64,000 nt of DNA from the NCBI GenBank assembly GCA_030041545.1, contig JASHNQ010000049.1:32374-96373 (forward strand). Reading direction: 5' to 3'. This stretch comes from a candidate division FCPU426 bacterium (lineage in GTDB: Bacteria > Oederibacteriota > Muellerivitia > Muellerivitales > Muellerivitaceae). The notes beneath the pieces are model-generated. The model was not told where the DNA came from. It searched no databases and worked only from the letters and a program-made list of their open reading frames with translations. This document shows, in pieces, positions 1 to 64,000 of this stretch. The number at the start of each line of letters is the position of its first letter. The first letter of the stretch is position 1. The translations under genes were made by a program, and so were the position numbers.

Positions 1-340
1 GCTTGTAAACGTCCAGGCCCAAAACGCAGGAATTCTCGCAAGGGGCCGGGCAAAGACGGCCGGTGAATTCGGGGAAATTGTTGGTGGCGTGCAGACGCTC
101 GATAGCCTCGCGCCAGCGGTCGCGGTACACCAAGTCGTTCCAGTCCGGGATGATGTTGCCCAGGGGACAACCCTGGTGGCAGAAAGGCACGCCGCAATCC
201 ATGCAACGGGCCGCCTGGTCCTTCAAATGGGCCGGTTCGAAGGGAAGGACATATTCCTTCCAATCCTTGACGCGCTCCTCAACGGGCCTTTTGTGGAGGT
301 ATTCCCGGCCCTGCTCCATGAATCCTGTAGGCTTACCCAA
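1..340 (-). CDS. gltD: Glutamate synthase small subunit, N-terminal part (gene continues beyond window start); probable TTG start
   Basis: Reverse-complement translation of 1-340 reads [105 protein letters not shown], the conserved GltD N-terminus; lies directly downstream of gltB on the same strand. Confidence 0.85.
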
Positions 341-457
341 TTTACAACTCCAAATTAAGTTGTGAGTTTTGAGTTTTAAGCCCTGAGTTAATGACATTTT
401 TCAATTTTGAACTTAAAAATTGAAAAATCTTCCACAACTCAACACTCAAAACTGGTT

Positions 458-3400
458 TTACGCGACAGCTACCGGCTGGGCCGCCGCGTCTTTCTGCGCT
501 TGCAGGGCCTTCTTGTAATCCACCGGCATGACCTTCACGAACTGGCGGGCCGCCTTGTCCCATTCCTTCAGGAGGTTCTCGGCCACGGCGCTACCCGTGA
601 ACTGCTGGTGCTTCCGGAGCATGTTTTCCACGTATTTCAGGTCCTCGGCCTCCATCCCCTCCAGGGCCACCATTTCCTTGTTGCAGCGAATGTCGAAGTC
701 GCCGGACTTGTTCCATACGTAGGCGACGCCACCCGACATGCCGGCCGCGAAATTGCGTCCCGTGTCGCCGATCACCACTACCCGGCCCCCGGTCATGTAC
801 TCGCAACCGTGGTCGCCGACCCCCTCCACCACCGCCTCCACTCCGGAATTGCGCACGCCGAAGCGTTCCCCGGCCTTGCCCCGGATGTAAGCCTCGCCGC
901 TGGTAGCGCCGTAGAAAAGCACGTTGCCGACGATGATGTTTTCTTCGGGCACGAAGGTGGCGTCCTTAGAGGGATAAACGATGATCTTACCGCCGCAAAG
1001 ACCCTTGCCCAGGTAGTCGTTGGCGTCCCCTTCCAGCCTGAGCGTCATGCCGCGCGGCACGAATGCCCCGAAACTCTGTCCCGCCGAGCCCTTGAAGGTG
1101 ATCTGGATAGTGTCGTCCGGAAGTCCCTTGGCCCCGTGTTTGCGGGAAATCCCGGCGCCCAGCAGGGTCCCCACCGTGCGGTTGATGTTGCGGATGGGCA
1201 CCTCGAACTTGACGGGTTTCTTCTCGTTCAAAGCCGGCTGGCACCGTTCGATCAAGACCTCGTTGTCCAAGGCCTTGTCCAGGCCATGGTCCTGTTTTTG
1301 CACGCAATAAACCGGGCCCAGGTTGGATTCTTCGGGCCGGTGGAAAATAGGCGAGAAATCCAGGCCCTTGGATTTCCAGTGGGCGATGGCCCCGTTCATT
1401 TCCAGCATCTCCGAATGGCCCACCATGTCGTTGACGGTTTTGAACCCCAGTTCGGCCATGATCTCGCGCAGTTCTTCGGCGATGAACATCATGAAATTGA
1501 CCACGTGCTCGGGCTTGCCCGTGAATTTCTTCCTTAGTTCCGGGTTTTGCGTGGCGATGCCGACGGGGCAGGTATCCAGGTGGCAGACCCGCATCATGAT
1601 GCAGCCTTCCGAAACCAGGGCGGCGGTGGCGAAGCCGAATTCCTCGGCGCCCAAAAGGCAGGCAATGGCCACGTCGCGGCCGGTCTTGAGCTGGCCGTCG
1701 GTCTGGACCGTGATTCGGTCCCGGAGCCGGTTCTTGACCAGGATCTGGTGGGTCTCCGCCAGGCCCAGTTCCCAGGGGGTCCCGGCGAACTTGATGGAGG
1801 TCAAAGGCGAAGCGCCCGTGCCGCCGTCATGGCCGCTGATCAAAACATGGTCCGCGTGGGCCTTGCACACGCCGGCCGCCACGGTTCCCACGCCGATCTC
1901 CGCCACCAATTTCACCGAGATGCGGGCGTACTGGTTTGCGTTCTTCAGGTCGTGGATTAGTTGAGCCAGGTCTTCAATGGAATAAATGTCGTGATGCGGC
2001 GGGGGTGAGATGAGGCCTACGAAGGGGGTGGCAAATCGGGTTTTGGCGATCCAGGGATAAACCTTCTTGCCGGGCAACTGTCCGCCCTCGCCGGGCTTGG
2101 CTCCTTGCGCCATCTTGATCTGCAGTTCCTTGGCATTGACCATGTAATGGCTGGTCACGCCGAAACGGCCCGAGGCCACCTGCTTGATGGCCGAATTACG
2201 CGAATCTCCATTGGGTTCCGGGATGTAACGGTCGTCGTCCTCGCCGCCCTCGCCCGTGTTGGACTTGCCGCCCAGGCGGTTCATGGCGATGGCCAGGGTT
2301 TGGTGGGCTTCCTTACTGATGGAGCCGTAGGACATGGCGCCGGTGGCGAAGCGCTTGACGATCGCTGAGGCCGGTTCCACCTGGTCGATGGGGATGGGGT
2401 TGCCCTTCTTGAACTTAAAAAGCCCGCGCAGGGTAGCCAGGGCGCGCGACTGTTCGTTGACGTCCGCCGAATAAGCCTTGAAGGATTTGTAGTTGCCCGT
2501 CCTCACCGCGTTTTGAAGCTTGTGGACCGTGTCGGGGTTGAAAAGATGCTTTTCACCGTCCCGGCGCCACTGGTACCGGCCGCCCCAGTCCAGGTCGAGC
2601 TCCCTGGAGGGCCTCTCCGGGAAGGCTCCCCGGTGCCGCTTCTCGGATTCGGCGGCCACTTCGTCGATGCCGATGCCTTGAATGCGGCTGGATGTCCAGG
2701 TGAAATACTTGTCGATGAATTCGGAATTGAGCCCTACCGCCTCGAAAATCTGGGCGCCCCGGTAGCTTTGGATGGTGGAAATGCCCATCTTGGACATCAC
2801 CTTCACGATGCCCTTGTTGGCGGCCTTGATGTACTTCTTGACTGCGGTCTTGTGGTCGACGTCAGATGGGAGGATGCGGCGGCGGATCATGTCGTCCAGG
2901 GTCTCGAAGGCCAGGTAGGGGTTAATGGCGTTGGCGCCGTAGCCCAAAAGCAGGGCGAAATGGTGCACTTCGCGGGGTTCACCCGATTCCAAAATGAGCC
3001 CCACCTTGGTGCGCTCACCCTTCTTGATCAGATGGTGGTGCACGGCGGAGGTGGCCAAAAGGCTAGGGATAGGGGCGTTATCGTGGTCCAAACCCCGGTC
3101 CGTCAGGATGATAATTTGATGGCCTTCCTTGACGGCTTTGCTGGCCTTTTCGCGCACCTCCTCGATGGCCTTGGCCAAACCCGCGCCGCCTTCCGCAACC
3201 TTATAAAGGATAGGCAGGGTGACGGCCTTGTAATCCTTGAACTTCAAATGGGTGAACTTGGCCAATTCGTCGTTGTCCAACACCGGACTCTTGAGCTCGA
3301 TATGGCGGCAGGATTCTGGTGTGGGCTTCAGGAGGTTACCCTCCGGCCCGATGCTGGTGTTGACGGTGGTTACCAGTTCCTCGCGGATGGCGTCCAAGGG

Positions 3401-5005
3401 CGGATTGGTGACCTGGGCGAAGAGCTGGCGGAAATAATTGAAAAGGGGTTGGGCCTGGTTGGAAAGCACCGCCAGGGGCGTATCGTCGCCCATGGAGCCG
3501 ATGGCTTCTTCCCCGCTAGTGGCCATGGGCGCCATCAGGATGCGCACGTCCTCGTGCGTGTAGCCAAAGGCTTTTTGGCGCTTCAAGACCGTCTCGTGGT
3601 CGGGTTCGGGCACGTGGGGCGCATCGGGCAGCTTTTCCAAGCTCGTCAAATTGGCCTTAAGCCATTCCCCATAAGGCTGGGCCTTGGCGATCTTTTCCTT
3701 GAGTTCCACGTCGTCGATAATTCGGCCCTCGCTTAAGTCGATCAGGAACATCTTGCCGGGCTCCAAACGGCCTTTTTTCAAAACACGCTTGGGTTCGATG
3801 TCCAAAACCCCCACTTCGGAAGCCATCACCACCAGGTCGTCCTTGGTCACGTAATAGCGCGAGGGGCGGAGACCATTTCGGTCCAAAACCGCGCCGATCA
3901 CCCGGCCGTCGGTAAAAGCGATGGAGGCGGGGCCGTCCCAGGGTTCCATAAGGCAGGAGTGGTAGTGATAGAAGTCCTTCTTGTACTGGGGCATGGTGGC
4001 ATGTCCGGTCCAAGCCTCGGGGATCATCATCATTACCGCATGGGGCAGGCTACGCCCGCCCATGACCAGGATCTCCAAGGCGTTGTCGAAGGTGGCCGAG
4101 TCGGACTGGCCCTCCCGCACGATGGGAAGAAGGCGTTTCATTTCCTCGGATGTGAAATAATCGCTGTCGAAAAGGGCCTCGCGGGCGTGCATCCAGTTGA
4201 TGTTGCCGCGAAGCGTGTTGATTTCACCATTATGGGCGATGTAGCGGAAAGGATGGGCCAAGTCCCAAGAAGGAAAGGTGTTGGTGGAAAAGCGGGAGTG
4301 CACGAGGGCCAAGGCCGATTCCATGGACGGGTCGCGCAAGTCGCGGAAATAAGGGGCCACCTGCCCAGGGGTCAGCATACCCTTATAAACGATGGTGCGG
4401 CAGGAAAGGCTGGCCACGTAAAAGAGGTTTTTTTCAGTGAGAGTGGAACCCGCCACCAGGTTTTCCACCCGTTTGCGGATGAGGAACAGCTTGCGCTCAA
4501 AGGCGTCCTGGTCCTTGATCTCTTTGGATCTGCCGATGAAGATCTGCTTCATCACGGGCTCGGAGGCCCGGGCCGTGGGCCCCACCTCGGTGTTGTCCGT
4601 GGGCACCAGACGCCAGCCCAGGAGGGTTTGCCCTTCCTCGCGTACGATCTTCTCGAAAACGTCCTCGCAAAACTTGATGTGGTCGGGCAGTTTGGGGAGG
4701 AACACCACCCCCACCCCGTATTCCCCCTCCGGTGGCAGGGTCATGTTGAAGGCCGCCGCGTTCTTGCGGAAAAACTTGTCGGGGATTTGGAGCAGCACGC
4801 CCGCGCCGTCGCCCGTGTTGGTCTCGCAGCCGCAGGCACCCCGGTGGGAGAGGTTCAGGAGGATTTCCACGCCCTGCTGGACAATCTCATGGGATTTTTT
4901 GTTCTTCATGTTGGCCACGAAGGCCACGCCGCAGGAATCCTTGCCCGCGTCAAAGGGCGCGAGGAGGTTTTCCCGGGGGTTCGCTTGGAGCGGTTTTTCG
5001 GGCAT
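458..5005 (-). CDS. gltB: Glutamate synthase large subunit (about 1515 aa); start taken at MPEKP... inside the longer ORF
   Basis: ORF 458..5062 (-); N-terminal ...[11 protein letters not shown] amidotransferase Cys1 motif, FMN/Fe-S central domain, C-terminal GXGXG domain; length and order gltB-gltD typical. Confidence 0.95.
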
Positions 5006-5082
5006 CGACTCTTCTCCTAAACAAAAAACAAAAACTATAAAAATTGGTCCGTGGGGGCCCACCCAGAGCTTGTCGAAGGGTT

Positions 5083-5112
5083 AAAAAAGGCGGCCTCATT
5101 TAAGGGGCCGCC
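5083..5112 (-). terminator. Intrinsic-terminator-like hairpin on minus strand (GGCGGCC-10 nt loop-GGCCGCC followed by TTTTTT on minus strand), about 80 bp upstream of gltB start
   Basis: Seen directly: aaaaaaGGCGGCCtcatttaaggGGCCGCC on + strand; minus strand reads stem-loop then T6. Confidence 0.35.
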
Positions 5113-5340
5113 GGCTGCCTCCTGCATGGATTGGGGCTGTTAAATTACATTATACAGTAAGGTTTTTCAAGCAAACTTCATACCACCCCTGGGGGTCGCC
5201 CAGGACTTGGAAACGCAAGGCAGATGCAGGGATAAAGAGAGTCGTACCGCCAGCTTTGTCGGTTAAGAAGGGTTAGCAAGAACGAAAATGTTGTAAGCAC
5301 CGAGCGTGTTTCCCGAACAATGGGCTCAACCGGATATTAA

Positions 5341-5550
5341 GAGACTCTAACAAAACCTCCCAAGACCCTCGCCCCTTGCGGGAGCCCTTCGAGAGTCTCA
5401 GGGCAGGAGGGTAGGCTTGCGGTGAGCGACCGAAGGGAGTCGAACCCGGTGAGGGGTGTGGGAAATCCTGCAGTTGTCACCCTCACCCCGTCCCTCTCCC
5501 CTCAAGGGAGAGGTGGATATTTCTTAAAAACAGGGTTTTGTTAGAGTCTC
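5341..5550. mobile_element. MITE-like non-coding element, 210 bp, bounded by perfect 17-bp terminal inverted repeats GAGACTCTAACAAAACC / GGTTTTGTTAGAGTCTC
   Basis: TIRs at 5341-5357 and 5534-5550 are exact reverse complements; interior is non-coding and GC-rich with internal hairpins and a further GAGAGTCTCA copy at about 5391; core motif shared with tandem array at 16440-16920. Confidence 0.4.
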
Positions 5551-5566
5551 AAAACTTCGAACCTCT

Positions 5567-7681
5567 TTATTTTCCAGCCGCATTTAACGCTTGCAGATTC
5601 TCTTGGGCCGGGGTTAATTTCAACACATCCATTTTTAAAGCCTTTTCAAAGGCCCTTCGCGCCTCCCGGTAACGGCCCATTTGGGTCAGTATCACCCCCT
5701 GTTCGTTGTACATATGCGGCAACGGATAACCCTCCAGGACACAATGACGGGCCGCCTCCAGGCATCCCAACGCATCCCGCTCCACGGAGCGGTTGTCGAA
5801 TATTTTTTCCCAATAAACGGATTCCAAGAAAGGATCTCCTTCAAGCTTATTTCCCAGTGGATAAATTCGGTCAAGGATATTTTCCCGTGAATTTCCGGGA
5901 AGTGTGTCGATCATTTCATAGGTTACCCCCTGCATCTCCTGGTTAAGGCAGAACCATTTCCCGAGGACCTCCCGGGTTTGTGGCAGCATAGGGATAACCC
6001 CCAAAGCCCACCAGCCGTAAGGGTCTTTCGGGCACAACCAGTAAAACCGGCCTTCCGGAAACCGTTTGGACAAAAACGGCAGGTAATCGGCATCCATCAA
6101 AACCGAAACCCATTTGGCGTCCGCGAACGAAAGGGCCGGATTCATGGCTGCGTTAAAGGAATAAGCGGCCACTTCGGGGGTCACATCGTCCACATGGGCC
6201 CGGAGGTCGAATAAGAGGGCGCCCGGTCCCGTTTCCAAATCAGTCTCCCGCAGGATCTCGTAGGATTTCCAAAGTTCGTATTCCTTCCCGAAATTCCAGG
6301 CGTTGCCTGGTATACCCCAGGCTTGGTGGAATTTCACGAACAAGTGGAAGGAATCCAACCCCATGGAAAGTCCCAAACCTACCGTTAATACCAAAATCTT
6401 TTTCCATCCCCCCAGAAACCCCATTAGGGATTGAAAACCCGCTACCCCCACCCACAAGACTAGGGGAAGCAACAGTAAAATCCGGGTCGTGTCGTAGCCC
6501 CGGGCCACGGCGGCTGGCAAAAGAAACAATCCCAAGGCACAAAGGACCCATCGGGCCAAGGGTAAAGACCGCGCCCTTATGAGTTCGAAGATTCCCAAGA
6601 AAAACAGGGCCCCTAAAACCGGGTTTAAAAGCCCCCCCCATATCGGGCCATATAAACGCCGCCCGTTGAAACCCCAAAACAATGCCCGGACATGGGAAAG
6701 GAAATCCACGGCCTGTTGTTTCAAATCCGTTCCGGGGTAAAAAGCCCACACGGCACGGATATACTGGCCATTTCGCTCGAACACCGAAATCAAGGCAAAA
6801 GGCAAGGCCATCGCCAACAAGCCGAGCCAAAACCCGCCGGCCACCTTCCAGTTATTTTTAGTAATCCCAAATCGGGGGATAAAAAAAAGGCAAAGGGAAA
6901 GGGCCATAACAGGCCACGCGACTGCGACAAAAAAGCCAAATCCTACGGCCAACCCCACCATCAGGGCCCAAATCCAGTTGTTGGATTCATCCTGTCGCCT
7001 CCAAAACAAGGCGAGGAGAAGGAAGGAAACAACCTGCCAAAAGACAACTATGTTTTCGGGAAGACATATCCTTCCCACATAAAGCGGCCAAAAACTGAAC
7101 CCAGTTAGGATCGCAAAAAACCAGGACTGGGATTTTGAAAATCGGAGGCGCGCCGCCCACCCCACGATCCATACGGTGAAAAGCGAAAGAAAAGCCTCAA
7201 ACAGCCAAAGGGACCGAAGGGAGGGGCCGATCCATTTGAAGTAAATTCCCAGCAACCAGTTAAAAAAAAACGGCACCTGGGTGAAATTAAAAAAAAATTT
7301 CCAGGCCCACTTTTGGGAAAGCTGGATGGAAAAAAACGCGGCATAGCCCTCATCCGTGAAGGGCCAAACCGATAAACCCGTCAGTTGGAACAGTCGGGGA
7401 ATGATGACCAAAAAGCCCCATAGAGCCCACCACCCAAAGGACAGGTTTGGAAAAAGCTCCCTTTCCCAAGGGGGTAGTTCGCCGGGGCCTTTCCATGCGG
7501 GCCGACAGAGGACCAGGGCCAAAGGCAGTCCAAAGCCCAAAAACGCTATCCAAAGCTCGGTTTGGAAGGAAAAATCAAAATAAGAAAGGAGCGAATTGGC
7601 CGTGGCGATGGAAAAAAAGGAAAAAAGAGGGTTATAGGAAAACCGAATTTCCTTTGCAAACCAGGAGGTTGAAGACCTCAT
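5567..7681 (-). CDS. Polytopic membrane protein with C-terminal TPR-like soluble domain; putative GT-C fold (ArnT/PMT-like) glycosyltransferase
   Basis: 704-aa ORF, more than 10 predicted hydrophobic helices in the first ~450 aa and a TPR-like C-terminus (…[28 protein letters not shown]…); start codon ATG overlaps glgB stop (ATGA). Confidence 0.55.
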
Positions 7682-9939
7682 CCAGGAACTTCAAACCACA
7701 AAGTGGCCAGGGGCGGCAGGGCCACGACGACCGAACAAGGCTGGCCGTGGCACGGTACGGCTTCGGCATGGACCCCGCCGTTGTTGCCGAAATTGGAACC
7801 GCCGTAAAGGTGGGAGTCGGTATTGAGGATTTCTCGGTAAAAACCAGGCTTGGGCACGCCCACCCGGTAGCCGTTACGGATGACCGGGGAAAAATTGCCC
7901 GCCACCAGGATTTGCCGGCCCGTGGAAGGCGACTTCCGGAGGAAAGCCACCGCATTGTCGTCCGCGTTGTTGGCGTCGATCCATTGGAACCCCCCCGGCT
8001 CCACGTCCGCTTCCCATAAGGCGGGATGGCTCTTGTAAATCCGGTTCAGGTCCGAAACGAGGTTTTGCATGCGCCAATGGTCCGCCCATTGGGTCAGGTG
8101 CCAGTCCAGGCTCTGCTCATGGTTCCACTCGTAGAACTGGGCGAATTCCCCGCCCATGAAAAGCAGTTTCTTTCCCGGGTGGGCCCACATGTAGCCGTAG
8201 AGGGATCTCAATCCCGCGAATTTCTGCCAGCGGTCCCCCGGCATCTTGTCGATCATGGAGCACTTGCCGTGCACCACCTCGTCGTGGGACAGGGGCAGGA
8301 TGAAGTTCTCGCTCCAGGCGTAAAGGAAGCCGAAGGTCAGGTTGTTGTGGTCGTAGCGGCGGTAGATGGGGTCGCGGCTGAAGTAGAAAAGTGTGTCATG
8401 CATCCAGCCCATGTTCCACTTGAACCCGAAGCCCAGGCCGCCCGTGTAGGTGGGCCGGCTCACGCCCGGCCAGGCCGTGGATTCCTCCGCGGCCATGATG
8501 ACGCCGGGGAATTGGGCGTGAACTAGTTCGTTGAGGTTCTTTAAAAAGCTGATGGCTTCCAGGTTTTCATTGCCGCCGAACTGGTTGGGCACCCACTCTC
8601 CTTCCTTTCGGCTGTAGTCCAGGTACAGCATGGAGGCCACGGCGTCCAGCCGCAGGCCGTCCACGTGGTATTCGGACAGCCAATAAAGGGCGCTGGACAA
8701 AAGGAAGTTCCGAACCTCATTTCGGCCGAAGTTGAAGACGTAGGTGCCCCAATCCGGGTGTTCCCCTTGGCGGGGGTCCAGGTGCTCGTAAAGGGCGGTG
8801 CCGTCGAAGCGGCCCAGGGCAAACTCGTCCTTGGGAAAATGGGCCGGCACCCAGTCCAGGATGACGCCGATGCCCTTTTGGTGCAGGTGATCCACTAGGT
8901 ACTTGAAGTCGTCCGGCGGACCAAACCGGGCCGTGGGGGAGAAATAAGACGAAACTTGGTAACCCCAGGATCCCCCGAAAGGATGTTCCATGACGGGCAT
9001 GAATTCCACGTGGGTGAAACCCATTTCCTGCACGTAATCCGCTAACTGGGCCGCCATCTCGCGGTAGGTCAGGGGGCGGTTGCCTTCCTCCGGCATCTTG
9101 CGCCAGGACTCCAGGTGGACTTCGTAAATGGAAAGGGGCTTCCGAAGGAAATCTCCCATGGCCCGGTTGGCCATCCATTCTTGGTCCTTAAATTTAAAAC
9201 GGGACTTGTAAACCACCGAAGCGGTCTTGGGCGGTTTTTCCGTGGCAAAGGCATAAGGGTCGGCCTTGAGAAGTCGGTGGCCTCCGTGGGTGCGGATTTC
9301 AAACTTGTAATTCATGCCTTCGGCGATTTCCGGGATGAAGAGCTCCCAAATGCCCGAACTCCCCATGCTGCGCATGGGGTGAAGGCGTCCGTCCCACCCG
9401 TTGAAATCCCCAACCACCGAAACCGCCTTGGCTCCCGGCGCCCAAACCGCGAAGGAGACGCCCTCCACGCCCTGGTGGGTCATGAAATGGGCCCCCATTT
9501 TCTCGTGGAGCTTCTGGTGGCTTCCCTCGCCCAAAAGATGGAGGTCCACGTCTCCCAAAGTGGGCCAGAATGAATAGGGATCCCAGTAGGTGAAAACCCT
9601 GTCGCCGGGGTATTCGACCCTCACCCGGTAAGGCCCGGGATCCAACTTTGGAACGTGGGCCTCAAACAATCCGGAAGGATGGACCTGCTCGGCGGCGATG
9701 GAATTTTGGGCGGATAGGATGGTGACGGTCCGGGCATCCGGCCTGAAAACCCGGACAACGGTTCCCGTTTTTTGGGGATGGATGCCGAGAAGGGAATGGG
9801 GATCGCCGTGGGAAAACGACAGGAAGCTCTCTAAGGCGCCTTTCGGGATCGAAAGGGGCGATGCGGCATGGGATTTTGCTGAAGTTTTTTTGGTACGTGA
9901 AGCCATTGAACCATCTCGATTTTTTTGATTTGCTAACAC
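7678..9939 (-). CDS. glgB: 1,4-alpha-glucan branching enzyme (GH13)
   Basis: 753-aa ORF with N-terminal CBM48-like region ([19 protein letters not shown]…), catalytic GH13 motifs ([64 protein letters not shown]). Confidence 0.9.
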
Positions 9940-9959
9940 CTTATAACTGGCGACTGCCG

Positions 9960-12425
9960 TTAAGCCACTTCGATCTCGTCCGCATGCACCGTTTTTTTCA
10001 ACTTTTCGTTCTCCGAGAGAAGGAGGTCCGTCTTCAAGTCCAGCAAATCGGAAAGTTCCGCCAGCTTGTCGTACTGGAGGGATTTAAAGGCCGCCTCGAA
10101 AACCGCCTCCTGGGCCAGGTAAAGGTTGTATTCAAGCCCCAGTTTCTGGGTCAGCTGCACCACCGCGATGGCGGCCCTCACATTTTCTTCGTTGGGTTTT
10201 CCAACGGCCATTTCCACGATTTCGGTGATGAGATTGCGGAAGGTGTGCTCGGCCACAAAGCGGTCGATGTGGTAGCCGTGGCGGGTCACTTCGTCGGCCA
10301 GGGCGATGAGGTTCCGGTAAGCGTCAGGGTCCTTGAACCATTCCCTTTTCTGGATTTCCTCCTCAAAAAGCTTCCCGAAGGTGAACTCGGCCGCGGCGCG
10401 AATTTCCCGCGGCAGTTCGAAACCCACGGACTGAAGCATTTCCAGGTTGCGGCGGTTGTCCTCGTAAAGGCGCACGTATTGCTCGGAAAACCCCTCCACC
10501 AGGCTGCCGAACACTTCCTTGAATATTTTCTGCCGGCTTTCGGGCAGCAGCTGTTCCACCCCGAACTCCTCGGGCCCGAATTCTTCCTGCATGAGCCTTA
10601 AAAGCTTGGGCAGGGAGACCAGGTAAAACTGGTCCCAAAGGTGCCGGGCGGACTTTTCGAAGTTTTCCTGCCGCAAGTAGGGCCGGATGGCGCCGTAAAA
10701 GTCGATGCCGCCCAGGTGGAGCCCGGCGAAGGCGTAGCGGAAATGCTGGCGGGTCATGGCTTCCTGAAGCAAAACGTGGCCGGTCATCAGGGTGAAGCGG
10801 CCGTGTTCCTCCTTGCGGGCGTCCAGCATCTCGAACAGATAGCCCCCGGCCTCTCCCTTCTCCGCCACGTGGTTGACCAGGGAGGAAATGCCGAGATGGG
10901 CCACCACATCCTGGGGCGTGACGCGGGTCGGTTCGGCGAAGCGGCGGTACACGTCCGCGCCCGTGCCGAATTCGGGGATGTTGCTTTGGGCCTCCGAAAG
11001 AATGTCCAGGAAGGATTTTTCCGGGGACTCGAATCCCAGGGTTTCCAGCAGGTCGAAGATACGGGTCGCGTATTTCATGACCTGGACCGTCTCAATACCC
11101 GATATTTCGGTGAAGAACCAGCCGCAGCTGGTGTACATCAGCATGGCGTTACGCTGGATTTCCAGGTGGCTCAAGGCCTTCACCTGCTCGAGTTCGGAGA
11201 GTTCTCGGCCCGCTTGTTTCTTGAGGAACTCTTTGCGGGACGCCTGGGGATCCAGCACCAGGTGGATGTAGTCGTTGCGGGCGGCCCAGGGGTCGGTAAA
11301 GAGCCTGCCCCGCTCTTGTTCGAAATAACCGTGCACCTTGTCCCTCAAAAAGTCGAAGGCCTTGCGCAAGGGGCCCCGCCACTTCTGGTTCCAGCCTTCC
11401 CGGCCGCCGGTCTGGCAGCCGCAGTCTCGGTACCAGCGGCCCACGCCATGGGCGCAACTCCAGGAGGTGCCGGTGCCGTCAGGCCCCTTCTTGACCTCCA
11501 CCTCCCATGTCGGAAGGTGTTTTTCGAGGAAAGCCCCGTAATTGGTGATCCAGTAGCCGCCCTGGGTCGCCTCCACCTTCAAGGCGTAGGCCAGGCTGCG
11601 GTCGCCGAACTTGGTGTGGTGGCCGTAGGATTCGCCGTCGGTGGCCGTCTGCACGACGCGGCCGTCCCCCCTGCCCACCCGGCCGATTCGGTCGATCAGG
11701 GCCTGGCTGGAAATGAGCGACCCCTCAAAGGCGATGCCCCGGGCAATGCCCATGTCGTAGAAGAAGATGTCGATGAACCGCTTGGAACCGTCCCGGTGGA
11801 AATAGCGGTAAGCCATGCCAGTGTCGATCCGGCCGTTGGAAACGTCGGTCCAGCCTTCCGATCCCAAGGGCCGTACCCTTTCGGCTTGTTCGGGGGACAA
11901 GATCACGTACTTGAGGCCGTGGTCGATCAGGACCGACAGGGTGGCGTCGTTGCAGGCGGTCTCCGGAAGCCAAAGGGCCTCCGGTTCACGCTGGAAGCGG
12001 TGCTTAAAGTCCTCGATGCCCCATTTCACCTGGGTAATGCGGTCCGCCTCGTTGCAAAGGGGAAGGATGGTATGGTTATAGCCCTGCGCGATGGCGTTGC
12101 CGTGGCCGCCGTTCCTTTTGGCGCTCTTTTTGTCCGCCTCCAGGATTTTCTCATAGGTCGCGGGATGATACTTCTCCATCCAGGAAAGGAGAGTGGGTCC
12201 GAAATTGAAGTTGATGGACTCGTAGTTGTTGACGATGCTTTCGATGCGGCCGCTCTTCAGGTCGAAAATACGGGCGAAAGCGTTGGGCCGGTAGCACTCA
12301 TAATAGACCCGGTCATTCCAGTTGGGAAAAGGCTGGGCGCTGGGCTGGTCGTCGATGATCCCCGTCCAAGGGTTTTCCCGGGGAGGCTGGTAGAAATGGC
12401 CGTGAATGACAAGGGCGGTGGACAT
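9960..12425 (-). CDS. Glycoside hydrolase family 57 protein (alpha-amylase/branching-enzyme-like) with long C-terminal domain
   Basis: 821-aa ORF beginning [22 protein letters not shown], the hallmark GH57 N-terminal motif; 20-nt gap to glgB suggests co-transcription. Confidence 0.85.
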
Positions 12426-12617
12426 TCAATCCTCAGCTCTCAGAGTTCAGCCATTCGACATGCCCATGGCCTGGTGATAATGCCCTGAGGCACTCGAAGG
12501 GTGTCAGGCGCCAGCGAAAACTTAAAATCCTCCGGCGTTCCGGTTTTGATGAAACCGGATACCTGGCACCCAACAATGAGGGGTAGATTTTACCGGTAAA
12601 AGCGCCCATTGGGTCAA

Positions 12618-14084
12618 CTATCCATTGGGCACGAACCAGAGCCGGCCAAACTCCTTTATCTTGACATGGTAATTATTTTTGATTTCCTCCACCACCGGTT
12701 GGGGAAAAAGGTACTGATCGGGGATGTCATACAATTCGATGGTTGAGAACTTCCTTGACCGGATATCCCGGATCAAGGGTTCGGCGCTCCAAACCCCCTT
12801 CTTCACCATGGCCGTGTATTCCGCCGGCTGGATCCAAACTTTTTTGCCGGCCATCACCGGCAAGTCCAGGTCCAGGGCCAAATGGTTTTCCCCGCTTTCA
12901 TATATCTTAGCCGCTTCCTTCTTCATGGCCGCATCCGCCTCAGGCGGCGTTGAGGGCCATTTTCCCGACAGGGCGGAAACAAGAAAGGCCGCGCCTAAAA
13001 GCGCCCTCCCCCAGTCTTGGGCTTTGGGGGAAGGTCGCCAGGAGAGGGCCGGATTCGGGGAAGCGGCACTTGCTTCCCCGACGAAGAAAACGCCATATAG
13101 CAAAAATCCCAGCCAATAGTTTTCGGCTCCTAAGATTCGGCCCAGGGACAAAAGGCTGATAAGGGAACCCACCATTTGGATGCTTAACAACAAAGGAATT
13201 TTTTTCATAACCCACAGGACCACGACGGCGAGAAGAACTATCCCAGCTTCCTTCCAAAAAACCCTGGAAAGGAAATACCAGAAAGCACTCGCGTCGAATC
13301 CCGTGTTCAGCCAGGCCACGGTGTGGTCGTAAAACAAGCCGTGGGTTTGAGCCTGTTCGATTCCAAAAACAAGCGCCAAGGGCGCGATGGAAAAGAGAGC
13401 GTAACTGCCCAGCCGCGCCCATTGGCACCGCGCAAGGCAGTAAATCCCATAAACCGCCCCAAGGGCCAGGGCGTCTTGTTTGACCAGGGCCGCCGCCGCT
13501 GTTAAAAGACCCGCGACGGCGATCCACTTTTTCCCGGAAGGCTGGAGGGAATCCCGGTAAAGCAAAAGGAAGGCGCCGAAGTGGAGAAAAAGGGCCAGGG
13601 TGTCGCACCGCGCCATGGTTCCCCATTCAGCCCAAGTTGGAAAAGTCCAAAGGAGCAGGGTTAAAAAAGCTGCCCAAAGCCTTCCCCAACGCCTCCATCC
13701 CCAAATGGCCAAAAGCATGCCGCATCCCAAATAACCCGCGAAGGCCAGGAACCTACCAGGTTGCCAAACCAAGCCGGCTGCCTTCATCAACCCGGCCTCC
13801 AACCACGAAAACAAAGGTGGATAAACCGAATAAAGATAGGGGCCGCCTTGGGCGCTATCGGGATAAAGGTTGCCACCCCGCAAAAGGATCAAACCTTTTT
13901 CCACGTTGATGGCTTCCCCTTGCTCCACTTGCAGAGGATAGGCCAGCCGATGGCAAAGCATTGGGAGCCCGAAAAGGAAGGCCCATGAGGAAAAAACCAG
14001 GAGGAGTAAAAGAACCGCCTGGGGAAGGGTGAATCCAGCCAAAGAGGAACGGCCTGTCCGAACCGGAGAGTTGGGTTGCGCCAT
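12618..14084 (-). CDS. Polytopic membrane protein with about 110-aa soluble C-terminal domain; putative GT-C-like glycosyltransferase or unknown function, encoded immediately downstream of cysN
   Basis: ORF 12618..14111 (-); start taken at MAQPNSPV; many hydrophobic segments; 17-nt gap after cysN stop. Confidence 0.5.
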   Translation of the reverse strand: MAQPNSPVRTGRSSLAGFTLPQAVLLLLLVFSSWAFLFGLPMLCHRLAYPLQVEQGEAINVEKGLILLRGGNLYPDSAQGGPYLYSVYPPLFSWLEAGLMKAAGLVWQPGRFLAFAGYLGCGMLLAIWGWRRWGRLWAAFLTLLLWTFPTWAEWGTMARCDTLALFLHFGAFLLLYRDSLQPSGKKWIAVAGLLTAAAALVKQDALALGAVYGIYCLARCQWARLGSYALFSIAPLALVFGIEQAQTHGLFYDHTVAWLNTGFDASAFWYFLSRVFWKEAGIVLLAVVVLWVMKKIPLLLSIQMVGSLISLLSLGRILGAENYWLGFLLYGVFFVGEASAASPNPALSWRPSPKAQDWGRALLGAAFLVSALSGKWPSTPPEADAAMKKEAAKIYESGENHLALDLDLPVMAGKKVWIQPAEYTAMVKKGVWSAEPLIRDIRSRKFSTIELYDIPDQYLFPQPVVEEIKNNYHVKIKEFGRLWFVPNG

Positions 14085-14100
14085 CTTCGGCCCCCTTCGG

Positions 14101-15393
14101 TTATTCGACAATCATGCCTGCGGCAACTGTATTATTGTTGAGTTCGTCCATGAGGATAAAACTACCCGTAGCCCGATTGCGGGCGTAAGGATCGAAACAG
14201 ATAGGCTTAAGAGTCTGAAACTCGACCAGAGCTATGTCGTTCAATGTCAACGCTTGAGTACTCATCTTATCCAACGTTTTCATGTCTCGGACCCACCGAA
14301 TTCTCAACACCATGGCCTTAACTTCGGCGGTGGCCAATTTCAATAAATACTTGTCCTTCAACATTAGAGGTTCTTTAACCATCCAACACAAATAAGCCTC
14401 AAAACGATTTTGACAACGTGATTCATTACCGGGATAAATCAACATGTCCCCCCGGGAAATGTCGATCTCATTGGAGAGCCGGAGGGTCACACTCATGGGT
14501 GGGACCGCCTCATCCACTTCCCCCTCGAAGGTATCGATGGCCTTGATAGTAGAGGTCACACCGGAAGGCAGCGATATGATTTTCTGCCCCTTCCGCGCGA
14601 TGCCGGAGGCGATTTTGCCCGCGAAACCCCTGTAATCCGGGTTGGGCCGCAACACCAATTGGACGGGAAAGCGGAAATCGTCCAGGTTCCGGTCCCTGGC
14701 GATCTCGACGGTTTCCAGGTGGTCCAAAAGGGCCTTCCCGGAATACCAAGGGGTCGCGGCGCTTTTAACCGTAACGTTGTCCCCCTTGAGGGCCGAAATG
14801 GGGATAAAAACAAGGTCTTGCACCGAGGACCTTCCCGGATGCTCGCCGGAAAGTTCTTTAAAGAAAGCCTCGTAATCGCTTTTGATCTTTTCAAAGACGT
14901 CCTGTTTGAAATCAACTAAATCCATTTTGTTGATGGCCACCACGATATGGGGGATGCCCAGGAGCTTGGCGATATATCCATGCCGTTTGGACTGAACCAT
15001 CACCCCGTTGCGGGCGTCGATGAGGATAATGGCCAAATCGGCCGTGGAAGCGCCGGTGACCATGTTGCGGGTGTACTGCTCGTGGCCCGGCGTGTCCGCG
15101 ATGATGAACTTGCGCTTGGCCGTGGTGAAATACCGGTAGGCCACGTCGATGGTAATGCCCTGTTCCCGTTCCGCGGCCAACCCATCGGTGATCAGCGCGA
15201 AATCAATGTCGTCCCCCCCTTTTTTTTGGGTGGTCTTGCGGATGGCCTCCAGCTGGTCCTCGAAAACACCCTTGGAGTCGTAAAGCAGCCGCCCGATGAG
15301 GGTGGATTTGCCGTCATCCACCGATCCCGCGGTGGTGAGGCGCAAAAGGTCCATTTTTTCGTAGTTGAGAAGGGTTTTGGCGTCAAGGGTCAA
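14101..15393 (-). CDS. cysN: Sulfate adenylyltransferase subunit 1 (GTPase), not fused to APS kinase
   Basis: 430-aa ORF; G-domain motifs [18 protein letters not shown]; EF-Tu-like fold; start overlaps cysD stop (ATGA). Confidence 0.9.
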
Positions 15394-16313
15394 AAATAGC
15401 CTTCCTTTTTCTTCTGTTCCATGGAACTGTCGGAACCGTGGTCGATGATCCGGTTTTCCCTTTCGCTTTTGCGGGTCGAAATGAGGTCCTCAATAATGCC
15501 CCTCAGGTCGTGTACCTCAGGGTTGGATTGGATGGCCCCGGTACAGGACATGCAGCCGAGGGACCGGAATCTTACCCGCATGTCCTTGACCTCGTCCCCT
15601 GGCAGGATGGGGATATGGGAAACCCAGGGAATCAGCAGTTCCTTGCGTTTGATGATCTTGCGGGTGTGGGTGAAGTAGATAGGAACAACGGGGATCTTTT
15701 CCATCTCGATGTAGAGCCATATGTCCAGCTCGGTCCAGTTGGAGAGCGGGAAAACCCGGATGGATTCCCCCTCGTTGATCTTGGAGTTGTAGAGGTCCCA
15801 CAATTCAGGCCGCTGGTTCTTGGGGTCCCACTGGCCGAAGGAGTCCCGGAAGGAATAAACCCTTTCCTTGGCCCGGGATTTCTCCTCTTCCCGCCGGGCA
15901 CCGCCAAAAGCGGCGTCAAACCCGTGCTTGTTCAGCCCGTCCAAAAGGCCCTGGGTCTTAAGAAGGCCACAGCATTTCTGTACCCCATATTTAAAAGGGC
16001 TGGAACCCGCCGCGATGGCCTCCTCATTGCGTTCCACGATCAATTTGGCGCCGATTTCCTGGACGAACTTGTCCCGGAACTCGTACATCTCGGGGAATTT
16101 ATAGCCCGTATCCACGTGCATCAGGGGAAAGGGGATTTTGCCGGGGTGGAAAGCCTTCTGGGCCAGGCGCACCATGCAGCTGGAGTCCTTGCCCACGGAA
16201 TAAAGCATGACCGGGTTTTTGAACTCGGCCGCCACCTCCCGGATGATGTAAATACTCTCCGCTTCGAGCTGCTTGAGATGGGATAGGGTTTTGGAATCGG
16301 TTAAGGTCGGCAT
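15390..16313 (-). CDS. cysD: Sulfate adenylyltransferase subunit 2 (PAPS reductase-fold)
   Basis: 307-aa ORF; [16 protein letters not shown]…[19 protein letters not shown]… typical CysD. Confidence 0.9.
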
Positions 16314-16439
16314 CTTTCTCTCGTTTTCATCGTTTTGGGGCCATTATTCGGATTTTAGGGACTTAAAATCCAGGGCCGGGCCAAAAGTCCAACAAAAATA
16401 CACTGTTCCACGGTTTTCCTCAACGCAAAAGCCCCGAAT

Positions 16440-16920
16440 AAGCGGCAATTCTAGCCGAGGTATCCCCGGTTTTTGAGAATCTCAAAAAAGGGGGCTTAGC
16501 GGAGACCCAGGCACCGCAAGGTTTTTGAGAGTCTCAAAAAATGGGTTTTGACAGAGACTGGGGCACCCCCACAGTTTTTGAGACTCTCAAAAAATGGGCC
16601 TTAGTAGAGGCCGGGGCATCCCCTGGTTTTTGAGACTCTCAAAAAAAGAGTTTTGATAGAGACGGGGACACCCCACAGTTTTAGAGAATCTCTAAAACTG
16701 GGTTTTGATAGAGGCCCGGGTACCCCATGGTTTTTTGAGAATCTCAAAAAATGGGCCTTAGTAGAGGCCCGGGCACCCCCCGGTTTTTGAGACTCTCAAA
16801 AAAAGAGTTTTGATAGAGACAGGGACACCCCACAGTTTTAGAGAATCTCTAAAACTGGCTCTTGGTGAAGGCCAGGGCACCCCTCGGTTTTAGAGAATCT
16901 CAAATTCGGGGTATCCCCCA
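16440..16920. repeat. Tandem array of about 9 palindromic 21-bp units (TTTTGAGAnTCTCAAAA core; variant TTTTAGAGAATCTCTAAAA) spaced at 51-53 bp with related 31-bp linkers; higher-order ~157-bp unit duplicated
   Basis: Seen directly: cores at about 16469, 16521, 16574, 16626, 16677, 16730, 16783, 16835, 16886; linkers alternate between TGGGCCTTAGTAGAGGCCCGGGCACCCC-like and GAGTTTTGATAGAGACRGGGACACCCCACA-like; lies in the 660-bp gap between cysA and cysD. Confidence 0.85.
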
Positions 16921-16975
16921 CCCTTCCCGGATGCCGCCTTCCGCACCCCCGCTTTAGGCCGGTTCCGCCAAAGTT

Positions 16976-18022
16976 TTACGGTTGTATTGGAAACACGTGG
17001 AAAGCCGTGATGGCGGCGTAAACCTCCTGGCCTTCCTTGAAGCCGCTGGCCAGGGCCACCCCCTTGGGGACTTGGGCGGAGATTGTTTTGTCTTCCCCGA
17101 TATCCAGCTTGTATTCGATCACCGTACCCCTAAAACGGGTCTTGGCGATCTTGGCCCTCACCTGCAGGGTCTCAAACTGGGCGGTGACGTAAACGTCGTT
17201 GGGGCGGAAGTAAATACGGATTTTCTGGTTCACCGGCAGGCCAGGGTTTACGGAAAAGCGGAAAGGGCCCCACACGGCCAATCCCTTTTCCGATATTTCG
17301 GTGTCGATGTAGTTGGTCTCGCCCACGAATTGGGCGATGAAATGGGTGGCGGGCTCATCGAAAATCTCGATGGGTGTGCCGTCCTGTTCGATCTCCCCGT
17401 GGTTCATGATGAGGATGCGGCTGGCCACTTCCATGGCCTCTTGCTGGTCATGGGTGACGAAAAGAGTGGTCATATTGGTCTCCTCATGGAGCCTCAAGAT
17501 CCACTCCCGCAGTTCCTCCCTCACCTTGGCGTCCAGGGCTCCGAAAGGCTCGTCCAAGAGCAAAACCTCGGGCCGGGGGGCCAGGGCCCTCGCCACGGCC
17601 ACCCGCTGGCGCTGGCCACCGGAGAGCTGGGAAGGATAGCGTTTTTCGTACCCGGTGAGCTGGATCAGGTCCAAAAGCTCGAAAACCCTGTTCCGGACTT
17701 CATCCTCCTTTTGTTTGCGAACCCGCAAGCCGAAGGCGATGTTCTCGAACACGGTCATGTGCTTGAAAAGGGCATAGTGCTGGAACACGAAGCCCACGTT
17801 GCGTTCCTTGGCCGAGGCATAGGTGGCTTCCCGTCCGGTCAGGTGGATCTCCCCTGAATCCGGCACCTCGAGGCCCGCGATCATCCGAAGCAGGGTGCTC
17901 TTCCCCGACCCCGAAGGGCCTAAAAGCGCGGTCAGGGAACCCGTCTCCAGCTTCGCGCTCACGTTATGGACGGCCTTGAAGCCGTTGTAATGCTTGGTCA
18001 GGCCCCGCACTTCGATGCTCAT
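16976..18022 (-). CDS. cysA: Sulfate/thiosulfate ABC transporter ATP-binding protein
   Basis: 348-aa ORF; Walker [10 protein letters not shown], signature [10 protein letters not shown], Walker B LLLDEPF; C-terminal TOBE-like domain. Confidence 0.9.
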
Positions 18023-18927
18023 GGGAGCTCGCTTTCAAAGCGCGGCGGCAGGACCTGGCGCTCTTTTTCGTACTTCAAGCCTACTAGCGTTTTGGCGATC
18101 AGGGTGAGGACGGCCAAAAAGGTCAAAAGGGAGGCCACGGCGAAAGCCGCCGTAAAGTCATAGTCGTTATAAAGAATTTCTACATGTAAGGGCAGCGTAT
18201 TGGTCAAACCCCGGATATGCCCCGAAACCACGGACACCGCCCCGAATTCCCCCATGGCCCTGGCGTTGCACAGGATGACCCCGTAAAGCAGGCCCCATTG
18301 GATGTTGGGCAGGGTCACCCTCCAGAAAATCTGCCAGCCATTGGCGCCTAAAACCATCGCCGCCTCTTCCTCTTCCGAACCTTGTTCTTGCATGAGGGGG
18401 ATAAGTTCCCGGGAAATGAAGGGGAAGGTCACGAAAATCGTGGCCAGCACGATCCCTGGAAGGGCGAAGATGATGTGCAGGTTGTGGGCCTGTAGCCAGG
18501 GTCCCAGCAACCCCTGCAGGCCAAACAGGAGGACGTAAACGAGGCCCGAAACCACCGGCGAGACCGTGAAAGGAAGGTCGATAAGGGTAATCAAAAGGTT
18601 TTTGCCCGGAAAACTAAATTTAGTAATAGCCCAAGCGGACACTATCCCAAAAGCCGAATTGAACCACACGGAAAAGAATGCCGCGATAAGGGTTAGTTTG
18701 ACGGCCGAAAGGGCGTCCGGCTCGCGGATCGCTCCAAAATAATAAGAGAACCCCTTATTCAACGCGGAAGTGAAAACCTCCGCCAGGGGCACCAGCAGGA
18801 ATAAGGCGATAAAAAGCAGGGCCACGGTAATGAGGATCCAACGGACCCACCGGGTTTCGGTCAAAGCGCGGGCCGGATCGGTTTTCCGGTCCCCTTTTAC
18901 GCTCACAATGAGTGTTTCTTGGGTCAC
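18019..18927 (-). CDS. cysW: Sulfate ABC transporter permease
   Basis: 302-aa ORF, six-TM ABC permease with EAA-like loop (…[22 protein letters not shown]…); 4-nt overlap with cysA. Confidence 0.85.
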
Positions 18928-18936
18928 GTGGTTTCC

Positions 18937-19767
18937 TTAATGGATCCGGTGCAAACCTGTCCGCGATTGCAACCAGTTGATGGTCAAAAGCAGGGTGAAG
19001 GAAATCGCCAGCATAACCACCCCGATCGAGGTGGCCCCGGCGTAATCGTATTGCTCCAGCTTGGTGATGATCAAAAGGGGAGTGATTTCGGTTTTCATGG
19101 GCATGTTGCCGGCGATGAAGACCACCGACCCGTATTCCCCCACTCCCCGGGCAAAAGCCAGGGAAAAACCCGTTATCCAAGCCGGGACCAGGGTGGGAAG
19201 AATAACCCTGGTAACGGTATACCAACGGTTGGCGCCCAAGCTGACCGCCGCCTTTTCCGTTTCCAAGTCCAAGGACTCAAGGACGGGTTGGAGTGTGCGA
19301 ACGACAAAAGGCAGGCCGATGAAGGTCAAAGCCACGACAACGCCCAGGGGAGTGTAAGCCACGGAAATCCCCAAAGGCTGGAGGCATTTCCCAATCCATC
19401 CATTTGGGGCGTAAATTGCCGTCAGGGTGATTCCCGCCACGGCCGTGGGCAGGGCAAAGGGTAAATCCACCATCGCGTCCACCAGTTTTCGGCCCGGGAA
19501 TTCATAACGGACGAGGACCCAGGCCACCACTGCCCCGAAGATGGAATTGATGATAGCTCCCACAAGGGAGGCCCCGAAGGTCAGCCGATAAGAGGCTAAA
19601 ACGCGGGGGCTGGTGACTTCCTGGACAAACTGGGCCCAGGTGAGGGTGACGGATTTCAGGATGAGGGCGGCCAAGGGGATGAGGACGATCAAGCCCAAGT
19701 AAGTCAGCGTAAAACCCATGGTCAGACCAAAACCCGGCAAAACGCCGGGAGAATTCCTAATTTTCAT
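18937..19767 (-). CDS. cysT: Sulfate ABC transporter permease
   Basis: ORF 18937..19785; permease motif …EKAAVSLGANRWYTVTRVILP…; start taken at internal Met adjacent to upstream HPr stop. Confidence 0.85.
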   Translation of the reverse strand: MKIRNSPGVLPGFGLTMGFTLTYLGLIVLIPLAALILKSVTLTWAQFVQEVTSPRVLASYRLTFGASLVGAIINSIFGAVVAWVLVRYEFPGRKLVDAMVDLPFALPTAVAGITLTAIYAPNGWIGKCLQPLGISVAYTPLGVVVALTFIGLPFVVRTLQPVLESLDLETEKAAVSLGANRWYTVTRVILPTLVPAWITGFSLAFARGVGEYGSVVFIAGNMPMKTEITPLLIITKLEQYDYAGATSIGVVMLAISFTLLLTINWLQSRTGLHRIH

Positions 19768-20036
19768 TTTTCGCTTTTTCCCCATCCCCTCAATAATTCA
19801 CTGATAGCCCGAATGGCCTCGGAAGCATCATCTCCATCGGCCGAAAACTCCAGTACCGTACCATAAATGGCTCCCAGCGTTAATAGTTCCAAAAGGCTCT
19901 TGGCATTCACGGGTAAACCGCCGTTGGAAACCAGGATACGGCTTTTAAACCGGCTGGCGGTCCTCACCAATTCCGCCCCGGCCCTCAAGTGCATGCCCAA
20001 CCGGTGGAGAATTGGAATTTTTTCAATGTTCTTCAT
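19764..20036 (-). CDS. HPr-family phosphocarrier-like protein (89 aa) embedded in the sulfate-transporter operon
   Basis: Translation MKNIEKIPILHRLGMHLRAGAELVRTASRFKSRILVSNGGLPVNAKSLLELLTLGAIYGTVLEFSADGDDASEAIRAISELL aligns along its length with PTS HPr (active-site His in G-x-H-x-R-A, conserved Ser in AKSLL). Confidence 0.75.
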   Translation of the reverse strand: MKNIEKIPILHRLGMHLRAGAELVRTASRFKSRILVSNGGLPVNAKSLLELLTLGAIYGTVLEFSADGDDASEAIRAISELLRGWGKSEK

Positions 20037-20149
20037 GGGATCTCCTTGGACCCCGCAAAAGGGTTTCTGAAATGCAGGGTGGATATCCATGGGCCCCTTA
20101 AGTTTGGAAAAAAACGGACTACGGAGAAAGCCTTTTCCCCGCGTCCTCT

Positions 20150-21169
20150 TTATTTTGATCCCGGCTGGTAAATCCGGTCGAAAACGCCGCCGTCTCCGAA
20201 AAAAGCGGACTGGGCCTTTTTCCAGCCTCCAAAAACCTTATCGATGGTGAAAAGCTTGATCTTGGGAAATTGTTGGGCGTACCGGGCCGCCACTTTCTTG
20301 TCCCGTGGCCGGTAATAGTTGCGGGCCGCAACATCCTGGCCTTCGGGTGAATAGAGGTATTCCAGGTAGGCCTTGGCCACTTCGGCGGTGCCGTGCTTTT
20401 CGGTGTTCTCGTCCACCCAGGCGACCGCGGGTTCGGCCAGGATACTGGTGGAAGGCGCCACGATTTCGAAGTTCCCCTGCCCAAGTTCCCCAATAGCCAG
20501 GTGCGCCTCATTCTCCCAAGCGATCAAAACGTCCCCGATTCCCCGTTCGACGAAGGTGGTGGTGGAACCCCGGGCTCCCGAGTCCAGGACCGCCACGTTC
20601 TTGTAGAGCTTGGCGACGAACTCGCGGGCCTTGTCCTCACTGCCGTACTTCCTTAAGGCATAGCCCCAAGCCGCCAGGAAGTTCCACCGGGCCCCACCGG
20701 AGGTTTTAGGATTGGGGGTGATGACCGACACGTCCGGCCGCGCCAAGTCATCCCAATCCTTGATATGCTTGGGGTTGCCCCTCCGGACCAAAAAAACGAT
20801 GGTGGAAGTATAAGGAGCACTGTTGTCGGGCAGCCTTTTCTGCCAATCCGCCGGCAGCAGTTGGGCCTTGGAAGCGATGGCGTCGATATCCCCGGCCAGG
20901 CCCAGGGTCGCCACGTCGGCCTCCAACCCATCAATGATGGCCCGGGCCTGCTTGCCCGAGCCGCCATTGGAGACGTTGACAACCACGTCCTGGCCCATCT
21001 TTTGCTTCCAGTAGTCGGCGAAAACCTTGTCGTAATCCTGGTAAAGCTCCCTCGTCGGGTCATAAGACACGTTTAAAAGGCTGACTGGGCCAGCGCCCTG
21101 GTTTTGGGCCAGGGCGCTTCCGGCGACAGCAAGAAAAAGGGTGATGGCTATTTGCTTAAACAGTTTCAT
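20150..21169 (-). CDS. sbp: Sulfate-binding periplasmic protein
   Basis: 339-aa ORF with signal peptide ([21 protein letters not shown]) and Sbp/CysP family body (…[13 protein letters not shown]…[19 protein letters not shown]…). Confidence 0.9.
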
Positions 21170-21193
21170 GGCAAACTCCTCTTTTAAACCGAT

Positions 21194-22690
21194 TTAGAAG
21201 TTCGCTTGGGCCCGGACGGTAAAAACGTCCTCCGGCAAAAGGCTGGTGAGCGCTTTGGTTCCGGGAACCTGGAGCCCTTCCACGAAATTCGTCTGTTCGA
21301 AGTCGAAGACCAGCTTGAAGTGGGGGTTGAAAATCCAGTTCAAGCCGGCGCCGTAAGCCGTCGCCTGTTGGGCTGAGTTGGTGGCGGCCAGGTTGGTGGC
21401 GGCCGATGCGCTGAAGCTGTTGGGGTCCAGTGTCAGTTGGTGGACGCGGACCGCCACTTCCAGGGCGCCCCATTGGCCCTTGCGCAGGTCCAGGTCCTTA
21501 TCCGCGACAGCCCCAAGAAAAGAGGCCTTTCCGCCGATGACCCAGGATGCCGCCAGCTGCCAGGCCCGGTGGGTCAAGGCAACGGCATCGGCCTTGCTGA
21601 AGCCCACGTCCTGGATCGACTGGACGTATTCGCCCAGTAACCCGAAGGGGCCGTTGGAAAAATAACCCTGGGGGGACCAATGGTAAAAATCCCCCTGGGG
21701 TGAAACGCCCGTGCGGTAGGCGAAAAACTGCTGCTGGCCCAGGGAAGTGACGAAATAATTGGGATAGGCGTTGGAGTTCCAATTCACGTTCCAGGCCCAG
21801 GAACCCGATAGGCCGAACCCCAAGCCTTTTAGGAAGGAGTCCTCCGAATCGAAGGGGGTTAAATAAACCCGCCCCGTGGACTCCCGGCCGTTGGTCAGGG
21901 ATTGGTCGGCGGCGTTGTTGGGCGTCAAGTTATCCGGCGTGCCGTTGGTCAGGGCCACGGAATAATTGACCCCGTTCCAAGGGCTGCCCGTGGCTTCCAC
22001 GCCCAAATCGCGGTTGGGCACCAGGTCGGTTGGCAAGGCCCTTTCCACGAAAAGATTGTCCGTATCGTTTTGCAGCCTTTCCAAGCCCACCGGCACCTTG
22101 AACTTACCCGCTTGGAACTGCAAGGCCGGGTCGGCCTTGATGAAGGCATAGGCGTCCTGGATGGCATAGCCCGTGGATCCCAATTCGGCCTGGTAACGGA
22201 ATCCCACCAAGTGGTCGAAAAGGGCGATGAGGTCCAGCCTGGTTTTACGGTTCAAAAAAGTGCTGGCGGACTTGTTGGTGGTGGCCCCGGAAGCCCCCAA
22301 TTCCGGTTCAGCGGTGCTGCCAATGGGCACATAATCGTAATAAGATGAATTGGGTTGGAAATAATCCCGGTAATCTTCCTGGACCACCCCACCGATCTTG
22401 AGAACCACATCCCCTTGGGAATCGGACAGGTCCACGTAGTTGTGCTCAACACTCAAAACCACGGCCTGCTTTTCCAACAAGGCAAGGTGGTTATTGAGCC
22501 CTTCCAACCCCGCGACGGGCGTTACGGTGGGAGTAGCCGACTCGTCATTGCCGCCCGAAGGCGCCGTGGCGGCCGTGGGCGTGGAGGCGTTTGGGCCACC
22601 GGTCGAATTATCCGCCCAAACTCCCGTCGACCCAAGGATTACAGCCCCAACCGAAACGGCTAAAGCAAATACCGACTTTCTTTTTTCCAT
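21194..22690 (-). CDS. Outer-membrane beta-barrel porin, probably anion-selective (OprO/OprP-like family)
   Basis: 498-aa ORF with signal peptide, alternating amphipathic beta-strands, C-terminal …RAQANF (terminal Phe); located at head of sulfate-uptake gene block. Confidence 0.6.
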   Translation of the reverse strand: MEKRKSVFALAVSVGAVILGSTGVWADNSTGGPNASTPTAATAPSGGNDESATPTVTPVAGLEGLNNHLALLEKQAVVLSVEHNYVDLSDSQGDVVLKIGGVVQEDYRDYFQPNSSYYDYVPIGSTAEPELGASGATTNKSASTFLNRKTRLDLIALFDHLVGFRYQAELGSTGYAIQDAYAFIKADPALQFQAGKFKVPVGLERLQNDTDNLFVERALPTDLVPNRDLGVEATGSPWNGVNYSVALTNGTPDNLTPNNAADQSLTNGRESTGRVYLTPFDSEDSFLKGLGFGLSGSWAWNVNWNSNAYPNYFVTSLGQQQFFAYRTGVSPQGDFYHWSPQGYFSNGPFGLLGEYVQSIQDVGFSKADAVALTHRAWQLAASWVIGGKASFLGAVADKDLDLRKGQWGALEVAVRVHQLTLDPNSFSASAATNLAATNSAQQATAYGAGLNWIFNPHFKLVFDFEQTNFVEGLQVPGTKALTSLLPEDVFTVRAQANF

Positions 22691-22805
22691 GACAAACCCC
22701 TTTTAAAGTTTTTTTCCCTGTTTTTATCGCGGAGGATGCCGCTCGGGGTCTTACGGATTCCCAGACCCCGCCTTCCAGCGGGTTGGGATTCAAAAAATCC
22801 GAAGA

Positions 22806-22880
22806 CCGCTTTAGCGCCCTGTTTGGTCTCTTTCGAAACACCGGTCGGGGCAAGTTGGCAATTAAATCCCACCGTAAAAC
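22806..22880 (-). ncRNA. Copy A of a triplicated conserved intergenic element (boxes CCGCTTTAGCgCcCTGTT … CCGGgGCAAGTTG on + strand), about 120-190 nt upstream of porin start
   Basis: Seen directly; shares two conserved boxes separated by a variable hairpin with copies at 23812 and 24049. Confidence 0.45.
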
Positions 22881-23042
22881 TTTTAAACTTCGAACCCTTC
22901 AATCACCTCCCTAATCAAAATCCAACCCACATCCAGCGCAAAGCCGCCAAGACGCCAAGAAAGTCAAAATTTTCTGTTTCAAGGCCGAAGCTTTTCTTGG
23001 AGCCTTTGCATCTTCGCGCTGGCTTTGGGTTAGCCGTTTTTT

Positions 23043-23711
23043 TTAATTCGAAAGCACCCTTTCCTTCGCCTGGCCCTTGTTCGGCTGTGGCGTCAAACGA
23101 AGGTAAGGCCGCAGGGTCTTATAACCCTTGGGGAACCGTTCCTTCAGTTCCTTCTCGTCCTTCACGGCCGGCACGATGACCACGTCGTCCCCGTCCTTCC
23201 AGTTCACCGGGGTGGCCACTTTGTGGTTGTCCGTCAATTGCAAAGAATCGATCACCCGGAGAATTTCGTTGAAATTCCGACCCGTGCTGGCCGGGTAAGT
23301 GATGGTGGCCCGCACCTTTTTCTCCGGGTCGATGATGAAGACCGACCGGACCGTGGCGTTGGCCAGGGAATTGGGATGGATGAGGTCGTACAGCAACGAG
23401 ACCTTGTAGTCATGGTCCGCCAAGATGGGGAAATTCACCCGGGTTCCCTGGGTTTCGTTGATGTCCGGTATCCAACCCTTATGGTTCTCGACCGTGTCCA
23501 CGGAAAGGGCGATGACCTTTGCTCCCCTTTTCTCGAACTCAGGCTTCAACCTGGCGGTTTCGCCCAGTTCGGTGGTGCAGACAGGCGTGAAGTCCGCCGG
23601 ATGGGAAAACAAGACCACCCAGTTCTTTCCAGCCCATTCGTAGAATTGGATCCTGCCCTCGCTGGAATCCTGCGTGAAATCGGGCGCTACGTCTCCTAGT
23701 CTAAGTGCCAT
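23043..23711 (-). CDS. 1-Cys peroxiredoxin (Prx6 type)
   Basis: 222-aa ORF; …FTPVCTTELG… peroxidatic Cys motif, AhpC/TSA fold plus C-terminal 1-Cys Prx domain; RBS aggagg 7 nt before ATG. Confidence 0.9.
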   Translation of the reverse strand: MALRLGDVAPDFTQDSSEGRIQFYEWAGKNWVVLFSHPADFTPVCTTELGETARLKPEFEKRGAKVIALSVDTVENHKGWIPDINETQGTRVNFPILADHDYKVSLLYDLIHPNSLANATVRSVFIIDPEKKVRATITYPASTGRNFNEILRVIDSLQLTDNHKVATPVNWKDGDDVVIVPAVKDEKELKERFPKGYKTLRPYLRLTPQPNKGQAKERVLSN

Positions 23712-23746
23712 GACATGCCTCCTAAATTTTTTTAGAGGCGGTCCTT

Positions 23747-23789
23747 AAAACGAAAAACCCGGGACCGCTTCTGAAGGCGGCTCGGGTTT
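23747..23789 (-). terminator. Intrinsic terminator on minus strand between conserved element copy B and prx RBS
   Basis: Minus strand reads CCCGAGCCGC-cttcagaa-GCGGTCCCGGG followed by TTTTTCGTTTT; only about 35 nt before the prx RBS, i.e. leader-attenuator geometry. Confidence 0.5.
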
Positions 23790-23811
23790 CCTGGATTTCC
23801 GGAAAGCAGGC

Positions 23812-23895
23812 GCCGCTTTAGCTCCCTGTTCATTAATTTCCTAGGGAGAAGCTCCCTGGAAACCAATCCGGCCGGGGCAAGTTGACGAAAACCCT
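23812..23895 (-). ncRNA. Copy B of conserved intergenic element, in prx 5' leader
   Basis: CCGCTTTAGCtCcCTGTT-[cattaatttcctagggagaagctccctgg hairpin]-CCGGCCGGGGCAAGTTG; followed on minus strand by terminator 23747-23789. Confidence 0.5.
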
Positions 23896-23983
23896 TGTTT
23901 TTCAAGGTTTTCCGGGGTCCTTTTGGAACCCGCATTAAAGCCTCACCGGGGCGTTTTTGGTCAAAAACGCCTAAAACCGCCTG

Positions 23984-24024
23984 AAAACAAAAAACCCAGG
24001 CCGCTTTTAAAGCGGTCTGGGTTT
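23984..24024 (-). terminator. Intrinsic terminator on minus strand directly after conserved element copy C
   Basis: Minus strand: CCCAGACCGC-tttaaaa-GCGGCCTGGG followed by TTTTTTGTTTTC. Confidence 0.55.
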
Positions 24025-24048
24025 AGGAGCTTTCCCTTAAACTTTTAC

Positions 24049-24113
24049 CGCTTTAGCTCGCTGTTCGATTCCTTTAGGAATCACGCCGGAGCAAGTTGGA
24101 ACTTAAAGCCCGC
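24049..24113 (-). ncRNA. Copy C of conserved intergenic element, about 40 nt downstream of the CPBP gene stop
   Basis: CCGCTTTAGCtCgCTGTT-[cgattcctttaggaatc hairpin]-CGCCGGAGCAAGTTG. Confidence 0.5.
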
Positions 24114-24151
24114 GTTATGTGAAAGAATACTATCCAAACTGTCCGTTGTTG

Positions 24152-24973
24152 TCAATGGATTCTTTTCCGTTTCCAAAAAACCGCAATTCCAATGGCCCAA
24201 AACCAACAAAAAAACACCCTGAACAATTCCACACGGTTGCCGTGGGCGGCGACGGTTCCCACCAGGTTGATGCTGAAATGAAACAGGATGGCCGAAAGAA
24301 TGCTTCGGCGCGCGAGGTCGTAAATCCAGGTCATGACAACGGAAACGGGAAGGATGCCGGCAAAGAACAGGAAAAACCCAACCGTCCCTACGCCCAAGGT
24401 GGATTGGTAAGCACCCTTGAGAAAAAACAAGGGAAGGTGCCAGAGCCCCCACATCAACCCAAGGATCAAGCTGGCCCTCAGTGAACCGTGCCTGGCCCGC
24501 AAGCGGTCTAAGGCGTAGCCCCGCCAACCTAGTTCTTCGGGAACGGGCCCGAACAGGAACATGAAAACCAAGAAGACAGGAAGGGCCAGGGATTGGGGAA
24601 GAAACCCCTCGAAATAATGGATCGTGGTCAAATCGAGTTGAATGCCCCTGCCACCGATGAGGATGTCCACCCGACCCGCCAGCCAAGTCAAAAGCGGGAC
24701 CGCTAGGAGGGACAACTCCCAGCCCCGGAAATCCAGGCGTTTCCAATCCATGACTCTTCGCCAATAATCCCGTCGAACCTCATCTCCGCCTTCCCGGTAG
24801 GTGAAATAGATGCCGAAAACCATAGGGCCGATGCCGCCCAGGGCAAAACCCAGCTGGGTGATAAAATGCGTGGCATCCGGGCCCCAAAGGGCGGTTGGAA
24901 CCCAAAAGGCCCAGCTCCAAGCAAAAGTCAGGGTGAAGAAAAGCCAAGGGGAGGCCGCTGTCGTTTTTTTCAT
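24152..24973 (-). CDS. CPBP-family intramembrane metalloprotease (CAAX protease/Abi-like)
   Basis: 273-aa polytopic ORF with the three family motifs: PEELGWRGY (EExxxR), LWHLP (FxxxH), ILFHFSINL (HxxxN). Confidence 0.8.
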   Translation of the reverse strand: MKKTTAASPWLFFTLTFAWSWAFWVPTALWGPDATHFITQLGFALGGIGPMVFGIYFTYREGGDEVRRDYWRRVMDWKRLDFRGWELSLLAVPLLTWLAGRVDILIGGRGIQLDLTTIHYFEGFLPQSLALPVFLVFMFLFGPVPEELGWRGYALDRLRARHGSLRASLILGLMWGLWHLPLFFLKGAYQSTLGVGTVGFFLFFAGILPVSVVMTWIYDLARRSILSAILFHFSINLVGTVAAHGNRVELFRVFFCWFWAIGIAVFWKRKRIH

Positions 24974-25020
24974 AAGGCCGCCATGATGGGCTTCACGCTT
25001 TGTTCAAAACTCTCCGGCGA

Positions 25021-25341
25021 TTATTTCTTATGCTTCCTCAAAACTTCCTTTGCGGAAACACCCCTTCCGTCCCGCGCCGTCCGTTCGGCGATGGCCTCGA
25101 TTTCTTTTGCCTCTTCCGCCGTAGGTTTGAGGAAGGTTAATTCGGCGTGGTCGGCCACGGCCCGGTAGACGATGTCGGCGATCTTTTTAGCAAGGGGATG
25201 GTGGCCGAACTCTTCGTTTAAGGTCTGGGCCACGGCATGGTCGATGAACTGGTTGATGCTCTTGTAATGAAGCTTATTTTTAACCAGGTTTTCCAGTTTG
25301 CGTTTTCCCATCCTCGGACGGTAACTGATAACGCCTTCCAT
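25021..25341 (-). CDS. Small hypothetical protein (about 100 aa), possible antitoxin-like partner of upstream gene
   Basis: ORF 25021..25371; contains …KSINQFIDHAVAQTLNEE… resembling a ribbon-helix-helix segment; start uncertain; 30-nt spacing to the upstream ORF. Confidence 0.35.
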   Translation of the reverse strand: MEGVISYRPRMGKRKLENLVKNKLHYKSINQFIDHAVAQTLNEEFGHHPLAKKIADIVYRAVADHAELTFLKPTAEEAKEIEAIAERTARDGRGVSAKEVLRKHKK

Positions 25342-25402
25342 AAAAACCCCCGTACCCCAGTTGGCGGGCACGGGTTAATTGTATGCTACTTGTATGCTTT
25401 TT

Positions 25403-25708
25403 TCAAGAAGAAGGATGTGAAGTGGGTGGCCTGGGACGGAAACGCGTGAGGATCACTCTCTCGACCACGTGATTTTTGTCGTAATAGACCTTTCCCTGGA
25501 TATCAAAGGGGATATGGTGGTCCGATTTGAAGACATCCATCCCCAGGTGGTCATGAAGGTCCACCCAATCCTCGGGGGGAAAATCAACCAGGTCTTCCAG
25601 GTAACGGCGGGCCCAGTCCCGCACGAGGGGCTTGCCGCATCGTTGAATCTCGCCGAACTCCCGCTCCGCCTCGGGGCTGAATAGGATTTCCACTTCCACG
25701 CGCTTCAT
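25403..25708 (-). CDS. Small hypothetical protein (101 aa), weak RelE/ParE-like pattern
   Basis: N-terminal …VEILFSPEAEREFGEI… and C-terminal …IPFDIQGKVYYDKNHVVERVILTRF resemble the RelE/ParE toxin fold pattern; inference only. Confidence 0.35.
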   Translation of the reverse strand: MKRVEVEILFSPEAEREFGEIQRCGKPLVRDWARRYLEDLVDFPPEDWVDLHDHLGMDVFKSDHHIPFDIQGKVYYDKNHVVERVILTRFRPRPPTSHPSS

Positions 25709-25868
25709 CCAAGTTCCCCTTCTCCCGGCCGGGTAGCTTTTGCAACAGCCTTGCGAAGACCAGGAGGAAAGTATACACTTGTATTCTTTTTGTTTTCAAG
25801 CGTTTTAGCGAAAAATTGGATTTTTATTTGAAAAGGCGGACGGAAATCTTACAGTTTTCGGAAAGAAA

Positions 25869-26567
25869 TCAGGATGCGCAAAGGGGTTGAGGCGTTTCAG
25901 CCCCAACCTTGCCCTTGCCGCAAGCCTCACAGTTGGGATTCCGTTGTGGGGTGATTGACCGGGCTTCCCTTTTTTGGGCGTCCACCTTCCAAAGCCGGAA
26001 GGGTCCTTGGCCTTCCGCGAGCCGAAGGGCCTCATGGGCCTGGAGATAGCCGATAGCCTGTGAAAAGGAGCCTAGGACCCCCGCTTCCTGGCAGGTGGGC
26101 ATGGCGAAGGGCGGCGGAATTTTAGGGATCAGGCACCTCAGGCAGGCCGTCTTCCCAGGCAAAACCGGCAAGACTTGGCCCTCGAACTTGACCACGCCCG
26201 CATGAACATAGGGTTTTCCCAGATTCACGCACCAATCATTCAGGAAAAATTTCTTTTCCAGTCGGTCCAGCCCGTCGATAACAAGATCATATTCGGAAAG
26301 GATTTTTTCCGCGTTTTGCGCGCCCAATGCCTCCGGAATCAGGGCCGTCTTGCACCGGGAATAATGGTTTTTCAGGTAGTCCGCAGCCGCTTCAACCTTG
26401 AGTCGGCCCAAATCCTTCTCGGAATAAAGAATCTGCCGGTGCAGGTTGGAGGGTTCCACCTTATCGGGGTCCATCAAGCCCAGGTTTTCCACGCCGGCTT
26501 CCGCCAGGGCCAGGGACGCGGGACACCCCAGTCCACCCACCCCTACCACTAAAATCCGTTTCTTCAT
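25869..26567 (-). CDS. ThiF/MoeB/HesA-family E1-like adenylyltransferase (232 aa)
   Basis: MKKRILVVGVGGLGCPASLALAEAGV… Rossmann GxGxxG; …NLHRQ…; family-typical length. Confidence 0.8.
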   Translation of the reverse strand: MKKRILVVGVGGLGCPASLALAEAGVENLGLMDPDKVEPSNLHRQILYSEKDLGRLKVEAAADYLKNHYSRCKTALIPEALGAQNAEKILSEYDLVIDGLDRLEKKFFLNDWCVNLGKPYVHAGVVKFEGQVLPVLPGKTACLRCLIPKIPPPFAMPTCQEAGVLGSFSQAIGYLQAHEALRLAEGQGPFRLWKVDAQKREARSITPQRNPNCEACGKGKVGAETPQPLCAS

Positions 26568-26574
26568 CGCTTCC

Positions 26575-26763
26575 TCACATCAAACTGAAGACCATTATGA
26601 CGGCGCCGAGGCCGATCAAGCCGTAAGAGACGGCGAACAGGACCCAGTATGGCCATGGGACGCCTTTTTCATTTTGGGCCGGGTATAAGTCGAAGAGGCG
26701 GGAGAACCGGTTGATCCCAAAACCCAGGATGGCCAGGCAAAGCCCGCCAAAAAATTGATCCAT
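26575..26763 (-). CDS. Small membrane protein (62 aa), hypothetical
   Basis: Internal Met of ORF 26575..26928; two hydrophobic segments (MDQFFGGLCLAILGFGI…YWVLFAVSYGLIGLGAVIMVFSLM); the 5' part of the ORF overlaps the upstream gene. Confidence 0.25.
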   Translation of the reverse strand: MDQFFGGLCLAILGFGINRFSRLFDLYPAQNEKGVPWPYWVLFAVSYGLIGLGAVIMVFSLM

Positions 26764-26774
26764 CTGGCGCTCCC

Positions 26775-28259
26775 TTAAAAGCCAGCCCCATTGGAGTCTT
26801 CTTGTCCTGGCGCGGTCTTGATAAGGACAAGTTGATTGATATTCTCTCCATCCTTCGTGTAAAGGACCGTATATTGCCCTGGAGGCGCGTCTTTCCCGCC
26901 ATCGTCCTTGCCGTCCCATTGCACCCATTCGTCTTGTTCCGCCACAACGCGCTTCTCAAACAAATTTCTCAAATGGGCGCCGGTATTATCCACGACTTCC
27001 AGCCGGTAAATGCCCGGGCCGTCGGCGAAACTAATGTAGATATTAGCATCCATCTTTTGGAAAACAACGGTTTGGGCCTTGGCCGCGGTGGGTAAGTCGG
27101 CCACAGCGGTTGTTGGGGTGGTTGCCACTACCGTCGGCGCCGCGGCAGGCGCACTCATTTTATAAGGATCCGCCAGGCTTGTGGTTTCGAAACCAGGAAT
27201 GAGCGTGGGAGTCGGCAGTAAGCGGCGGGCTTTTCTTAAAAGAGGCTGGATCGCCGGTTGGGTGGTGAAAGTGGGTGTCGGACAGGACAACGGCGTCCAA
27301 GCCGATATATACCCCAAAGCCCCGGTTGGCTTCGGGGTGCTCGTGTCCCGGGGAATGGTGGTCCAAGTGGCTGTCGGCCACGAAGTAAAGGTGACAGTTG
27401 GCATAAGCATCGGTTTCCAAACCAAAACCGGCGCCGGCAACGGTGTCTCAGTCGGCGAAGGCGCAAAGCTGGGGGGGAGCATGATGCGTTGGGGCAGTAT
27501 GGGAATTTCCGTTGGCGTGGGTGGCGGAACCTTGTACGGCCGTCCGGATGCGGCGTCCATCGGGGCCGGCGCGCAAACCGGGTTGGAAGCGATATCGAGG
27601 TGAAATTCCCTGCGGTAAAGATGCTTCTCACCCTCGTATTGGACCTTGAAAGTTTCTCCGGCGGCGGAAAGAAATTGGATGGGCTGCCCGGTTTCAGGAT
27701 CCACCAGGGATGCCACCCCCGGGATCGCCGCGCCAAGGGCGAAAGGCGCGGCCCAAGTCGCATCGTGAAAGAACCGCCGTTGCCAATCCCGGGGCTCTTC
27801 CATTTCCCGGTTTGGAAGGTAATAGGCTTTTTGATCTCCCGTATCGTTGCTGGACAGGGCCATTTCCGTCCCGTCGGAAAAGCGAAGCCTCAGGATGTAG
27901 GCCAATCCGATTTGGCCGTTTAGCGGCCGCGGGTTGTGGTAGGCATTGTCGTTCGCAATGGCCAGGACATTATCGTTTTGGAAGTAGCAGAGGTGTTTCG
28001 GCAGGCATTGGACGGTTTGAAAGCCCTTGGGCTCGGGCGTGGTGGGCTGGCTTTCCCGGATGGGGATGCCGTTAAGCCAAACATCCGCCCAGCCATCAAC
28101 CGCGAGGTAAAGGGTGGCCGACTTTAAGTAGGTAGAAGAAACCTGTGCTAGCGCCGAAGAACAAAACAGAGCGGAAAGCGGTATCCATCCCCATAGAATC
28201 AGTTTTGAGTTTTGAGTCCTAAGTTTTGAGTTATTGATGTTTTTGAACCTCCGGTTCAA
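26775..28259 (-). CDS. Secreted protein with N-terminal signal peptide, long Pro/Thr-rich linker and C-terminal FlgD-like Ig / sorting-type domain
   Basis: 494-aa ORF; signal peptide …LSALFCSSALAQ; about 150-aa P/T-rich low-complexity segment; C-terminus …GIYRLEVVDNTGAHLRNLF…WDGKDDGGKDAPPGQYTVLY… matches the FlgD-Ig/Por-type C-terminal domain pattern. Confidence 0.6.
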   Translation of the reverse strand: MNRRFKNINNSKLRTQNSKLILWGWIPLSALFCSSALAQVSSTYLKSATLYLAVDGWADVWLNGIPIRESQPTTPEPKGFQTVQCLPKHLCYFQNDNVLAIANDNAYHNPRPLNGQIGLAYILRLRFSDGTEMALSSNDTGDQKAYYLPNREMEEPRDWQRRFFHDATWAAPFALGAAIPGVASLVDPETGQPIQFLSAAGETFKVQYEGEKHLYRREFHLDIASNPVCAPAPMDAASGRPYKVPPPTPTEIPILPQRIMLPPSFAPSPTETPLPAPVLVWKPMLMPTVTFTSWPTATWTTIPRDTSTPKPTGALGYISAWTPLSCPTPTFTTQPAIQPLLRKARRLLPTPTLIPGFETTSLADPYKMSAPAAAPTVVATTPTTAVADLPTAAKAQTVVFQKMDANIYISFADGPGIYRLEVVDNTGAHLRNLFEKRVVAEQDEWVQWDGKDDGGKDAPPGQYTVLYTKDGENINQLVLIKTAPGQEDSNGAGF

Positions 28260-28286
28260 AAACGTCCACCATTAAAAATTTAAAAT

Positions 28287-29237
28287 TCATGATTTCTGGG
28301 ACCTGTATTGCTGGACGAAAAAAGCCACCTCGGCGCCGAACAAAAGGATGGTCCAGGAGAGGTAAAACCAGATGAGGATCACCGGGAATACCCACAGCGC
28401 CCCGTAAACGTGGCTCCTCTCGAAGACTTTCAAGGTGTACCAGTTCATGCCCCACCGGGCCGTCTGCAGGAGAATGGCCGCCACCAAACCCGTCAAGGCG
28501 GCCGACCGGGCTTCCACCTTGGCGTTGGGAACCCAGGCGTACATCCAGGCGCAAGCCGCCCACAAAGACAAAAAAGGCAGGACCGTTGCGAACAACCAAT
28601 GGCGGAAGGATGGATGCAGGACATTGAGGCTTCCGGCCCAACCCCTTAGGGTTAATAGAAAAAGCCCCACCAAAGGCAAGCCGATAAAAAAGGTCGCGTG
28701 GCGGATCATTTGCGCCAAAAGGGGCCGCGGCTTTTCCACACCCCAAAGGTAGTTGAAAGAATGTTCCACGTCCCGCATTAAGAAAAGGACGATCAAAAGG
28801 AACCCCAAAAAACCGATCAACCCCACGTTCTTCGAATAAAGGGCGAATTTCCTCATGGAAATACGGATTTGTTGTTTTCCCAACTGGTTTAATTGTTCCA
28901 GGTATTGGGGCTCGTCGGGGTCCAGGATGGAATTCGTGGACTGGGTCTGGATGGGATAAATCGCGTCCACGATCTGGCTCAGCAATTGTTCCCGTTTTTG
29001 GGCGAAGGCGTCGTTGGAAAGGACTGCCATAAGGATAGCCAAGGCCGGCACCAGGGCCAGGATGGTTTTGAAAGCCAGGGAGCTGGCGTAAAGGCGTTTG
29101 TGCCCGCGGTGGGGCCGGCCGCCAGTGCCCAATGCTTTTCCGGCGGCCCAAAGGATGGCTTTCAGGTCCTGCCAAATTCCGCTGGGGCGCCGGGGGTGCT
29201 TTTGCAGCCTTTGGCGGCCGTAAAAATAATTCGCCAA
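28287..29237 (-). CDS. YihY/BrkB-family inner membrane protein
   Basis: 316-aa ORF, 6 TM segments, family-typical …YASSLAFKTILALVPALAIL… and …WTILLFGAEVAFF…. Confidence 0.8.
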   Translation of the reverse strand: MANYFYGRQRLQKHPRRPSGIWQDLKAILWAAGKALGTGGRPHRGHKRLYASSLAFKTILALVPALAILMAVLSNDAFAQKREQLLSQIVDAIYPIQTQSTNSILDPDEPQYLEQLNQLGKQQIRISMRKFALYSKNVGLIGFLGFLLIVLFLMRDVEHSFNYLWGVEKPRPLLAQMIRHATFFIGLPLVGLFLLTLRGWAGSLNVLHPSFRHWLFATVLPFLSLWAACAWMYAWVPNAKVEARSAALTGLVAAILLQTARWGMNWYTLKVFERSHVYGALWVFPVILIWFYLSWTILLFGAEVAFFVQQYRSQKS

Positions 29238-29332
29238 GGATTTCCTTCATAAACGCTAAAATGAGCCCCATTGTAGACGAAACCGGCGACCGTTAGGTTT
29301 GGATTTCTTTATTCCCTTTCCAAGGATCCAAT

Positions 29333-29938
29333 TTGGGTAACAAAAAAATCCTGCTCTACGAGACACCGCCCGAGTGGGCCACAGGAGTCCTTCAAGACCC
29401 CTTGGCCCTTCTCTCGGACCAGGCCTACCTGGAAAAAAAGGCCGCCAATAACGCGTTGGAGTTCCTGAACCTTTGGCCCGGCGCCAAGGCCCCGGTCTAT
29501 TGGCTTTCCTCGGTGGCCGCCATTGCGGGGGACGAAACCGCCCATCTCAAGATGGTTTTAAGGCTTTTGGAAAAAAAGGGTGGCGCCTTGGAAAAATCGC
29601 ACAAAAACCCTTATGCGGTGGATTTGAACCTTTTGGTCCGAAGGGGCAAGGGGAACCAGGATTTGGCGGACCGGTTATTGATTTCCGCCTTGATTGAGGC
29701 CCGCTCCTGCGAAAGATTTAAGAGGCTGGTGGAAGCCTGTGAAGATGCTGAATTGGCGCGGTTTTACTCGGGCTTGATCGAATCGGAAAACGGCCATCAC
29801 CGGCTCTTCGTGAACATGGCCAAAAAGATCCTGCTCGCCCACGAAGTCGAGGTCCGTTGGAGCCGGTTAGTGGAGGAGGAAGCTCAAATTATCCAAAAGC
29901 AGCCGGCCGGTCCCCGGATCCACAGCGGTATGGCCTAA
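29333..29938 (+). CDS. miaE: tRNA-(ms2io6A)-hydroxylase-like ferritin-fold diiron protein
   Basis: 201-aa ORF; …LLSDQAYLEKKAANNALEF… and …ALIEARSCERF…ESENGHH… diiron ExxH-type motifs matching the MiaE family. Confidence 0.7.
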   Translation: MGNKKILLYETPPEWATGVLQDPLALLSDQAYLEKKAANNALEFLNLWPGAKAPVYWLSSVAAIAGDETAHLKMVLRLLEKKGGALEKSHKNPYAVDLNLLVRRGKGNQDLADRLLISALIEARSCERFKRLVEACEDAELARFYSGLIESENGHHRLFVNMAKKILLAHEVEVRWSRLVEEEAQIIQKQPAGPRIHSGMA

Positions 29939-29952
29939 GAACAATGCCGGCC

Positions 29953-30585
29953 TTAAGTGGACGCCTGGCGTAAGGCCTTTTCAAAAACCTCCACGCCTTG
30001 GGCTCCGGAAACGGCGACTTTCCCATTGAAGATAAAAAAAGGAACGCCTGTAACACCCGTGTCGTAGGCTTTCTCCTCGGCTTCCCGGACTTCTTGCTCG
30101 TATTGGCGGCTGGCCAGCAGCATTTCCACTTTTCCCCTTTCCAAACCCACCGAGACGGCGAGATCCATCAAAACCTTCTTATCCCCCAGGTTCTTCCCCT
30201 GCGTGAAGTAAGCCTTGAAGAAGGCATTCTGGGCTTCGTTGCCCTTGCCTTCCTTCTCCGCAAGCCAAAGCACCCGGTGAGCGTTCAAGGTGTTGGGTGT
30301 CTTTTGAATGGCGTCAAACCGGTAATCGATCCCCGCTTCTTTGCCCAGCGCCGCCAGGCGGGCGTGGGCCGCGTCCAAGGCATGGGCACTCCCAAACTTG
30401 GCCGCAAGATGGGCTTTGTGATCCAGCCCTTCCTCGGGCGTGGCGGGGTTCAACTCATAGGGCATAAATCGGACGGTAAAATTCGCTTGGCCCGGAACGG
30501 ATTTCAGAGCGGTCTCCAGGCGCTTCTTCCCCAAATAACACCAAGGACAGATCACGTCAGAATAGACTTCAATCGTGATAGGCAC
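29953..30585 (-). CDS. DsbA-family thiol:disulfide oxidoreductase (FrnE / 2-hydroxychromene-2-carboxylate isomerase-like)
   Basis: 210-aa ORF starting MPITIEVYSDVICPWCYLGKKRLE (CPWC active site). Confidence 0.8.
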   Translation of the reverse strand: MPITIEVYSDVICPWCYLGKKRLETALKSVPGQANFTVRFMPYELNPATPEEGLDHKAHLAAKFGSAHALDAAHARLAALGKEAGIDYRFDAIQKTPNTLNAHRVLWLAEKEGKGNEAQNAFFKAYFTQGKNLGDKKVLMDLAVSVGLERGKVEMLLASRQYEQEVREAEEKAYDTGVTGVPFFIFNGKVAVSGAQGVEVFEKALRQAST

Positions 30586-30826
30586 CGCTTTCTCCTCGGC
30601 CCCCCAAAAAGTGACATAAGATAATCATCGCATAGGAGGCAAATCAAGGAGGTCATTCTAAAAAGGTCAGGGAAAAATTGGCGTGGTGCGCGTTTCAGCA
30701 TGGAGCCGCGAATGTTTGCGGACCATGACGGTTTTTTCGCACAACAAGAAATGCGTTTTTCCACGGCATCGGGGGGAGAACGGAATCCTTTCGCCGGGCC
30801 ACAAACGATGAAATTTAGCGAAAAAA

Positions 30827-30843
30827 CTACGAGTAGTGGGTGG
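30827..30843. repeat. Left copy of 17-bp inverted repeat (CTACGAGTAGTGGGTGG) flanking the XRE regulator gene
   Basis: Reverse complement of 31365-31381 matches 16/17. Confidence 0.6.
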
Positions 30844-30875
30844 TATAAACTTTACATTCTTCATACATTGATTTT

Positions 30876-31094
30876 ATGAACGAGCAAGCTATCATCCATC
30901 AATTCGGATGCAACGTGCGCAAATTAAGGTTAAAGAGGCAATGGACCCAGGAACAGTTGGCGCAACATTCCGGCCTAACCCCCAACTTCATCGGTTTTGT
31001 CGAGCGGGGCGAAAGAAACATTACGCTTAAAAACGCCGTTAAGATCGCGAAGGGCCTTAATTTCCCCGTCCACAAGTTATTCGAAGGCATTTAA
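30876..31094 (+). CDS. XRE-family helix-turn-helix transcriptional regulator (72 aa)
   Basis: …RLKRQWTQEQLAQHSGLTPNFIGFVERGERNITLKNAVKIAKGL… canonical Cro/C1 HTH. Confidence 0.75.
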   Translation: MNEQAIIHQFGCNVRKLRLKRQWTQEQLAQHSGLTPNFIGFVERGERNITLKNAVKIAKGLNFPVHKLFEGI

Positions 31095-31140
31095 CCGGCC
31101 AAGGGGAAACCCGTGCGGTTCCCTTGGCGCGGCGGCGGAA

Positions 31141-31305
31141 TTACGGTTTGTCTATTTTTCCTAGGTACAACACCCTCTCCAAGGGCCATTGCTTTTCCCG
31201 TAAACATTGAAGGAGGGCTTCCGCCGAATCCTCGGCTTCAATCTTAATTGTTTCTTCCGTCCCCATGAGCCGGAAAAAGTAAGTATTGGAATCTTCTTTC
31301 ATCAT
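31141..31305 (-). CDS. Possible small ORF (54 aa) convergent with XRE gene
   Basis: ATGATG start preceded by ggagga; translation MMKEDSNTYFFRLMGTEETIKIEAEDSAEALLQCLREKQWPLERVLYLGKIDKP; no similarity recognised. Confidence 0.2.
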   Translation of the reverse strand: MMKEDSNTYFFRLMGTEETIKIEAEDSAEALLQCLREKQWPLERVLYLGKIDKP

Positions 31306-31364
31306 TTCCTCCGAAAAGGGGTCGTCACCGGAGGAATCACTTTGCCCTAGACTTGGCGGTTAGG

Positions 31365-31381
31365 CCACTCACTACTCGTAG
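31365..31381. repeat. Right copy of 17-bp inverted repeat (CCACTCACTACTCGTAG)
   Basis: Pairs with 30827-30843. Confidence 0.6.
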
Positions 31382-31483
31382 TATTTGCCGCCAGAACAAT
31401 AAATGGCGCCATTGAAAATGTTCAGCCCAAAGAAAAGGCAAAAAACTGAATTATTTTGAAATTTGGGTCGTTATGATGGCCCC

Positions 31484-31888
31484 ATGAAAGTCATCCCAAT
31501 CCATACCGATCAACGCGAGCAAATTCTGGACATCACGGCCCCAATCCGCAATCTCGTGGCCCAGGGCGCCTTCTCATCAGGGGTTCTCTTTCTTTTTTGC
31601 CCCCACACGACCGCAGCTATCACCATCAACGAGAATGCCGATCCCGACGTCAAAAGGGATATTCTCTACCACCTCAAGAAAGCCATCCCCCAATCGCCCG
31701 ATTTCAAGCATTTCGAGGACAACGCCGATGCCCACATTAAGTCCGTGTTAACGGGATTTTCGTTGGTTTTAATCGTGGAAAACGGAAAAATCCAACTGGG
31801 CCGCTGGCAGGGGATTTACTTCTGCGAGTTCGACGGCCCCAAGGACCGGGAGGTTTGGGTGAAAGCGGTACCGGATCAAGGGGTTTGA
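31484..31888 (+). CDS. yjbQ: YjbQ/UPF0047-family protein (secondary thiamine-phosphate synthase-like)
   Basis: ORF 31463..31888; …ITAPIRNLVAQGAFSSGVLFLFCPHTTAAITINENADPDV…HIKSVLTGFSL… family pattern; start taken at MKVIPIH. Confidence 0.75.
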   Translation: MKVIPIHTDQREQILDITAPIRNLVAQGAFSSGVLFLFCPHTTAAITINENADPDVKRDILYHLKKAIPQSPDFKHFEDNADAHIKSVLTGFSLVLIVENGKIQLGRWQGIYFCEFDGPKDREVWVKAVPDQGV

Positions 31889-31900
31889 AATACCCCGTTG

Positions 31901-32854
31901 TTACTGTTTCTTTTCGTCCCTTTCGAATTCCTCTTCCAAACTGAAATACCTTTCACCCATGTCGCAACAAAGGGTGACCACACGGGCCTCAGGCCCCAGT
32001 TTCTTGGCGACCTTGACGGCCACTGCCACGTTGGCTCCCGAGGAAATACCCAAAAGCAGTCCTTCTTCCCGGGCCAACCGCTTGGTCATCAGGAAGGCTT
32101 CCTTGTCATCCACCGTGATCATCTCGTCTACAATCGACCGGTTCAAGACCGGAGGCACGAAACCCGCCCCGATGCCCTGGATTCGGTGGATGCCAGGTTT
32201 TCCCCCTGAAAGCACCGCCGAGGCCGCCGGTTCCACTCCCACTATCTGTATTTTGGGGTTCTTGGCCTTGAAATATTCCCCTACCCCCGTGATGGTTCCA
32301 CCTGTCCCGATGCCCGCCACAAAGGCGTCCAGCCTTCCCTTCGTATCCTTTTCGATCTCGGGCGCCGTGGTCCTTTTGTGCGCCTCCGGGTTGGCCCGGT
32401 TGGCGAATTGCTCCGGCATGAAATAGTCCGGGTGCTGCTCTTTGATTTCCTTGGCCTTTCGGACGGCCTCCGCCATCAATCCTTGGGCGGGGGTTAAAAC
32501 CAATTCGGCGCCATATGCCCTCAAAAGCACCCGGCGCTCCTGGCTCATATCCTCGGGCATGACGAGGATCAACCGGTAACCCCTTTGGGCGCAAACCAAA
32601 GCCAGCCCGATGCCCGTGTTGCCGCTGGTGGGCTCCACCAAGGTTCCGCCGGGTTTTACGAGGCCGCGTTTTTCCGCATCCTCGATCATGGCCAGGGCGA
32701 TTCGGTCCTTCACGCTGCCGCCGGGATTGTAAAACTCCAGCTTGCAGAGGATTTGGGCCCCTCCCCTTTCCGGAATGCGTTGGAGTTTCAGCAGGGGGGT
32801 GTTGCCGATGATTTGGGTGATGTCGGTGGCCAAGGGATAACGGTTGTAGGTCAT
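31901..32854 (-). CDS. Cysteine synthase (CysK/CysM type, fold-II PLP enzyme), last gene of sulfur-carrier operon
   Basis: ORF 31901..32896; PLP lysine motif …SVKDRIALAMI…, GNTGIGLA, …GIGTGGTITG…; start at MTYNRYP overlaps upstream stop (ATGA). Confidence 0.9.
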   Translation of the reverse strand: MTYNRYPLATDITQIIGNTPLLKLQRIPERGGAQILCKLEFYNPGGSVKDRIALAMIEDAEKRGLVKPGGTLVEPTSGNTGIGLALVCAQRGYRLILVMPEDMSQERRVLLRAYGAELVLTPAQGLMAEAVRKAKEIKEQHPDYFMPEQFANRANPEAHKRTTAPEIEKDTKGRLDAFVAGIGTGGTITGVGEYFKAKNPKIQIVGVEPAASAVLSGGKPGIHRIQGIGAGFVPPVLNRSIVDEMITVDDKEAFLMTKRLAREEGLLLGISSGANVAVAVKVAKKLGPEARVVTLCCDMGERYFSLEEEFERDEKKQ

Positions 32855-33459
32855 GGGGTTACAACCGCCCCTTCCTCCAACAGCCGCGCCGGGCATTTGC
32901 CGGAGGCATGGACTTCATGATGGAAGGACACTCCCGAATCAAGGGAGGTGACCCATACCTTGTTTTCCAAGGGTGTGCTTCCCTTCAAAACCCACTGTAA
33001 CGCTTCGGAGGCCGCCAGGGCGCCCAACAAGCGTTGGACCGTAGGGGTTCCGCGGGTGAAGGCCTTGGGATTGAGAGTTTCAAAACATTCCAGGCACGGG
33101 CAGTGGCCGCCTTGATGGGAAGCGGCGAAAAGGGCGTAGCCACTTCCCGCGCACCAGGCGAAAAGGGAAGGCATGCGGTTTTTCCGGAGCAGGCGGCTGG
33201 CGCGCCGACGGAAGGCGGAATCTTCCGTGAGAACCAGGGTGAGGTCCGCTTCCCCGGTTGGAGCTTGAGGGACGTCGGTTTTCCATTGAACAAGGTGGGA
33301 AACACCGGTGGACTTTAAGGCGATCTCGGCCGCCGTAAGGATCGCGCCTTCCCCCACCAGAAGAATCCGGGCGGTGGCCCACTTGGTTTGGCCTTCCACA
33401 CCGACTTCGGGAAGGATGACTTGGCGGGAATATCTATCGGAAGGGCCGGTTTCTCCCAT
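32851..33459 (-). CDS. ThiF-like protein with degenerate nucleotide-binding loop and C-terminal CxxC…C zinc motif
   Basis: RYSRQVILPEVGVEGQTKWATARILLVGEGAIL aligns with ThiF RYSRQILL…GQ…VLIIGLGGLG but GxGxxG is replaced by GEGAIL; CPCLEC…CP at C-terminus; only about 200 aa. Confidence 0.65.
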   Translation of the reverse strand: MGETGPSDRYSRQVILPEVGVEGQTKWATARILLVGEGAILTAAEIALKSTGVSHLVQWKTDVPQAPTGEADLTLVLTEDSAFRRRASRLLRKNRMPSLFAWCAGSGYALFAASHQGGHCPCLECFETLNPKAFTRGTPTVQRLLGALAASEALQWVLKGSTPLENKVWVTSLDSGVSFHHEVHASGKCPARLLEEGAVVTP

Positions 33460-33463
33460 CCTC

Positions 33464-33709
33464 TTACTCGACGATGTCTTTAACGATAGGATTGACGTCG
33501 ATTCCCTGTTTGGAAAGATCGCCAAGGGCCTTTTGCACTTCCGTCTCCTCCCCCTCGATCTCCATTTGGACGTATCCGAAACCCTTGGTTATGGAGGCCC
33601 GGCGGATGTTGACCACAATGTCATATTTCTTGATCATCTTGGAAAGCACCGGCTCGGTGACCAGCTCGGTGGGATAATCCAGTTCGATGAGTTTTTTAAC
33701 TTCGGCCAA
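33464..33709 (-). CDS. Stand-alone NIL-domain protein (81 aa)
   Basis: MAEVKKLIELDYPTELVTEPVLSKMIKKYDIVVNIRRASITKGFGYVQMEIEGEETEVQKALGDLSKQGIDVNPIV aligns well with the C-terminal NIL domain of MetN. Confidence 0.65.
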   Translation of the reverse strand: MAEVKKLIELDYPTELVTEPVLSKMIKKYDIVVNIRRASITKGFGYVQMEIEGEETEVQKALGDLSKQGIDVNPIVKDIVE

Positions 33710-33783
33710 GGAGACCTCCGAGGAAGATGAAATTCGAACAGGGGAACAGGCGATTTCCGGCGCCTATTATCGCCTTTCTCCTT

Positions 33784-34071
33784 TCACCTCTTCACCTTTC
33801 CCCCGGCGATAGCCGGGACGATGGAAACCTGGTCCCCGGACTTGACGGCCGTGGCTTCCCCTTGCAGGAAACGGATGTCCTCTTCGTTCAAGTAAATGTT
33901 CACGAAGCGGCGAATTTTGCCGTTCTCATCACAAAGCCGGTCCTTCAAACCGTTGTAGTTATTCCCCAAGTTGTTGATCAGGTCGGAAATGGTGGCCCCT
34001 TCGGCATTCACCTCCGCCTGGTTGTTGGTCAGGTTCCTCAAGGGGGTTGGAATGAGAACTTTCACGGCCAT
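33784..34071 (-). CDS. MoaD/ThiS/CysO-family sulfur-carrier protein with C-terminal Gly-Gly followed by a 4-residue extension (KVKR)
   Basis: [10 protein letters not shown]…[17 protein letters not shown]; AGGAGG RBS 7 nt upstream of ATG; MoaD-like pattern throughout. Confidence 0.75.
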
Positions 34072-34323
34072 GGAAACTCCTCCTAAAACGAATGGTACCC
34101 TCATTTCCATTTTAAAATCGGGCAAAGCCCGGTGAAGTTATGAGGGTGATGCAGCTTTCAATTAGGGGGCCTTCGGCCCCGTTTTCATGGATGGATAAAC
34201 TGCATAAGGCAGGATTATGACGAAAGCCCCCCTTGATTTCCAGGGGAAAACATTGAAAGTCCGGCGCGGTCTGGTTTCCTGTCAAGTTACCGGAATAAAC
34301 CTTCCCCTATCGTGGACAGCGGC

Positions 34324-34746
34324 TTATTTCAACGTTTTGTATTTCAGGTTCAGCATGGTTTGGAGCGATCCCCGATGGTGGATTTCGTGATCCAGATTCC
34401 CCCGCATCAGGATAAGCCACTTGCTGGTTTTTCCCATGACTTCCCAGTCGTCTACTTCTTGGGCCTACTCGTTGTCCGGCATTCTCTTAAGAAGTTCGGC
34501 TTTTTCTTTTCCGAGTTTTTCGAAGTCCCGCAGATGCCGGTTCCATTCCTCCGGTTTTCCTTCCCCCGGTTGGATGCTGGCCCTGGGAATTTGCTTTTCG
34601 TTTTTAAGGACGGCCAAGGCCCATCGGTCGGCATCCACTAAATGTTTCAAAAGATCCGTAAAACTCAATTGTCCGGCGGAGGGCCGCCACCCCCGGTCTT
34701 CCGAAACCACTTGTTTAAATCTTTTCAGGCTGGATTCCCGAACCAT
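34324..34746 (-). pseudogene. DinB/YfiT-family (DinB_2) gene interrupted by a single in-frame TAG codon (at 34465-34467); pseudogene or read-through candidate
   Basis: ORF 34465..34746 (93 aa) stops at TAG; same frame continues AQEVDDWEVMGKTSKWLILMRGNLDHEIHHRGSLQTMLNLKYKTLK to a TAA at 34324-34326; the downstream part carries the family-defining HEIHHRG motif; combined length 140 aa fits the family. Confidence 0.6.
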
Positions 34747-34828
34747 TCCCGAGAATGGCCAGCCTTTCCCCTTCAGTCATTATTGCCTCCCATCGTGGAA
34801 ATGGCCCGATCCATAACGAGCCAAACAT

Positions 34829-36877
34829 TCACTTCAAAAGCGGGAACTCCGTCACCCTCAGGCGCGTGGAGCCGTAAGGAACGAGGGTCAAATCTTCCTC
34901 AGGCTCCGCGCTTTCCACCGGGCTTTGGGGCGGTGGCTCGGCGGCTCCGGTGGCGAAGGCCCAATCATCCAAGCGCCTGCCCTTCACGGCCACCTTGAGG
35001 GGCGCTCCTTCTAATGTGAAGGGATCGCCTTGGAGAGTCCCTTCCTGGAGGGATAAGGACTTGTCCGGGTCCCCAGGGTCAAGCGCCAAGGCGTAATTCC
35101 AAGGGCTGTCGGGCACTACAAAATAATCGCTTTTATGGTCACCCTTTGGCTGGTAGGGGAAAGGCCGGGCGGGTTTCCAAATTTCCTTCAGCCCCAAGCT
35201 GAACACCAGAGGCCCCCGCTCCACGCTGACGGCGTCACGGAACCACCGTTGGACCTTGAAAGCCATGGGAAGGTGAAGCTGCAGGGTTTCGGTCCCATTC
35301 CATTGGCGCAGGATCTTTTGAAAGCTACCGGCTTCTGGCTTTTGGGTGCTCCCATCCGGCAAGGTCAAGGTCGCGCCTTGCGCCCATTCGGGGATGCGCA
35401 AATAAAACGGGAATTGCAAAGGCATTTGCGTCGTCACCTTAAAGGCCAATTCTTCGCTGAAAGGATAATCGGTGGTTAATTCCACCTTGACCGTTTGTCC
35501 GGATATTTGGGTTTCCACGGACGAAGGGGCATAAACCACCGCCGCCAGGCCCCCATCAGGGGTCGCCATCCATAGGTGGGAGGTGAATTTAGGCCATCCC
35601 TGGTGGAAATTGGCCGTGCAACAGCCGTATTGGGGCTCCAAGCCGAAGAGGTTGGATTCCCCCCGGTTAGTGGTGTAAACGGGCTGGGGCACGTAAACGC
35701 AGGCCACCTGGTTGGCTTGTTCGTCGTATTGGTGTTCCCAATAATCCGGCGAACAAGCGGCCGGAAGGGCGTTGAAGGCTATTTTTTCCAGCCGGTCCGC
35801 GTCCCCCACATTCCCCAAAATAGCCAAATTGGTTTCCAAGGAATACATCGTTTCAACGATGGTGCAAAGTTCCGTCCCCTGGGAGGGGTTCCTTCCCGCC
35901 AGGCACTCATCCGCGCTGAAAAGCCCGTTGGCCTCCCCATGGTAACGGTCCAGCTCCTGGAGCGCCTGGCGGGATAGTTTTTTGTATTTATCATTGCCGC
36001 TCAAGCGGTAGAGGAGGGCTGACACCTTAAGGCCCATGGCGTTGTTGACGCCGTGGGTGAACCAGTTCCACCGGGGGGTCTTGTCTTTCATGGGAAGGTC
36101 GGAAAAGTATTTTGGCCAGTCATAGCCTTGGGTCGCCGCTTTCCAGGCCAGGTCCAACAGCCATGGCTCATGGGTGCGGTCGTAGAGCCAGAATAGGCAG
36201 ACCAGGAAGTCTCCCCATCGGAAATAATTCCAGCCGAAAAGCGGCCTCTGGTTCAGTTGGTTGTCGAGGCACCAGAAGTCCTTCTCCATGGCCGGGATGA
36301 CCCGGGGGTCGCCCGTGGCCTCCTCGTACTGGGCCAGGACTTTCAGGATGATGAACTGGGGCCATGGGTCCCGGGGATCGGACCCAGGCGCGCCGACCGG
36401 CGCGCCGGTGGGGGGAGGGCTTTGCTCCGGCCCCAGCCAACCATCCGGCAGCTGGTGGGACAGGATATAGTCCATCCACCGTTTGACCTTGCGTTGGAGG
36501 CGTTCATCCCCGGTTTGATAGGCCAACGGAACCAAACCGTCCAGCCAATAGGGGGCCCTCTCCCAACCTTCGGCATGCCCCCCGATCCAACCGCTATCTT
36601 CCACGTCAGGCCAAAATTCGTCCAGGTGCCCGGTGAGCCCTCCCGCCTGCAGTTGGAGTTGCTCCAAGAGCCATCCTTCGGGCTTGACGCTGCCCAAAGG
36701 CAGGGATTGAAAAGCGGGAGGTTCGAGCCCGGCGGGCCGGTTCTGCTTTTTCCCCTCCTGGACCCTCAGGTAAACCAAGCCGAGCCATGCGGATAAAACC
36801 AGCGCCACAAGTACAAAAAAAGTCTTGGTCTTGGAACGCTTCTGGGGTTGGCTGTCTTGGGGGTGGTTTTCCGGCAT
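34829..36877 (-). CDS. Glycoside hydrolase family 127-like protein (DUF1680, beta-L-arabinofuranosidase family) with N-terminal membrane anchor
   Basis: 682-aa ORF; N-terminal TM (FFVLVALVLSAWLGLVYL); conserved Cys cluster …QVACVY…YGCCTANF… typical of the GH127 zinc site. Confidence 0.7.
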   Translation of the reverse strand: MPENHPQDSQPQKRSKTKTFFVLVALVLSAWLGLVYLRVQEGKKQNRPAGLEPPAFQSLPLGSVKPEGWLLEQLQLQAGGLTGHLDEFWPDVEDSGWIGGHAEGWERAPYWLDGLVPLAYQTGDERLQRKVKRWMDYILSHQLPDGWLGPEQSPPPTGAPVGAPGSDPRDPWPQFIILKVLAQYEEATGDPRVIPAMEKDFWCLDNQLNQRPLFGWNYFRWGDFLVCLFWLYDRTHEPWLLDLAWKAATQGYDWPKYFSDLPMKDKTPRWNWFTHGVNNAMGLKVSALLYRLSGNDKYKKLSRQALQELDRYHGEANGLFSADECLAGRNPSQGTELCTIVETMYSLETNLAILGNVGDADRLEKIAFNALPAACSPDYWEHQYDEQANQVACVYVPQPVYTTNRGESNLFGLEPQYGCCTANFHQGWPKFTSHLWMATPDGGLAAVVYAPSSVETQISGQTVKVELTTDYPFSEELAFKVTTQMPLQFPFYLRIPEWAQGATLTLPDGSTQKPEAGSFQKILRQWNGTETLQLHLPMAFKVQRWFRDAVSVERGPLVFSLGLKEIWKPARPFPYQPKGDHKSDYFVVPDSPWNYALALDPGDPDKSLSLQEGTLQGDPFTLEGAPLKVAVKGRRLDDWAFATGAAEPPPQSPVESAEPEEDLTLVPYGSTRLRVTEFPLLK

Positions 36878-37183
36878 AGGGGCATTCTAGGGCTAAAAAA
36901 TCCGAAAAGAAAATTTTTGGCGAAAATGGGCTTTGTCACCACCCTTCGAGTAAACGGTTTTACCCAGGGTCACGGCGTTGATATTTAAGGCCGCTCCATT
37001 TAAAGTTAAGAAACAATTCAACAATGTTGTCACGCTCTCAACTTTTGCCGAATAGTTGGCGAAGGGTGGAAAACCAATAAGGAGAGCCAAAGGGAACCCT
37101 GCCTTGGGGCGGGCTTTGAATCCCTAATTACTAATCCTTCATTGGTTTTTTCTGTGCAAAAGTAAACTTATAAGAGAGGCCCT

Positions 37184-37510
37184 ATGACACCTTATATCGA
37201 CGCCTCGAACTCCGACCATCGTTTCTTAAAAAAAGTAGGCCGGAAGATCGGGGAGGTCCGCGCCCAAAAGGGCTATACCCAGTTCCAATTGGCGGAGCAA
37301 GCCGGGGTTTCCATCCAAATGGTCCAATATTGGGAGTCGGGCCGGAACATCACGTTGAAGACCCTTTACAACCTTGCTTTTCAACTGGACTGCCCCGTTG
37401 AGAATTTCCTGAAGGAGCCCCGCAACTTGACGGCTCAAAGGGGCAGGCCCCGCCTTAAAGGATTAAAGGCCGGCAAAAAAAAAGTCCGTAAGGAAAAAAG
37501 CCCTGGGTGA
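37184..37510 (+). CDS. XRE-family HTH transcriptional regulator (108 aa) with basic C-terminal tail
   Basis: …RAQKGYTQFQLAEQAGVSIQMVQYWESGRNITLKTLYNLAFQL…; divergent from GH127 gene. Confidence 0.75.
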   Translation: MTPYIDASNSDHRFLKKVGRKIGEVRAQKGYTQFQLAEQAGVSIQMVQYWESGRNITLKTLYNLAFQLDCPVENFLKEPRNLTAQRGRPRLKGLKAGKKKVRKEKSPG

Positions 37511-37641
37511 CTTCCATTCCGTTGAGCCGCTGAAACAAGTCCACTCCCTCGACCCAATCCTTTCAACCGTTTTAAAATCGACCGGGGACTGAAATATCCC
37601 TTTGTTTTAGGCTATTTTTTTGCCCCCTTTGCTTCCCGGGT

Positions 37642-38088
37642 TCAAGGGCCGGAGGAAGGAATGGAATTACGGGAGGAATGCCGCCAAGTCCAATAACCCG
37701 TCCAGCCGAGGCTCAAGAGGGACAGGAAGATGGCCAAAACGGGAAGAAAACCCGTTGAAAAGCTGTTGGAAGCCCAGGGACTGTCTTTCCTGATTTTGGA
37801 GACAAACTTGCGCAGGTCCGGATTGTCCGGATGGAGCCGCAGGCTTCTCTCCATGGACAGCACGGCCTCAGTCCGGTTGGCATCCTGGTAATAAGCCTCC
37901 CCCAGGAATTGGTAAGCCTGCCAGTAATCAGGCCTTTCGTCCACCGCCGCGCGGAAATACTGGATGGCCTTGTCATAATCCCGGTTCTTGAACAGCTCCA
38001 TGCCGGCGTTGTAATAATCCTCCGGGGCAATCGCCCAGCCCACCCCGGAAACCAATATCACCGCGAGTCCCCCAAGCAGTTTTTTCAT
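37642..38088 (-). CDS. TPR-repeat protein with N-terminal signal/anchor and C-terminal TM segment
   Basis: ORF 37642..38121; …YYNAGMELFKNRDYDKAIQYFRAAVDERPDYWQAYQFLGEAYYQ… TPR units. Confidence 0.6.
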   Translation of the reverse strand: MKKLLGGLAVILVSGVGWAIAPEDYYNAGMELFKNRDYDKAIQYFRAAVDERPDYWQAYQFLGEAYYQDANRTEAVLSMERSLRLHPDNPDLRKFVSKIRKDSPWASNSFSTGFLPVLAIFLSLLSLGWTGYWTWRHSSRNSIPSSGP

Positions 38089-38092
38089 CGGT

Positions 38093-39322
38093 TCAGGCCG
38101 GGACCAGTTGGGTGGCCTCAAAGGCGGCGAGGTTGGGCTGGATGACCTTCACTTCCCTCAAATGGCCTGTCACGGCTTCCTGGGTTTTCAGGCCCGTTCC
38201 GGTCACGTAAGCCACGGTCACGGCATCCGGATCCAAGGCTCCCGATCCGGCCAGCTTTTTCAGGCATCCGATGGTGACGCCGCCGGCGGTTTCCGCGAAT
38301 AGTCCTTCGGTGCGGGCCAACAGTTTGATGCCTTCCACGATTTCCTCGTCCGTGACCATCTCGGCCCCGCCCTTGGAATCGGCGATGGTCCTTAAGGCGT
38401 AAAAACCGTCGGCGGGATTGCCGATGGCCAAGGACTTGGCGATGGTATTGGGCTTGACCGGCCGGAAAGTGTCGGTCTTGGCTTTATAAGCGGTGGTCAC
38501 AGGCGAACAGCCGGCGGCCTGGGCGCCGAAAACTCTCATGGGCTTGTTTTCAATGAGGCCCACTTTGATGAACTCCTGGGTCCCCTTCCAAATCTTGGTC
38601 AAAAGGGACCCGGAAGCCACGGGGACAACGACTTGGTCCGGTGCTTTCCAGCCCAACTGCTCCGCCACTTCGAACCCGAGGGTTTTGGAGCCCTCGGCGT
38701 AATAGGGCCTCATATTAATGTTCACGAAGGCCCATTTATGCTTGCCGGCGATTTCGCTGCAAAGACGGTTGACGTCGTCATAATTGCCGTTGACCCCGAT
38801 GAGGTTCGGGTCGTAGATCAGCGAGGCCGTCACTTTGCTGGTTTCCAGGTTGGAGGGAATGAACACAAAGCGTTTCATGCCGCCCTTGGCCCCATAGGCC
38901 GAAACCGCGTTGGCTAGGTTGCCGGTCGAGGCGCAGGCTAAGGTATCGAAACCCAGTTCCAGGGCCCGGGTGGAGGCCACGGCCACCACGCGATCCTTGA
39001 AGGAATGGGTGGGGTTGGCGCAGTCGTTCTTCACGTAAAGTCGGGAAAGGCCCAATTCCTCGCCCAGCCGTTCGGCGCGGATCAAGGGCGTATAACCTTC
39101 CTCCAGGGTGTTGTAGCGGGTTCCCTCGACGGGCAGGAACTCCCGGTAGCGCCAGATATTCAGCGGGCGGGCAGCGATCTTTCCGCGGGAAACATCTGTC
39201 TTGATCTTGTCGTAATCATAGGCTGCTTCCAAGGGCCCAAAGCAGAACTCACAGACGTATTTGGCCGTTTTTTCGTATTCCTGGCCGCATTCCCTGCATT
39301 TCAAAGACTTTACGTAACCCAT
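38093..39322 (-). CDS. Threonine-synthase-family PLP enzyme with N-terminal zinc-ribbon (C-x2-C…C-x2-C); paralogue of thrC at 46505
   Basis: Start at MGYVKSLKCRECGQEYEKTAKYVCEFCFGPLEA; PLP-Lys motif …ANPTHSFKDRVVAVA…; 409 aa; RBS ggaaggg upstream. Confidence 0.8.
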   Translation of the reverse strand: MGYVKSLKCRECGQEYEKTAKYVCEFCFGPLEAAYDYDKIKTDVSRGKIAARPLNIWRYREFLPVEGTRYNTLEEGYTPLIRAERLGEELGLSRLYVKNDCANPTHSFKDRVVAVASTRALELGFDTLACASTGNLANAVSAYGAKGGMKRFVFIPSNLETSKVTASLIYDPNLIGVNGNYDDVNRLCSEIAGKHKWAFVNINMRPYYAEGSKTLGFEVAEQLGWKAPDQVVVPVASGSLLTKIWKGTQEFIKVGLIENKPMRVFGAQAAGCSPVTTAYKAKTDTFRPVKPNTIAKSLAIGNPADGFYALRTIADSKGGAEMVTDEEIVEGIKLLARTEGLFAETAGGVTIGCLKKLAGSGALDPDAVTVAYVTGTGLKTQEAVTGHLREVKVIQPNLAAFEATQLVPA

Positions 39323-39652
39323 CGTTTTTCCCTTCCGCTCCCGGAAAAGGCCTCGGCTCAAAAAAAAAGGCCCCATCCTGAGATGGAAGCCTTTGAGGTT
39401 TGGATTTCCATCTCTCATCTTTCCCCGGATCGTCGTCCCTTTCCGGAGCAGGATTTGGCACCTGGCGACCCTTTTCGGTCCGGTTGCCGTGGCATCAACG
39501 GGCCTGTCCCTCCGCCACTCGCGATAAGAGCGTTTAATTGTTCAATGAATATTACTCAGTGCGCCTTTCCCTGTCAAGGCCACCGCCATAGCCGGTGGCG
39601 GGTGGCTGTTAGTGGATGGTAAAGGCTACCCGCCATCCGCTACAAGCTGCCA

Positions 39653-40132
39653 TTAATCCGCCGCTACCTCGATTTTGAGGATTTCATACTGCAGCAGTCC
39701 CACCGGCACCTGGATATCCGCCTTGTCCCCGACTTTTTTGCCGATAAGCCCCCGGGCGATGGGGGTTCGGATGGAAATCTTGTTTTGGGCAAAGTTGGCT
39801 TCCTCCTCGCCCACTAGTCGGTAGATTTCCTCCTGTTTGGTTTTGAGGTCCATGACGGTCACCACGCACCCGATGGAAACGTGCTCGCCGGTGATGTTCT
39901 CGTCCTCCAAAATGCGGGCTCGGGCCAGCTTGTCCTCCAGCTCGCGGATGCGCGCCTCCAAAAGCCCTTGTTCCTGCTTGGCGGCGTCGTACTCCGCGTT
40001 TTCCTTCAGGTCCCCGTGGGCCCTCGCTTCCTCCAAGGCCTTCGCCACCTGGGGCCGGCGGACCATTTTGAGTTTGTTCAATTCGTCTTGGAGCTTATCC
40101 CGGGTGGCCCGGGACACAAGGAAATCCGACAT
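39653..40132 (-). CDS. greA: Transcription elongation factor GreA
   Basis: …RDKLQDELNKLKMVRRPQVAKALEEARAHGDLKENAEYDAAKQEQGLLEARIRELEDKLARA… coiled-coil plus FKBP-like C-domain. Confidence 0.9.
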   Translation of the reverse strand: MSDFLVSRATRDKLQDELNKLKMVRRPQVAKALEEARAHGDLKENAEYDAAKQEQGLLEARIRELEDKLARARILEDENITGEHVSIGCVVTVMDLKTKQEEIYRLVGEEEANFAQNKISIRTPIARGLIGKKVGDKADIQVPVGLLQYEILKIEVAAD

Positions 40133-40270
40133 GGAACTCTCCAAAATTAAATTTCAAGCCCGGAATTTTCGGCCTTGTCCAAAATCCCATTCCTCAAGGG
40201 AATGGCCTGCGGGAGATTCCCCATCCCCCGGAACATTTTGAATGGAGGGCAACTCAAAAGCCCGAACGAA

Positions 40271-40738
40271 TCAAGACTTTGCGTTCTTCTGACACTTCTG
40301 GCACAACCCGTACAACTGCATCCGGTGGGAAGTGATCTTAAAACCATGCTTCCGGCTGACCTGCTCCTGCAGCTCCTCGATTTGGGGGTTCAAAAATTCA
40401 ATATAGGCGCCGCATTGGGTGCAAATCATATGGTCGTGGTGGCGCCGGTTGAACTCCGGCTCGTATTTTATCCGCCCGTCCCCAAAATCCAACTCCCGGG
40501 CCAGGCCGCACTGGGTGAGGTGTTTCAGGGTGCGGTAAACCGTGGCGAAGCCAACGTGGGGCTTTTTTTCCCGGGCTCTTTGGTAAAGTTCCTCCGCCGA
40601 GATATGCCCTCCCTGGGCCAAGAAAGCCTCCAGAATCAACTCCCTCTGGGACGTCAGCTTAAGGTCTTTCCCCTTCAGGTATTGGCTGAAAACCTCGTAT
40701 TCCCTTTCCCTCCGTTTATCTTTAACGGCGTTTTTCAT
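40271..40738 (-). CDS. Fur-family metalloregulator (Fur/Zur/PerR)
   Basis: 155-aa ORF; …HISAEELYQRAREKKPHVGFATVYRTLKHL… winged helix; HHDHMICTQCG metal site; CxxC at C-terminus. Confidence 0.85.
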   Translation of the reverse strand: MKNAVKDKRREREYEVFSQYLKGKDLKLTSQRELILEAFLAQGGHISAEELYQRAREKKPHVGFATVYRTLKHLTQCGLARELDFGDGRIKYEPEFNRRHHDHMICTQCGAYIEFLNPQIEELQEQVSRKHGFKITSHRMQLYGLCQKCQKNAKS

Positions 40739-40795
40739 AAGGTATCCTTCACGGTAAGCTTGTCCCGGCGAAGGGTTCGATTGGTTTGGGAAATT

Positions 40796-41230
40796 TCAGT
40801 TCAACATGACCGGCATTAAAACATTGGAACGGACCACGTGCTGGAAAGCCCCCACGATATTTTCCGTCACATCACTCAAGGTCTGGAGATAGTCTTCCTC
40901 CACTTCCCGGCCGTCCACCAGGAAGGACGTTTTAAGCAGCACCGAAAGCTGGCCTTTGATCACCTTGGAAACCCGGAGCATTTCATTGCGGAAATAATCC
41001 GGATGGTCCTTGCGCACCCGTTTTGTCGTACGCGGCTTGGAATACTTCTTTTGATGCACGGCGATCGAGGCGATCATCTGCGCCAAGTGGTTTTCCAGCA
41101 TGGCCCGGTCCACGTGCTGGCCGTGCACCAGCCTTTCAATTACGACTTCCAGGTATGAAACGTGGGAAAAAAGCTCACGATAAAGTTCGAGGAAACCTTC
41201 CCGCACGTCGGAGTCCTGCGATGGAACCAT
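40796..41230 (-). CDS. Hypothetical protein (144 aa) encoded upstream of the Fur-family gene
   Basis: ORF with good coding appearance; no family recognised. Confidence 0.4.
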   Translation of the reverse strand: MVPSQDSDVREGFLELYRELFSHVSYLEVVIERLVHGQHVDRAMLENHLAQMIASIAVHQKKYSKPRTTKRVRKDHPDYFRNEMLRVSKVIKGQLSVLLKTSFLVDGREVEEDYLQTLSDVTENIVGAFQHVVRSNVLMPVMLN

Positions 41231-41385
41231 GGTATCCCCCGATCCCCGTTTTGAAAATTATACCCCTTTTCACCGCCTAATCAAAGCGCGACCCACGGAT
41301 AACGAACAATGAAGAATGGACGATGAAGGAGGTTTTTGTTTGGCCCTCCAAACAAAACACAACGTCATTATTCATTTTAACGGTT

Positions 41386-41910
41386 TTATTCGGCTAAAAG
41401 TTTCTCGATGGCGCCGGTGAAATCCGACTCCGGATGGAGGCCGACAAAAGCCAAGGCGATCCTGCCCGACTTATCAATGAAGAAGGTGGCGGGAATCGGA
41501 TTGATTCCGTAGGATTTCAACGTGTCCATATTGGCAAGGCCGACGGGGTATCGGATGTCGAAATTTGAAATAAACTTATTGAAGTAATCATTGGGCTGGC
41601 CGTCGTTGGTTTCCACCGAAAGACCCCAAAGCTCCAACCCTTTGGAATGATAGGCGTTGTACATCTTCACGAGGGTCGGTATCTCCATCCGGCATGGGCC
41701 GCACCAGCTGGCCCAGAAATCCAGCACCACGACTTTTCCCTTGGCCTGCGACAACGTCAAGTTAGTGGAGGAGTTTAAAAACTGAGCGCTGATCTCGGAA
41801 GCCGGCTGCCGTTGGGCCGGGGGGATGAGGTCCACGTTGTTCCCTTTCCCGCAACCTGCCATCCAGGAAGCCAGCAACCCTATAAAAATTATTCTTCGAT
41901 CCATATTCAT
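41386..41910 (-). CDS. TlpA-family thiol-disulfide oxidoreductase (thioredoxin-like lipoprotein)
   Basis: Lipoprotein signal …LLASWMAGCGK; active site WASWCGPCR. Confidence 0.8.
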   Translation of the reverse strand: MNMDRRIIFIGLLASWMAGCGKGNNVDLIPPAQRQPASEISAQFLNSSTNLTLSQAKGKVVVLDFWASWCGPCRMEIPTLVKMYNAYHSKGLELWGLSVETNDGQPNDYFNKFISNFDIRYPVGLANMDTLKSYGINPIPATFFIDKSGRIALAFVGLHPESDFTGAIEKLLAE

Positions 41911-41987
41911 GCCTTTAAGTTGTTTATGGCTTGGTCCTGAGAAGTTGTCGTTGCTAATATCTAATCGCTAAAAGCTAATAGCTTCTT

Positions 41988-42722
41988 TTAAAAGAATCCC
42001 AGGTATTGGACCCGGACAATTCTTGAGAATAAGTCTGCCCGGTTGATATCCCTGAAGTCAACTCCCACCCTTAACGGCTTATCCACGTTGAAAAGTACAT
42101 TGGCGTTGAACTGCCAATAGTCGCTCAAGAGCTTATCCATCTCCAGGTTGAACATCAACGGCTGCGCCACCGCAAAGGAGGTGCCAAAAAAAGCTCCCAA
42201 ATCCTCGTTGGAATCGAAATTTTCCAGGGTGACCACGTTAAAACCAGCGTGAAGCTGCAAATAACCTGCCTCCTTAAATTCGTGGCTCACCACCGAATAA
42301 AACCCTTTTTGGGTTCCGGGGAAAAAGACACCATTGACTTGCGTCCCGTAACCACGGTTGTCCCAGCCCGCGGCCAAGGCTATAGGCGAATTTTTTTCGT
42401 CCAAAACCTTGAATTTAAGGCCGATCCCCGGCGTTTGGACTTGGATCGTTCCCTGGCCCACCACGTTGGTGGCATTGACCGAAAAGCCGAACATGAAGAA
42501 ATCTTCGAACCCGACGTTACCCCGGACAAAGAGTCCGCCATTCTCATACATTCGGGTGACCAAGTCATATCCCCCGTGCATCAGGAGGTAAGCGGTGGGG
42601 GCTTCTACCATTTCATAATTAGTCGGGGAGGTTGCGACTTCATCGCTGGCCCAGATTCCTGGCACCGGCAAGAGGAAAAGAAGGATGAGGGTGTATCGAA
42701 AAGGTTTGACGAGAGCCTCCAA
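41988..42722 (-). CDS. Putative outer-membrane beta-barrel protein (244 aa)
   Basis: Signal peptide, alternating beta-strand pattern, C-terminal …VQYLGFF. Confidence 0.5.
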   Translation of the reverse strand: MEALVKPFRYTLILLFLLPVPGIWASDEVATSPTNYEMVEAPTAYLLMHGGYDLVTRMYENGGLFVRGNVGFEDFFMFGFSVNATNVVGQGTIQVQTPGIGLKFKVLDEKNSPIALAAGWDNRGYGTQVNGVFFPGTQKGFYSVVSHEFKEAGYLQLHAGFNVVTLENFDSNEDLGAFFGTSFAVAQPLMFNLEMDKLLSDYWQFNANVLFNVDKPLRVGVDFRDINRADLFSRIVRVQYLGFF

Positions 42723-42772
42723 AATGGTTTTATTTTAAGCCCAAAGAAGCCTCTGTCAACCGATGGCGTTCT

Positions 42773-43576
42773 TTAATATTTTTCCACGAAAACTTTTTCG
42801 ACTTTGGGAATGGTCCGTCCCAGGAACCTTTGGGCCTGTTGCTTGAATTTGCGTGAAAGATCGCTGACGTAGTACTGGCATCCACCCCGTCCGTTCATGG
42901 GGACTCCGTGCATCTCCAGATTGTGGTGAAGGCTCTTGGCTGTTTCCTCCGCCGAATCGACGATTTTCACTTTTTTGCCGGCGACCCTGGCGAGAACTTT
43001 CTTCAAAAGGGGGTAATGGGTGCAGCCCAATACCAAAGTGTCGATTTTGGCCTTTAGGAGTGGCTGAAGATATTCCCGCGCCACTGCCTCGGTGACCGGA
43101 CCCATGAGCTTGCCTTCCTCCACCAGCGGCACGAACAAAGGGCAGGCTTTGGAATAAACCTTGGCCTTGGGAAAGATTTTATGGATCGCCCGGACATAGG
43201 CCTTGGATGCGATGGTACCCTCGGTGCCGATGACGCCGATGCGGCCGTTGCGCGTCACTGAAACCGCCGCATAGGCCCCCGGTTCGATCACCCCCAGGAT
43301 GGGGACGGGGAATTCCCGACGGACGATTTCCAGGGCCCAAGCCGAAGATGTGTTGCAGGCCACCACAACACATTTGACTTTTTTATTTTTCCGGAAAAAG
43401 CGGATGATCTGCCGGGCGTACCGGACGATGGTCTCGGGGCTTTTGGTCCCGTAAGGGATGCGGGCCGTGTCGCCGAAATAAACCAGCCTTTCACCGGGCA
43501 GTTCCTGCTGGATGGCCTTGGCGACCGTCAATCCCCCCAGCCCGGAATCGAAGATGCCGATGGGGTAGTTTTTCAA
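42773..43576 (-). CDS. murI: Glutamate racemase
   Basis: MKNYPIGIFDSGLGGLTV…VVACNTSSA… and …LGCTHYPLL… catalytic Cys motifs; start overlaps upstream stop. Confidence 0.9.
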   Translation of the reverse strand: MKNYPIGIFDSGLGGLTVAKAIQQELPGERLVYFGDTARIPYGTKSPETIVRYARQIIRFFRKNKKVKCVVVACNTSSAWALEIVRREFPVPILGVIEPGAYAAVSVTRNGRIGVIGTEGTIASKAYVRAIHKIFPKAKVYSKACPLFVPLVEEGKLMGPVTEAVAREYLQPLLKAKIDTLVLGCTHYPLLKKVLARVAGKKVKIVDSAEETAKSLHHNLEMHGVPMNGRGGCQYYVSDLSRKFKQQAQRFLGRTIPKVEKVFVEKY

Positions 43577-45210
43577 CGCTTTGCCCGCGCCGATGAATTC
43601 TTGGAGCCACTGTCTTTTAACAATTTATAATCAATGGAATCAACCAGAGCTTCCCAAGAAGCTTCGATGATATTCTCCGACACTCCCACCGTTCCCCAGG
43701 AGTCCTTCTTGTCGCGGCTCTCGATCAAAACGCGCACCTTGGCCGCCGTGCCTTCCTTGGCGTCCAACACGCGGACCTTAAAGTCGGTTAAGTGAACCTC
43801 GCTGAGCGAAGGATAAAACTTGGTCAGGGCTTTGCGGAGGGCCTGGTCCAGGGCATTGACGGGACCGTCACCCTCCCCCACGGTATTTTCCAAAATCCCG
43901 TTCACCTTGATCTTGATGGTAGCCTCCGAAACCAGCTTGTCGTCGCCCCTGTTTTCCACGATCACCCGGAAACTGACCAGGTCGAAGAAGCTCTTGTGCT
44001 TGCCCAGCGCCTTTTTCAAAAGGATCTCAAAGGACGCCTCGGCCCCCTCGAATTGATAACCCTCGCTTTCCATTTTCTTCACTTCGTCGATGATGGCCCG
44101 CGTTTCCGGCGTGTCCTTCCCCAGCTTGATGCTGCGGGTTCCCGCCTGATGCAGGACTCCCGCACGGCCCGCCTGATCGGAGAGAATAAGTTTCCGCTGA
44201 TTTCCCACTTCGGCCGGGTCCACATGCTCATATGCCTTATTGGATTTGCGCATCGCGTCAATATGCATGCCGCCCTTGTGGGTAAATGCGTTCTTGCCGA
44301 CATAGGGCGCGTTGGGCCGGGGCGGCAAGTTGAGGATTTCATCCACGCGGTGGGATACCTCCGTGAGCTTCTCCAGCTTGATAGGCTTCACGAAGGTATA
44401 TCCCGTCTTTAAGGACAAAGTGGCGATCAAGGAGGTCAAATTCGTATTCCCGACCCGTTCCCCATAGCCGTTGATACAGCCCTGAACCTGGGTGGCGCCG
44501 GACGAAAGGGCAGCCAAGCTGTTGGCCACCGCCAGGTCGGAGTCGTTGTGGCAATGGATGCCGATGGCGGCTTCAGGAAAACGTTGGTGGACACGGATAA
44601 CGACCGCTTCGACGTCTTCCGGCAGCGACCCGCCGTTGGTGTCGCAAAGCACCAGGCAATCGGCGCCGCCGTTCAAGGCCGCCTCGAGGCACTTGAGCGA
44701 GAATTCCGGGTTCGCCTTGTAACCGTCAAAAAAATGTTCCGCGTCAAAGAAAACTTCACCTGTTTTGGACTTCAGAAACTTGATCGAATCGTTGATGATT
44801 TCCAGGTTTTGTTCCAACGGGATGCCAAGGGCCTTGGTCACATGGAAATCCCAGGTCTTTCCCACCACCGTTATGGTGGAAACGTCCGATTTCACCAGGT
44901 TCAAGAGGTGCGTGTCTTCGTGGGCCTTGTGCTTGGCCCTGCGGGTCATGCCGAAAGCCGACAAGCGGGCTTTAAGCTTAAGTTTTTTCACCTTTTGAAA
45001 GAATTCGGTGTCCTTGGGGTTGGCCCCCGGCCAGCCTCCTTCCAGGTATTGCAACCCCAGGTCATCCAAGGCCTGGGCCAGGGCGAGCTTATCCTCGACC
45101 GACAGGTTGATTCCCTGGGTCTGGGGGCCCTCCCGTAGCAACGCGTCGTATAAGACAATTTTCCGATCGCTCACCGAATCGCCTCTTCCCAATCCGTCAT
45201 CCTGAGCCAA
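43573..45210 (-). CDS. Citramalate synthase / 2-isopropylmalate synthase family protein (LeuA-type with C-terminal regulatory domain)
   Basis: 545-aa ORF; HMGL-like TIM barrel (…HCHNDSDLAVANSLAALSSGATQVQGCINGYGERVGNTNL…), LeuA dimer domain; the substrate-binding motif reads LLREGPQ rather than the usual LRDGEQ. Confidence 0.7.
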   Translation of the reverse strand: MAQDDGLGRGDSVSDRKIVLYDALLREGPQTQGINLSVEDKLALAQALDDLGLQYLEGGWPGANPKDTEFFQKVKKLKLKARLSAFGMTRRAKHKAHEDTHLLNLVKSDVSTITVVGKTWDFHVTKALGIPLEQNLEIINDSIKFLKSKTGEVFFDAEHFFDGYKANPEFSLKCLEAALNGGADCLVLCDTNGGSLPEDVEAVVIRVHQRFPEAAIGIHCHNDSDLAVANSLAALSSGATQVQGCINGYGERVGNTNLTSLIATLSLKTGYTFVKPIKLEKLTEVSHRVDEILNLPPRPNAPYVGKNAFTHKGGMHIDAMRKSNKAYEHVDPAEVGNQRKLILSDQAGRAGVLHQAGTRSIKLGKDTPETRAIIDEVKKMESEGYQFEGAEASFEILLKKALGKHKSFFDLVSFRVIVENRGDDKLVSEATIKIKVNGILENTVGEGDGPVNALDQALRKALTKFYPSLSEVHLTDFKVRVLDAKEGTAAKVRVLIESRDKKDSWGTVGVSENIIEASWEALVDSIDYKLLKDSGSKNSSARAKR

Positions 45211-45251
45211 GCGAAGGAAAACGCTTCAGAATGACAACTTTAACCTCAAAA

Positions 45252-46487
45252 TTATCCGCGGACGCCCGAAACCTTCTTGCCCAAGTTGAATTTCTTATGG
45301 ATCGCCGCCACAGCCTTGGTGACATCCTTTTCGTCGATCACCACTGAAATCTTGATTTCGGAAGTGGAGATCATCTCGATGTTTACGCCCGCTTCGGCCA
45401 GGGCCTTGAACATATTGGCGGCCACGCCGGAGTGGGAGCGCATTCCCACGCCTACCACCGAAACCTTGGCGATACCCTCATCCGAGAGAATGCCGGCGGG
45501 CTTGAGGGTTTTAGAAGCCTCCCCCACCACCTTCATGGCCTTCTTAAATTCGGACTTGTCCACGGTGAAAGAAACGTCCGAATGGCCCTTTTCCCCGATG
45601 TTTTGGATAATCATGTCCACATTGATCCCAGCCTTCCCCAGCTTGGAAAAGAGGATGGAAGCGATACCTGGCCTGTCCGGAACTCCCCGGACCGTAATTT
45701 TGGCCTCGTTTTTATTGTAGGTCACTCCGCTGATAACCACCTTTTCCATGGCTTTGGTTTCCTGCATGACGATCGTCCCTTCCTTTTCATTGAATGTCGG
45801 CCTCACGTGGATCTTGATGCCGAAGTTTTTCGCGAATTCCACCGAACGGGCGTTCAACACCTGGGCCCCCGCGCTGGCCATCTCCAACATTTCATCGTAG
45901 CTGATGAAGGTGATCTTCTTGGCGTCCTTCACCATCGAGGGATTGGCCGTGAAAACCCCGTCCACGTCCTTGTAAAACTCGCAAACATCCGCCTTCAAGG
46001 CCGCGGCAATCGCCACCGCGGTCAAGTCGCTTCCGCCCCGGCCCAGGGTCGTGATTTCATGTTCCTTGTTCTCGCCCTGGAATCCCGCCACGATCACCAC
46101 CTTGCCCAGGTTGAGGGCCGAGCGGATCTTCGAGTCCCCCACCCGGACGATGCGCGCCTTGGTGTGCACGTCGTCTGTCACGATGCCCACCTGGGGGCCG
46201 GTGAAGGAAATGGCGTCGCAACCCAGGCTTTTCAGGGCGATGGAGAGGAGGGCGATGGATTGCTGTTCCCCCGTGGCTAAAAGCACGTCCATCTCCCGCT
46301 CATCGGGGCTGTCCGTGATCTGTTGGGCCTTGGCGATCAGCTCATCGGTGGTGTCCCCCGGCGCCGAAACGACCACCACCACCTCATTCCCTTCCCGCCT
46401 GTTTTTGGCGACGCGGCGTGCGACGGATAGCATTTTTTCCGCGTCGGCCACCGACGATCCACCGTATTTTTGAACAATCAGTGCCAT
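45252..46487 (-). CDS. lysC: Aspartate kinase with two C-terminal ACT domains
   Basis: MALIVQKYGGSSVADAEKM…VVVVSAPGDTTDELI…. Confidence 0.9.
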   Translation of the reverse strand: MALIVQKYGGSSVADAEKMLSVARRVAKNRREGNEVVVVVSAPGDTTDELIAKAQQITDSPDEREMDVLLATGEQQSIALLSIALKSLGCDAISFTGPQVGIVTDDVHTKARIVRVGDSKIRSALNLGKVVIVAGFQGENKEHEITTLGRGGSDLTAVAIAAALKADVCEFYKDVDGVFTANPSMVKDAKKITFISYDEMLEMASAGAQVLNARSVEFAKNFGIKIHVRPTFNEKEGTIVMQETKAMEKVVISGVTYNKNEAKITVRGVPDRPGIASILFSKLGKAGINVDMIIQNIGEKGHSDVSFTVDKSEFKKAMKVVGEASKTLKPAGILSDEGIAKVSVVGVGMRSHSGVAANMFKALAEAGVNIEMISTSEIKISVVIDEKDVTKAVAAIHKKFNLGKKVSGVRG

Positions 46488-46504
46488 GGGACCCTTTTTC
46501 CACC

Positions 46505-47566
46505 TTAAAGCTTTAAAGACTTTAGGATTTCACTCATTTCCGGCTTGATCACCGTGGGTTTGGTGCTTCTCATCACCGCCGTGTCCGGATCCTTGAGCCC
46601 ATGGCCGGTCAGGGTACAGACGATACGCCTTTCACCGTCGACGAAGTACCCTTCCTTGCTCTTCTTGATGACCCCGGCCAAGGAAGCGGCGGAGGCGGGC
46701 TCGCAGAAAATACCTTCCATCGAAGCCAGCATCTCGTAGGCTTCCAGGATCTCTTCATCCGTGACGGCCTCGATCAAGCCCCGGGACTCGTCACGGGCCG
46801 CTTCGGCGCTCTTCCAGGAAAAAGGGTTGCCGATCTTGATGGCCGTGGCGATAGTTTGGGGGTCCTCAATGATATGCCCCTCCACAATGGGGGCCGCCCC
46901 GGCGGCCTGGAACCCACACATGCGGGGCAGCCGCTTGGACTTGCCTTTTTGCCGGTATTCCTTATAGCCTTTCCAATAGGCGGTGATATTGCCCGCGTTT
47001 CCCACCGGGATGGCGTGATATTCGGGGGCGTCACCGATAGTATCAACAATCTCAAAAGCCGCGGTTTTCTGCCCCTCGATGCGGTAGGGGTTATTGGAAT
47101 TCACCATGGTGATCGGGTGCTTGTCCGCCAGTTCGCGGGTGAGCTTCAAGGCCTGGTCAAAGCTTCCTTCCACCGCCAGCACCCTGGCGCCGTAGATCAT
47201 GGATTGGGCCAACTTCCCCAAAGCGATGGAGCCGTGGGGCAGGAGGACGGCGCAGGAAATGCCCGCGTGGGCCGAATAGGCGGCCGCCGAGGCCGAGGTA
47301 TTGCCTGTGGAGGCGCAAATAACCGCCTTGGAACCATCTTCCAACGCCTTGGAGATGGCCATGGTCATGCCCCGGTCCTTGAAGGAGCATGTCGGGTTCA
47401 ACCCCTCGAACTTGAAATAGACCTTTAGGCCGTTGCCAAGATTTTGGGAAATGCGCGGCCCGTAAAGCAACGGCGTATCACCCTCCTTGAGGGTGACAAC
47501 GGGCGTTTTTTCGGTAACCGGCAGGTAGGGCCGGTATTCTTCGATAAGTCCTTTCCAATACGCCAT
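46505..47566 (-). CDS. thrC: Threonine synthase
   Basis: ORF 46505..47686; start taken at MAYWKGLIEEYRPYLPV; PLP Lys …NPTCSFKDRGMT…; about 353 aa, compact bacterial type. Confidence 0.9.
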   Translation of the reverse strand: MAYWKGLIEEYRPYLPVTEKTPVVTLKEGDTPLLYGPRISQNLGNGLKVYFKFEGLNPTCSFKDRGMTMAISKALEDGSKAVICASTGNTSASAAAYSAHAGISCAVLLPHGSIALGKLAQSMIYGARVLAVEGSFDQALKLTRELADKHPITMVNSNNPYRIEGQKTAAFEIVDTIGDAPEYHAIPVGNAGNITAYWKGYKEYRQKGKSKRLPRMCGFQAAGAAPIVEGHIIEDPQTIATAIKIGNPFSWKSAEAARDESRGLIEAVTDEEILEAYEMLASMEGIFCEPASAASLAGVIKKSKEGYFVDGERRIVCTLTGHGLKDPDTAVMRSTKPTVIKPEMSEILKSLKL

Positions 47567-47627
47567 TTGCTTTGCCTTTGTTTTAGATTTTGGCTGTCGG
47601 CTACGAGCTGTCAGCCGTGAGCTGCCG

Positions 47628-48950
47628 TTACTCTCCCCGGTCCATGCGGATAAGAAGGGTTTCCTCCTGGACAAAGGGAAGGCCATTAATCTTTTTCAGG
47701 GCCTCCTGGACGTTTTTCTCCAGGGCCTCATAGGTCACGATGACCACCGGCACTTTGTCGCCTTTCTTCTGCTCTTTTTGGATGACCGAAGCGATGGAGA
47801 TTTGATGCTCACCCAGGATACGGGCTATGGCCGAAAGAACCCCCACCTGGTCCAGCACCGAGAACTTGAGATAATAGCGGGACTTGATCTCCCCTATCTT
47901 GCGCAGGCGTTTGATCTGGGGGTTATCGGAAAGGAACCAGCAGTTGGAGATTTCGCCCGCCACGTTGTCGCTGACGCTGCGGCAGACATAAATAAGGTCG
48001 CTCATGACCGCCGAGGCGGTAGGCTTGTTGCCCGCCCCCAGGCCGTAGTACATGGTGGTACCCACGAAGTCGCCGGTCACCAGCACGCCGTTGTACTCGC
48101 CGTCCACCTTGGCCAGGAGGTGTTCCTGTGGAATCAAGGTGGGATGCACACGCACTTCCAGTTCGTCTCCCTCCACTTCCGCGATGGCGAAGAGCTTGAC
48201 CACCCGACCAAACTCCTCCCGGGCGAACTCGATGTCCTGCAGGGTGATGCGGTCGATGCCCTCCACGTAGATGTCTTCCACCTTGACGCGCTTGGAAAAG
48301 GCCAGGGAGGCCAGGATGGCCAGCTTATGGGCCGCATCCATGCCGTTGATGTCCAGGGTGGGGTCGGCCTCGGCCAGGCCCTTTTTTTGGGCCATCTGCA
48401 GGGCTTCCTTGAAGCTTTTTTTCTCCTCGGTCATCTTCTGCAGGATGAAGTTGGTGGTGCCGTTGACAATGCCGTAGATGGACATGATGTTGTTGGGCGC
48501 CAGGCCGTCGTTGATGGCCTGGATGACCGGGATGCCCCCGCAAACCGCGGCCTCGAAATAGATGTCCACTTTGTTTTGACGGGCGGTGGCGATGATCTCG
48601 TCCCAGTGCACCGAAAGCACCGCCTTGTTGGCCGTGACAATGTGCTTGCCTTTTTTCATAGCATCCAAAAGGTAGGTGCGGGCCGGCTCCAAGCCGCCCA
48701 TGAGCTCCACGATGACGTCAATGTCCGGGTCCGAAACAAGGTCGTCGTAGTTGGCCGTCAGCATGCCCTCGGGCACGGTCACGTCACGCTGTTTGGTGAG
48801 GTCTTTGACCGCGATCTTCTTGATGCGAAGCTGCGCCCCGACTTTTGCCTCGATAAGGGCGCGGTTCTTTTCCAGCAGGCGGTAAACCCCCTGCCCCACG
48901 TTGCCGAACCCGATCATGCCGATTTGGATGACGGATTTGCCTTCACTCAT
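47628..48950 (-). CDS. hom: Homoserine dehydrogenase with C-terminal ACT domain
   Basis: …IQIGMIGFGNVGQGVYRLL… NAD-binding; catalytic domain; ACT at C-terminus. Confidence 0.9.
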   Translation of the reverse strand: MSEGKSVIQIGMIGFGNVGQGVYRLLEKNRALIEAKVGAQLRIKKIAVKDLTKQRDVTVPEGMLTANYDDLVSDPDIDVIVELMGGLEPARTYLLDAMKKGKHIVTANKAVLSVHWDEIIATARQNKVDIYFEAAVCGGIPVIQAINDGLAPNNIMSIYGIVNGTTNFILQKMTEEKKSFKEALQMAQKKGLAEADPTLDINGMDAAHKLAILASLAFSKRVKVEDIYVEGIDRITLQDIEFAREEFGRVVKLFAIAEVEGDELEVRVHPTLIPQEHLLAKVDGEYNGVLVTGDFVGTTMYYGLGAGNKPTASAVMSDLIYVCRSVSDNVAGEISNCWFLSDNPQIKRLRKIGEIKSRYYLKFSVLDQVGVLSAIARILGEHQISIASVIQKEQKKGDKVPVVIVTYEALEKNVQEALKKINGLPFVQEETLLIRMDRGE

Positions 48951-48970
48951 GACGTTCTCCGCGCTTGAGC

Positions 48971-49014
48971 CTAAATAGCAAAACGCCCCGAGCTTGCCAA
49001 AAAGCCGGGGCGTT
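48971..49014 (-). terminator. Intrinsic terminator on minus strand between aminotransferase gene and hom
   Basis: Minus strand: AAACGCCCCGG-ctttttggcaagct-CGGGGCGTTT followed by TGCTATTT. Confidence 0.45.
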
Positions 49015-49171
49015 TGGTGAAAAGAACCCTTAGATTATAAGAAAACAGGGGTCAATTCAAGGGAAAGGCTGAAATGCGGTCGTCAGTCGACGGTCCACAG
49101 TCGATAGCCACGGCAATGAAGATTTTAGGTTTAAAGCTGTTGCCGTGAACTTGTCGACTGTCAGCTGTCGA

Positions 49172-50338
49172 CTATTGGACCGCCTCTTTGATGCGCTTCA
49201 ACCCTTCCAGTATCGCCTTCTCGCTTGCGGCATAGGACATCCGCATAAAACCCTCGGCGCCAAAAGCGATGCCCGGCGTCAAGCCCACCCTGGCCTTGTT
49301 CAGCAGGTAATCAGAGAGTTCCATGGAGTTGGAGCGGCCGGGCTTGAAAAGCCCCTTCACGTTGGGGAACACATAAAAGGCCCCAGCGGGCTTCAGGCAC
49401 TTCACGCCTGGGATGGCGTTTAAACCCTCCACGACCATATCACGGCGCTTCTGGAACACAGAAACCATTTTCTGGATTTCCGAATCCGGCAGGGCCATGG
49501 CTACCACCCCCGCCTTTTGGACGATGGAGGACGGGTTGGAGGTGGACTGGCTCTGCAGGTCGGCTATCGCCTTCATCACGTTGGCTGGGCCAGCCGCATA
49601 ACCCAGTCGCCAGCCCGTCATGGCATAGGCTTTAGACATTCCGTTGACCAGGATGGTTTGGGCCGCCACTTCCTGGGAAAGGGACGGGAAGCAAACATGC
49701 TCTTCCCCATAGACCAGCTTGGCGTAGATCTCATCCGAAACAACCGTGAACTTATGTTTCAGGGCCAATTCGGCGATGCCTTCCATGGCCTTTCGGCCCA
49801 CCACTGCGCCCGTGGGGTTGCTGGGGGAATTAAGGATGAGAGCCTTGGTTTTGGGGGTGATCTTGGCCTTCAGGGCCTGGGGTGTCAGTTTGAACTCGTC
49901 AGCTTCGGAGCATTCGACGAATACCGGGATGCCGCCGGCCAGCTTGATTTGTTCGGGATAGCTCACCCAATAGGGCGAAGGAATCAAAACTTCGTCGCCC
50001 GGATTGATGATAGCCATGAATGTGTTATAGAGGGAATGCTTGCCGCCGCAGGAAACGACGATATCGCCCGGTTCATAATGGACCTTGTATTCCCAATCCA
50101 GGTACTGGGCAATAGCCTTGCGCAGTTCCAGGGTTCCAGGAACGGGGGTGTATTTATGGAAACCGCCGTCAATGGCCTTCTTGGCCGCCTCGCAAATGGG
50201 TTCGGGCGTGTTGAAATCCGGCTCTCCAGCCACGAAATTCAGCACATCCACGCCCTCTTCCTGGAGTTTCTTGGCCTTGGCGTCGATGGCCAGTGTCATC
50301 GACGGGGCCACTTTTTTCATGCGTTCGGAAATTTCCAT
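49172..50338 (-). CDS. Class I PLP-dependent aminotransferase (aspartate aminotransferase-like)
   Basis: 388-aa ORF; …NSPSNPTGAV…, …SKAYAMTGWRLGY… PLP-Lys. Confidence 0.85.
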   Translation of the reverse strand: MEISERMKKVAPSMTLAIDAKAKKLQEEGVDVLNFVAGEPDFNTPEPICEAAKKAIDGGFHKYTPVPGTLELRKAIAQYLDWEYKVHYEPGDIVVSCGGKHSLYNTFMAIINPGDEVLIPSPYWVSYPEQIKLAGGIPVFVECSEADEFKLTPQALKAKITPKTKALILNSPSNPTGAVVGRKAMEGIAELALKHKFTVVSDEIYAKLVYGEEHVCFPSLSQEVAAQTILVNGMSKAYAMTGWRLGYAAGPANVMKAIADLQSQSTSNPSSIVQKAGVVAMALPDSEIQKMVSVFQKRRDMVVEGLNAIPGVKCLKPAGAFYVFPNVKGLFKPGRSNSMELSDYLLNKARVGLTPGIAFGAEGFMRMSYAASEKAILEGLKRIKEAVQ

Positions 50339-50355
50339 AGTGTCCTCGCTTGGTC

Positions 50356-51537
50356 TTAAGAAAAAAGCTTTTTAATGTTCCGCAAGGCTTGGCGGATGCG
50401 GTCCTTGTTCTCCACCAATGCGATTCGGACGTAACCCTCGCCTAGGCTCCCGAAACCCGATCCCGGCGAAACGCCCACCTCGGCGTCCTTCAATAGCATC
50501 ATGGAGAAATCGAGCGAGTTCATCTTGGAAAACCGTGGCGGGACCTTGGCCCAAAGATACATGGCCGCTTTAGGCTTTTCCACGGGCCAACCCATCTTGT
50601 TCAGGCCCGCGGCCATGATGTCGCGGCGTTCCTGGTAGATGGCGGCCAGCTTCCTCAAATTTTCCTCGGGACTGTCCAGCGCCGTGATGGCAGCCACCTG
50701 GATGGGGGTGAAGATGCCGTAGTCCATATAGCTCTTCAAGCGGGCCAAAGAGGCGATGACCTTCGCGTGTCCGGCCGCGAAGCCGATGCGCCATCCCGCC
50801 ATGTTATAGGATTTGGACAGGGTGAAAACCTCGATGCCCACATCCTTGGCCCCCGGCGTGGCCAGGAAGCTGGGGGATTTGTAGCCGTCGAACACAATGT
50901 CGGCATAGGCCAAGTCGTGAACCACCAGGATCTGGCTTTTCTTGGCCCAAGCCACGATCTCTTTGAAGAAAGCCTGTTCCACACTGACGGTAGTGGGATT
51001 ATGGGGGAAGTTGAGGATGACCATCTTGGGCCGGGGCTTGGCTTTGGCGTGGGCCTTAAAGAGGGCCTTGAGGAAGGCTTCCGGCCCGTCCAGGATGGGA
51101 ACGGAAACCAGCTGCCCCCCAGCGATGATCACACTGTAATGGTGAATAGGGTAAGTGGGATTGGGCACCAGCACCTTGTCGCCCCGGTTCAAGACCGCAA
51201 GACCCAAATGCCCGAGCCCCTCCTTGGACCCTATGACCGAAACCGCCTCCGTATAGGGGTTGATGGAAACGCCATATTTACGGTCATACCAGCGCGAAAC
51301 CGCCTTCAGCAGGGCCGGAATACCCTTGGACGTGGAATAACGGTGGGACTTTTTGTCCTGGACCACCTCGATGAGCTTGTCCACGATGGGCTGGGGCGTG
51401 GGGTTGTCGGGGTTGCCCATGGTGAAGTCAATGACGTCTTTTCCCTGCCGACGGGCGGCCAATTTTTCCGCGTTCAAGCGCGCGAAAAGGTAAGGGGGGA
51501 ATTTCTTGATGAGGTTGGATTCAGTTTGGATTGGCAT
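50356..51537 (-). CDS. Class I PLP-dependent aminotransferase (possibly LL-diaminopimelate or alanine aminotransferase-like)
   Basis: 393-aa ORF; …FTMGNPDNPTP…, …SKSYNMAGWRIGF…. Confidence 0.8.
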   Translation of the reverse strand: MPIQTESNLIKKFPPYLFARLNAEKLAARRQGKDVIDFTMGNPDNPTPQPIVDKLIEVVQDKKSHRYSTSKGIPALLKAVSRWYDRKYGVSINPYTEAVSVIGSKEGLGHLGLAVLNRGDKVLVPNPTYPIHHYSVIIAGGQLVSVPILDGPEAFLKALFKAHAKAKPRPKMVILNFPHNPTTVSVEQAFFKEIVAWAKKSQILVVHDLAYADIVFDGYKSPSFLATPGAKDVGIEVFTLSKSYNMAGWRIGFAAGHAKVIASLARLKSYMDYGIFTPIQVAAITALDSPEENLRKLAAIYQERRDIMAAGLNKMGWPVEKPKAAMYLWAKVPPRFSKMNSLDFSMMLLKDAEVGVSPGSGFGSLGEGYVRIALVENKDRIRQALRNIKKLFS

Positions 51538-51619
51538 TCAACACAGCCTTTAGCCGGTAGCGCTTAGCTGTCGGCAAAGATTTTGAATAATTCTTGAACT
51601 ACCAGCCACCCGCCATCCG

Positions 51620-52579
51620 CTAAAGGTTGACTTTGGGAATGCTCGCAAAGCGGTGGTATTCGGCGGCTCGCTTCTTGAGCTTGGCTTTGTTTAAGCCTGC
51701 GATGGTTTCGGTTCCGAAACCTTGGACCGTAAAAGAAGCCACCAAGTTACCGGCGATGACTGCCTGCTTGAGGATGTCCGGGGTCAGTTTGCCCGACCGG
51801 GCCACATGGCCGATGAAGGCTCCCGCAAAGGTATCGCCCGCACCGGTTGGGTCGATCACATAATCCAACGGCACGGCCGGAGAAAGGAAGGTCCAACCCG
51901 GGCCGAACAACATGGCGCCATGCTCCCCCTTTTTTACGATAACGGTCTTGGGGCCCATTTTCTGCAAGGCGCGGGCGCCCTTCATCAGGTGCATTTCACC
52001 GGTTAATAGCCGTATTTCCTGGTCGTTCACCACCACCAGATCGGTCTTTTTCAACACCTTCACAAGGGCCGGCTTGGTGATGTTGATCCAAAGGTCACGG
52101 GTGTCTAAAACCACAAACTTCGGCCTGATCATTTGCCTCAAAACATTCATCTGTAGGTCGGGATGGATGGCGGCCAGGAACACGAAGGGGATATGGCGCG
52201 CAAGACCCGTAACATGGGGGTCAAATCGCTCGAAAACCCCCAAGTCAATTTTAACCGTGTGAGCCACGGCCATGTCGTTCTCGTAATAGCCCTTCCAATA
52301 AAAGGTCTTCCCCTTTTCACGGATCACTAGATCAGTGTTTATTCCATGCCGTTTGAGCATGGACAGGTCCGAATCCTTAAAATCGTCCCCCACCACCCCC
52401 ACCATTTTGACAGGTACGAAAAGCGAAGCCGCCAGGCTGGAATAAGTGGCCGCGCCGCCCAAAACCCGGTCCTTGGAGCCATAGGGGGTTTTCAAGCCGT
52501 CATAGGCCACTGATCCGACGATGAGAACTTCGGACATTTCCATCTCCGTTGTTGCCGTCATTGCGAGCCAACGCACCAA
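51620..52579 (-). CDS. PfkB-family carbohydrate kinase
   Basis: …DPTGAGDTFAGAFIG… PfkB signature 2; N-terminal GG motif; true start may be the internal MSEVLIVG. Confidence 0.8.
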   Translation of the reverse strand: MVRWLAMTATTEMEMSEVLIVGSVAYDGLKTPYGSKDRVLGGAATYSSLAASLFVPVKMVGVVGDDFKDSDLSMLKRHGINTDLVIREKGKTFYWKGYYENDMAVAHTVKIDLGVFERFDPHVTGLARHIPFVFLAAIHPDLQMNVLRQMIRPKFVVLDTRDLWINITKPALVKVLKKTDLVVVNDQEIRLLTGEMHLMKGARALQKMGPKTVIVKKGEHGAMLFGPGWTFLSPAVPLDYVIDPTGAGDTFAGAFIGHVARSGKLTPDILKQAVIAGNLVASFTVQGFGTETIAGLNKAKLKKRAAEYHRFASIPKVNL

Positions 52580-52651
52580 CCCTTTGACTTTACCCAGGGC
52601 CCCGAGGCTCTTGAAGGGTCGACGCGTTTATTCCGGAATGACGGCTAGGGC

Positions 52652-53086
52652 TTAGCTCGGATCGAATAAGGCGTATTTTCGATTGATGCAAAAAACGATG
52701 AACACTAACACCGCCAACAGGGTGTCCCCTGTCAATTTGAGGATGAGGGGATTGTCCTCGTGCTTGTTGCATTTCACCCGCAAGCCATGGGCCGTTTCGC
52801 CCACAAAATAGTAGTGTTTGGAGTGGTCATAAGTAAGGGGTTTCAGGTAACCAGCTTGAACCAGTGCATTCTCGTCAATGTCTTCAGTAACAGGCTTGGA
52901 GGGGTTGGCCGCGTTCCACAGGTCCACGGCCTTTTGGAGGGTTTGGATACGGGCATAGCAGTCCAATTCGTCCCGTGGGATCAAAACCTGGCGCAGGATA
53001 TAGACCGACATGAAGGTGAACACCCAGCAGGCCGCGTAAATTAGCAAGCCGGTCTTCCAAGTCAGTTTTTTGGGTTTGGAATCCAT
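52652..53086 (-). CDS. Hypothetical protein with N- and C-terminal hydrophobic segments
   Basis: ORF 52652..53119; start at MDSKPKKL; no family recognised. Confidence 0.4.
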   Translation of the reverse strand: MDSKPKKLTWKTGLLIYAACWVFTFMSVYILRQVLIPRDELDCYARIQTLQKAVDLWNAANPSKPVTEDIDENALVQAGYLKPLTYDHSKHYYFVGETAHGLRVKCNKHEDNPLILKLTGDTLLAVLVFIVFCINRKYALFDPS

Positions 53087-53146
53087 TTTGCCCCCGAAAA
53101 ATTCCACAAAGTATAGCAAGGAAAACAGGGCCTAGCTGAAAAACCT

Positions 53147-54265
53147 TTAGCCCCGCCCGGTCACCAGGACCGGGCGACGGGTGGCGTAGGAGATGTTCAG
53201 CAGAATGCCTACGGCCGCATAGCTGAACATGAGGGACGAGCCTCCGTAACTGATGAAAGGAAGGGTCAGGCCCGTTACGGGCAGGAGGCCCACGGTCATC
53301 CCCACGTTGATGATGATTTGTACCGTGAACATCGACGCAATACCCAAGGCCAAGAGCGAGCTTTCCCTGTCCCGGGCCTTACGGGCGATCTCAAAGGACC
53401 GCCGGATCATGAAGAAGTAAAGCCCCAGAACGACGACACAGCCCACAAAACCCCATTCTTCCCCAACGACCGAGAAAATGAAATCCGTGTGGTGCTCGGG
53501 GATGAAGGAAAGCTGGGTTTGGGTGCCCTGCATGTAGCCTTTTCCCGAAATGCCGCCCGATCCGATGGCAATCATGGATTGGATGATGTTGTAACCCGCC
53601 CCCAGGGGGTCATCCTGGGGGTTGACAAAAACCTCCAGCCTTTCCTTTTGGTAATCCTTCAGGAAATGCCAAACGAGGGGACAGGAAGAAAGTCCAAGGA
53701 CAAAAAGCCAGGTAAGCCACTTGGCCGGAACGCCCCCGACGTACATCAGGATAATGGAAACCGGCACCAGCAAGAGCGCCGACCCCAAATCCGGTTGCTT
53801 TAAGATGAGGATCAGGGGCAGCCCCAACATGGCCATTAGGAAAAAAAGCTTGCCCAAGTAGAACAATTCCACCGTCTTGCTTCCGATATACCGCGCCAGG
53901 ACCAAGAGCACTGAAAGTTTAGCCAGTTCGGAGGGCTGGTACGAAAGGATTCCCAATTTAATCCAGCGTCTGGCGCCGTTGGTTTCGTCACCGATCACTA
54001 AAACCGCCAGAAGGGAAACAATGGAAACCCAGTAAAAGATGTAGGAAGCCTCGATCCAAAAACGGTAGTCGATTTTGGAAAAAAGCCACATTCCAAAGAA
54101 GGAGATGCAAAACCAGAACAACTGTTTTTCCCAAAGTTGCGAGATATCGCCGTTATGGGAAGTGGCGGAAAAAACCACGAAAAAGCCGATGATCGAAAGG
54201 GCCAAAACTTCCGAGGCTAAGGGCCAGTCGATGCCTTTCAAGTAGGATTTAATCGCTGCTTTCAT
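53147..54265 (-). CDS. rodA: Rod-shape-determining protein RodA (SEDS family)
   Basis: 372-aa polytopic ORF; …QPSELAKL…, …IPEHHTDFIFS… SEDS motifs; follows PBP2 gene. Confidence 0.9.
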   Translation of the reverse strand: MKAAIKSYLKGIDWPLASEVLALSIIGFFVVFSATSHNGDISQLWEKQLFWFCISFFGMWLFSKIDYRFWIEASYIFYWVSIVSLLAVLVIGDETNGARRWIKLGILSYQPSELAKLSVLLVLARYIGSKTVELFYLGKLFFLMAMLGLPLILILKQPDLGSALLLVPVSIILMYVGGVPAKWLTWLFVLGLSSCPLVWHFLKDYQKERLEVFVNPQDDPLGAGYNIIQSMIAIGSGGISGKGYMQGTQTQLSFIPEHHTDFIFSVVGEEWGFVGCVVVLGLYFFMIRRSFEIARKARDRESSLLALGIASMFTVQIIINVGMTVGLLPVTGLTLPFISYGGSSLMFSYAAVGILLNISYATRRPVLVTGRG

Positions 54266-54326
54266 CGTTTGGCTTTCTTTACGATATTCAAACTCCGAAC
54301 TGCCGACTGAGAACTGCCAACTAACG

Positions 54327-56222
54327 TTAAGGTGCCACTCCCCTCACCGGGGCGGGTGTTGGAACAGGCGTACCGGAAGGCGTCTCCGAGGACGGCGCGC
54401 CGGGGGTCGCGCCGGGCGAGGGTGTCTCCCAGGGGGTGACTTCCTGGCCGAGTTCCGCTTCCATCAATCTTTTGGCGATTGGCGCGGCTACGAATCCGCC
54501 CTCCCCGCCGTTTTCCACCAACACCAGAACCGCCACTTTGGGATCCTCCGCCGGCGCATAGGCCATAAACCAGCCGTCGGTATCCCCATTGGGATTCTCG
54601 GCGCTTCCGGTTTTTCCGGCCACACGGGCACCTTTGATCCGGGCGTTTTTTCCCGTTCCGAAAGGGGAACTGATCACTTTTTCCAGCGTGGCCTTGAGAA
54701 AAGCCAGGTCTTTGGGCACCAGATCGACTTCCCGCAAAAGTTCAGGCGGGTCCTCAAAAACGGTCCTCCCCGTATTCCGGTCCACGACACGGTAAAGGAG
54801 GTGGGGCGTGAATATCTTCCCATCCATGGCCAAACCGCTGATCACATCCAGCATTTGGATGGGGGTGGTCAAAACATAGCCTTGTCCGATGCTCATGTGG
54901 ATCGTGTCGCCGGGGAACCAGGGCATGTGCTGGGTGCTTTCCTTCCAGCGGGGGTTGGGAACCAGACCCGATGCCTCGCCGCTTAAGTCGATCTGGGTCC
55001 GGCTGCCCAGGCCGAACTTCCGGGCCATCCGGTAAATCTGGTCCACCTTTACTAAAAGCCCCACCTGGTAGAAGAAAATATCGCAAGATTCGATGATGGC
55101 CCTTTCAAGGTTGACCCAGCCGTGTCCCGTCGTCTTCGCCCAGCAGCGGTAAGGCCATGTTTTGTACCAGAAAATCCCGGTGCACAAGAAAACCTTGTTC
55201 AAATCAATCACATTATCCTCCAAAGCCGCTAAGGTCGTGATGACCTTGAAGATGGATCCAGGAGGATACTGGACCTGAATGGCGCGATTTTCCAGGGGAT
55301 GGTCTTTGTCCTTGATCAAATCGTTCCAATCCTTGTAGGAGATGCCGCTCACGAAATCGTTGGGGTCGAAATTGGGCTTGCTGACCATGGCCAGCACTTC
55401 CCCGTTTTGCGGGTTGGTGACGATGATGGAACCAATCTGGCTGCCCATCAAATCCTCAGCCATTTGTTGGAGTTTCCAGTCGATAGTCAGTTTAAGCGTT
55501 TGCCCCTGAGCGGGCTCGCGGTGAGCCAGGGTACGCCGCTGGACGCCTGAAGCATCCACTTCCACTTCCACCCCCCCATTCTCACCCCGCAGAATTTGGT
55601 CGTAGGTTTTTTCCACCCCCTTTTTCCCGACCAAATCCCCTTCCTGATAGCCGTTGTCCTTCAATCGTTCCAGCTCGTCCTCGTCGATTTCCCCAATATA
55701 ACCCAGGATGTGGGAAGCCAGTTCGCCGTGGGGGTAATAGCGCTCCGGTTCCATCTGAATGTAGACGCCCGGTAAATGAACCCGGTTCTCCTCGATTTTG
55801 GCGATCAAATCTGGGTCCAGGTGCGATTGAAGGCGAACGGGTTCGAACCTCCGTCGCTGGCGCCGGCTTTCGACCAAACTTTCCAGGGAAGAAAGGGGCT
55901 CCTCCAAAATTTGGCTCAAGCGAACCAGGGAGGAACTGTAATCTTTCACGTCCGCCGGAACCAGGAACAGGGAGTAAGTGGGAACATTCGTGGCCAAGAC
56001 TTCGTTGTTGCGGTCGGTGATAATGCCCCGGGGGGCCCTTTGGGGGATCAATCGCAGGCTGTTGGTGTCCGAAAGGTTCCGGTAAAGGGGATAATTGAGG
56101 ATTTGGAGGTAAAAGAGCTTGATAAAAATGCCTACGAAAGCCAACGCAACCGCAGTGAAAAGGAAGCTCATCTTTTTTTCAGGGGAGCCGCCGAATTTGC
56201 CGCGGGGAAACTTGAAAGCCAA
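54327..56222 (-). CDS. mrdA: Penicillin-binding protein 2 (elongasome transpeptidase)
   Basis: 631-aa ORF; N-terminal anchor, dimerisation domain, transpeptidase with SxxK (…PGSIFKV…), SxN and KTG (…KTGSAE…). Confidence 0.9.
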   Translation of the reverse strand: MAFKFPRGKFGGSPEKKMSFLFTAVALAFVGIFIKLFYLQILNYPLYRNLSDTNSLRLIPQRAPRGIITDRNNEVLATNVPTYSLFLVPADVKDYSSSLVRLSQILEEPLSSLESLVESRRQRRRFEPVRLQSHLDPDLIAKIEENRVHLPGVYIQMEPERYYPHGELASHILGYIGEIDEDELERLKDNGYQEGDLVGKKGVEKTYDQILRGENGGVEVEVDASGVQRRTLAHREPAQGQTLKLTIDWKLQQMAEDLMGSQIGSIIVTNPQNGEVLAMVSKPNFDPNDFVSGISYKDWNDLIKDKDHPLENRAIQVQYPPGSIFKVITTLAALEDNVIDLNKVFLCTGIFWYKTWPYRCWAKTTGHGWVNLERAIIESCDIFFYQVGLLVKVDQIYRMARKFGLGSRTQIDLSGEASGLVPNPRWKESTQHMPWFPGDTIHMSIGQGYVLTTPIQMLDVISGLAMDGKIFTPHLLYRVVDRNTGRTVFEDPPELLREVDLVPKDLAFLKATLEKVISSPFGTGKNARIKGARVAGKTGSAENPNGDTDGWFMAYAPAEDPKVAVLVLVENGGEGGFVAAPIAKRLMEAELGQEVTPWETPSPGATPGAPSSETPSGTPVPTPAPVRGVAP

Positions 56223-56279
56223 CTGAACGCTCCTTCAAACCAGTCGCAAATTTTAAATTCTAAATTGTGACCTTGTCTT

Positions 56280-56771
56280 TCAGGCGGTTGCTGGATCAAA
56301 CCGCCGCTTGCGGAACCTTACCACGAAGAAACAAACAACCGAAGCGGCTAAGGTGGTCGTCAGGAGAGACCGCCAAACAATCCCCCACGCATCGCCTGCC
56401 GGCGGGGCCGAACCGTCCCACTTCAGCAACATCCAAATAAACAATTGGTGGAAAAGGGTGCCTCCAAATACCAGAAGCGTCTGCGCTAAAACCCTTTCGT
56501 GGTAAATATGCCTCTTTAAGAAGCTAGCCATGATTCCCGTCACGGTCTTGGAGATGGTATTGGGCCCAATCCAACTGGAGGAAAGGAGGTCCTGAAGAAG
56601 GCCCGCCAAAAAACCCCATCCGGCAGCCTTGGGCACATCGGTCCTTAAACCCACCAACAGGGTGAAAACAAGTGGCAAATCCACGCCCCAGGCCGCCACG
56701 CCCGGCAGTTGCTGGACAAATAGAAGGGCCAACAACCACCAGAATTGCCTCGGAATCAGCATTTGAAACAC
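56280..56771 (-). CDS. mreD: Rod-shape-determining protein MreD
   Basis: 163-aa hydrophobic ORF directly after mreC. Confidence 0.8.
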   Translation of the reverse strand: MFQMLIPRQFWWLLALLFVQQLPGVAAWGVDLPLVFTLLVGLRTDVPKAAGWGFLAGLLQDLLSSSWIGPNTISKTVTGIMASFLKRHIYHERVLAQTLLVFGGTLFHQLFIWMLLKWDGSAPPAGDAWGIVWRSLLTTTLAASVVCFFVVRFRKRRFDPATA

Positions 56772-56838
56772 CTTATCAAACTAAATTCTAGGTTATGGTT
56801 AGAAGCTCGAAGTTAAAATTCCTAACTACTCTTTGTCG

Positions 56839-57669
56839 TTATTGGTACACATCCACCGGCGGCAGGATAAAAATGTAATCCAACGCCGCGAAGTCCACCG
56901 AGGGCGCCACTTGGATTTCGGTATTTAAGCCGTTTTCGGATTCGGTCTTCTTCACCACGGTCCCAATGGCGTATCCTTTGGGAAAAATCCCGCCCATGCC
57001 CGAGGAAACCAAGACGTCGTCCTTTTGGATGTCCTCGTTCGGGTTGACATAGGCGTAGCGGAGTTGGTTTCGCCCCGTGCCCTCGACGATGCCGGTCACA
57101 TTGGACCGCCGATCGATGCCAGCCACGCTGGAACCGCTGTCCGTTAATAAAAGCACCCTTGAGTTTTTCGGGGTGACTTCCAAAACCCTGCCCACCAATC
57201 CCTGCTCGGAAATGACCGGCGAGTCCGCCTGCACGCCGTCGTCCGACCCCAAGTCCACGACAAAGCTGCTGTCCCAGGTGCTGGGGTCGTGCGCGATGAT
57301 TCGGGCGATCTTGGCGGTATGGGGCAGGCGCGCCTTGATCTGCAAAACCTCCTGGAGCCGGGATAATTCGGACTCCAGCGATTTATGGTTGGCCAATTCG
57401 AGCCGCAGGGACTGGTTTTCCAACTGCAGCCGTTCCACCTCCTGGTGCAGGGTTCTCAATTCGCGCAGGGCGTTCAGGGTGTTCTCAGGGAAGGTGATCA
57501 ACCAGGCAATGGACTTTTGAACCGGAAGCCAAACCGAAAGGGAAAATTCCTTCAACACGGCCCCGGACTCGGTGTGATGATTATTGCGCTGAACCAAGAG
57601 CCAAATGCATAACAGGAGGAGGGCGACCAGGAAAAACCTGGAAAGGTTTTTGAGGAAAAATTTCAGCAT
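56839..57669 (-). CDS. mreC: Rod-shape-determining protein MreC
   Basis: N-terminal anchor, coiled coil (…LHQEVERLQLENQSLRLELANHKSLE…), beta-rich C-domain. Confidence 0.85.
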   Translation of the reverse strand: MLKFFLKNLSRFFLVALLLLCIWLLVQRNNHHTESGAVLKEFSLSVWLPVQKSIAWLITFPENTLNALRELRTLHQEVERLQLENQSLRLELANHKSLESELSRLQEVLQIKARLPHTAKIARIIAHDPSTWDSSFVVDLGSDDGVQADSPVISEQGLVGRVLEVTPKNSRVLLLTDSGSSVAGIDRRSNVTGIVEGTGRNQLRYAYVNPNEDIQKDDVLVSSGMGGIFPKGYAIGTVVKKTESENGLNTEIQVAPSVDFAALDYIFILPPVDVYQ

Positions 57670-57735
57670 GAAGTTCCGGTGATGCAGGCATCAGGTTTTA
57701 GCTGAACCCTGACACCTGGAACCTGGCACCTGCCT

Positions 57736-58776
57736 TTACACGTATTCTTTCTCAAGGACGGAAATACGCTTGAGGAAATCCATGGAGCGGTCCAGCAAAT
57801 GCCCCGCGCCCATGGCGACCGCCGTGGTGGGATCGTCCGCCAGGTTCACCGGTACGCCCGTTTCGTCCCGGAGGCGCTCGTCCAGGTTCTTCAGGAGGGA
57901 GGACCCGCCGGCCAGGATGATGCCCCGGTCCACGATGTCCGCCGCCAGCTCGGGCGGAGTGCGTTCCAGCGTCATCTTGATGGTTTCAATGATGGGAACC
58001 AGGGGTTCCTCCAAGGCGCCGCGCACTTCCTCGCTGGTCAGCTCGATGGTTTTTGGCAGTCCGGTCACCAGGTCGCGCCCCTTGATCTGCATGCGCAACT
58101 CCTGCTCCAAGGGGAAGGCCGACCCGATCTGGATCTTGATGTCCTCCGCGGTCCTTTCTCCTACCAGGATATTGTAGGTGCGCTTGATGTAATTGATGAT
58201 GGCCTCGTCCAGTTCGTCCCCCGCGACCCGTATGGATTTGCCGTAAACAATATCACCCAGCGAAATCACCGCCACTTCGGTCGTTCCGCCGCCGATATCC
58301 ACGATCATGTTGCCCTGGGGCTCGGCGATGGGCATTCCCGCGCCGATGGCCGCCGCCATGGGCTCCTCCACGAGGTAGACTTCCCGGGCGCCCGCCTGCT
58401 CGGCCGAATCGCGTACCGCGCGCTTTTCCACCTCGGTGCACCCCGAGGGGATGGCCACTACGATGCGGGGGCGGATAAGGGAACGCCGGTTATGGACTTT
58501 AGAAATGAAATACCGCAGCATTCGCTCGGTCACCTCGAAATCGGCGATCACACCGTCCTTCATGGGGCGGATGGAAACGATCGACCCCGGTGTCCTTCCC
58601 AACATTAATTTGGCGTCATTACCCACAGCCAGTATTTGGTTGGTGCTCTTGTGCACCACTACCAAGGAAGGTTCCTGAAGGACGATGCCACGGCCCTTCA
58701 CGTAAACCAGCGTCGTAGCCGTGCCTAGGTCGATGGCCACGTCGCTCGAAAACAAACCCAAAAGGAAGTTTAACAA
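57736..58776 (-). CDS. mreB: Rod-shape-determining protein MreB (actin homologue)
   Basis: …[28 protein letters not shown]…, …[15 protein letters not shown]…. Confidence 0.95.
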
Positions 58777-59069
58777 TCCCAGCTCCTTTGGCGGGCCCAG
58801 ACGGACCCACGCTTAAAATGAAGTCGACGCAATTGGGGCGATTCCGCGACCCCGTCATCCTTAATTTTTGCAGGGCAAAAAAAGAACCCCAGTTGAAAAA
58901 CCGGGGGGTTATGGAAAACGCGGAAAGCCTTCAAATCAGGGGATGTAGTGTAACACAGAGATTTGGGGAGTCCAATGCTTTTCCAGGGTCCGGCAGCTCC
59001 ACGGACATTCCGGGCAGGATAAATTCATCAAGAGAAGGGTTTTTCGTGGGGGAAAAGGTTTGATAGCCG

Positions 59070-59537
59070 CTATTTCTTTTCCGTGCCCGTAGGCATGGGT
59101 TTGGAATCGCCGATCCTGGATTTTTCCTTCAGGATTCGCTCGAAGAGCTTTAAGTATTCCTTCTTCAGGTCGGCCGTGCTGAAGTTGCGATATTCGTTTT
59201 CGTTGTACTTTTCGCCCAAGTATTCCTTGCTTTGGCGGATAAAAGTCAAAACAGCCCCGATATTCTCGTCCGCCCCGGTTTCAGAGGGAGTCTCGATAAC
59301 GACTCGCTGGAGGATGCCTTCCCGGTAGCGGGTGATTTGGTCTTCGGATGGGTTGACGATGCCCGTAATCTTGCCTGAGAAACTCTCGATGAAGAAAAGG
59401 ACTTCCACTTCCTTTCCGTATAATTCCGAAACCGGTGTTGCCGCCGATGATTTGGGTTTGCCCTGCAAATCAGCCCCGCACTCCCTGCAGAACTTGCTTT
59501 GAGGGTCGTTTTTAGTGCCACATTGGGCGCATTTCAT
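59070..59537 (-). CDS. Zinc-ribbon domain protein (155 aa), hypothetical
   Basis: MKCAQCGTKNDPQSKFCRECGADL double CxxC. Confidence 0.5.
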   Translation of the reverse strand: MKCAQCGTKNDPQSKFCRECGADLQGKPKSSAATPVSELYGKEVEVLFFIESFSGKITGIVNPSEDQITRYREGILQRVVIETPSETGADENIGAVLTFIRQSKEYLGEKYNENEYRNFSTADLKKEYLKLFERILKEKSRIGDSKPMPTGTEKK

Positions 59538-59894
59538 GACTGTTTGTCTCCACTGGAGAAGAAATGGGGGTCACTATACCACGGCATTTTCACGTTGCAA
59601 GAGCTTTTACCCTAAAATTTCACGTTTTCCCATTTTAATATTCTAACGGTCTTTTGCCAAATTCCTAAAGTTATTTTCGCAAGGCTGAAATCATTTTCAG
59701 CAGTTCACATGTTAAGAAACCGTAAATAGCATGTGGATCCTTGTACAGCTTTCCAAAGGCGCTGATACCTCAACCGATGGCAAGAAAAAGTTGGATTGCA
59801 CATTTTCGAAGTCTTGGTTTCAAGAATGGAAAATCTAAAAAAATTTTTAACTTTTTGATTGAATGCACAAATAATCTGATATAAGTTTGTGCCC

Positions 59895-60068
59895 ATGTTT
59901 CATCCTCAACGCCAATTAATGGTTGATGCGTCGGGGCAGGCGGCCGTCGAGTACCTGCTGACATTGACGGTGGTTTTTCTAGCTTTTACCGGCGTGTCGG
60001 TTTTGTTTTCGAACCAGGTTAACCATTATCTCTCCCTGCTGTTCAAAATGATCACACTGCCGTTTTAA
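59895..60068 (+). CDS. Flp-family type IVb pilin-like protein (57 aa; below ORF-track cutoff)
   Basis: Hand translation MFHPQRQLMVDASGQAAVEYLLTLTVVFLAFTGVSVLFSNQ…: G/QAAVEY processing motif followed by hydrophobic helix. Confidence 0.5.
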   Translation: MFHPQRQLMVDASGQAAVEYLLTLTVVFLAFTGVSVLFSNQVNHYLSLLFKMITLPF

Positions 60069-60094
60069 TTTGATTTGTTGAAAGGAGAAGTCCA

Positions 60095-60298
60095 ATGAGA
60101 AAGTTAAGTCAAAAAGGCCAGGGAATGACCGAGTACATCTTGATCGTGGCCTTGATTGCCGTGGCAGTCATTGGAGCCATGAAATTTTTTGGTTCCAAAG
60201 CCAAGGAAGGTTTCCATACTGCCGGGGATGATCTATCTAAAGCTGTTCAATCCGGGGACAAAAGCAGCTCCGATCAAAACGGCACCCAGATTAGATAG
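60095..60298 (+). CDS. flp: Flp-family type IVb pilin
   Basis: MRKLSQKGQGMTEYILIVALIAVAVIGAMKFF… Flp motif (G/xTEY…hydrophobic). Confidence 0.75.
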   Translation: MRKLSQKGQGMTEYILIVALIAVAVIGAMKFFGSKAKEGFHTAGDDLSKAVQSGDKSSSDQNGTQIR

Positions 60299-60309
60299 CC
60301 AGCTTTAAA

Positions 60310-60855
60310 ATGAATTTTCAAACTTTAAAAAATCCCAAGGGGCAATCAGCCTTTGAATTCGTCTTGATTGCCCCTTTGATTTTTTTTATCTTCTTCGCCA
60401 CGATCCAGGTTTCCTATATGGCCTATGCGTCTTTTGCCGTCCAAAGGTCCGCCTTAGCCATCGCGCGAATGGCCTCCTTGGGCGGGATCAGTAATTCAAC
60501 CGTCTTCAAAACTCAACTTGCGATCGCGCTCCTGCCCATTTCCAATCTGAGTCAAAAAGCGCTTTTTACCATTTTAGCCAGCGATTGCAAAGTTAATGAA
60601 TCCACCAACAAGCAGACAATCAATGTCCAAGTCCGCTATCCGATGCCCATTTGGGTTCCGTGGGTCGGCAAGGTGTTTGGCCAAACCTTGGTCCCGGCCG
60701 CCGATTACAACAATTCACCGGCCGGTCAAGCCATCAAAGACATTTTCAACATGTTGAGAATGCCGGTACCAGATTTGTCCTTCAATGGGGTCCGTCTCCC
60801 CGTCTATTGGATCCATTTTGAAGCCACCACTTTTAATGAGGCTTATGGTCGTTAA
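60310..60855 (+). CDS. TadE-like pilus assembly/pseudopilin protein
   Basis: …GQSAFEFVLIAPLIFFIFFATIQVSYM… TadE N-terminal domain. Confidence 0.7.
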   Translation: MNFQTLKNPKGQSAFEFVLIAPLIFFIFFATIQVSYMAYASFAVQRSALAIARMASLGGISNSTVFKTQLAIALLPISNLSQKALFTILASDCKVNESTNKQTINVQVRYPMPIWVPWVGKVFGQTLVPAADYNNSPAGQAIKDIFNMLRMPVPDLSFNGVRLPVYWIHFEATTFNEAYGR

Positions 60856-61982
60856 TGGCGCTGAAACACCTCCGAGACTTCAACCATAAACCCCTTGGCC
60901 AAATTCTGTTGGCCACCCTTCTCTTTTGTTTCGTCTTTCTTGCCCTTTTTACGGGTCTCTATAAGGCCGGAACCGTATACATTGTGAAAGAGCGTACCCG
61001 CCGGGCGGTGAACCTAACCGCCCTAACCGGGGGCGCCGTCTATGCCAATGGTCTCCAACTGGTAAGGGAGGCCAACGCGGCCATTATGGCTTTTGCTTAC
61101 TACGATGCAGCGATGGTGGCCAGAGCCATCAGCGAAGCCCTCCTAGCTCCTCCTCCCTTGGATATCGCCGCTGTGGCTTTGGCCGCGGAAAAAGCCGATC
61201 CGGACACCCGGAAGCCCGCCCAAGACATTGCCACCAAGATTTTCGGAGTGGGCACCCCTAAGGGGGTGGGCCTTTATCCGGCGTTAATTGAAGGGCAAGC
61301 CGTGGTGACAGCCGGCGAGAATTCCCTTTCAAAACTCCCGCCTTTTTATGTTTACAATTACGAAACCGCGGACGACGCGGACGTTGCCGTTCCCAACATG
61401 GCGTTACGTTTTCGTTACGCGGATGAATTCTTACCCAATGGTAACCAGGCGCCCTATTCCCTGGCCCACAACGGAGTCAGGCATTATTTCGAGGCCGACC
61501 AAGTGGAGCCCGCTAAAAACCCCCGTCACCCGGAACAAATGAGGGTCAAAAAATCTTTTGATTCGGAATTTGCTGGTTGGTGGGTCCGCCGGGAAAAAGG
61601 CGCCGAAGAAGGCAAGGGAGTAAATGGTCTGTCAAGCCACAATCCTTTTTCCGGAATTTCAAATATCGGCCTTTTAAAGAATTATTTGCGCCAATTCAAG
61701 CTGGACATCACCGACCGGGATGATCCCCCCTGTCACACCTTTTCGCTGCTTGGAAACATGAAAATGAAGCCCGAAGGCGAAGACAAGGCCATCTACGAAG
61801 TGGGTGAGGTCCGTGTGGAAAGCGACGGGATCGCCGCATGGAGTAAAAATCCTTTTGAAATTTACCTCACACGGGTCAATATCGATGCTTTTCCTGTTTT
61901 GCGGGATTCGCTCAGAAAACTCCGAGGCATCCCGTTTATCGGCGACATTCTTAAAAGTTCGGACATATTGAACGGAATATGA
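60855..61982 (+). CDS. Hypothetical membrane-anchored protein of the Tad locus (375 aa), possibly TadG-like
   Basis: N-terminal TM (…ILLATLLFCFVFLALFTGL…); overlaps neighbours by 1-4 nt. Confidence 0.4.
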   Translation: MALKHLRDFNHKPLGQILLATLLFCFVFLALFTGLYKAGTVYIVKERTRRAVNLTALTGGAVYANGLQLVREANAAIMAFAYYDAAMVARAISEALLAPPPLDIAAVALAAEKADPDTRKPAQDIATKIFGVGTPKGVGLYPALIEGQAVVTAGENSLSKLPPFYVYNYETADDADVAVPNMALRFRYADEFLPNGNQAPYSLAHNGVRHYFEADQVEPAKNPRHPEQMRVKKSFDSEFAGWWVRREKGAEEGKGVNGLSSHNPFSGISNIGLLKNYLRQFKLDITDRDDPPCHTFSLLGNMKMKPEGEDKAIYEVGEVRVESDGIAAWSKNPFEIYLTRVNIDAFPVLRDSLRKLRGIPFIGDILKSSDILNGI

Positions 61983-62443
61983 ACCTAATCCTTTTCACAA
62001 ATAATAAGGGCCAGGCCTTAGCTGAAATGGTCTTGTCTATTCCCTTGCTGTTTTTACTTATAGCGGGGATAGCCCAATTCGCTGTCCTATTTTTGTGTTA
62101 TGTCCAATTCGAACACGCCTGTGGCGAGGCGGCCCGCCAATACACGGCTCGCATTGTCGAAAAAGACTCGCTTGGCCCCGCCATCACGGACAACCTTGGA
62201 TATCTTGGCCGGTATTTCGACTTGGCTTCTTTAAGCGTCAAAATCCAAGAGCCGGGTGGCACCGCGGATGAGGTTCTTGACAATGTCAGGAACGCCATCT
62301 CCTTAATCCCCTTTACAATAAATTATGACGGCGCCGAATGGGCGGTTGATATCAATGCCCGACCTCCCTTCTGCTTTAGGCCGCTGTTCCCCCACGGAAT
62401 TCCTTTCCATACCGTGCTACAGGTCTATCGGTATCCTCAGTGA
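61979..62443 (+). CDS. TadE/TadF-like pseudopilin
   Basis: …NNKGQALAEMVLSIPLLFLLIAGIAQFAVLF…. Confidence 0.6.
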   Translation: MNLILFTNNKGQALAEMVLSIPLLFLLIAGIAQFAVLFLCYVQFEHACGEAARQYTARIVEKDSLGPAITDNLGYLGRYFDLASLSVKIQEPGGTADEVLDNVRNAISLIPFTINYDGAEWAVDINARPPFCFRPLFPHGIPFHTVLQVYRYPQ

Positions 62444-62449
62444 GGCCCC

Positions 62450-63175
62450 ATGGTTCATTCCCATAAATGGTTTTGGATAACCCTTTTCGGTTGGTGTTTT
62501 ATCGCCACCTTAAGCGCCTGGGCCCTCATCTTTTCGCCTTTTCACCTAAATGCCCAAAAGGTCTCGGAATTTTCAACCGAGGTTAACGGATCGGCTGAAG
62601 TTAACCAGATCTTGGTTTGCGCTTCCCCATTACGGGAATCCTTGCAGGCTATCACCCGGCGGTGGCAATCCGAGGGATGGAAATGCACCACCGGAACGCT
62701 CAACTTGGCTCCTGTCGTGTTGAAATTACCAAAGGAAGACCCGTCGGGCATGGACTCACTAGCCCAATTAAGGATATTCCAAAAAGGCGGTCTTTGCCGC
62801 TTGTTGGGCCTTCTGAGCGATTTCAACGACAACCAAACTTATGAATGGATTGCGGAGATCCCACAAAAAGCCCTTAAAAGCCCGAAGCCTTCCGAGATGG
62901 ATTTTCCCTTTAAGCCGCCTTCCCCGGCCTTGGACATCATGGATGTTAAATCCGGGAAAATTGAAATCTGCAGGTGGTCCTTGATGTCTTCCAAAGACCC
63001 GAATCTTCAATTTAGTGAAACCTATGCCGCCCAAGGTTTTAGCGGTCGGCTTTGGTCCAAGCAAAACGGGGAATCGGTTTATATCCTCCAGCGCGGCACA
63101 CTCCGGCTATTGGCGGTTGTCGAAGCGGATCACGAAAAAATTTTAATTTCAGTGGTGAAACTCGACAAAGTTTAG
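62450..63175 (+). CDS. Hypothetical N-terminally anchored protein of the Tad locus (241 aa)
   Basis: N-terminal TM (WFWITLFGWCFIATLSAWALIF); no family recognised. Confidence 0.4.
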   Translation: MVHSHKWFWITLFGWCFIATLSAWALIFSPFHLNAQKVSEFSTEVNGSAEVNQILVCASPLRESLQAITRRWQSEGWKCTTGTLNLAPVVLKLPKEDPSGMDSLAQLRIFQKGGLCRLLGLLSDFNDNQTYEWIAEIPQKALKSPKPSEMDFPFKPPSPALDIMDVKSGKIEICRWSLMSSKDPNLQFSETYAAQGFSGRLWSKQNGESVYILQRGTLRLLAVVEADHEKILISVVKLDKV

Positions 63176-63243
63176 TTTAAAATTCGTTGTATTTTTCAGG
63201 CATTTTTTAAACCGAATCCGGATTTCCTTCGTCTTGGAGAACC

Positions 63244-64000
63244 ATGAACAACCGCAAATCGGTCATCGCGCTGGTTATAGGCATTCTGTCGGGCGGCCTC
63301 GCCTTTTATATCCTCTACCAAAACGCGTCCGAGATCGATCAAAAGGCCACCCCGGTCCAAGTCTTGGTGGCATCCGATTACATCCCGGCCGGCGTTTTTT
63401 TGGGGCCCAATATGGTCGAAAAAAAGCCGGTCCCCGGTTCCTATGTCAGCCCCAGCGCCATCCGGGATTTGAAGGAAGTGGACGGCTTGATGACCCTGGT
63501 GCCCATTTCCGCGGGCGAGCAAATCCTTTCAAACAAATTCGGCGTGGGAGAGGAAACCCTGGCCCTGGCCTTGAATCCGGGCTACCGGGCTTACACGCTG
63601 GCGGTGGATGAGACCAGCGGCGTCGGAAACTTGGTCCGCCCCGGAAACCACGTGGACATTCTCACGAAGGTCGAAACGGACAAGCGGTCGGTGACTTCCT
63701 TTGTGTTCCAAAATGTCCAAGTCCTGGCGGTGGGCCAAAAGCTGAACTGGAAATCCAGCCCGGCCAAAAACACTTCCACCGATGCCTCCAATGACGACGA
63801 TGCGGGTTACAGCACGGTGACCCTGGCCGTGACGCCGGAACAGGCCGAAACCTTGATGGACCTGGAAGGCCGCCCCCTCCGCCTCGTTTTGCGGGGCCCC
63901 AACGACGATGAAATCGTTTCGGTTCCATCCCAAAGCGAATCGGACGTGCTGGCCAAGCTGGGACATTTTGTCCCCGCCGCGAGGCCTGGGATCCAAATTA
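63244..64000 (+). CDS. cpaB: Flp pilus assembly protein CpaB/RcpC (3' end beyond window)
   Basis: Hand translation from ATG at 63244: MNNRKSVIALVIGILSGGLAFYILYQNASEIDQKATPVQVLVASDYIPAGVFLGPNMVEKKPVPGSYVSPSAI… SAF/CpaB pattern; no stop before window end. Confidence 0.8.
   Translation, partial: MNNRKSVIALVIGILSGGLAFYILYQNASEIDQKATPVQVLVASDYIPAGVFLGPNMVEKKPVPGSYVSPSAIRDLKEVDGLMTLVPISAGEQILSNKFGVGEETLALALNPGYRAYTLAVDETSGVGNLVRPGNHVDILTKVETDKRSVTSFVFQNVQVLAVGQKLNWKSSPAKNTSTDASNDDDAGYSTVTLAVTPEQAETLMDLEGRPLRLVLRGPNDDEIVSVPSQSESDVLAKLGHFVPAARPGIQI

Follow-up and report, generated by a model that had tools for sequence, protein, structure and literature searches.

The centromere of plasmid F, sopC, consists of tandem direct units at a conserved spacing, each with a short inverted repeat. 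MIRUs, of which about 40-50 loci are known per genome, have short coupling ORFs and are not known to be built on a palindrome that is both conserved and perfect. The palindromes of REP sequences are GC-rich, imperfect and 20-40 bp long and have a central loop of at least 2-4 nt; they number more than 100 per genome, in solitary as well as paired copies, and GT(A/G)G or CGTC forms an unpaired tag on one side (PMC3733652, PMC2817692). In BIMEs, the inter-REP segments of different elements are unrelated. Pneumococcal BOX elements are non-coding and intergenic, with distinct A and C end modules and a tandemly iterated internal module; they are transcribed and may act at the RNA level. Pneumococcal SPRITEs are single units that fold like Rho-independent terminators, lie near the 3' ends of genes and are also transcribed, likewise with a possible action as RNA (PMC3184786). 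For CRISPR arrays, CRISPRFinder accepts direct repeats of 23-47 bp and rejects an array as tandem repeats once the identity between its spacers exceeds 60% (PMC1933234).

The array studied here lies between cysA and cysD in the window, the 64,000-nucleotide stretch of DNA from a candidate division FCPU426 bacterium that was analysed. It is non-coding and consists of nine head-to-tail units of 52-53 bp (16468-16906). Each unit is composed of an AT-rich, near-perfect palindrome of 19-21 bp, TTTTTGAGA-n-TCTCAAAAA, followed by a GC-rich linker of 31-35 bp. The two flanking genes are co-directional and 662 bp apart. According to the unit profile, the repeat family has a common orientation in the window, the minus strand, which is also that of the cys genes. 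The locus comprises the following features:

15390-16313, minus strand: cysD, sulfate adenylyltransferase subunit 2
16314-16432, minus strand: conserved cysD-proximal segment, presumed cysD promoter or leader, located downstream of the array; alignments show that it is kept where relatives have no array
16456-16467, minus strand: boundary repeat on the cysD side, GGGGATACCTCG as read on the minus strand, which opens a cut-off terminal linker
16468-16906, minus strand: whole array, from Tandem Repeats Finder, the unit table and nine full-length minus-strand matches to unit profile R1 (46-71 bits)
16470-16488, no strand assigned: palindrome 1, TTTTTGAGAaTCTCAAAAA
16522-16540, no strand assigned: palindrome 2, TTTTTGAGAgTCTCAAAAA
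16575-16593, no strand assigned: palindrome 3, TTTTTGAGAcTCTCAAAAA
16575-16887, no strand assigned: duplicated three-unit block, from the Tandem Repeats Finder period of 157 and self-comparison
16627-16645, no strand assigned: palindrome 4, TTTTTGAGAcTCTCAAAAA
16679-16697, no strand assigned: palindrome 5, subtype 2, TTTTAGAGAaTCTCTAAAA, with a symmetric T:A to A:T change
16732-16750, no strand assigned: palindrome 6, TTTTTGAGAaTCTCAAAAA
16784-16802, no strand assigned: palindrome 7, TTTTTGAGAcTCTCAAAAA
16836-16854, no strand assigned: palindrome 8, subtype 2, TTTTAGAGAaTCTCTAAAA
16888-16906, no strand assigned: palindrome 9, degenerate edge unit, TTTTAGAGAaTCTCAAATT
16907-16918, minus strand: boundary repeat on the cysA side, GGGGATACCCCG as read on the minus strand, identical at 11 of 12 positions to the copy on the cysD side
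16976-18022, minus strand: cysA, sulfate ABC transporter ATPase, with its stop codon 70 bp from the array

Tandem Repeats Finder placed the array at 16467-16904 with a period of 52, 8.4 copies and a score of 403, and also gave super-periods of 105 and 157. When up to two mismatches were allowed, TTTTGAGAnTCTCAAAA matched ten times in the window against 0.06 times expected from shuffles, and nine of the ten matches fell inside the array. The array is thus real and far above chance expectation. It is the only one in the window, where no solitary unit occurs. The initial annotation had described about nine palindromic units with a period of 51-53 bp and two alternating palindrome subtypes; nine cores were indeed found, spaced at 52/53 bp, and both subtypes, TTTTTGAGAnTCTCAAAAA and TTTTAGAGAATCTCTAAAA, are as described. 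The linkers, likewise, are not unique (mean pairwise identity 0.69, range 0.55-0.97). Their proposed division into two alternating classes is approximate: two classes exist (W3 with W6; W2 with W4 and W7), but W1, W5 and W8 are hybrids or fall elsewhere. The duplication of a three-unit block of about 157 bp was borne out, since 16575-16731 and 16732-16887 are 90.4% identical as opposed to 75-76% in other registers. This block is evidence for amplification through higher-order tandem duplication. A coding repeat was rejected: the palindromes carry stop triplets (TGA, TAG or TAA) on either strand, no frame of the unit is free of stop codons, the period is not divisible by 3 and no ORF spans the array.

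It might be thought that an array in this position belongs to the cys operon. However, at seven close-relative loci, including L160, L161 and L165-L168, the gap between cysA and cysD is only 104-147 bp, and the alignments of L160, L161, L165 and L167 retain the cysD-proximal segment. Among the relative loci compared, an array is present at this junction only in the window and in L063, which belongs to the FCPU426 MAG JOPF088 (JASHQZ01) and is the closest of the relatives compared (87% cysA nucleotide identity); in L160, at 84% identity, it is absent. Two other relatives have 341 bp of unrelated sequence and a whole extra gene, respectively, at the same place, and the junction is a variable spot in this lineage. 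Judged by this comparison, which had been proposed in the initial annotation, the window array is an insertion at cysA-cysD. It breaks an otherwise contiguous sulfate block, as suspected there, but does not belong to the conserved make-up of the cys operon, which does not need it because close relatives lack it. The host roles considered in the initial annotation (mRNA stability, termination, a nucleoid-protein site) are putative. The orthologous L063 array likewise counts nine units, but they form another mix in which one unit is triplicated, and their order and internal duplications are not those of the window array. The triplicated unit and the 157-bp block, which is 90% identical to its copy, are signs of turnover by tandem duplication. 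An assembly artefact is excluded because the orthologous array is present in an independent MAG.

The palindrome also occurs elsewhere: JOPF088 contains two further arrays at unrelated housekeeping loci. One (L004) is intergenic and downstream of the dacA-pdxJ cluster, the other (L007) intergenic and upstream of holA, so that with cysA|cysD all array contexts are intergenic among housekeeping genes. The genes around these two arrays are not contained in the window or in the relatives' loci, and the comparison of presence between relatives covers the cysA-cysD junction. In total there are four arrays at three loci, and their 29 units align over the whole length. Shuffling gave z = 4.2-5.9 for linker homology between L004 and the reverse complement of L007, and z = 2.3-3.0 when the reverse complement of L004 was compared with the window or with L063. 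The terminal half-linker on the cysD side of the window array matches the L004 linker CCGGGGATAACCCGG. From these alignments we conclude that all four arrays are one repeat family. An operator specific to cys was rejected because the other arrays are located at pdxJ and holA.

An exact-pattern search of the whole JOPF088 MAG, which does not capture variant palindromes, matched only three contigs. Among 185,579 species-representative genomes, JOPF088 alone gave a match, and JGI metagenomes, IMG/VR, plasmids and phages gave none; a two-unit gapped pattern gave no match in a metagenome scan, and neither a regular expression nor the unit profile detected the family in 81 kb from nine relative loci. 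The array had no blastn match in plasmids and phages, and the linkers matched IMG/VR only by chance 16-17-mers that could not be extended. The family is lineage-restricted, being confined to one small branch of FCPU426, and appears to be low-copy.

Palindromes and linkers are under different constraint. Within arrays the palindrome arms are 0.91-1.00 identical and the linkers 0.64-0.82 (mean linker identity within the arrays other than that of the window is 0.72-0.83); between arrays the values are 0.88-0.97 for arms and 0.36-0.58 for linkers. The GAGA-n-TCTC core is near-invariant, with one G-for-A change among 31 units. Variation in the arms is mostly found at one position pair (5/15) and is mainly complementary (T:A, A:T, G:C), but it represents only about three to four independent events because the units are copies of each other. 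In L007 all arm mismatches are G·T on one strand. The innermost A/T positions beside the single central base are invariant yet unable to pair in a hairpin, so that more than pairing is needed to account for the conservation. The mean periods of the four arrays are 52.25, 52.4, 52.2 and 52.3 bp, and in L007 a 54-bp unit alternates with one of 51 bp, each pair adding up to 105 bp. A molecular ruler fixing the 52-bp period is unnecessary because the linkers of different arrays are homologous and the period is inherited.

The organisation resembles that of REP sequences and BIMEs, in particular the BIME-2 type, in several ways. Short extragenic palindromes are regularly spaced and lie between co-directional genes or downstream of a gene (cysA/cysD and pdxJ; L007 is intergenic), a basic module is repeated head-to-tail, palindromy is kept through complementary mutations and presence varies between related genomes. 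The two alternating linker classes of L007 and its 105-bp module recall the two-segment BIME module (PMC2817692, PMC3733652). Unlike REP, however, the family has an AT-rich, mostly perfect stem around a 1-nt centre and seems to comprise few arrays. Neither GTAG nor CGTC occurs in 31 aligned units, whose 5' flanks are CGG, CAG or GGG and whose 3' flanks are A, C, TG or CC. In each array all full-length profile matches are on one strand at regular spacing rather than alternating in orientation, and in contrast to BIMEs the linkers of different arrays are homologous. Pfam scans of the 64 kb revealed no transposase, no RAYT (the IS200/IS605-like Y1 transposase of REP/BIME systems) and no other candidate partner protein. 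The resemblance to BIME/REP mosaics seen in the initial annotation is thus a fair functional analogy, but the defining features of tag, orientation and GC-rich stem fail, and the copy number looks low.

Other repeat systems show partial likeness. Like MIRUs, which are tandem units of about 40-100 bp found in one lineage at several intergenic loci, including spacers inside operons (PMC3184786), the family behaves as a dispersed minisatellite or VNTR, with tandem units at three intergenic loci and a composition that varies between relatives. It differs from them in its number of documented arrays, three or more as against some 40-50 loci, and in having stops in every frame of the unit. A tandemly iterated non-coding module recalls BOX, and the terminator-like fold of some units (see below) recalls SPRITE. 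Neither is related in sequence to the FCPU426 family; BOX has its end modules, a SPRITE does not form an array, and the conserved part here is an AT palindrome instead of a GC hairpin.

A sharing of the array core with a MITE-like element had also been proposed:

5341-5550, no strand assigned: possibly related element, in which 176 bp lie between the two copies of a perfect 17-bp inverted repeat, GGTTTTGTTAGAGTCTC; an internal GAGAGTCTC is at 5391

The right end of this element matches the array palindrome with two mismatches, and a partial similarity of about 17 nt is what stands of the proposal. Against the whole-unit profile R1 the element scored at noise level (about 6 bits, E about 8). 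Among MITE features it has the perfect 17-bp TIR but no clear target-site duplication in its flanks. The window has one copy of it, and none was found in the 164 loci searched. The similarity is no more than suggestive of a relationship with the array.

On balance, we think it probable that the array represents a lineage-restricted, low-copy family of non-coding palindromic tandem repeats, which may be called a palindromic minisatellite and has analogues in REP/BIME, BOX or MIRU. In an ancestor shared by this genome and MAG JOPF088, a founder unit would have entered the space that separates the stop codon of cysA from the conserved control region of cysD, and later amplification and reshuffling may have proceeded via replication slippage or unequal recombination, the palindrome remaining near-constant while the linker drifted. 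Most likely, the palindrome is recognised by a trans-acting protein or forms a hairpin needed for the maintenance of the element itself. Because the array lies in the 3' region of cysA and is co-oriented with the operon, it would be transcribed as a string of stem-loops, some followed by U-tracts. The effect on the host, if any, would probably be a partial uncoupling of the cysPTWA transcript from the cysDN transcript. Against this reading, the 64 kb contain no candidate partner protein, and the copy number (one array per 64 kb here, three contigs in JOPF088) looks low and would be unusual for a selfish repeat. Since nine units persist in two genomes whose nucleotide sequences differ by about 13-18%, and since the mean period is constant at 52.2-52.4 bp, there is a hint of host-level constraint rather than neutrality.

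The arrays might also act as double-stranded DNA. If each palindrome were an operator for a dimeric DNA-binding protein, the period of about 52.3 bp would correspond to 5.0 helical turns and place all sites on one face of the helix, where a cooperative nucleoprotein array (centromere-like, nucleoid-organising or acting as a transcriptional roadblock) could assemble in a layout comparable to that of sopC. The dyad symmetry, perfect up to the single free central base and including the positions that cannot pair in a hairpin, argues for this explanation, as do the almost invariant core, the retention of linker length while linker sequence drifts, the 105-bp sum of the alternating units in L007 and the nine units retained in two diverged genomes. 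Against it, the constant period is accounted for by the common descent of the units, and at position 5/15 the complementary covariation is more in keeping with base pairing than with read-out by a protein. Moreover, no par, HTH or other lineage-specific gene adjoins any array, no partner protein was found there, and close relatives have the same operon without the array. We therefore consider a phased operator array unlikely, although it deserves some weight. The resemblance to sopC extends to tandem direct units of tens of bp, each with one short inverted repeat at conserved spacing. In contrast to sopC, arrays of this family are located at several chromosomal housekeeping loci and have no ParA/ParB-type genes nearby, and the window array is absent from close relatives. 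Nor was a replication origin or par locus recognised near the array: the switch in gene orientation at about 60 kb is flanked by zinc-ribbon and Tad-pilus genes, not by dnaA or parAB. It is rather doubtful that the arrays are functional platforms in the full sense, with a protein of the FCPU426 sub-lineage recognising the TTTTNGAGA-n-TCTCNAAAA dyad at five to nine sites, five helical turns apart, and building a cooperative sopC-like or insulator-like structure at a few chromosomal loci. If true, this would explain the near-invariant dyad with its unpairable bases, the 52.2-52.4 bp period and the retention of nine units. Every palindrome has GA-n-TC at its centre, and a role as a GANTC methylation site was also rejected: the window contains 166 GANTC sites where 208 are expected, and only the motif itself speaks for such a role.

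The same units might instead act in RNA. Viewed from centre to centre, a unit consists of an A-run, GC hairpins and a T-run, and thus looks like a bidirectional terminator module; a tandem cassette of intrinsic terminators or insulators would separate cysPTWA from cysDN and close the other operons. On the sense (minus) strand, class-1 units of the window read GGGCCtctactaaGGCCC followed by ATTTTTT, and two of them were caught by a scan. In L004, each of the five units shows CCGGGttatyCCYGG and then T6-7 when read on the same strand as the upstream operon. A GC-rich stem-loop with a U-tract is present in the class-1 units and in all L004 units, which fold with an AU stem around two GC hairpins (z -2.3 to -3.1), but not in class-2 or L007 units. 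The window and L004 arrays are directly downstream of a gene or operon, and cysD retains its own conserved upstream region. On the other hand, the number of terminator-like sites (6, compared with 3.5 ± 2.2 in shuffles) is not significant, and the class-2 units of the window and those of L007 fold no better than shuffled sequence. A conserved linker RNA structure was rejected, as RNAalifold across the family (29 units) retained only the palindrome. The orientation of the units relative to upstream genes varies between loci, and termination would leave the near-invariance of GAGAnTCTC unexplained. In our view a terminator cassette is quite unlikely to be the explanation.

The regular alternation of repeat and spacer, the hairpin-capable repeat and the degenerate edge repeats could also be those of small RNA genes, or of a non-immune array of processed repeat RNAs with a CRISPR-like layout and conserved 'spacers'; the G·T mismatches on one strand in L007 would fit. 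But the hairpin has little stability (about -5 kcal/mol in the main subtype), no structure beyond the palindrome is conserved, and no promoter-like sites were found. Relative to unit polarity, the degenerate edge unit of the window is at the opposite end from that of L004, which also speaks against a CRISPR-like polarity of the terminal repeat. Searches against Rfam 15 gave only miRNA-hairpin noise far below threshold in the array region and no match there to any family, CRISPR-DR included. Production of small RNAs by the array is thus very unlikely. Elsewhere in the window, a SAM riboswitch at 39412-39530 is the only Rfam 15 match.

A periodicity of 21 + 31 bp superficially resembles repeats and spacers: short palindromic repeats alternate with segments of constant length, the edges are degenerate, several arrays occur per genome, and the start of subtype 2, GTTTTAGAG, is what we take to be reminiscent of type II CRISPR repeats. 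A genuine or decayed CRISPR array is nevertheless hardly credible, in agreement with the initial annotation, given that the 'spacers' are paralogous to each other (0.69 identical on average, above the CRISPRFinder limit) and homologous to those of the orthologous L063 array instead of being new, that the conserved 19-21 bp block is shorter than the minimum repeat of 23 bp, that foreign and CRISPR-DR matches are lacking, and that the 60 ORFs of the 64 kb, all of which were scanned, include housekeeping families only and no cas genes.

The value of the array is mainly descriptive: it adds a new family of repeats to what is documented for FCPU426, which is a candidate phylum and has no known cultured member. 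With a clean CRISPR-like layout that is not CRISPR, it is a useful negative control for array finders, and its arrays would suit as VNTR markers for strain typing in metagenomes. The conservation of the palindrome beside a drifting linker of constant length implies a recognition partner, which may be an enzyme resembling a transposase or a protein that binds DNA or RNA. Such a partner, if found, would constitute a new protein-palindrome pair beside the REP/RAYT and CRISPR/Cas6 relationships.

The array reported by the initial annotation within 16440-16920 is present as described, its tandem repetition and regular palindrome cores being borne out by computation. Tandem Repeats Finder gave a period of 52 with 8.4 copies and a score of 403 for 16467-16904, as well as super-periods of 105 and 157. 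A regular-expression parse placed nine palindrome cores, spaced 52 or 53 bp from core to core, with starts at 16470, 16522, 16575, 16627, 16679, 16732, 16784, 16836 and 16888. Seven units have palindromes with perfect arms, of the form TTTTTGAGA-n-TCTCAAAAA or, in a symmetric variant (subtype 2), TTTTAGAGA-A-TCTCTAAAA; A, G or C stands at the centre. Unit 9, at the cysA end of the array, is degenerate. When up to two mismatches were allowed, TTTTGAGAnTCTCAAAA matched 10 sites in the window (0.06 expected), nine of them inside the array, and the 9-mer GAGAnTCTC also occurred 10 times (0.54 expected), nine times in the array and once at 5391. The proposed duplication of a three-unit block was recovered as well: 16575-16731 and 16732-16887 are 90.4% identical, as against 75-76% in other registers. 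No ORFs cross the array.

The surrounding sulfate-assimilation genes are arranged as follows.

20150-21169, minus strand: sbp
between sbp and cysA, minus strand: an HPr-like gene, cysT and cysW
16976-18022, minus strand: cysA
between cysA and cysD: a gap of 662 bp
15390-16313, minus strand: cysD, followed by cysN on the same strand

The remaining window is ordinary chromosome, with gltB, genes for glycogen enzymes, a porin, peroxiredoxins, ThiF and PALP enzymes, amino-acid biosynthesis genes, mreBC-pbp2-rodA, Tad-pilus genes and a SAM riboswitch. The latter, a member of the known S-box family (39412-39530, minus strand; 82.8 bits, gathering score 44.4), lies upstream of a gene for a PLP-dependent enzyme (38093-39418). 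Three minus-strand ORFs at 12618-14111 (497 aa), 26775-28259 (494 aa) and 28231-29271 (346 aa) matched neither Pfam nor NCBIfam. Transposase, RAYT, cas and par genes are absent from the 64-kb window.

Contigs of relatives, reached via CysD homologues at 76-93% identity, confirmed that the array interrupts the sulfate block, since their cysA-cysD gaps are mostly 104-147 bp.

L160: 118 bp
L161: about 120 bp
L165 and L166: 147 bp
L167 and L168: 104 bp
L162 (9660-10000): 341 bp of unrelated sequence
L164 (5-1676): a 501-aa gene without Pfam domain between a 3' remnant of cysA and cysD

The contents of L162 and L164 mark the junction as a variable spot in the lineage. Near cysN in L165 there is a 495-aa gene without Pfam domain, similar in size to the unmatched ORFs of the window. 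In the aligned relatives L160, L161, L165 and L167 a segment of roughly 120 bp next to cysD is kept. In L160 and L161 it starts within some 10-30 bp of the stop codon of cysA, and in the window it is pushed away by about 550 bp containing the array. By nucleotide identity of cysA the closest genome to the window is the MAG JOPF088 (87%), followed by L160 (84%), which lacks the array. By parsimony the array was gained in an ancestor shared by the window genome and JOPF088, and the cys operon evidently works without it.

The segment upstream of cysD (window 16314-16432, minus strand; L160 4452-4567; L161 95-212; L165 9900-10003; L167 9905-10003) is itself conserved, with blocks such as GTGTATTTTTGTTGG and CTGGATTTT...AAAAGCCGAATAATG, in five genomes whose coding regions are just 77-87% identical. 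RNAalifold proposed a weak long-range stem and Rfam gave no match to the segment, which may act as a promoter or as a sulfur-responsive leader.

Elsewhere, the palindrome recurred as an array in a single one of the genomes scanned. A scan with GTTTTWGAGANTCTCWAAAA across 185,579 species, each represented by one genome, returned 65 loci, 62 of which were single sites at chance level. The remaining three come from a single MAG, 'candidate division FCPU426 bacterium JOPF088', and comprise the orthologous array and two further ones.

L063: orthologous cysA-cysD gap, nine units of 52/53 bp, with a degenerate unit towards cysA
L004: five units and one degenerate, period 52, downstream of a dacA-pdxJ gene cluster
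L007: seven units alternating between 54 and 51 bp, palindromes TTTTGGAGAtTCTCCAAAA and TTTTAGAGAcTCTCTAAAA, upstream of holA

The unit mix of L063 is unlike that of the window, with three near-identical subtype-2 units in succession. In JGI metagenomes the two-unit pattern found no array and the one-unit pattern found singletons only; IMG/VR gave three singletons and no array, and plasmid and phage collections had no match to the array.

Linkers of different arrays looked unrelated at first, their global identity being close to that of shuffled sequence (0.51 ± 0.06). Shuffle-calibrated alignment of L004 linkers with the reverse complement of L007 gave z = 4.2-5.9, and of window or L063 linkers with the reverse complement of L004 z = 2.3-3.0, which shows homology between the linkers of different arrays. 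The cut-off terminal linker of the window array on the cysD side, AAAAACCGGGGATACCTCGG, is almost the same as the L004 linker AAAAAACCGGGGATAACCCGG. All 29 units align over their full length in a common orientation, window(-), L063(-), L004(+) and L007(-), with the consensus TTTTTGAGAnTCTCAAAAA-CC-GGGG(A/T)TA(A)CCCGG...CCAAGG. A covariance model of this alignment finds every unit, on a single strand only, at 43-74 bits, with no further significant match in the window or across 81 kb of sequence from nine relatives' loci. The four arrays are thus a single family derived from one ancestral unit. Their steady period of about 52 bp is inherited from it and needs no ruler mechanism.

Comparison of arrays from different loci gives an identity of 0.88-0.97 over the 18 arm positions and of 0.36-0.58 over the linkers; inside arrays the values are 0.91-1.00 and 0.64-0.82. 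The centre base is free, GAGA-n-TCTC is almost invariant, and nearly all arm variation falls at one position pair adjoining GAGA/TCTC, which is T:A, A:T or G:C with a few G·T or A·C intermediates. Since the units are copies of one another, these complementary changes represent only about 3-4 independent events. Hairpin stability is modest when the palindrome is folded as RNA, at -5 kcal/mol in the main subtype and between -10 and -12 kcal/mol in the variants. Pairing alone does not explain the invariant innermost A/T, because these positions cannot pair round a one-base centre. The simplest inference is that some protein recognises the palindrome sequence-specifically; the complementary changes at the variable pair suggest a part for the folded form as well. 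The same pattern of constraint has been reported for REPs in BIMEs (PMC2817692). Every centre forms GANTC, a HinfI/CcrM-type motif with N free (16477, 16529, 16582, etc.); its frequency over the whole window is unremarkable (observed/expected 0.8), and a role for it at the centres finds no support beyond the motif.

The element at 5341-5550, thought to be MITE-like and to have its core in common with the array, has a perfect 17-bp inverted repeat around 176 bp, and its right end does resemble one palindrome unit with a 2-nt bulge. It is single-copy in the window and the other loci compared, the unit profile scores it as noise, and any MITE relationship is putative. Its interior carries an exact 22-nt motif, CACCCTCACCCCGnCCCTCTCC (5478-5499), also present beside the array at the contig end of L007 (2526-2547), so that the two repeat types co-occur. 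In the window a CCCTCTCCCCtcaaGGGAGAGG hairpin comes after the motif, which is probably another multi-copy repeat of the lineage, given that the contig of L007 ends within it. A second intergenic motif, (GAGTTTT)n heptamers, then GAGTTAWTGA, then an AT-armed hairpin such as GTTTTTGAACCtccGGTTCAAAAAC, whose outer arms resemble the array palindrome, occurs three times across two genomes (window 358-430 and 28200-28265; L004 about 1040-1090). Further intergenic hairpins with T-run/A-run arms lie at 397-427 and 41333-41358 (TTTTTCAATTTTGAactTAAAAATTGAAAAA and TTTTTGTTTGGccctCCAAACAAAAC); hairpins of this type are otherwise rare, the window having 19 (0.5 in shuffles), eight of them array units.

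A phased DNA-level binding platform is a live minority alternative. That the tandem units act as terminators is only partly supported: sense-strand class-1 units and all L004 units resemble a GC hairpin plus U-tract, but the remaining units have no hairpin, no linker structure is conserved and the scan count is not significant (6 vs 3.5 ± 2.2). The likeness to BIME/REP mosaics is functional, the array working most like REP/BIME, BOX and MIRU-type intergenic repeats. It is nevertheless a member of none, and REP/BIME membership fails on the missing GT(A/G)G or CGTC head, the AT-rich perfect stem, the direct rather than alternating orientation and the apparently low copy number. The view that the array is CRISPR-like without being CRISPR was upheld by a repeat below 23 bp, linkers above the 60% spacer-identity limit of CRISPRFinder (PMC1933234) and homologous to those of the orthologous array, and the absence of protospacers, of cas genes in the window and of an Rfam CRISPR-DR match. 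The array represents a new family of palindromic tandem repeats restricted to this lineage, inserted into the cysA-cysD spacer and evolving by tandem duplication; its palindrome is strongly conserved.

Follow-up and report, generated by a model that had tools for sequence, protein, structure and literature searches.

A pseudoknotted, often tandem leader element upstream of sulfur genes in three candidate phyla as a probable riboswitch of the SAM-II/SAM-V fold

Introduction

In a stretch of 64,000 nt from a candidate division FCPU426 bacterium (hereafter the window), a sequence element built of two conserved boxes recurs around a peroxiredoxin gene (prx) and a porin gene. This raises the question of what the element is and which genes it serves. 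A preliminary description of the locus, made from its letters, favored a riboswitch or attenuator, named small RNA genes, operator sites and a plain repeat as alternatives, and looked toward oxidative stress.

Three copies of the element in the window

Box2 (CCGCTTTAGCNCNCTGTT on the plus strand) has exact matches at 22806, 23813 and 24048. When up to three mismatches were allowed, five matches were found against a chance expectation of 0.47, a number reached in 0 of 100 shuffles. In every copy, box1 (CCGGRGCAAGTTG on the plus strand) lies 25-45 nt from box2, at 22845, 23872 and 24086, and the stretch between the boxes is a hairpin whose sequence and length vary from copy to copy. The three two-box copies first reported near prx and the porin gene are thereby borne out, on the minus strand (copies A, B and C, Table 1). 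The element extends past its two boxes, since it includes a conserved 5' segment consisting of the first P1 strand (P1a) and G(A)GGCUUUAA. Copy B had been said to start at 23895; it starts at 23949 and is longer, with two inserted hairpins. A separate weak cmsearch match at 23916-23947 corresponds to its P1a and third strand, and orthologous long-loop copies exist at other loci.

Further candidates were rejected. The box2-like partial match at 62371 is a chance one, without box1 and inside a plus-strand ORF (61979-62443), and a weak covariance-model match at 16450-16504 (plus strand) lies at the edge of an array of 52-nt tandem repeats and is not an aptamer. Read on the plus strand, the element has no fitting genes or terminators and folds no better than shuffles. 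Judged by eye, box1 has the wrong spacing for a sigma-54 promoter.

Table 1. Features of the prx leader and of the porin/sulfate-uptake operon (window positions)
Feature	Position	Strand	Parts and basis
Sigma-70-like promoter of the prx leader	24127-24155	minus	TTGACA 24150-24155; 17-nt spacer; TAGTAT 24127-24132
Aptamer C, first of the tandem pair	24048-24115	minus	cmsearch 62.9 bits, E 3.6e-17; P1a ACGC 24112-24115; third strand GGGCUUUAA 24103-24111; turn GUUCCAAC 24095-24102; P2 descending UUGCUCCG 24087-24094; P1b GCGU 24083-24086; P3 hairpin 24067-24082; GAA 24064-24066; P2 ascending CAGCGAGCUAAA 24052-24063; tail GCGG 24048-24051
Linker hairpin, aptamer C to its terminator	24021-24042	minus	RNAfold
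Intrinsic terminator of copy C	23984-24021	minus	CCCAGACCGCUUU / AAAGCGGCCUGGG, then U6
Aptamer B, second of the tandem pair, long-loop form	23813-23949	minus	cmsearch 36.3 bits for 23811-23903; P1a CCGGU 23945-23949; third strand GAGGCUUUAA 23935-23944; two hairpins inserted in the loop, 23913-23932 and 23890-23909; turn end UUCGUCAAC 23881-23889; P2 descending UUGCCCCG 23873-23880; P1b GCCGG 23868-23872; P3 hairpin 23832-23867; GAA 23829-23831; P2 ascending CAGGGAGCUAAA 23817-23828; tail GCGG 23813-23816
Linker hairpin of copy B	23786-23809	minus	RNAfold
Intrinsic terminator of copy B	23747-23786	minus	RNAfold
1-Cys peroxiredoxin gene (prx)	23043-23723	minus	SD AGGAGG 23718-23723; start codon 23711
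Aptamer A, 5' of the porin/sulfate-uptake operon	22806-22874	minus	cmsearch 69.2 bits, E 4.8e-19; P1a CGGU 22871-22874; third strand GGGAUUUAA 22862-22870; turn 22854-22861; P2 descending 22846-22853; P1b ACCG 22842-22845; P3 22825-22841; AAA 22822-22824; P2 ascending 22810-22821; tail GCGG 22806-22809
Expression platform of copy A	22697-22807	minus	no T-run; RNAfold alternatives
Operon under copy A	16976-22690	minus	Pfam and NCBIfam
OprO/P-type porin	21194-22690	minus	
Sulfate-binding protein Sbp	20150-21169	minus	
HPr-like protein	19764-20090	minus	clusters with an orthologue matching PF00381
CysT	18937-19785	minus	
CysW	18019-18927	minus	
CysA	16976-18022	minus	

Collection and distribution of the family

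Scanning 185,579 species genomes for the exact pattern gave 64 loci, almost all of them from MAGs of FCPU426, Elusimicrobiota or Firestonebacteria, and a relaxed-pattern scan of metagenomes gave at least 120 loci. Both collection scans demanded an exact CTAAAGCGG; the genome scan additionally fixed the letters UUGC...CCG and AACAG, and the metagenome scan fixed CCAAMUUG, being the sole scan that left the lower P2 letters free. Because core letters were fixed in this way, their conservation in directly recruited copies is by construction. With covariance model R1 (E ≤ 0.001), 330 matches (143 + 187) were obtained, hosted by FCPU426, Elusimicrobiota and Firestonebacteria MAGs and by peat or soil metagenomes. 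A MAFFT alignment across all types misaligned P1 in copies lacking A9, and the model was built from the GAGG type only. The three host candidate phyla are abundant in peat and soil. Elements stand upstream of orthologous genes in all three, and the pattern expected of a plain repeat, namely absence at orthologues and random placement, was not encountered.

A conserved pseudoknot

Read on the minus strand, the element opens at its 5' end with one strand of the 4-bp P1. A third strand rich in purines and U, G(A)GGCUUUAA, comes next, followed by a turn that closes with CCAAC and by a descending P2 strand (UUGCCCCG) running into the second P1 strand (P1b). The remainder consists of a variable hairpin P3, two invariant A, and an ascending P2 strand C(A)GGGnGC-U-AAA with GCGG behind it; the GG of this tail and the CC of the turn pair as helix P2a. 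Pairing in P1 reaches 97%, and compensatory swaps occur at each of its four pairs (pair counts CG 73, AU 44 and UA 5; GC 83 and CG 46; CG 107 and UA 17). P2 is also 97% paired and varies in a compensatory manner, as illustrated by GCCUC/GAGGC (n = 4), GCUCC/GGAGC (n = 2), GCACC/GGUGC (n = 1) and GCUCC/G(n)GAGC (n = 37), while the closing pair G41:C171 is replaced by A-U (2), U-A (1) or C-G (2). The descending strands of P2 and P1 are contiguous (GCCCCG-GCCG), which is the arrangement of an H-type pseudoknot. Sliding the partner by one column lowered pairing from 91% to 45-56%, and none of 500 shuffles reached the observed helix pairing values. The P3 hairpin measures about 10 nt in some copies and exceeds 45 nt in others, and the adenines after it, which dock in the P1 minor groove in the SAM-II/SAM-V fold, are present in 141 of 141 (A169) and 140 of 141 (A170) sequences. 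The covariation proposed beforehand as a check, with a variable hairpin that covaries between constant boxes, was indeed found.

The presence of several copies within 1.3 kb, with conserved boxes and a variable spacer, would also suit dispersed DNA repeats of the REP/MITE type or arrayed operator sites. This is scarcely credible, as base pairs are kept through two-sided changes, hairpin lengths vary, and the element is held in a fixed orientation to downstream genes and conserved upstream of orthologues in three candidate phyla. Compensatory base changes, together with the steady association with particular genes, exclude the operator-site and REP readings of the preliminary description; the copies are structured RNA leaders.

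Not all parts of this structure are documented in the same way. The P2a pairs C28C29:G186G185 are 99.6% paired but invariant, which fits a helix without proving it. The putative triplex has the sequence that it requires, a U-rich strand opposite A:U pairs. Since the core nucleotides are near-invariant and their letters were fixed in the scans, both the triplex and P2a stand without covariation support. A first pseudoknot register (C37 with n176) paired in 47 of 132 cells and was replaced by one that bulges a single nucleotide and accounts for every variant. A Watson-Crick helix GCUUUA/UAAAGC was 92% paired, but changes on its 5' side were never compensated; following the comparison with SAM-V, the GCUUUA strand is reinterpreted as a candidate Hoogsteen third strand. 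An extension of P2a into the variable nucleotides gave no consistent pairing by eye. Single-sequence MFE z-scores (-1.4 to +0.4) are uninformative because the structure is a pseudoknot.

Expression platforms, promoters and tandem copies

An intrinsic terminator was found in 202 of 229 distinct downstream regions. CCGC occurs in 175 of the 202 terminator 5' arms, whereas its complement GCGG occurs in only 94 of the 3' arms. This CCGC is complementary to the invariant aptamer tail GCGG, and their pairing could form an antiterminator. In the window, the minus-strand GC hairpin and T-run described after both B and C are present (Table 1). The copy C terminator 5' arm ACCGCUUUA can alternatively pair with the aptamer tail UAAAGCGGU, giving a 9-bp antiterminator, and the corresponding arm of copy B (GCCGC) can pair with the tail GCGGC. 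According to RNAfold, a free tail leads to the antiterminator in both copies and a sequestered tail to the terminator. Counterparts of the linker hairpin after aptamer C differ in sequence at other loci. The riboswitch or attenuator geometry proposed at the outset is therefore upheld by minus-strand, cis-acting leader RNAs with a terminator and a mutually exclusive pairing.

Two or three copies in tandem are present in 79 of 167 units (47%). A sigma-70-like promoter precedes 105 of 162 first copies versus 1 of 94 later ones. The C-then-B arrangement, which had been likened to tandem riboswitches, is a true pair with one promoter in front, whose -35 hexamer shares nucleotides with the CPBP stop codon. 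This promoter would drive switches C, then B, in series before the prx gene, whose product matches AhpC-TSA and 1-cysPrx_C in Pfam and peroxiredoxin in NCBIfam.

Copy A lacks a downstream T-run and has no terminator. Its platform forms a long hairpin (22747-22807) that takes up the final two G of the aptamer tail, and the segment UCUUCG...GAAGACCCCGAGCGG is kept in orthologous copies. The SD, AAGGGG at 22697-22702, could be masked by CCCC at 22745-22748 acting as an anti-SD. Copy A, between prx and the porin-sbp-cysTWA operon, probably acts on translation, although the mechanism suggested here is a guess.

With its own promoter and terminator, copy C would yield a discrete transcript of about 135 nt, and terminated SAM riboswitch leaders reportedly act in trans in Listeria. 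That the copies, especially C, are genes for small trans-acting RNAs is nevertheless very improbable, for they lie almost always directly 5' of, and co-oriented with, a small set of sulfur genes, later tandem copies lack promoters (a single one of the 94 has one) and conservation extends to the alternative pairing with the terminator. Any trans role could come on top of the cis role but could not replace it.

The same choice between terminator and antiterminator would operate in a leader bound by a protein or another RNA such as tRNA, as this logic is independent of what stabilizes the aptamer, and the very high conservation of boxes that look single-stranded would fit a protein site. We consider this quite improbable: no candidate regulator gene accompanies the element in the 204 units, and a protein site would not be expected to form a compact pseudoknot that encloses a variable hairpin and matches a known ligand pocket position for position. 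Nor does the element match T-box or any other leader family; a T-box was rejected since RF00230 gave no match and about 70 nt is too short for a specifier loop and a T-box. A ligand-binding, cis-acting leader is hence the favored reading.

Genes downstream of the element

Within the retrieved sequence, the element is followed closely by a same-strand ORF in 152 of 204 units, and these ORFs belong to few sulfur-related families. Counts among the 204 units are porin 45, Sbp 26, MetY 19, ExbB 17, Prx 15 and CysK 11. The sulfur genes found downstream are arranged as porin-Sbp-CysTWA and MetY-CysK-MetX, or encode CysE, SsuA, TonB systems and the 1-Cys peroxiredoxin; TonB-ExbBD systems, a DsrE-like protein and a conserved unknown protein of about 120 aa are other members. 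No metK was found among the downstream genes. These genes are a sulfur regulon and not an oxidative-stress set. The link to oxidative stress made earlier was not retained, as the targets serve sulfate uptake and cysteine/homocysteine synthesis, the peroxiredoxin being one member of the sulfur set.

Comparison with known SAM riboswitches

The element had not been recognized as any known RNA family. This holds for Rfam 15, of which no model detects it, none reaching its gathering score in the window or at 10 loci, and it does not hold for architecture and core nucleotides, which match those of SAM-II and SAM-V. Relaxing the cutoff to E ≤ 10 brought no match to RF00521, RF01826 or RF01726, with either 1.7 kb or the 86-nt aptamer alone as query. 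As the Rfam SAM-II and SAM-V models miss the element, homology with them is not established by sequence statistics; and as existing covariance models miss it, it is absent from the current annotation of the three candidate phyla. Literature searches for a riboswitch of Elusimicrobia or of sulfate found nothing.

SAM-V (RF01826), associated with metY and bhmT of 'Candidatus Pelagibacter' and solved as crystal structure 6FZ0, has the same order of parts, a 4-bp P1, a P3 hairpin and an AA linker (PMC6061858). Its U8-U10, U19 U20 G21 and C46 U47 A48-A50 correspond to UUU, UUG and CUAAA of the element, its A41/A42 to the invariant AA, and these binding-core alignment columns (13-15, 33-35 and 178-182) are invariant or nearly so. 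Both share a bulged U between a G:C and a U:A pair, a GG (P2a) 6 nt past this U, as in SAM-V bhmT CUAAAAAGG, and the association with metY; SAM-V is found in tandem with another SAM switch, and tandems are present here too. The two differ in lower P2 (6 bp and one bulged variable nucleotide versus 4 bp), in the third strand, 3 nt longer in the element, in the two nucleotides after AAA (GC versus AA), in the tail (AAAGCGG, without Shine-Dalgarno, versus AAAAAAGG), in the usual output (transcription termination versus translational control) and in their host phyla. Besides, A18 of SAM-V supports the A that contacts the amino-acid end of SAM (PMC6061858), and its equivalent C32 is C in most copies. 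With this C and the GC after AAA, the pocket may differ from that of SAM-V.

The copies are thus likely to be riboswitch aptamers of the SAM-II/SAM-V fold, whose SAM-bound state turns sulfur genes off. We infer that the triplex, SAM as ligand and this direction of switching are the most likely arrangement, the ligand being assigned purely by analogy. If the SAM-V crystal structure is taken as a guide, the P2 major-groove triplex would be the binding site of S-adenosylmethionine. The bulged U that separates the G:C and U:A pairs would pair with the adenine of SAM, the sulfonium would lie beside the U:A.U triple, and the amino-acid end would contact the third A. Once SAM is bound, the tail AAAGCGG would be held fast in the aptamer. 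In the ligand-free state, the tail would instead pair with CCGC(UUU) of the terminator 5' arm, leading to an antiterminator and read-through; with ligand, the terminator would form and the genes would be off.

A riboswitch with the same fold might recognize another signal of sulfur status, either a metabolite with an adenosyl or adenosyl-like group (SAH, methylthioadenosine, APS/PAPS) or an unrelated one such as cysteine or O-acetylserine. The regulon is mostly devoted to sulfate uptake and cysteine/homocysteine synthesis, not to SAM synthesis or recycling, and no metK was found in it; C32 and the two nucleotides past AAA set the pocket apart from that of SAM-V; and a SAM-I riboswitch is already present in the genome (39412-39530 of the window, upstream of thrC, a gene with no orthologue among the loci retrieved to see whether SAM-I and the element replace each other). 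Such a ligand is still rather unlikely, because the SAM-contacting residues of SAM-V (U47, A50, U8, U9/U20, G21/A48) all have invariant equivalents at identical spacing, MetY and MetX are classic SAM-II/SAM-V targets, and S-box regulons in Firmicutes include sulfate assimilation genes too. We also hold it unlikely that the SAM-II/V fold was re-tuned in these phyla to another sulfur-status metabolite (APS/PAPS, SAH or a cysteine-pathway intermediate), in which case the element would be the first riboswitch to report sulfate assimilation directly, and not SAM.

The element would represent a third branch of the SAM-II/V superfamily, and it defines a sulfur regulon, complete and under RNA control, in bacteria that cannot be grown. 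Its unexpected members (the OprO/P-type porin, TonB-ExbBD, the DsrE-like protein, the 1-Cys peroxiredoxin and the unknown protein) thereby gain functional leads. The proportion of tandem units is unusually high, which makes the family a good system for pseudo-cooperative and mixed transcription/translation control, and the altered pocket positions would offer a natural test of drift in the SAM-II/V binding site.

The likeness to SAM-I (S-box) is one of regulon logic only. Its fold, a four-way junction, is unrelated to that of the element, and in Firmicutes the S-box regulon is a termination OFF switch on many sulfur-acquisition and Cys/Met biosynthesis operons. SAM-II (RF00521) has a P1 of at least 6 bp, a 4-bp P2 and no P3 hairpin (PMC6061858), whereas the element has a 4-bp P1 and P3 is always present. 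Its binding-core architecture is that of SAM-V and is shared by the element. Moreover, most SAM-II switches control transcription termination, and P2a of SAM-II consists of C-G pairs, both as in the element. Tandem SAM-II pairs are known, with 44 examples (PMC9481103), and the long loops of SAM-II (RF01726) tolerate insertions, as does that of copy B.

Three copies of the element, two of them in tandem

The three two-box elements placed near the peroxiredoxin and porin genes by the preliminary description are real. Box2, the second of their two conserved blocks, has exactly three exact matches in the window (five at up to 3 mismatches versus 0.47 expected by chance), and in each copy box1 lies 25-45 nt from it, the two being separated by a hairpin whose sequence and length differ in every copy. 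The proposed coupling of copies B and C to terminators also held, as a GC-rich hairpin followed by a U-run was found downstream of each, with no such hairpin and U-run downstream of copy A. A fourth partial match, consisting of box2 alone within a plus-strand ORF, was set aside.

A sigma-70-like promoter (TTGACA, 17 nt, TAGTAT) overlaps the end of the CPBP protease gene. Among the loci listed, a promoter of this type lies ahead of 105 of 162 first copies versus 1 of 94 later copies, and 79 of 167 regulatory units contain two or three copies, a median of 114 nt apart. Thus, copies C and B constitute two complete switches in series within one leader, behind a single promoter, in line with the tandem suggested earlier.

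Locations of the features (positions in the window unless a related locus is named)
Feature	Location	Strand	Remark
Copy A	22806-22874	-	before porin gene
Copy B	23813-23949	-	before prx
Copy C	24048-24115	-	after CPBP gene
Promoter	24127-24155		
Perfect hairpin GGCGUUUUUG-ACC-AAAAACGCC	23951-23972	-	between copy C terminator and aptamer B start; also kept in loci L036 and L047
Box2 partial match	62371		
HPr-like gene (PTS)	19764-20090	-	between sbp and cysT
HPr-like gene, related genomes	L001 12614-12892; L002 12673-13026		same position
Tandem array	16454-16904		fills cysA-cysD gap
SAM-I riboswitch	39412-39530	-	82.8 bits
Threonine synthase gene	38093-39418		N-terminal zinc-ribbon-like extension
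Protein of ~116-121 aa	L002 174-524		
Loop insertions, at least 100 nt	L022:1860-2048; L033:4221-4420; L060:1785-1990; L065:3140-3343	L033 and L060: -	between third strand and CCAAC

Relatives and covarying structure

Contigs reached through porin orthologues (57-80% identity) have the same element before the porin gene and before prx, and in them it further precedes a DsrE-like gene, an ExbB-ExbD-TonB-receptor cluster and a small unknown gene. When one genome per species was scanned for the exact pattern, 64 loci were obtained, nearly all in MAGs labelled candidate division FCPU426 (a candidate phylum), Elusimicrobia/Elusimicrobiota or Candidatus Firestonebacteria, and a scan of metagenome contigs with the pseudoknot letters left free gave at least 120 loci, many from peat and soil. 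From 33 copies, a covariance model was derived that yielded 143 and at least 187 hits (E ≤ 0.001) in the genome and metagenome locus sets, respectively, and scored 69, 63 and 36 bits for the three window copies. Copy B is near-identical to a copy in an FCPU426 MAG (L047).

In the modelled structure, a segment upstream of box1 pairs with the four nucleotides directly after box1 to form helix P1 (4 bp), which is 97% paired and covaries at every pair (CG 73 / AU 44 / UA 5; GC 83 / CG 46; CG 107 / UA 17). The pseudoknot is formed by GCCCCG of box1 and C-A-GGG-n-GC of box2. Commonly, the variable nucleotide n bulges out; a "type C" form, pairing GCUCC with G-n-GAGC, has its bulge shifted by two positions, and rarer forms are fully complementary, without bulge (GCCUC/GAGGC, GCUCC/GGAGC, GCACC/GGUGC). 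The closing pair G41:C171 is found too as A-U, U-A and C-G. The covariance check suggested for the variable hairpin gave covariation at all five modelled pairs. Over the whole model, 91% of cells are paired, values attained by none of 500 shuffles, and pairing falls to 45-56% when the partners are offset by one column.

The core letters are almost invariant among the collected copies. Because both scans demanded CTAAAGCGG exactly, with UUGC...CCG and AACAG also fixed in the genome scan, and CCAAMUUG fixed but the lower P2 letters free in the metagenome scan, this invariance says less than it seems for directly recruited copies; those recruited by the model alone have the same core letters. In copy B and its orthologues the turn (the segment ending in CCAAC) is extended by one or two additional hairpins, so that P1a and the third strand lie at least 60 nt upstream. 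At some loci, insertions of more than 100 nt occupy the same place. The long insertions have conserved features of their own, namely CAGGYGGUGA, which pairs with UCACCCCCUGG, and an internal hairpin with a U-run after it; each might be a structured domain nested in the aptamer, or even a terminator lying inside it.

Expression platform

Among the loci listed, 202 of 229 distinct downstream regions contain a U-run preceded by a hairpin of at least -8 kcal/mol, which starts a median of 25 nt after the aptamer. CCGC occurs in the terminator 5' arm in 175 of these 202, above any other G/C tetramer, whereas its complement GCGG occurs in the 3' arm in just 94. CCGC is therefore kept for a purpose other than the terminator stem, with (AA)GCGG, the invariant tail of the aptamer, as the obvious partner. 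Folded from the tail on, copy C forms a 9-bp antiterminator (UAAAGCGGU:ACCGCUUUA), and the terminator folds when the tail is barred from pairing; under the same conditions copy B gives a 5-bp antiterminator and the terminator, respectively. The authors of the SAM-V structure proposed that ligand stabilises the triplex and helix P2a (PMC6061858). Here, such stabilisation would sequester the tail and turn expression OFF. In copy A the tail runs into a long hairpin with no U-run, just past which a CCCC could mask the porin Shine-Dalgarno sequence, suggesting possible translational control. The riboswitch reading stands: these are predicted cis-acting riboswitches with a SAM-II/SAM-V fold.

A sulfur regulon

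All genes in this part of the window lie on the minus strand, in the order CPBP protease, copy C and terminator, copy B and terminator, 1-Cys peroxiredoxin, copy A, OprO/P-type porin, Sbp (sulfate-binding protein), HPr-like protein, CysT, CysW and CysA, then, beyond a repeat-filled gap, CysD and CysN. The context is sulfur assimilation, not the oxidative stress first envisaged. Among the loci listed, 204 distinct units were counted, 152 with a downstream ORF in the available sequence: OprO/P-type porin (45 units), Sbp (26), homocysteine synthase MetY, then CysK and MetX (19), ExbB (17), CysT/W (16), CysA (15), 1-Cys peroxiredoxin (15), an unknown protein of ~120 aa (12) and DsrE-like (10). Fewer units precede SsuA-type sulfonate-binding proteins, CysE or an FAD flavoprotein of the fumarate-reductase/APS-reductase superfamily, and metK was not seen among these downstream genes.

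The conserved ~116-121-aa protein has no Pfam match and, being recurrently encoded by the first gene downstream of the element, is a candidate new sulfur-metabolism protein. The HPr-like protein is encoded within the sulfate ABC transporter operon, an unusual association for such a transporter. The array comprises ~8.4 copies of a 52-nt unit (75% matches), each with the palindrome TTTTGAGAnTCTCAAAA, nine of whose ten window matches fall there; related genomes L001 and L002 have just ~150 nt at this position. A SAM-I riboswitch lies upstream of the threonine synthase gene, and the genome therefore has two structurally different elements for which SAM sensing is known or likely.

Comparison with known SAM riboswitches

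The preliminary description recognised no known RNA family. Rfam 15 indeed gave no match to the element at gathering scores in the window or ten other loci, nor at E ≤ 10 for the 86-nt aptamer alone, and no published description was found in the literature searched. The elements are outside Rfam families as modelled, but their layout is that of the SAM-V crystal structure, which has a 4-bp P1, a third strand in the P2 major groove, a short turn, the descending strand of P2 continuing into P1, the P3 hairpin, conserved adenines docked in the minor groove of P1, the ascending strand of P2, and a short P2a helix formed by the turn with nucleotides 3' of the aptamer (PMC6061858). Correspondences were drawn from the supplementary metY (AGGC GCAUUUG AAC UGUAUUGUAC GCCU ...AAA GUACUAAAAAA) and bhmT (...AACC...GCACUAAAAAGGA) sequences (PMC6061858). 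SAM-V U8-U10, which make the third-strand contacts, match the invariant UUU in the third strand of the element; U19 U20 G21 of descending P2 the invariant UUG; A41/A42, docking in P1, the invariant AA after the hairpin; and C46 U47 A48 A49 A50 the invariant C-U-A-A-A. In SAM-V, the SAM adenine pairs with U47, the sulfonium faces the U20:A48.U9 triple and A50 holds the amino-acid end (PMC6061858). The bhmT P2a GG corresponds to a GG six nucleotides past the bulged U, with its partner CC in the turn.

The elements are most likely SAM-sensing OFF switches of a sulfur-acquisition and Cys/Met regulon. Lower P2 is longer than in SAM-V (6 bp plus bulge versus 4 bp), as is the third strand, the A18 position is usually C, and the tail is GCGG instead of an A-rich Shine-Dalgarno region. 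Given the pocket differences and a regulon centred on sulfate, the ligand could instead be another metabolite. The turn insertions recall the "SAM-II long loops" variants (PMC2864571), and the C-B series has the arrangement of tandem SAM-II riboswitches, reviewed as pseudo-cooperative, and of "bi-mechanism" SAM-II/SAM-V pairs (PMC9481103).

Follow-up and report, generated by a model that had tools for sequence, protein, structure and literature searches.

In an uncultured soil/peat bacterium of candidate phylum FCPU426, a four-gene operon on the minus strand encodes a CysO-type sulfur-carrier protein, a stand-alone NIL-domain protein, a degenerate ThiF-like protein (dThiF) and a CysK-type cysteine synthase, in this order. 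We propose, as the reading that on balance seems probable, that these genes form the core, conserved among relatives, of a protein-thiocarboxylate system that delivers sulfur for sulfur amino acids in FCPU426.

How would such a system work? The carrier precursor, with 1–7 residues past its Gly-Gly, would be trimmed by a peptidase, a step suggested by the tails themselves. An active-type ThiF (cThiF, 25869–26567) would then adenylate the carrier C-terminus. Because cThiF carries no rhodanese domain, the acyl-adenylate would probably be attacked by sulfide or persulfide supplied through the sulfate-assimilation genes of the region. The co-translated CysK-type enzyme may use the resulting thiocarboxylate to make cysteine, and a MetM-like paralog of threonine synthase (ThrC) may use it with O-phosphohomoserine to make homocysteine. 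We further infer a split E1 pair and a regulatory role for the NIL protein: cThiF and dThiF may pair as an asymmetric E1 dimer, one subunit active and the other inactive, with dThiF giving an arginine finger in trans and, most speculatively of all, the NIL protein could be a small ligand-sensing subunit, regulatory or adaptor, that binds methionine or homocysteine.

Gene Order and Its Conservation

The earlier note had placed the four genes on the minus strand of the window (the whole 64,000-nucleotide stretch that was analyzed); the positions held, and all four products have Pfam matches. It had also described the genes as translationally coupled. This is accurate for two of the three junctions, where a 4-nt gap separates the NIL gene from dThiF and the dThiF stop and CysK start share an ATGA overlap, but not for the first, where the carrier and NIL genes lie 74 nt apart. 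A hairpin in this spacer did not rise above shuffled sequences (z = -0.71).

Gene order was compared across relatives, and all 21 distinct related contigs long enough to show it keep the order carrier-NIL-dThiF-CysK, including those of a low-GC lineage whose ThiF-like protein is just 27.5% identical. The arrangement is not due to chance, and the ORFs are not mis-called. That the NIL and dThiF genes are mis-called fragments is ruled out by the recovery of ~70 full-length dThiF and 137 NIL homologs and by a confident structural model of dThiF. In five loci (L007, L008, L009, L012 and L018) the core is intact and the fetched flanks are free of the ThrC paralog, cThiF and the SAM riboswitch; the neighbors in L007, the only one of the five to be read in detail, are unrelated genes.

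Upstream of the carrier gene (34109–34242, minus strand), a consensus scan detected two weak promoter-like sites, and an Rfam scan of the window detected no riboswitch in that interval. In the window, the ThrC paralog is separated from the carrier gene by a GH127 gene with an opposite-strand ORF upstream of it (37184–37510). Since this ORF intervenes, the carrier operon would be transcribed separately from the ThrC paralog.

The Carrier Protein

The first gene (33784–34071, minus strand) has an ATG start with AGGAGG just ahead and encodes a 95-residue protein of the ThiS/MoaD fold. Its C-terminus reads ...PAIAGG followed by the tail KVKR, and the earlier assignment to the MoaD/ThiS type on these grounds is borne out by Pfam ThiS (PF02597, E 3.2e-18). 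The best matches in the PDB are Mycobacterium tuberculosis CysO (3dwg_C, 2.8e-23) and a CysO homolog (4n6e_B, 1.2e-20), with weaker ones to MoaD-type proteins (4e-10), SAMP1 (~1e-3) and ThiS (0.58). Judged by sequence, the carrier is nearer to CysO than to MoaD, ThiS or SAMP. A tail of 1–7 variable residues follows an invariant GG in 19 of the 19 carrier orthologs recovered by the scan.

Could the carrier and the E1-like proteins instead form a SAMP-like protein modification system, or one for molybdopterin, thiamine or tRNA thiolation? We consider this very improbable. The carrier does pass the archaeal MoaD-family model TIGR01687 (49.9 bits, cut-off 49.5), it comes close on the SAMP1 model (58 bits, under the cut-off of 60), and precursor tails are typical of conjugated modifiers. 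Nevertheless, its best relatives are CysO and a CysO homolog, its invariant neighbor is CysK, and a ThrC paralog under a SAM riboswitch and cysDN appear to be ancestral neighbors as well. No MoaE, ThiG, TtuA/NcsA, E2 or JAMM gene was found among the neighbors examined or scanned for, and the relative L030 has a separate thiS-thiG-thiE cluster.

In the CysO and MetO systems, a JAMM/Mec-type hydrolase both trims the carrier and frees the amino acid. The earlier note saw no JAMM protease gene here, and a scan for the motif HxH...SxxD agrees, finding none in a credible ORF of the window and none in the flanks fetched for 25 related loci, which extended up to 10 kb on each side. A 300-residue ORF with a JAMM-like motif has no family match, and the remaining motif matches lie in implausible ORFs. 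Neither of two other candidates for tail trimming, the Peptidase_S51 gene of L001 and a protease resembling Rce1 close to cThiF, is conserved beside the operon, and both were rejected. The lack of a JAMM/Mec-type hydrolase in the window and the examined flanks counts against the thiocarboxylate model.

Two Complementary ThiF Proteins

The dThiF gene (32851–33459, minus strand) encodes a 202-residue E1/ThiF paralog with an N-terminal RYSRQ arginine finger and a Cys cluster. Pfam ThiF (E 7e-8) matches just residues 32–78, counted on the longer form of the ORF used for the scan, and no more than the first ~47 positions of the model are covered. The AF2 model (pLDDT 86.7) finds its best Foldseek match in MoeB (1jw9_B, TM 0.74, E 9e-12), and dThiF is predicted to fold as a complete E1 and yet to be catalytically dead. 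The description of this protein as a degenerate ThiF is upheld by alignment to MoeB, in which the E1 catalytic motifs are gone: the third glycine of GxGxxG, the DxD...SNLxRQ segment, K86, D130 and C187 are all missing. The nucleotide loop has become G-E-G-A-I-L, the segment DxD...SNLxRQ...K is deleted and D130 is not conserved. dThiF is thus predicted to have the E1 Rossmann-like fold, but lacks what defines an active E1, namely the GxGxxG loop, the ribose-binding Asp and the equivalents of Arg73, Lys86 and Asp130.

The finger, by contrast, has been kept. [FY]xRQ is present in 68 of 70 dThiF proteins, R12 and Q13 are invariant, and R12 aligns with R14 of MoeB and R11 of ThiF. Within the core dThiF family C120, C122, C125 and C189, the cysteines of a predicted Cys4 zinc site, are also invariant, the second CxxC having shrunk to a single Cys. 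The protein diverges much faster than its neighbors (median identity 52% versus 75–87%), and among 1.84 billion proteins 12 cluster representatives alone reach E ≤ 1e-30. L030 has a lone dThiF copy beside transposases, and L025 a decayed copy.

Conversely, the 232-residue cThiF (25869–26567, minus strand) has kept the catalytic apparatus and lost the finger. The earlier note called this second ThiF canonical; it is present with all catalytic motifs (GVGGLG, DPDKVEPSNLHRQ, K, D and CxxC...CxxC), but the N-terminal arginine-finger helix is absent. Its alignment begins at residue 32 of MoeB and residue 33-34 of Uba4, so that the protein starts at the Rossmann loop, and its ATG is preceded, 5 codons upstream, by an in-frame stop. 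Across the phylum, none of 120 cThiF family representatives carries RxxRQ N-terminal to the G-loop. The protein fits the MoeZ model only at positions 43–262 of 392, the C-terminal rhodanese domain being absent, and reaches no equivalog cut-off.

The two genes lie ~6 kb apart in the window. They are closer in divergent relatives: in L026, where the order is dThiF-CysK-cThiF, and in L029, where cThiF follows dThiF directly with a 4-nt overlap and no CysK between them. In L034 a finger-less ThiF is followed by a CysO-like carrier, CysM, a degenerate finger-bearing ThiF, a sulfate symporter and ATP sulfurylase; this locus belongs to an unrelated lineage, and the complementary ThiF pair recurs there independently. 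A similar pair occurs in L032, where the N-terminus of the active ThiF is lost past the contig start. Within 8 kb of the core, cThiF is absent in five loci.

The arginine fingers of MoeB (R14) and ThiF (R11) come from the neighboring subunit, and in Tcd1-Tcd2 an inactive E1-fold subunit with an arginine finger pairs with an active one (PMC13139853). The heterodimeric E1s (NAE1-UBA3, SAE1-SAE2 and yeast Tcd1-Tcd2) all combine an inactive, finger-keeping subunit with an active subunit, and the same complementarity of motifs is seen here. In contrast to those enzymes, the FCPU426 proteins are bacterial, the substrate would be a sulfur carrier, the active subunit lacks the whole N-terminal helix, and the pairing is deduced from sequence and gene context only. 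Our proposal, which we hold tentatively and would not put at even chances, is that CysO-type systems of at least two unrelated bacterial lineages use an obligate asymmetric E1 in which a dThiF-like paralog donates the finger in trans, with CysK and NIL as the additions of FCPU426. For MoeB and ThiF the finger has been reported as dispensable (PMC13139853); cThiF could therefore function by itself, and a structural role might explain the conserved RQ of dThiF.

Alternatively, dThiF might be no partner of cThiF at all, serving instead as a non-catalytic adaptor, with NIL in the complex, that uses its retained E1 fold to bind the carrier and passes the thiocarboxylate to the CysK-type enzyme, in which the docking features of CysM would be missing. 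dThiF is always operonic and overlaps CysK through ATGA even where the fetched flanks have no cThiF. Inactive E1-like domains are known to act as binding modules; the structural matches of dThiF include the heterocyclases 4v1t and 4bs9, and there is a weak match to TIGR03882. The core dThiF group further shares a conserved C-terminal tail, EEGAxVTP, but divergent members do not have it. Moreover, an adaptor would leave unexplained why, of all the E1 elements in dThiF, the arginine finger has been conserved best when cThiF has lost its own, and why dThiF and cThiF adjoin without CysK in L029. We regard an adaptor as rather unlikely. A CysE-like CysK-binding peptide requires a terminal Ile; the dThiF tail, which ends in Thr-Pro and is missing from divergent members, was rejected as such a peptide.

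The Cysteine Synthase and the ThrC Paralog

The last gene of the operon (31901–32854, minus strand), its start overlapping the dThiF stop, encodes a PLP cysteine synthase of 317 residues (PALP, E 6.4e-84) in which the SVKDR and TSGNTG motifs are readable. It exceeds the cut-off of the TIGR01139 cysK model (443.8 bits against 350.95) and falls below that of TIGR01138 for CysM (310.7 against 394.2). Its PDB matches include M. tuberculosis CysK1 (2q3b, 7e-107) and Escherichia coli CysM (2bht, 1.3e-75), and among the 60 matches listed (all ≤4.2e-75) no entry was recognized as M. tuberculosis CysM. The assignment to fold-II PLP cysteine synthases stands, but where a parallel with CysM had been drawn, the enzyme is CysK-type by sequence. 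As an ordinary OASS-A by sequence, it may simply use free sulfide. A standard CysK had been named beforehand as evidence against the carrier pathway, and this half applies: the type is indeed CysK, but the linkage to the carrier is invariant, which argues against a merely incidental CysK.

The ThrC paralog (38093–39322, minus strand) is a Zn-ribbon protein of 409 residues (TIGR00260 thrC, 291.7 bits; PRK08197, 304.3 bits) and a candidate MetM, or carrier-dependent homocysteine synthase. Its leader contains a SAM-I riboswitch (39412–39530, minus strand; Rfam RF00162, 82.8 bits, E 4.8e-18); among related loci whose sequence covers the gene's 5' end, 12 of 12 tested have it too. By consensus scans, as pattern matches only, a promoter-like TTGACA-17-TAATAT (39549–39577, minus strand; 10/12 matches) precedes the riboswitch, and a terminator-like hairpin with a T-run (39371–39388, minus strand), likely the expression platform, lies between the aptamer and the start of the gene. 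In the window the paralog ends at 38093, ~4 kb from the carrier start at 34071; in seven relatives (L005, L011, L014, L017, L019, L020 and L026) it lies directly upstream of the carrier gene. A separate, ordinary thrC (46505–47566) sits beside hom and aspartate kinase. Because of the SAM riboswitch, the adjacency to the carrier and the separate thrC, the paralog looks like MetM, and this part of the system would then be already known. The earlier note listed it as a nearby gene that could supply missing steps; it is present, but its riboswitch and carrier adjacency suggest more than a helper.

A MetM/MetO homocysteine route with a SAM riboswitch upstream of metM was published in 2024 (Hasebe et al. 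2024, as cited in GapMind 2026 and PMC12172450). The Streptomyces albulus route resembles our loci in gene arrangement: a thrC homolog stands behind a SAM riboswitch, a ThiS/MoaD-type carrier adjoins it in relatives and a true thrC is separate. GapMind assigns Mec and MoeZ to the S. albulus route, whereas neither type was seen here, and the FCPU426 carrier is also tied to CysK, NIL and dThiF.

Does the carrier then serve the MetM-like homocysteine synthase only? CysK would in that case be a standard sulfide-using O-acetylserine sulfhydrylase, co-transcribed by virtue of a sulfide supply shared between cysteine and methionine or of cysteine as the sulfur donor. A score that passes the cysK equivalog cut-off and closest solved structures that are classic CysK rather than CysM are consistent with this, as are the known CysO partners, which are CysM-type, as in L034, and the SAM riboswitch, which governs the entire cluster in compact relatives. 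However, the PLP enzyme that accompanies the carrier at all loci is CysK and not the ThrC paralog, which is missing within 7 kb in five of them; CysK is also translationally coupled to dThiF. We think a carrier dedicated to homocysteine less likely than one serving both enzymes.

The proposed sulfur-delivery system is in keeping with the sulfate-assimilation genes of the region, all on the minus strand. cysN (14101–15393; NCBIfam CysN, 555–597 bits) and cysD (15390–16313; NCBIfam CysD, 453.5 bits) encode sulfate adenylyltransferase; in L026, a compact relative, they are contiguous with the operon. A sulfate ABC transporter (16976–21169) comprises an ATPase (16976–18022; ABC_tran and TOBE_2), two permeases (BPD_transp_1 twice) and a sulfate-binding protein (20150–21169; NF008022, 522 bits).

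The NIL Protein

The second gene (33464–33709, minus strand) has a TTG start and encodes an 81-residue protein that matches Pfam NIL (PF09383) with E 1.7e-15 (57.1 bits, cut-off 24). Its AF2 model is moderately confident (pLDDT 70.6), shows a beta-alpha-beta-beta-alpha-beta topology and is best matched by the C2 domain of E. coli MetN (3tui_C, TM 0.81, rmsd 1.9 Å). The likeness to the MetN C-terminus that had been noted is thus found in both family and predicted fold. A motif N-I-R-R-A-S-I-T-K-G-F-G-Y is kept in 121 NIL homologs, each position except I35 at 99% or above; the Asn of N-I-x is invariant and may correspond to the MetN ligand residue. The homologs number 137, and the 120 of them listed are all at least 72% identical. 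Word-index searches with NIL and with cThiF returned FCPU426-family proteins exclusively, and no entry matched exactly when the NIL and dThiF sequences of the window were looked up.

The same Pfam family and predicted fold unite this protein with MetN C2 and with the NIL-ferredoxin proteins of the DUF39 homocysteine pathway, and both known contexts are tied to methionine or homocysteine. Here, in contrast, NIL stands alone, with no ABC ATPase, ferredoxin domain or DUF39 partner. A role as a methionine-sensor-like regulator, suggested by the modeled fold, is the part of our model we would advance most cautiously.

Relation to Known Pathways and Implications

Protein-thiocarboxylate routes to cysteine and homocysteine are known, and in their published forms use homodimeric ThiF/MoeZ-type E1s together with a JAMM hydrolase. 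The CysO/CysM/Mec/MoeZ pathway of M. tuberculosis resembles the FCPU426 locus in its CysO-homologous carrier beside a fold-II PLP cysteine synthase and in its link to sulfate assimilation. The locus differs in that the synthase is CysK-type rather than CysM-type, the E1 has neither rhodanese domain nor N-terminal helix, no JAMM (Mec) gene was found in the window and examined flanks, and NIL and a dead E1 paralog are added. Furthermore, the carrier here continues past GG, whereas GG is the end of the M. tuberculosis CysO chain as deposited in the PDB.

The HcyS/HcyD/HcyF/MetY system of Wolinella succinogenes, described by Krishnamoorthy and Begley (2011), is said to have a residue past GG in HcyS that needs removal, a ThiF-type E1 without rhodanese and a link to sulfate assimilation and methionine; here too residues past GG would need removal, the ThiF-type E1 is rhodanese-free and the locus is linked to sulfate assimilation and methionine. 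It reportedly relies on the JAMM protease HcyD and a fold-I PLP O-acetylhomoserine sulfhydrylase, and has no NIL, dead E1 or CysK. The locus is probably a variant of these known pathways. The suggestion that the variant was undescribed holds insofar as our literature search found no published description of this gene combination, but not for the MetM/MetO-like part, which is already known.

If the model is correct, the duplication and subfunctionalization of E1s seen in eukaryotic heterodimeric E1s would have arisen in sulfur-carrier E1s as well. The dThiF-cThiF pair would give prokaryotes a two-gene equivalent of the way eukaryotic ubiquitin-type E1s combine an inactive and an active adenylation domain, and would offer a simple two-protein system in which to test the job of a trans arginine finger. 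The NIL protein would represent a third, independent link of this domain to methionine or homocysteine metabolism, and provide a handle on NIL outside MetN. Automatic annotation would label the genes of the system threonine synthase, cysteine synthase A and MoeB; consequently, should the model hold, methionine synthesis in this soil/peat phylum would be mis-predicted.

Four-Gene Core

The core finding is real. ORF and profile searches place four genes on the minus strand at 34071..31901, and each assignment made in the earlier note (carrier, NIL protein, ThiF-like protein, cysteine synthase) was confirmed by profile searches. The first gene encodes a 95-aa ThiS/MoaD-type carrier with a GG + KVKR tail (34071..33784; ThiS E 3.2e-18; ATG start with AGGAGG ahead). 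It is followed by an 81-aa NIL protein with a TTG start (33709..33464; NIL E 1.7e-15), a 202-aa ThiF-like protein, here called dThiF (33459..32851; ThiF E 7e-8, the match covering only the first ~47 model positions), and a 317-aa cysteine synthase (32854..31901; PALP 6.4e-84; TIGR01139 cysK 443.8 bits, cut-off 350.95). The proposal that all four are translationally coupled was slightly overstated: the 4-nt NIL-dThiF gap and the ATGA overlap of dThiF and CysK agree with it, but 74 nt separate the carrier and NIL genes.

Is this order conserved? Candidate division FCPU426 is a lineage of soil and peat, and the order carrier-NIL-dThiF-CysK, whose conservation the earlier note had asked to be checked, holds without exception in the 21 distinct related contigs that are long enough to show it. 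It is kept even in the low-GC lineage L026, where dThiF is only 27.5% identical to that of the window. Median identities to the window are 86.6% for the Zn-ribbon threonine-synthase (ThrC) paralogue encoded nearby, 85.5% for the carrier, 83.3% for CysK, 75.3% for NIL, 74.6% for the active-type ThiF (cThiF), and 51.9% for dThiF, which is the fast-evolving member because its median is the lowest. In five core loci (L007, L008, L009, L012, and L018) the fetched flanks contain neither a ThrC paralogue nor cThiF nor a SAM riboswitch, so that the invariant unit consists of the four genes; at L007, the only one of the five read in detail, the core sits among unrelated genes.

Carrier and Cysteine Synthase

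The carrier is CysO-like, as had been proposed: among solved structures it is closest to M. tuberculosis CysO (3dwg_C, 2.8e-23) and then to a CysO homologue (4n6e_B, 1.2e-20), with those of MoaD, SAMP, and ThiS far behind. In 19/19 orthologues recovered by scan, PAIAGG is kept and followed by 1-7 variable residues (K, R, I, C, F, LS, LF, IY, MTV, LNLF, IHPNS, or SGENKDI). Such a variable tail after GG would be the signature of a precursor that needs trimming. A motif scan found no JAMM motif in credible ORFs of the window or the fetched flanks of 25 related loci, in line with the earlier view that no JAMM protease is encoded nearby. An Rce1-like CPBP/CAAX intramembrane protease (24152-24973, ~0.9 kb downstream of cThiF) was considered as the trimmer and rejected, its position not being conserved in relatives.

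Judged by sequence, the cysteine synthase belongs to the CysK type: it scores above the cysK equivalog cut-off, and the solved structures closest to it are those of classic CysK enzymes (M. tuberculosis CysK1, 2q3b, 7e-107, against 1.3e-75 for E. coli CysM); no entry recognised as M. tuberculosis CysM appears among the 60 matches listed, all 4.2e-75 or better. The enzyme could thus be an ordinary sulfide user. Against this, CysK is the PLP enzyme whose gene accompanies that of the carrier in every locus, and the CysK start lies in an overlap with the dThiF stop.

Two Complementary ThiF Paralogues

The description of dThiF as degenerate was borne out by structure prediction and alignment. The confident model (pLDDT 86.7) has a complete E1 fold and best matches MoeB (1jw9_B, TM 0.74), and the alignment to MoeB lacks the third P-loop glycine, the DxD...SNLxRQ segment, K86, D130, and C187. 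Retained are a Cys cluster, CPCxEC...KC, and the N-terminal RYSRQ helix, in which R12 and Q13 are invariant. The family proper has few members: a search of 1.84 billion proteins gave 12 cluster representatives at E<=1e-30. A lone copy in L030 (8001-8648), beside an integrase and transposases, is without the family's conserved C-terminal EEGAxVTP tail, and a decayed remnant directly follows GreA in another lineage (L025, 7782-8387); dThiF has therefore been lost or eroded in some lineages.

The second ThiF, cThiF (25869-26567), had been called canonical. It does possess every catalytic motif, but it begins at the Rossmann loop, without the N-terminal finger helix. Its alignment to MoeB starts at MoeB residue 32, and each of the 11 covering NCBIfam E1 models that have no N-terminal domain extends 20-43 positions beyond it at the N-terminal end. 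The ATG is preceded, 5 codons upstream, by an in-frame stop. Across the phylum, no cThiF representative (0/120) has RxxRQ before the G-loop; [FY]xRQ is present in 68/70 dThiF proteins.

Why pair a dead E1 paralogue with an active one? MoeB R14 and ThiF R11 are arginine fingers donated by the neighbouring subunit, and in yeast Tcd1-Tcd2 the degenerate subunit donates its finger to the active partner, although MoeB and ThiF reportedly do not require theirs (PMC13139853). By analogy, cThiF and dThiF would form an asymmetric E1. Gene context points the same way: at least 12 contigs, matched in length as well, are common to the dThiF and cThiF homologue lists, and L026 reads riboswitch, ThrC paralogue, carrier, NIL, dThiF, CysK, cThiF, cysD, cysN. 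On the 1-kb contig L029 (205-1025), GreA is directly followed by a distant dThiF member (P0199) and then by a cThiF-like gene, the last two overlapping by 4 nt; this contig carries no carrier, NIL, or CysK gene.

The complementarity recurs in CysO/CysM clusters of an unrelated GC-rich lineage, whose finger-less active ThiF was read in L034 only. There (4778-8929), a finger-less ThiF is followed by a CysO-like carrier, CysM, and a degenerate ThiF beginning QIERYSRQ; L032 (3-1925) has the order ThiF, ThiS, degenerate ThiF, the active ThiF being cut by the contig start and its N-terminus unreadable. In contrast to the window, the carrier of this lineage ends exactly at GG and no NIL gene is present. 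L034 further encodes a variant radical SAM protein (NF045502), a Na/sulfate symporter, and ATP sulfurylase, which often adjoin the clusters of this lineage (L031, L032, L034). From motif complementarity and gene context, including the L034 pairing, we infer an asymmetric cThiF-dThiF E1.

NIL Protein

The NIL domain had been matched to the MetN C-terminus, and its predicted fold upholds this. The model, of moderate confidence (pLDDT 70.6), has a beta-alpha-beta-beta-alpha-beta topology, and its closest structural match is the E. coli MetN C2 domain (3tui_C, TM 0.81, rmsd 1.9 A), followed by ACT and PII-like domains. The stretch NIRRASITKGFGY is conserved in 121 homologues, every position but I35 in at least 99%. 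In JGI annotation the homologues are called now "methionine ABC ATPase", now "aspartate-semialdehyde sulfurtransferase ferredoxin"; these names correspond to the two contexts in which NIL is known, both linked to methionine or homocysteine. A ligand-sensing or adaptor role is suggested.

ThrC Paralogue and Genomic Surroundings

A SAM-I riboswitch (39530..39412, minus, 82.8 bits), flanked by a promoter-like TTGACA-17-TAATAT site and a terminator-like hairpin, lies ahead of the ThrC paralogue (38093..39322, minus); it is present in 12/12 of the related loci tested in which the gene's 5' end is included. In seven loci (L005, L011, L014, L017, L019, L020, L026) only 28-108 nt separate the end of the ThrC paralogue from the carrier gene. 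The two are further apart in the window, through the insertion of a TPR gene, an opposite-strand ORF, and a GH127 gene. In published accounts of Streptomyces albulus MetM/MetO, a ThrC homologue lies behind a SAM riboswitch and beside a carrier, and O-phosphohomoserine and the carrier thiocarboxylate yield homocysteine (GapMind 2026; PMC12172450). The ThrC paralogue resembles MetM in its riboswitch and, in the seven loci, its adjoining carrier gene, and this context makes it a candidate MetM. The window also has an ordinary thrC (46505..47566; 353 aa if the start is MAYWKGLIEE), which comes immediately after homoserine dehydrogenase and before aspartate kinase. These three genes (46505-48950 and 45252-46487) and citramalate synthase (43573-45210) form an aspartate-family and branched-chain amino-acid gene block.

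The core shares its strand with cysDN (14101..16313), a sulfate ABC transporter (16976..21169), and the gene of an O/P-type porin (phosphate-selective family; 21194-22690). The porin gene adjoins the sulfate-binding protein gene, and its product may be an anion porin co-opted for the uptake of sulfate. Immediately downstream of cysN, with a 10-nt overlap, a 497-aa ORF (12618-14111) matches nothing in Pfam or NCBIfam. Given the compact L026 order, with cysDN directly after cThiF, the window seems to be a single ancestral sulfur-assimilation cluster in expanded form.

Other neighbours vary. The GH127-carrier spacer (34072-34828) is ~757 nt in the window and ~165 nt in L001, a related locus, and holds a 93-aa DinB_2-like fragment (34465-34746) that is probably what is left of a gene (Pfam E 3.3e-4, short of the cut-off). 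A plus-strand YjbQ-family gene (31463-31888; TIGR00149, 151 bits; NCBI name secondary thiamine-phosphate synthase) converges on the CysK gene with a common hairpin at 31880-31896 and is kept in L001, L003, L022, and L023 only. A small predicted membrane protein ending ...LIGLGAVIMVFSLM is encoded immediately before cThiF in the window (26575-26928, its stop 6 nt before the cThiF start) and in L001 (18150-18344).

Relation to Known Pathways

Homology and context give good support to the general function of the locus; what dThiF and NIL do, and the use of the carrier by CysK, are hypotheses. Unlike CysO/CysM and MetM/MetO, the locus has no JAMM hydrolase gene neighbouring the core, its synthase is CysK-type, its NIL protein stands alone, and a dead, finger-bearing E1 paralogue is matched to a finger-less active E1. 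The best reading is that the locus is a novel variant of these already known protein-thiocarboxylate pathways.
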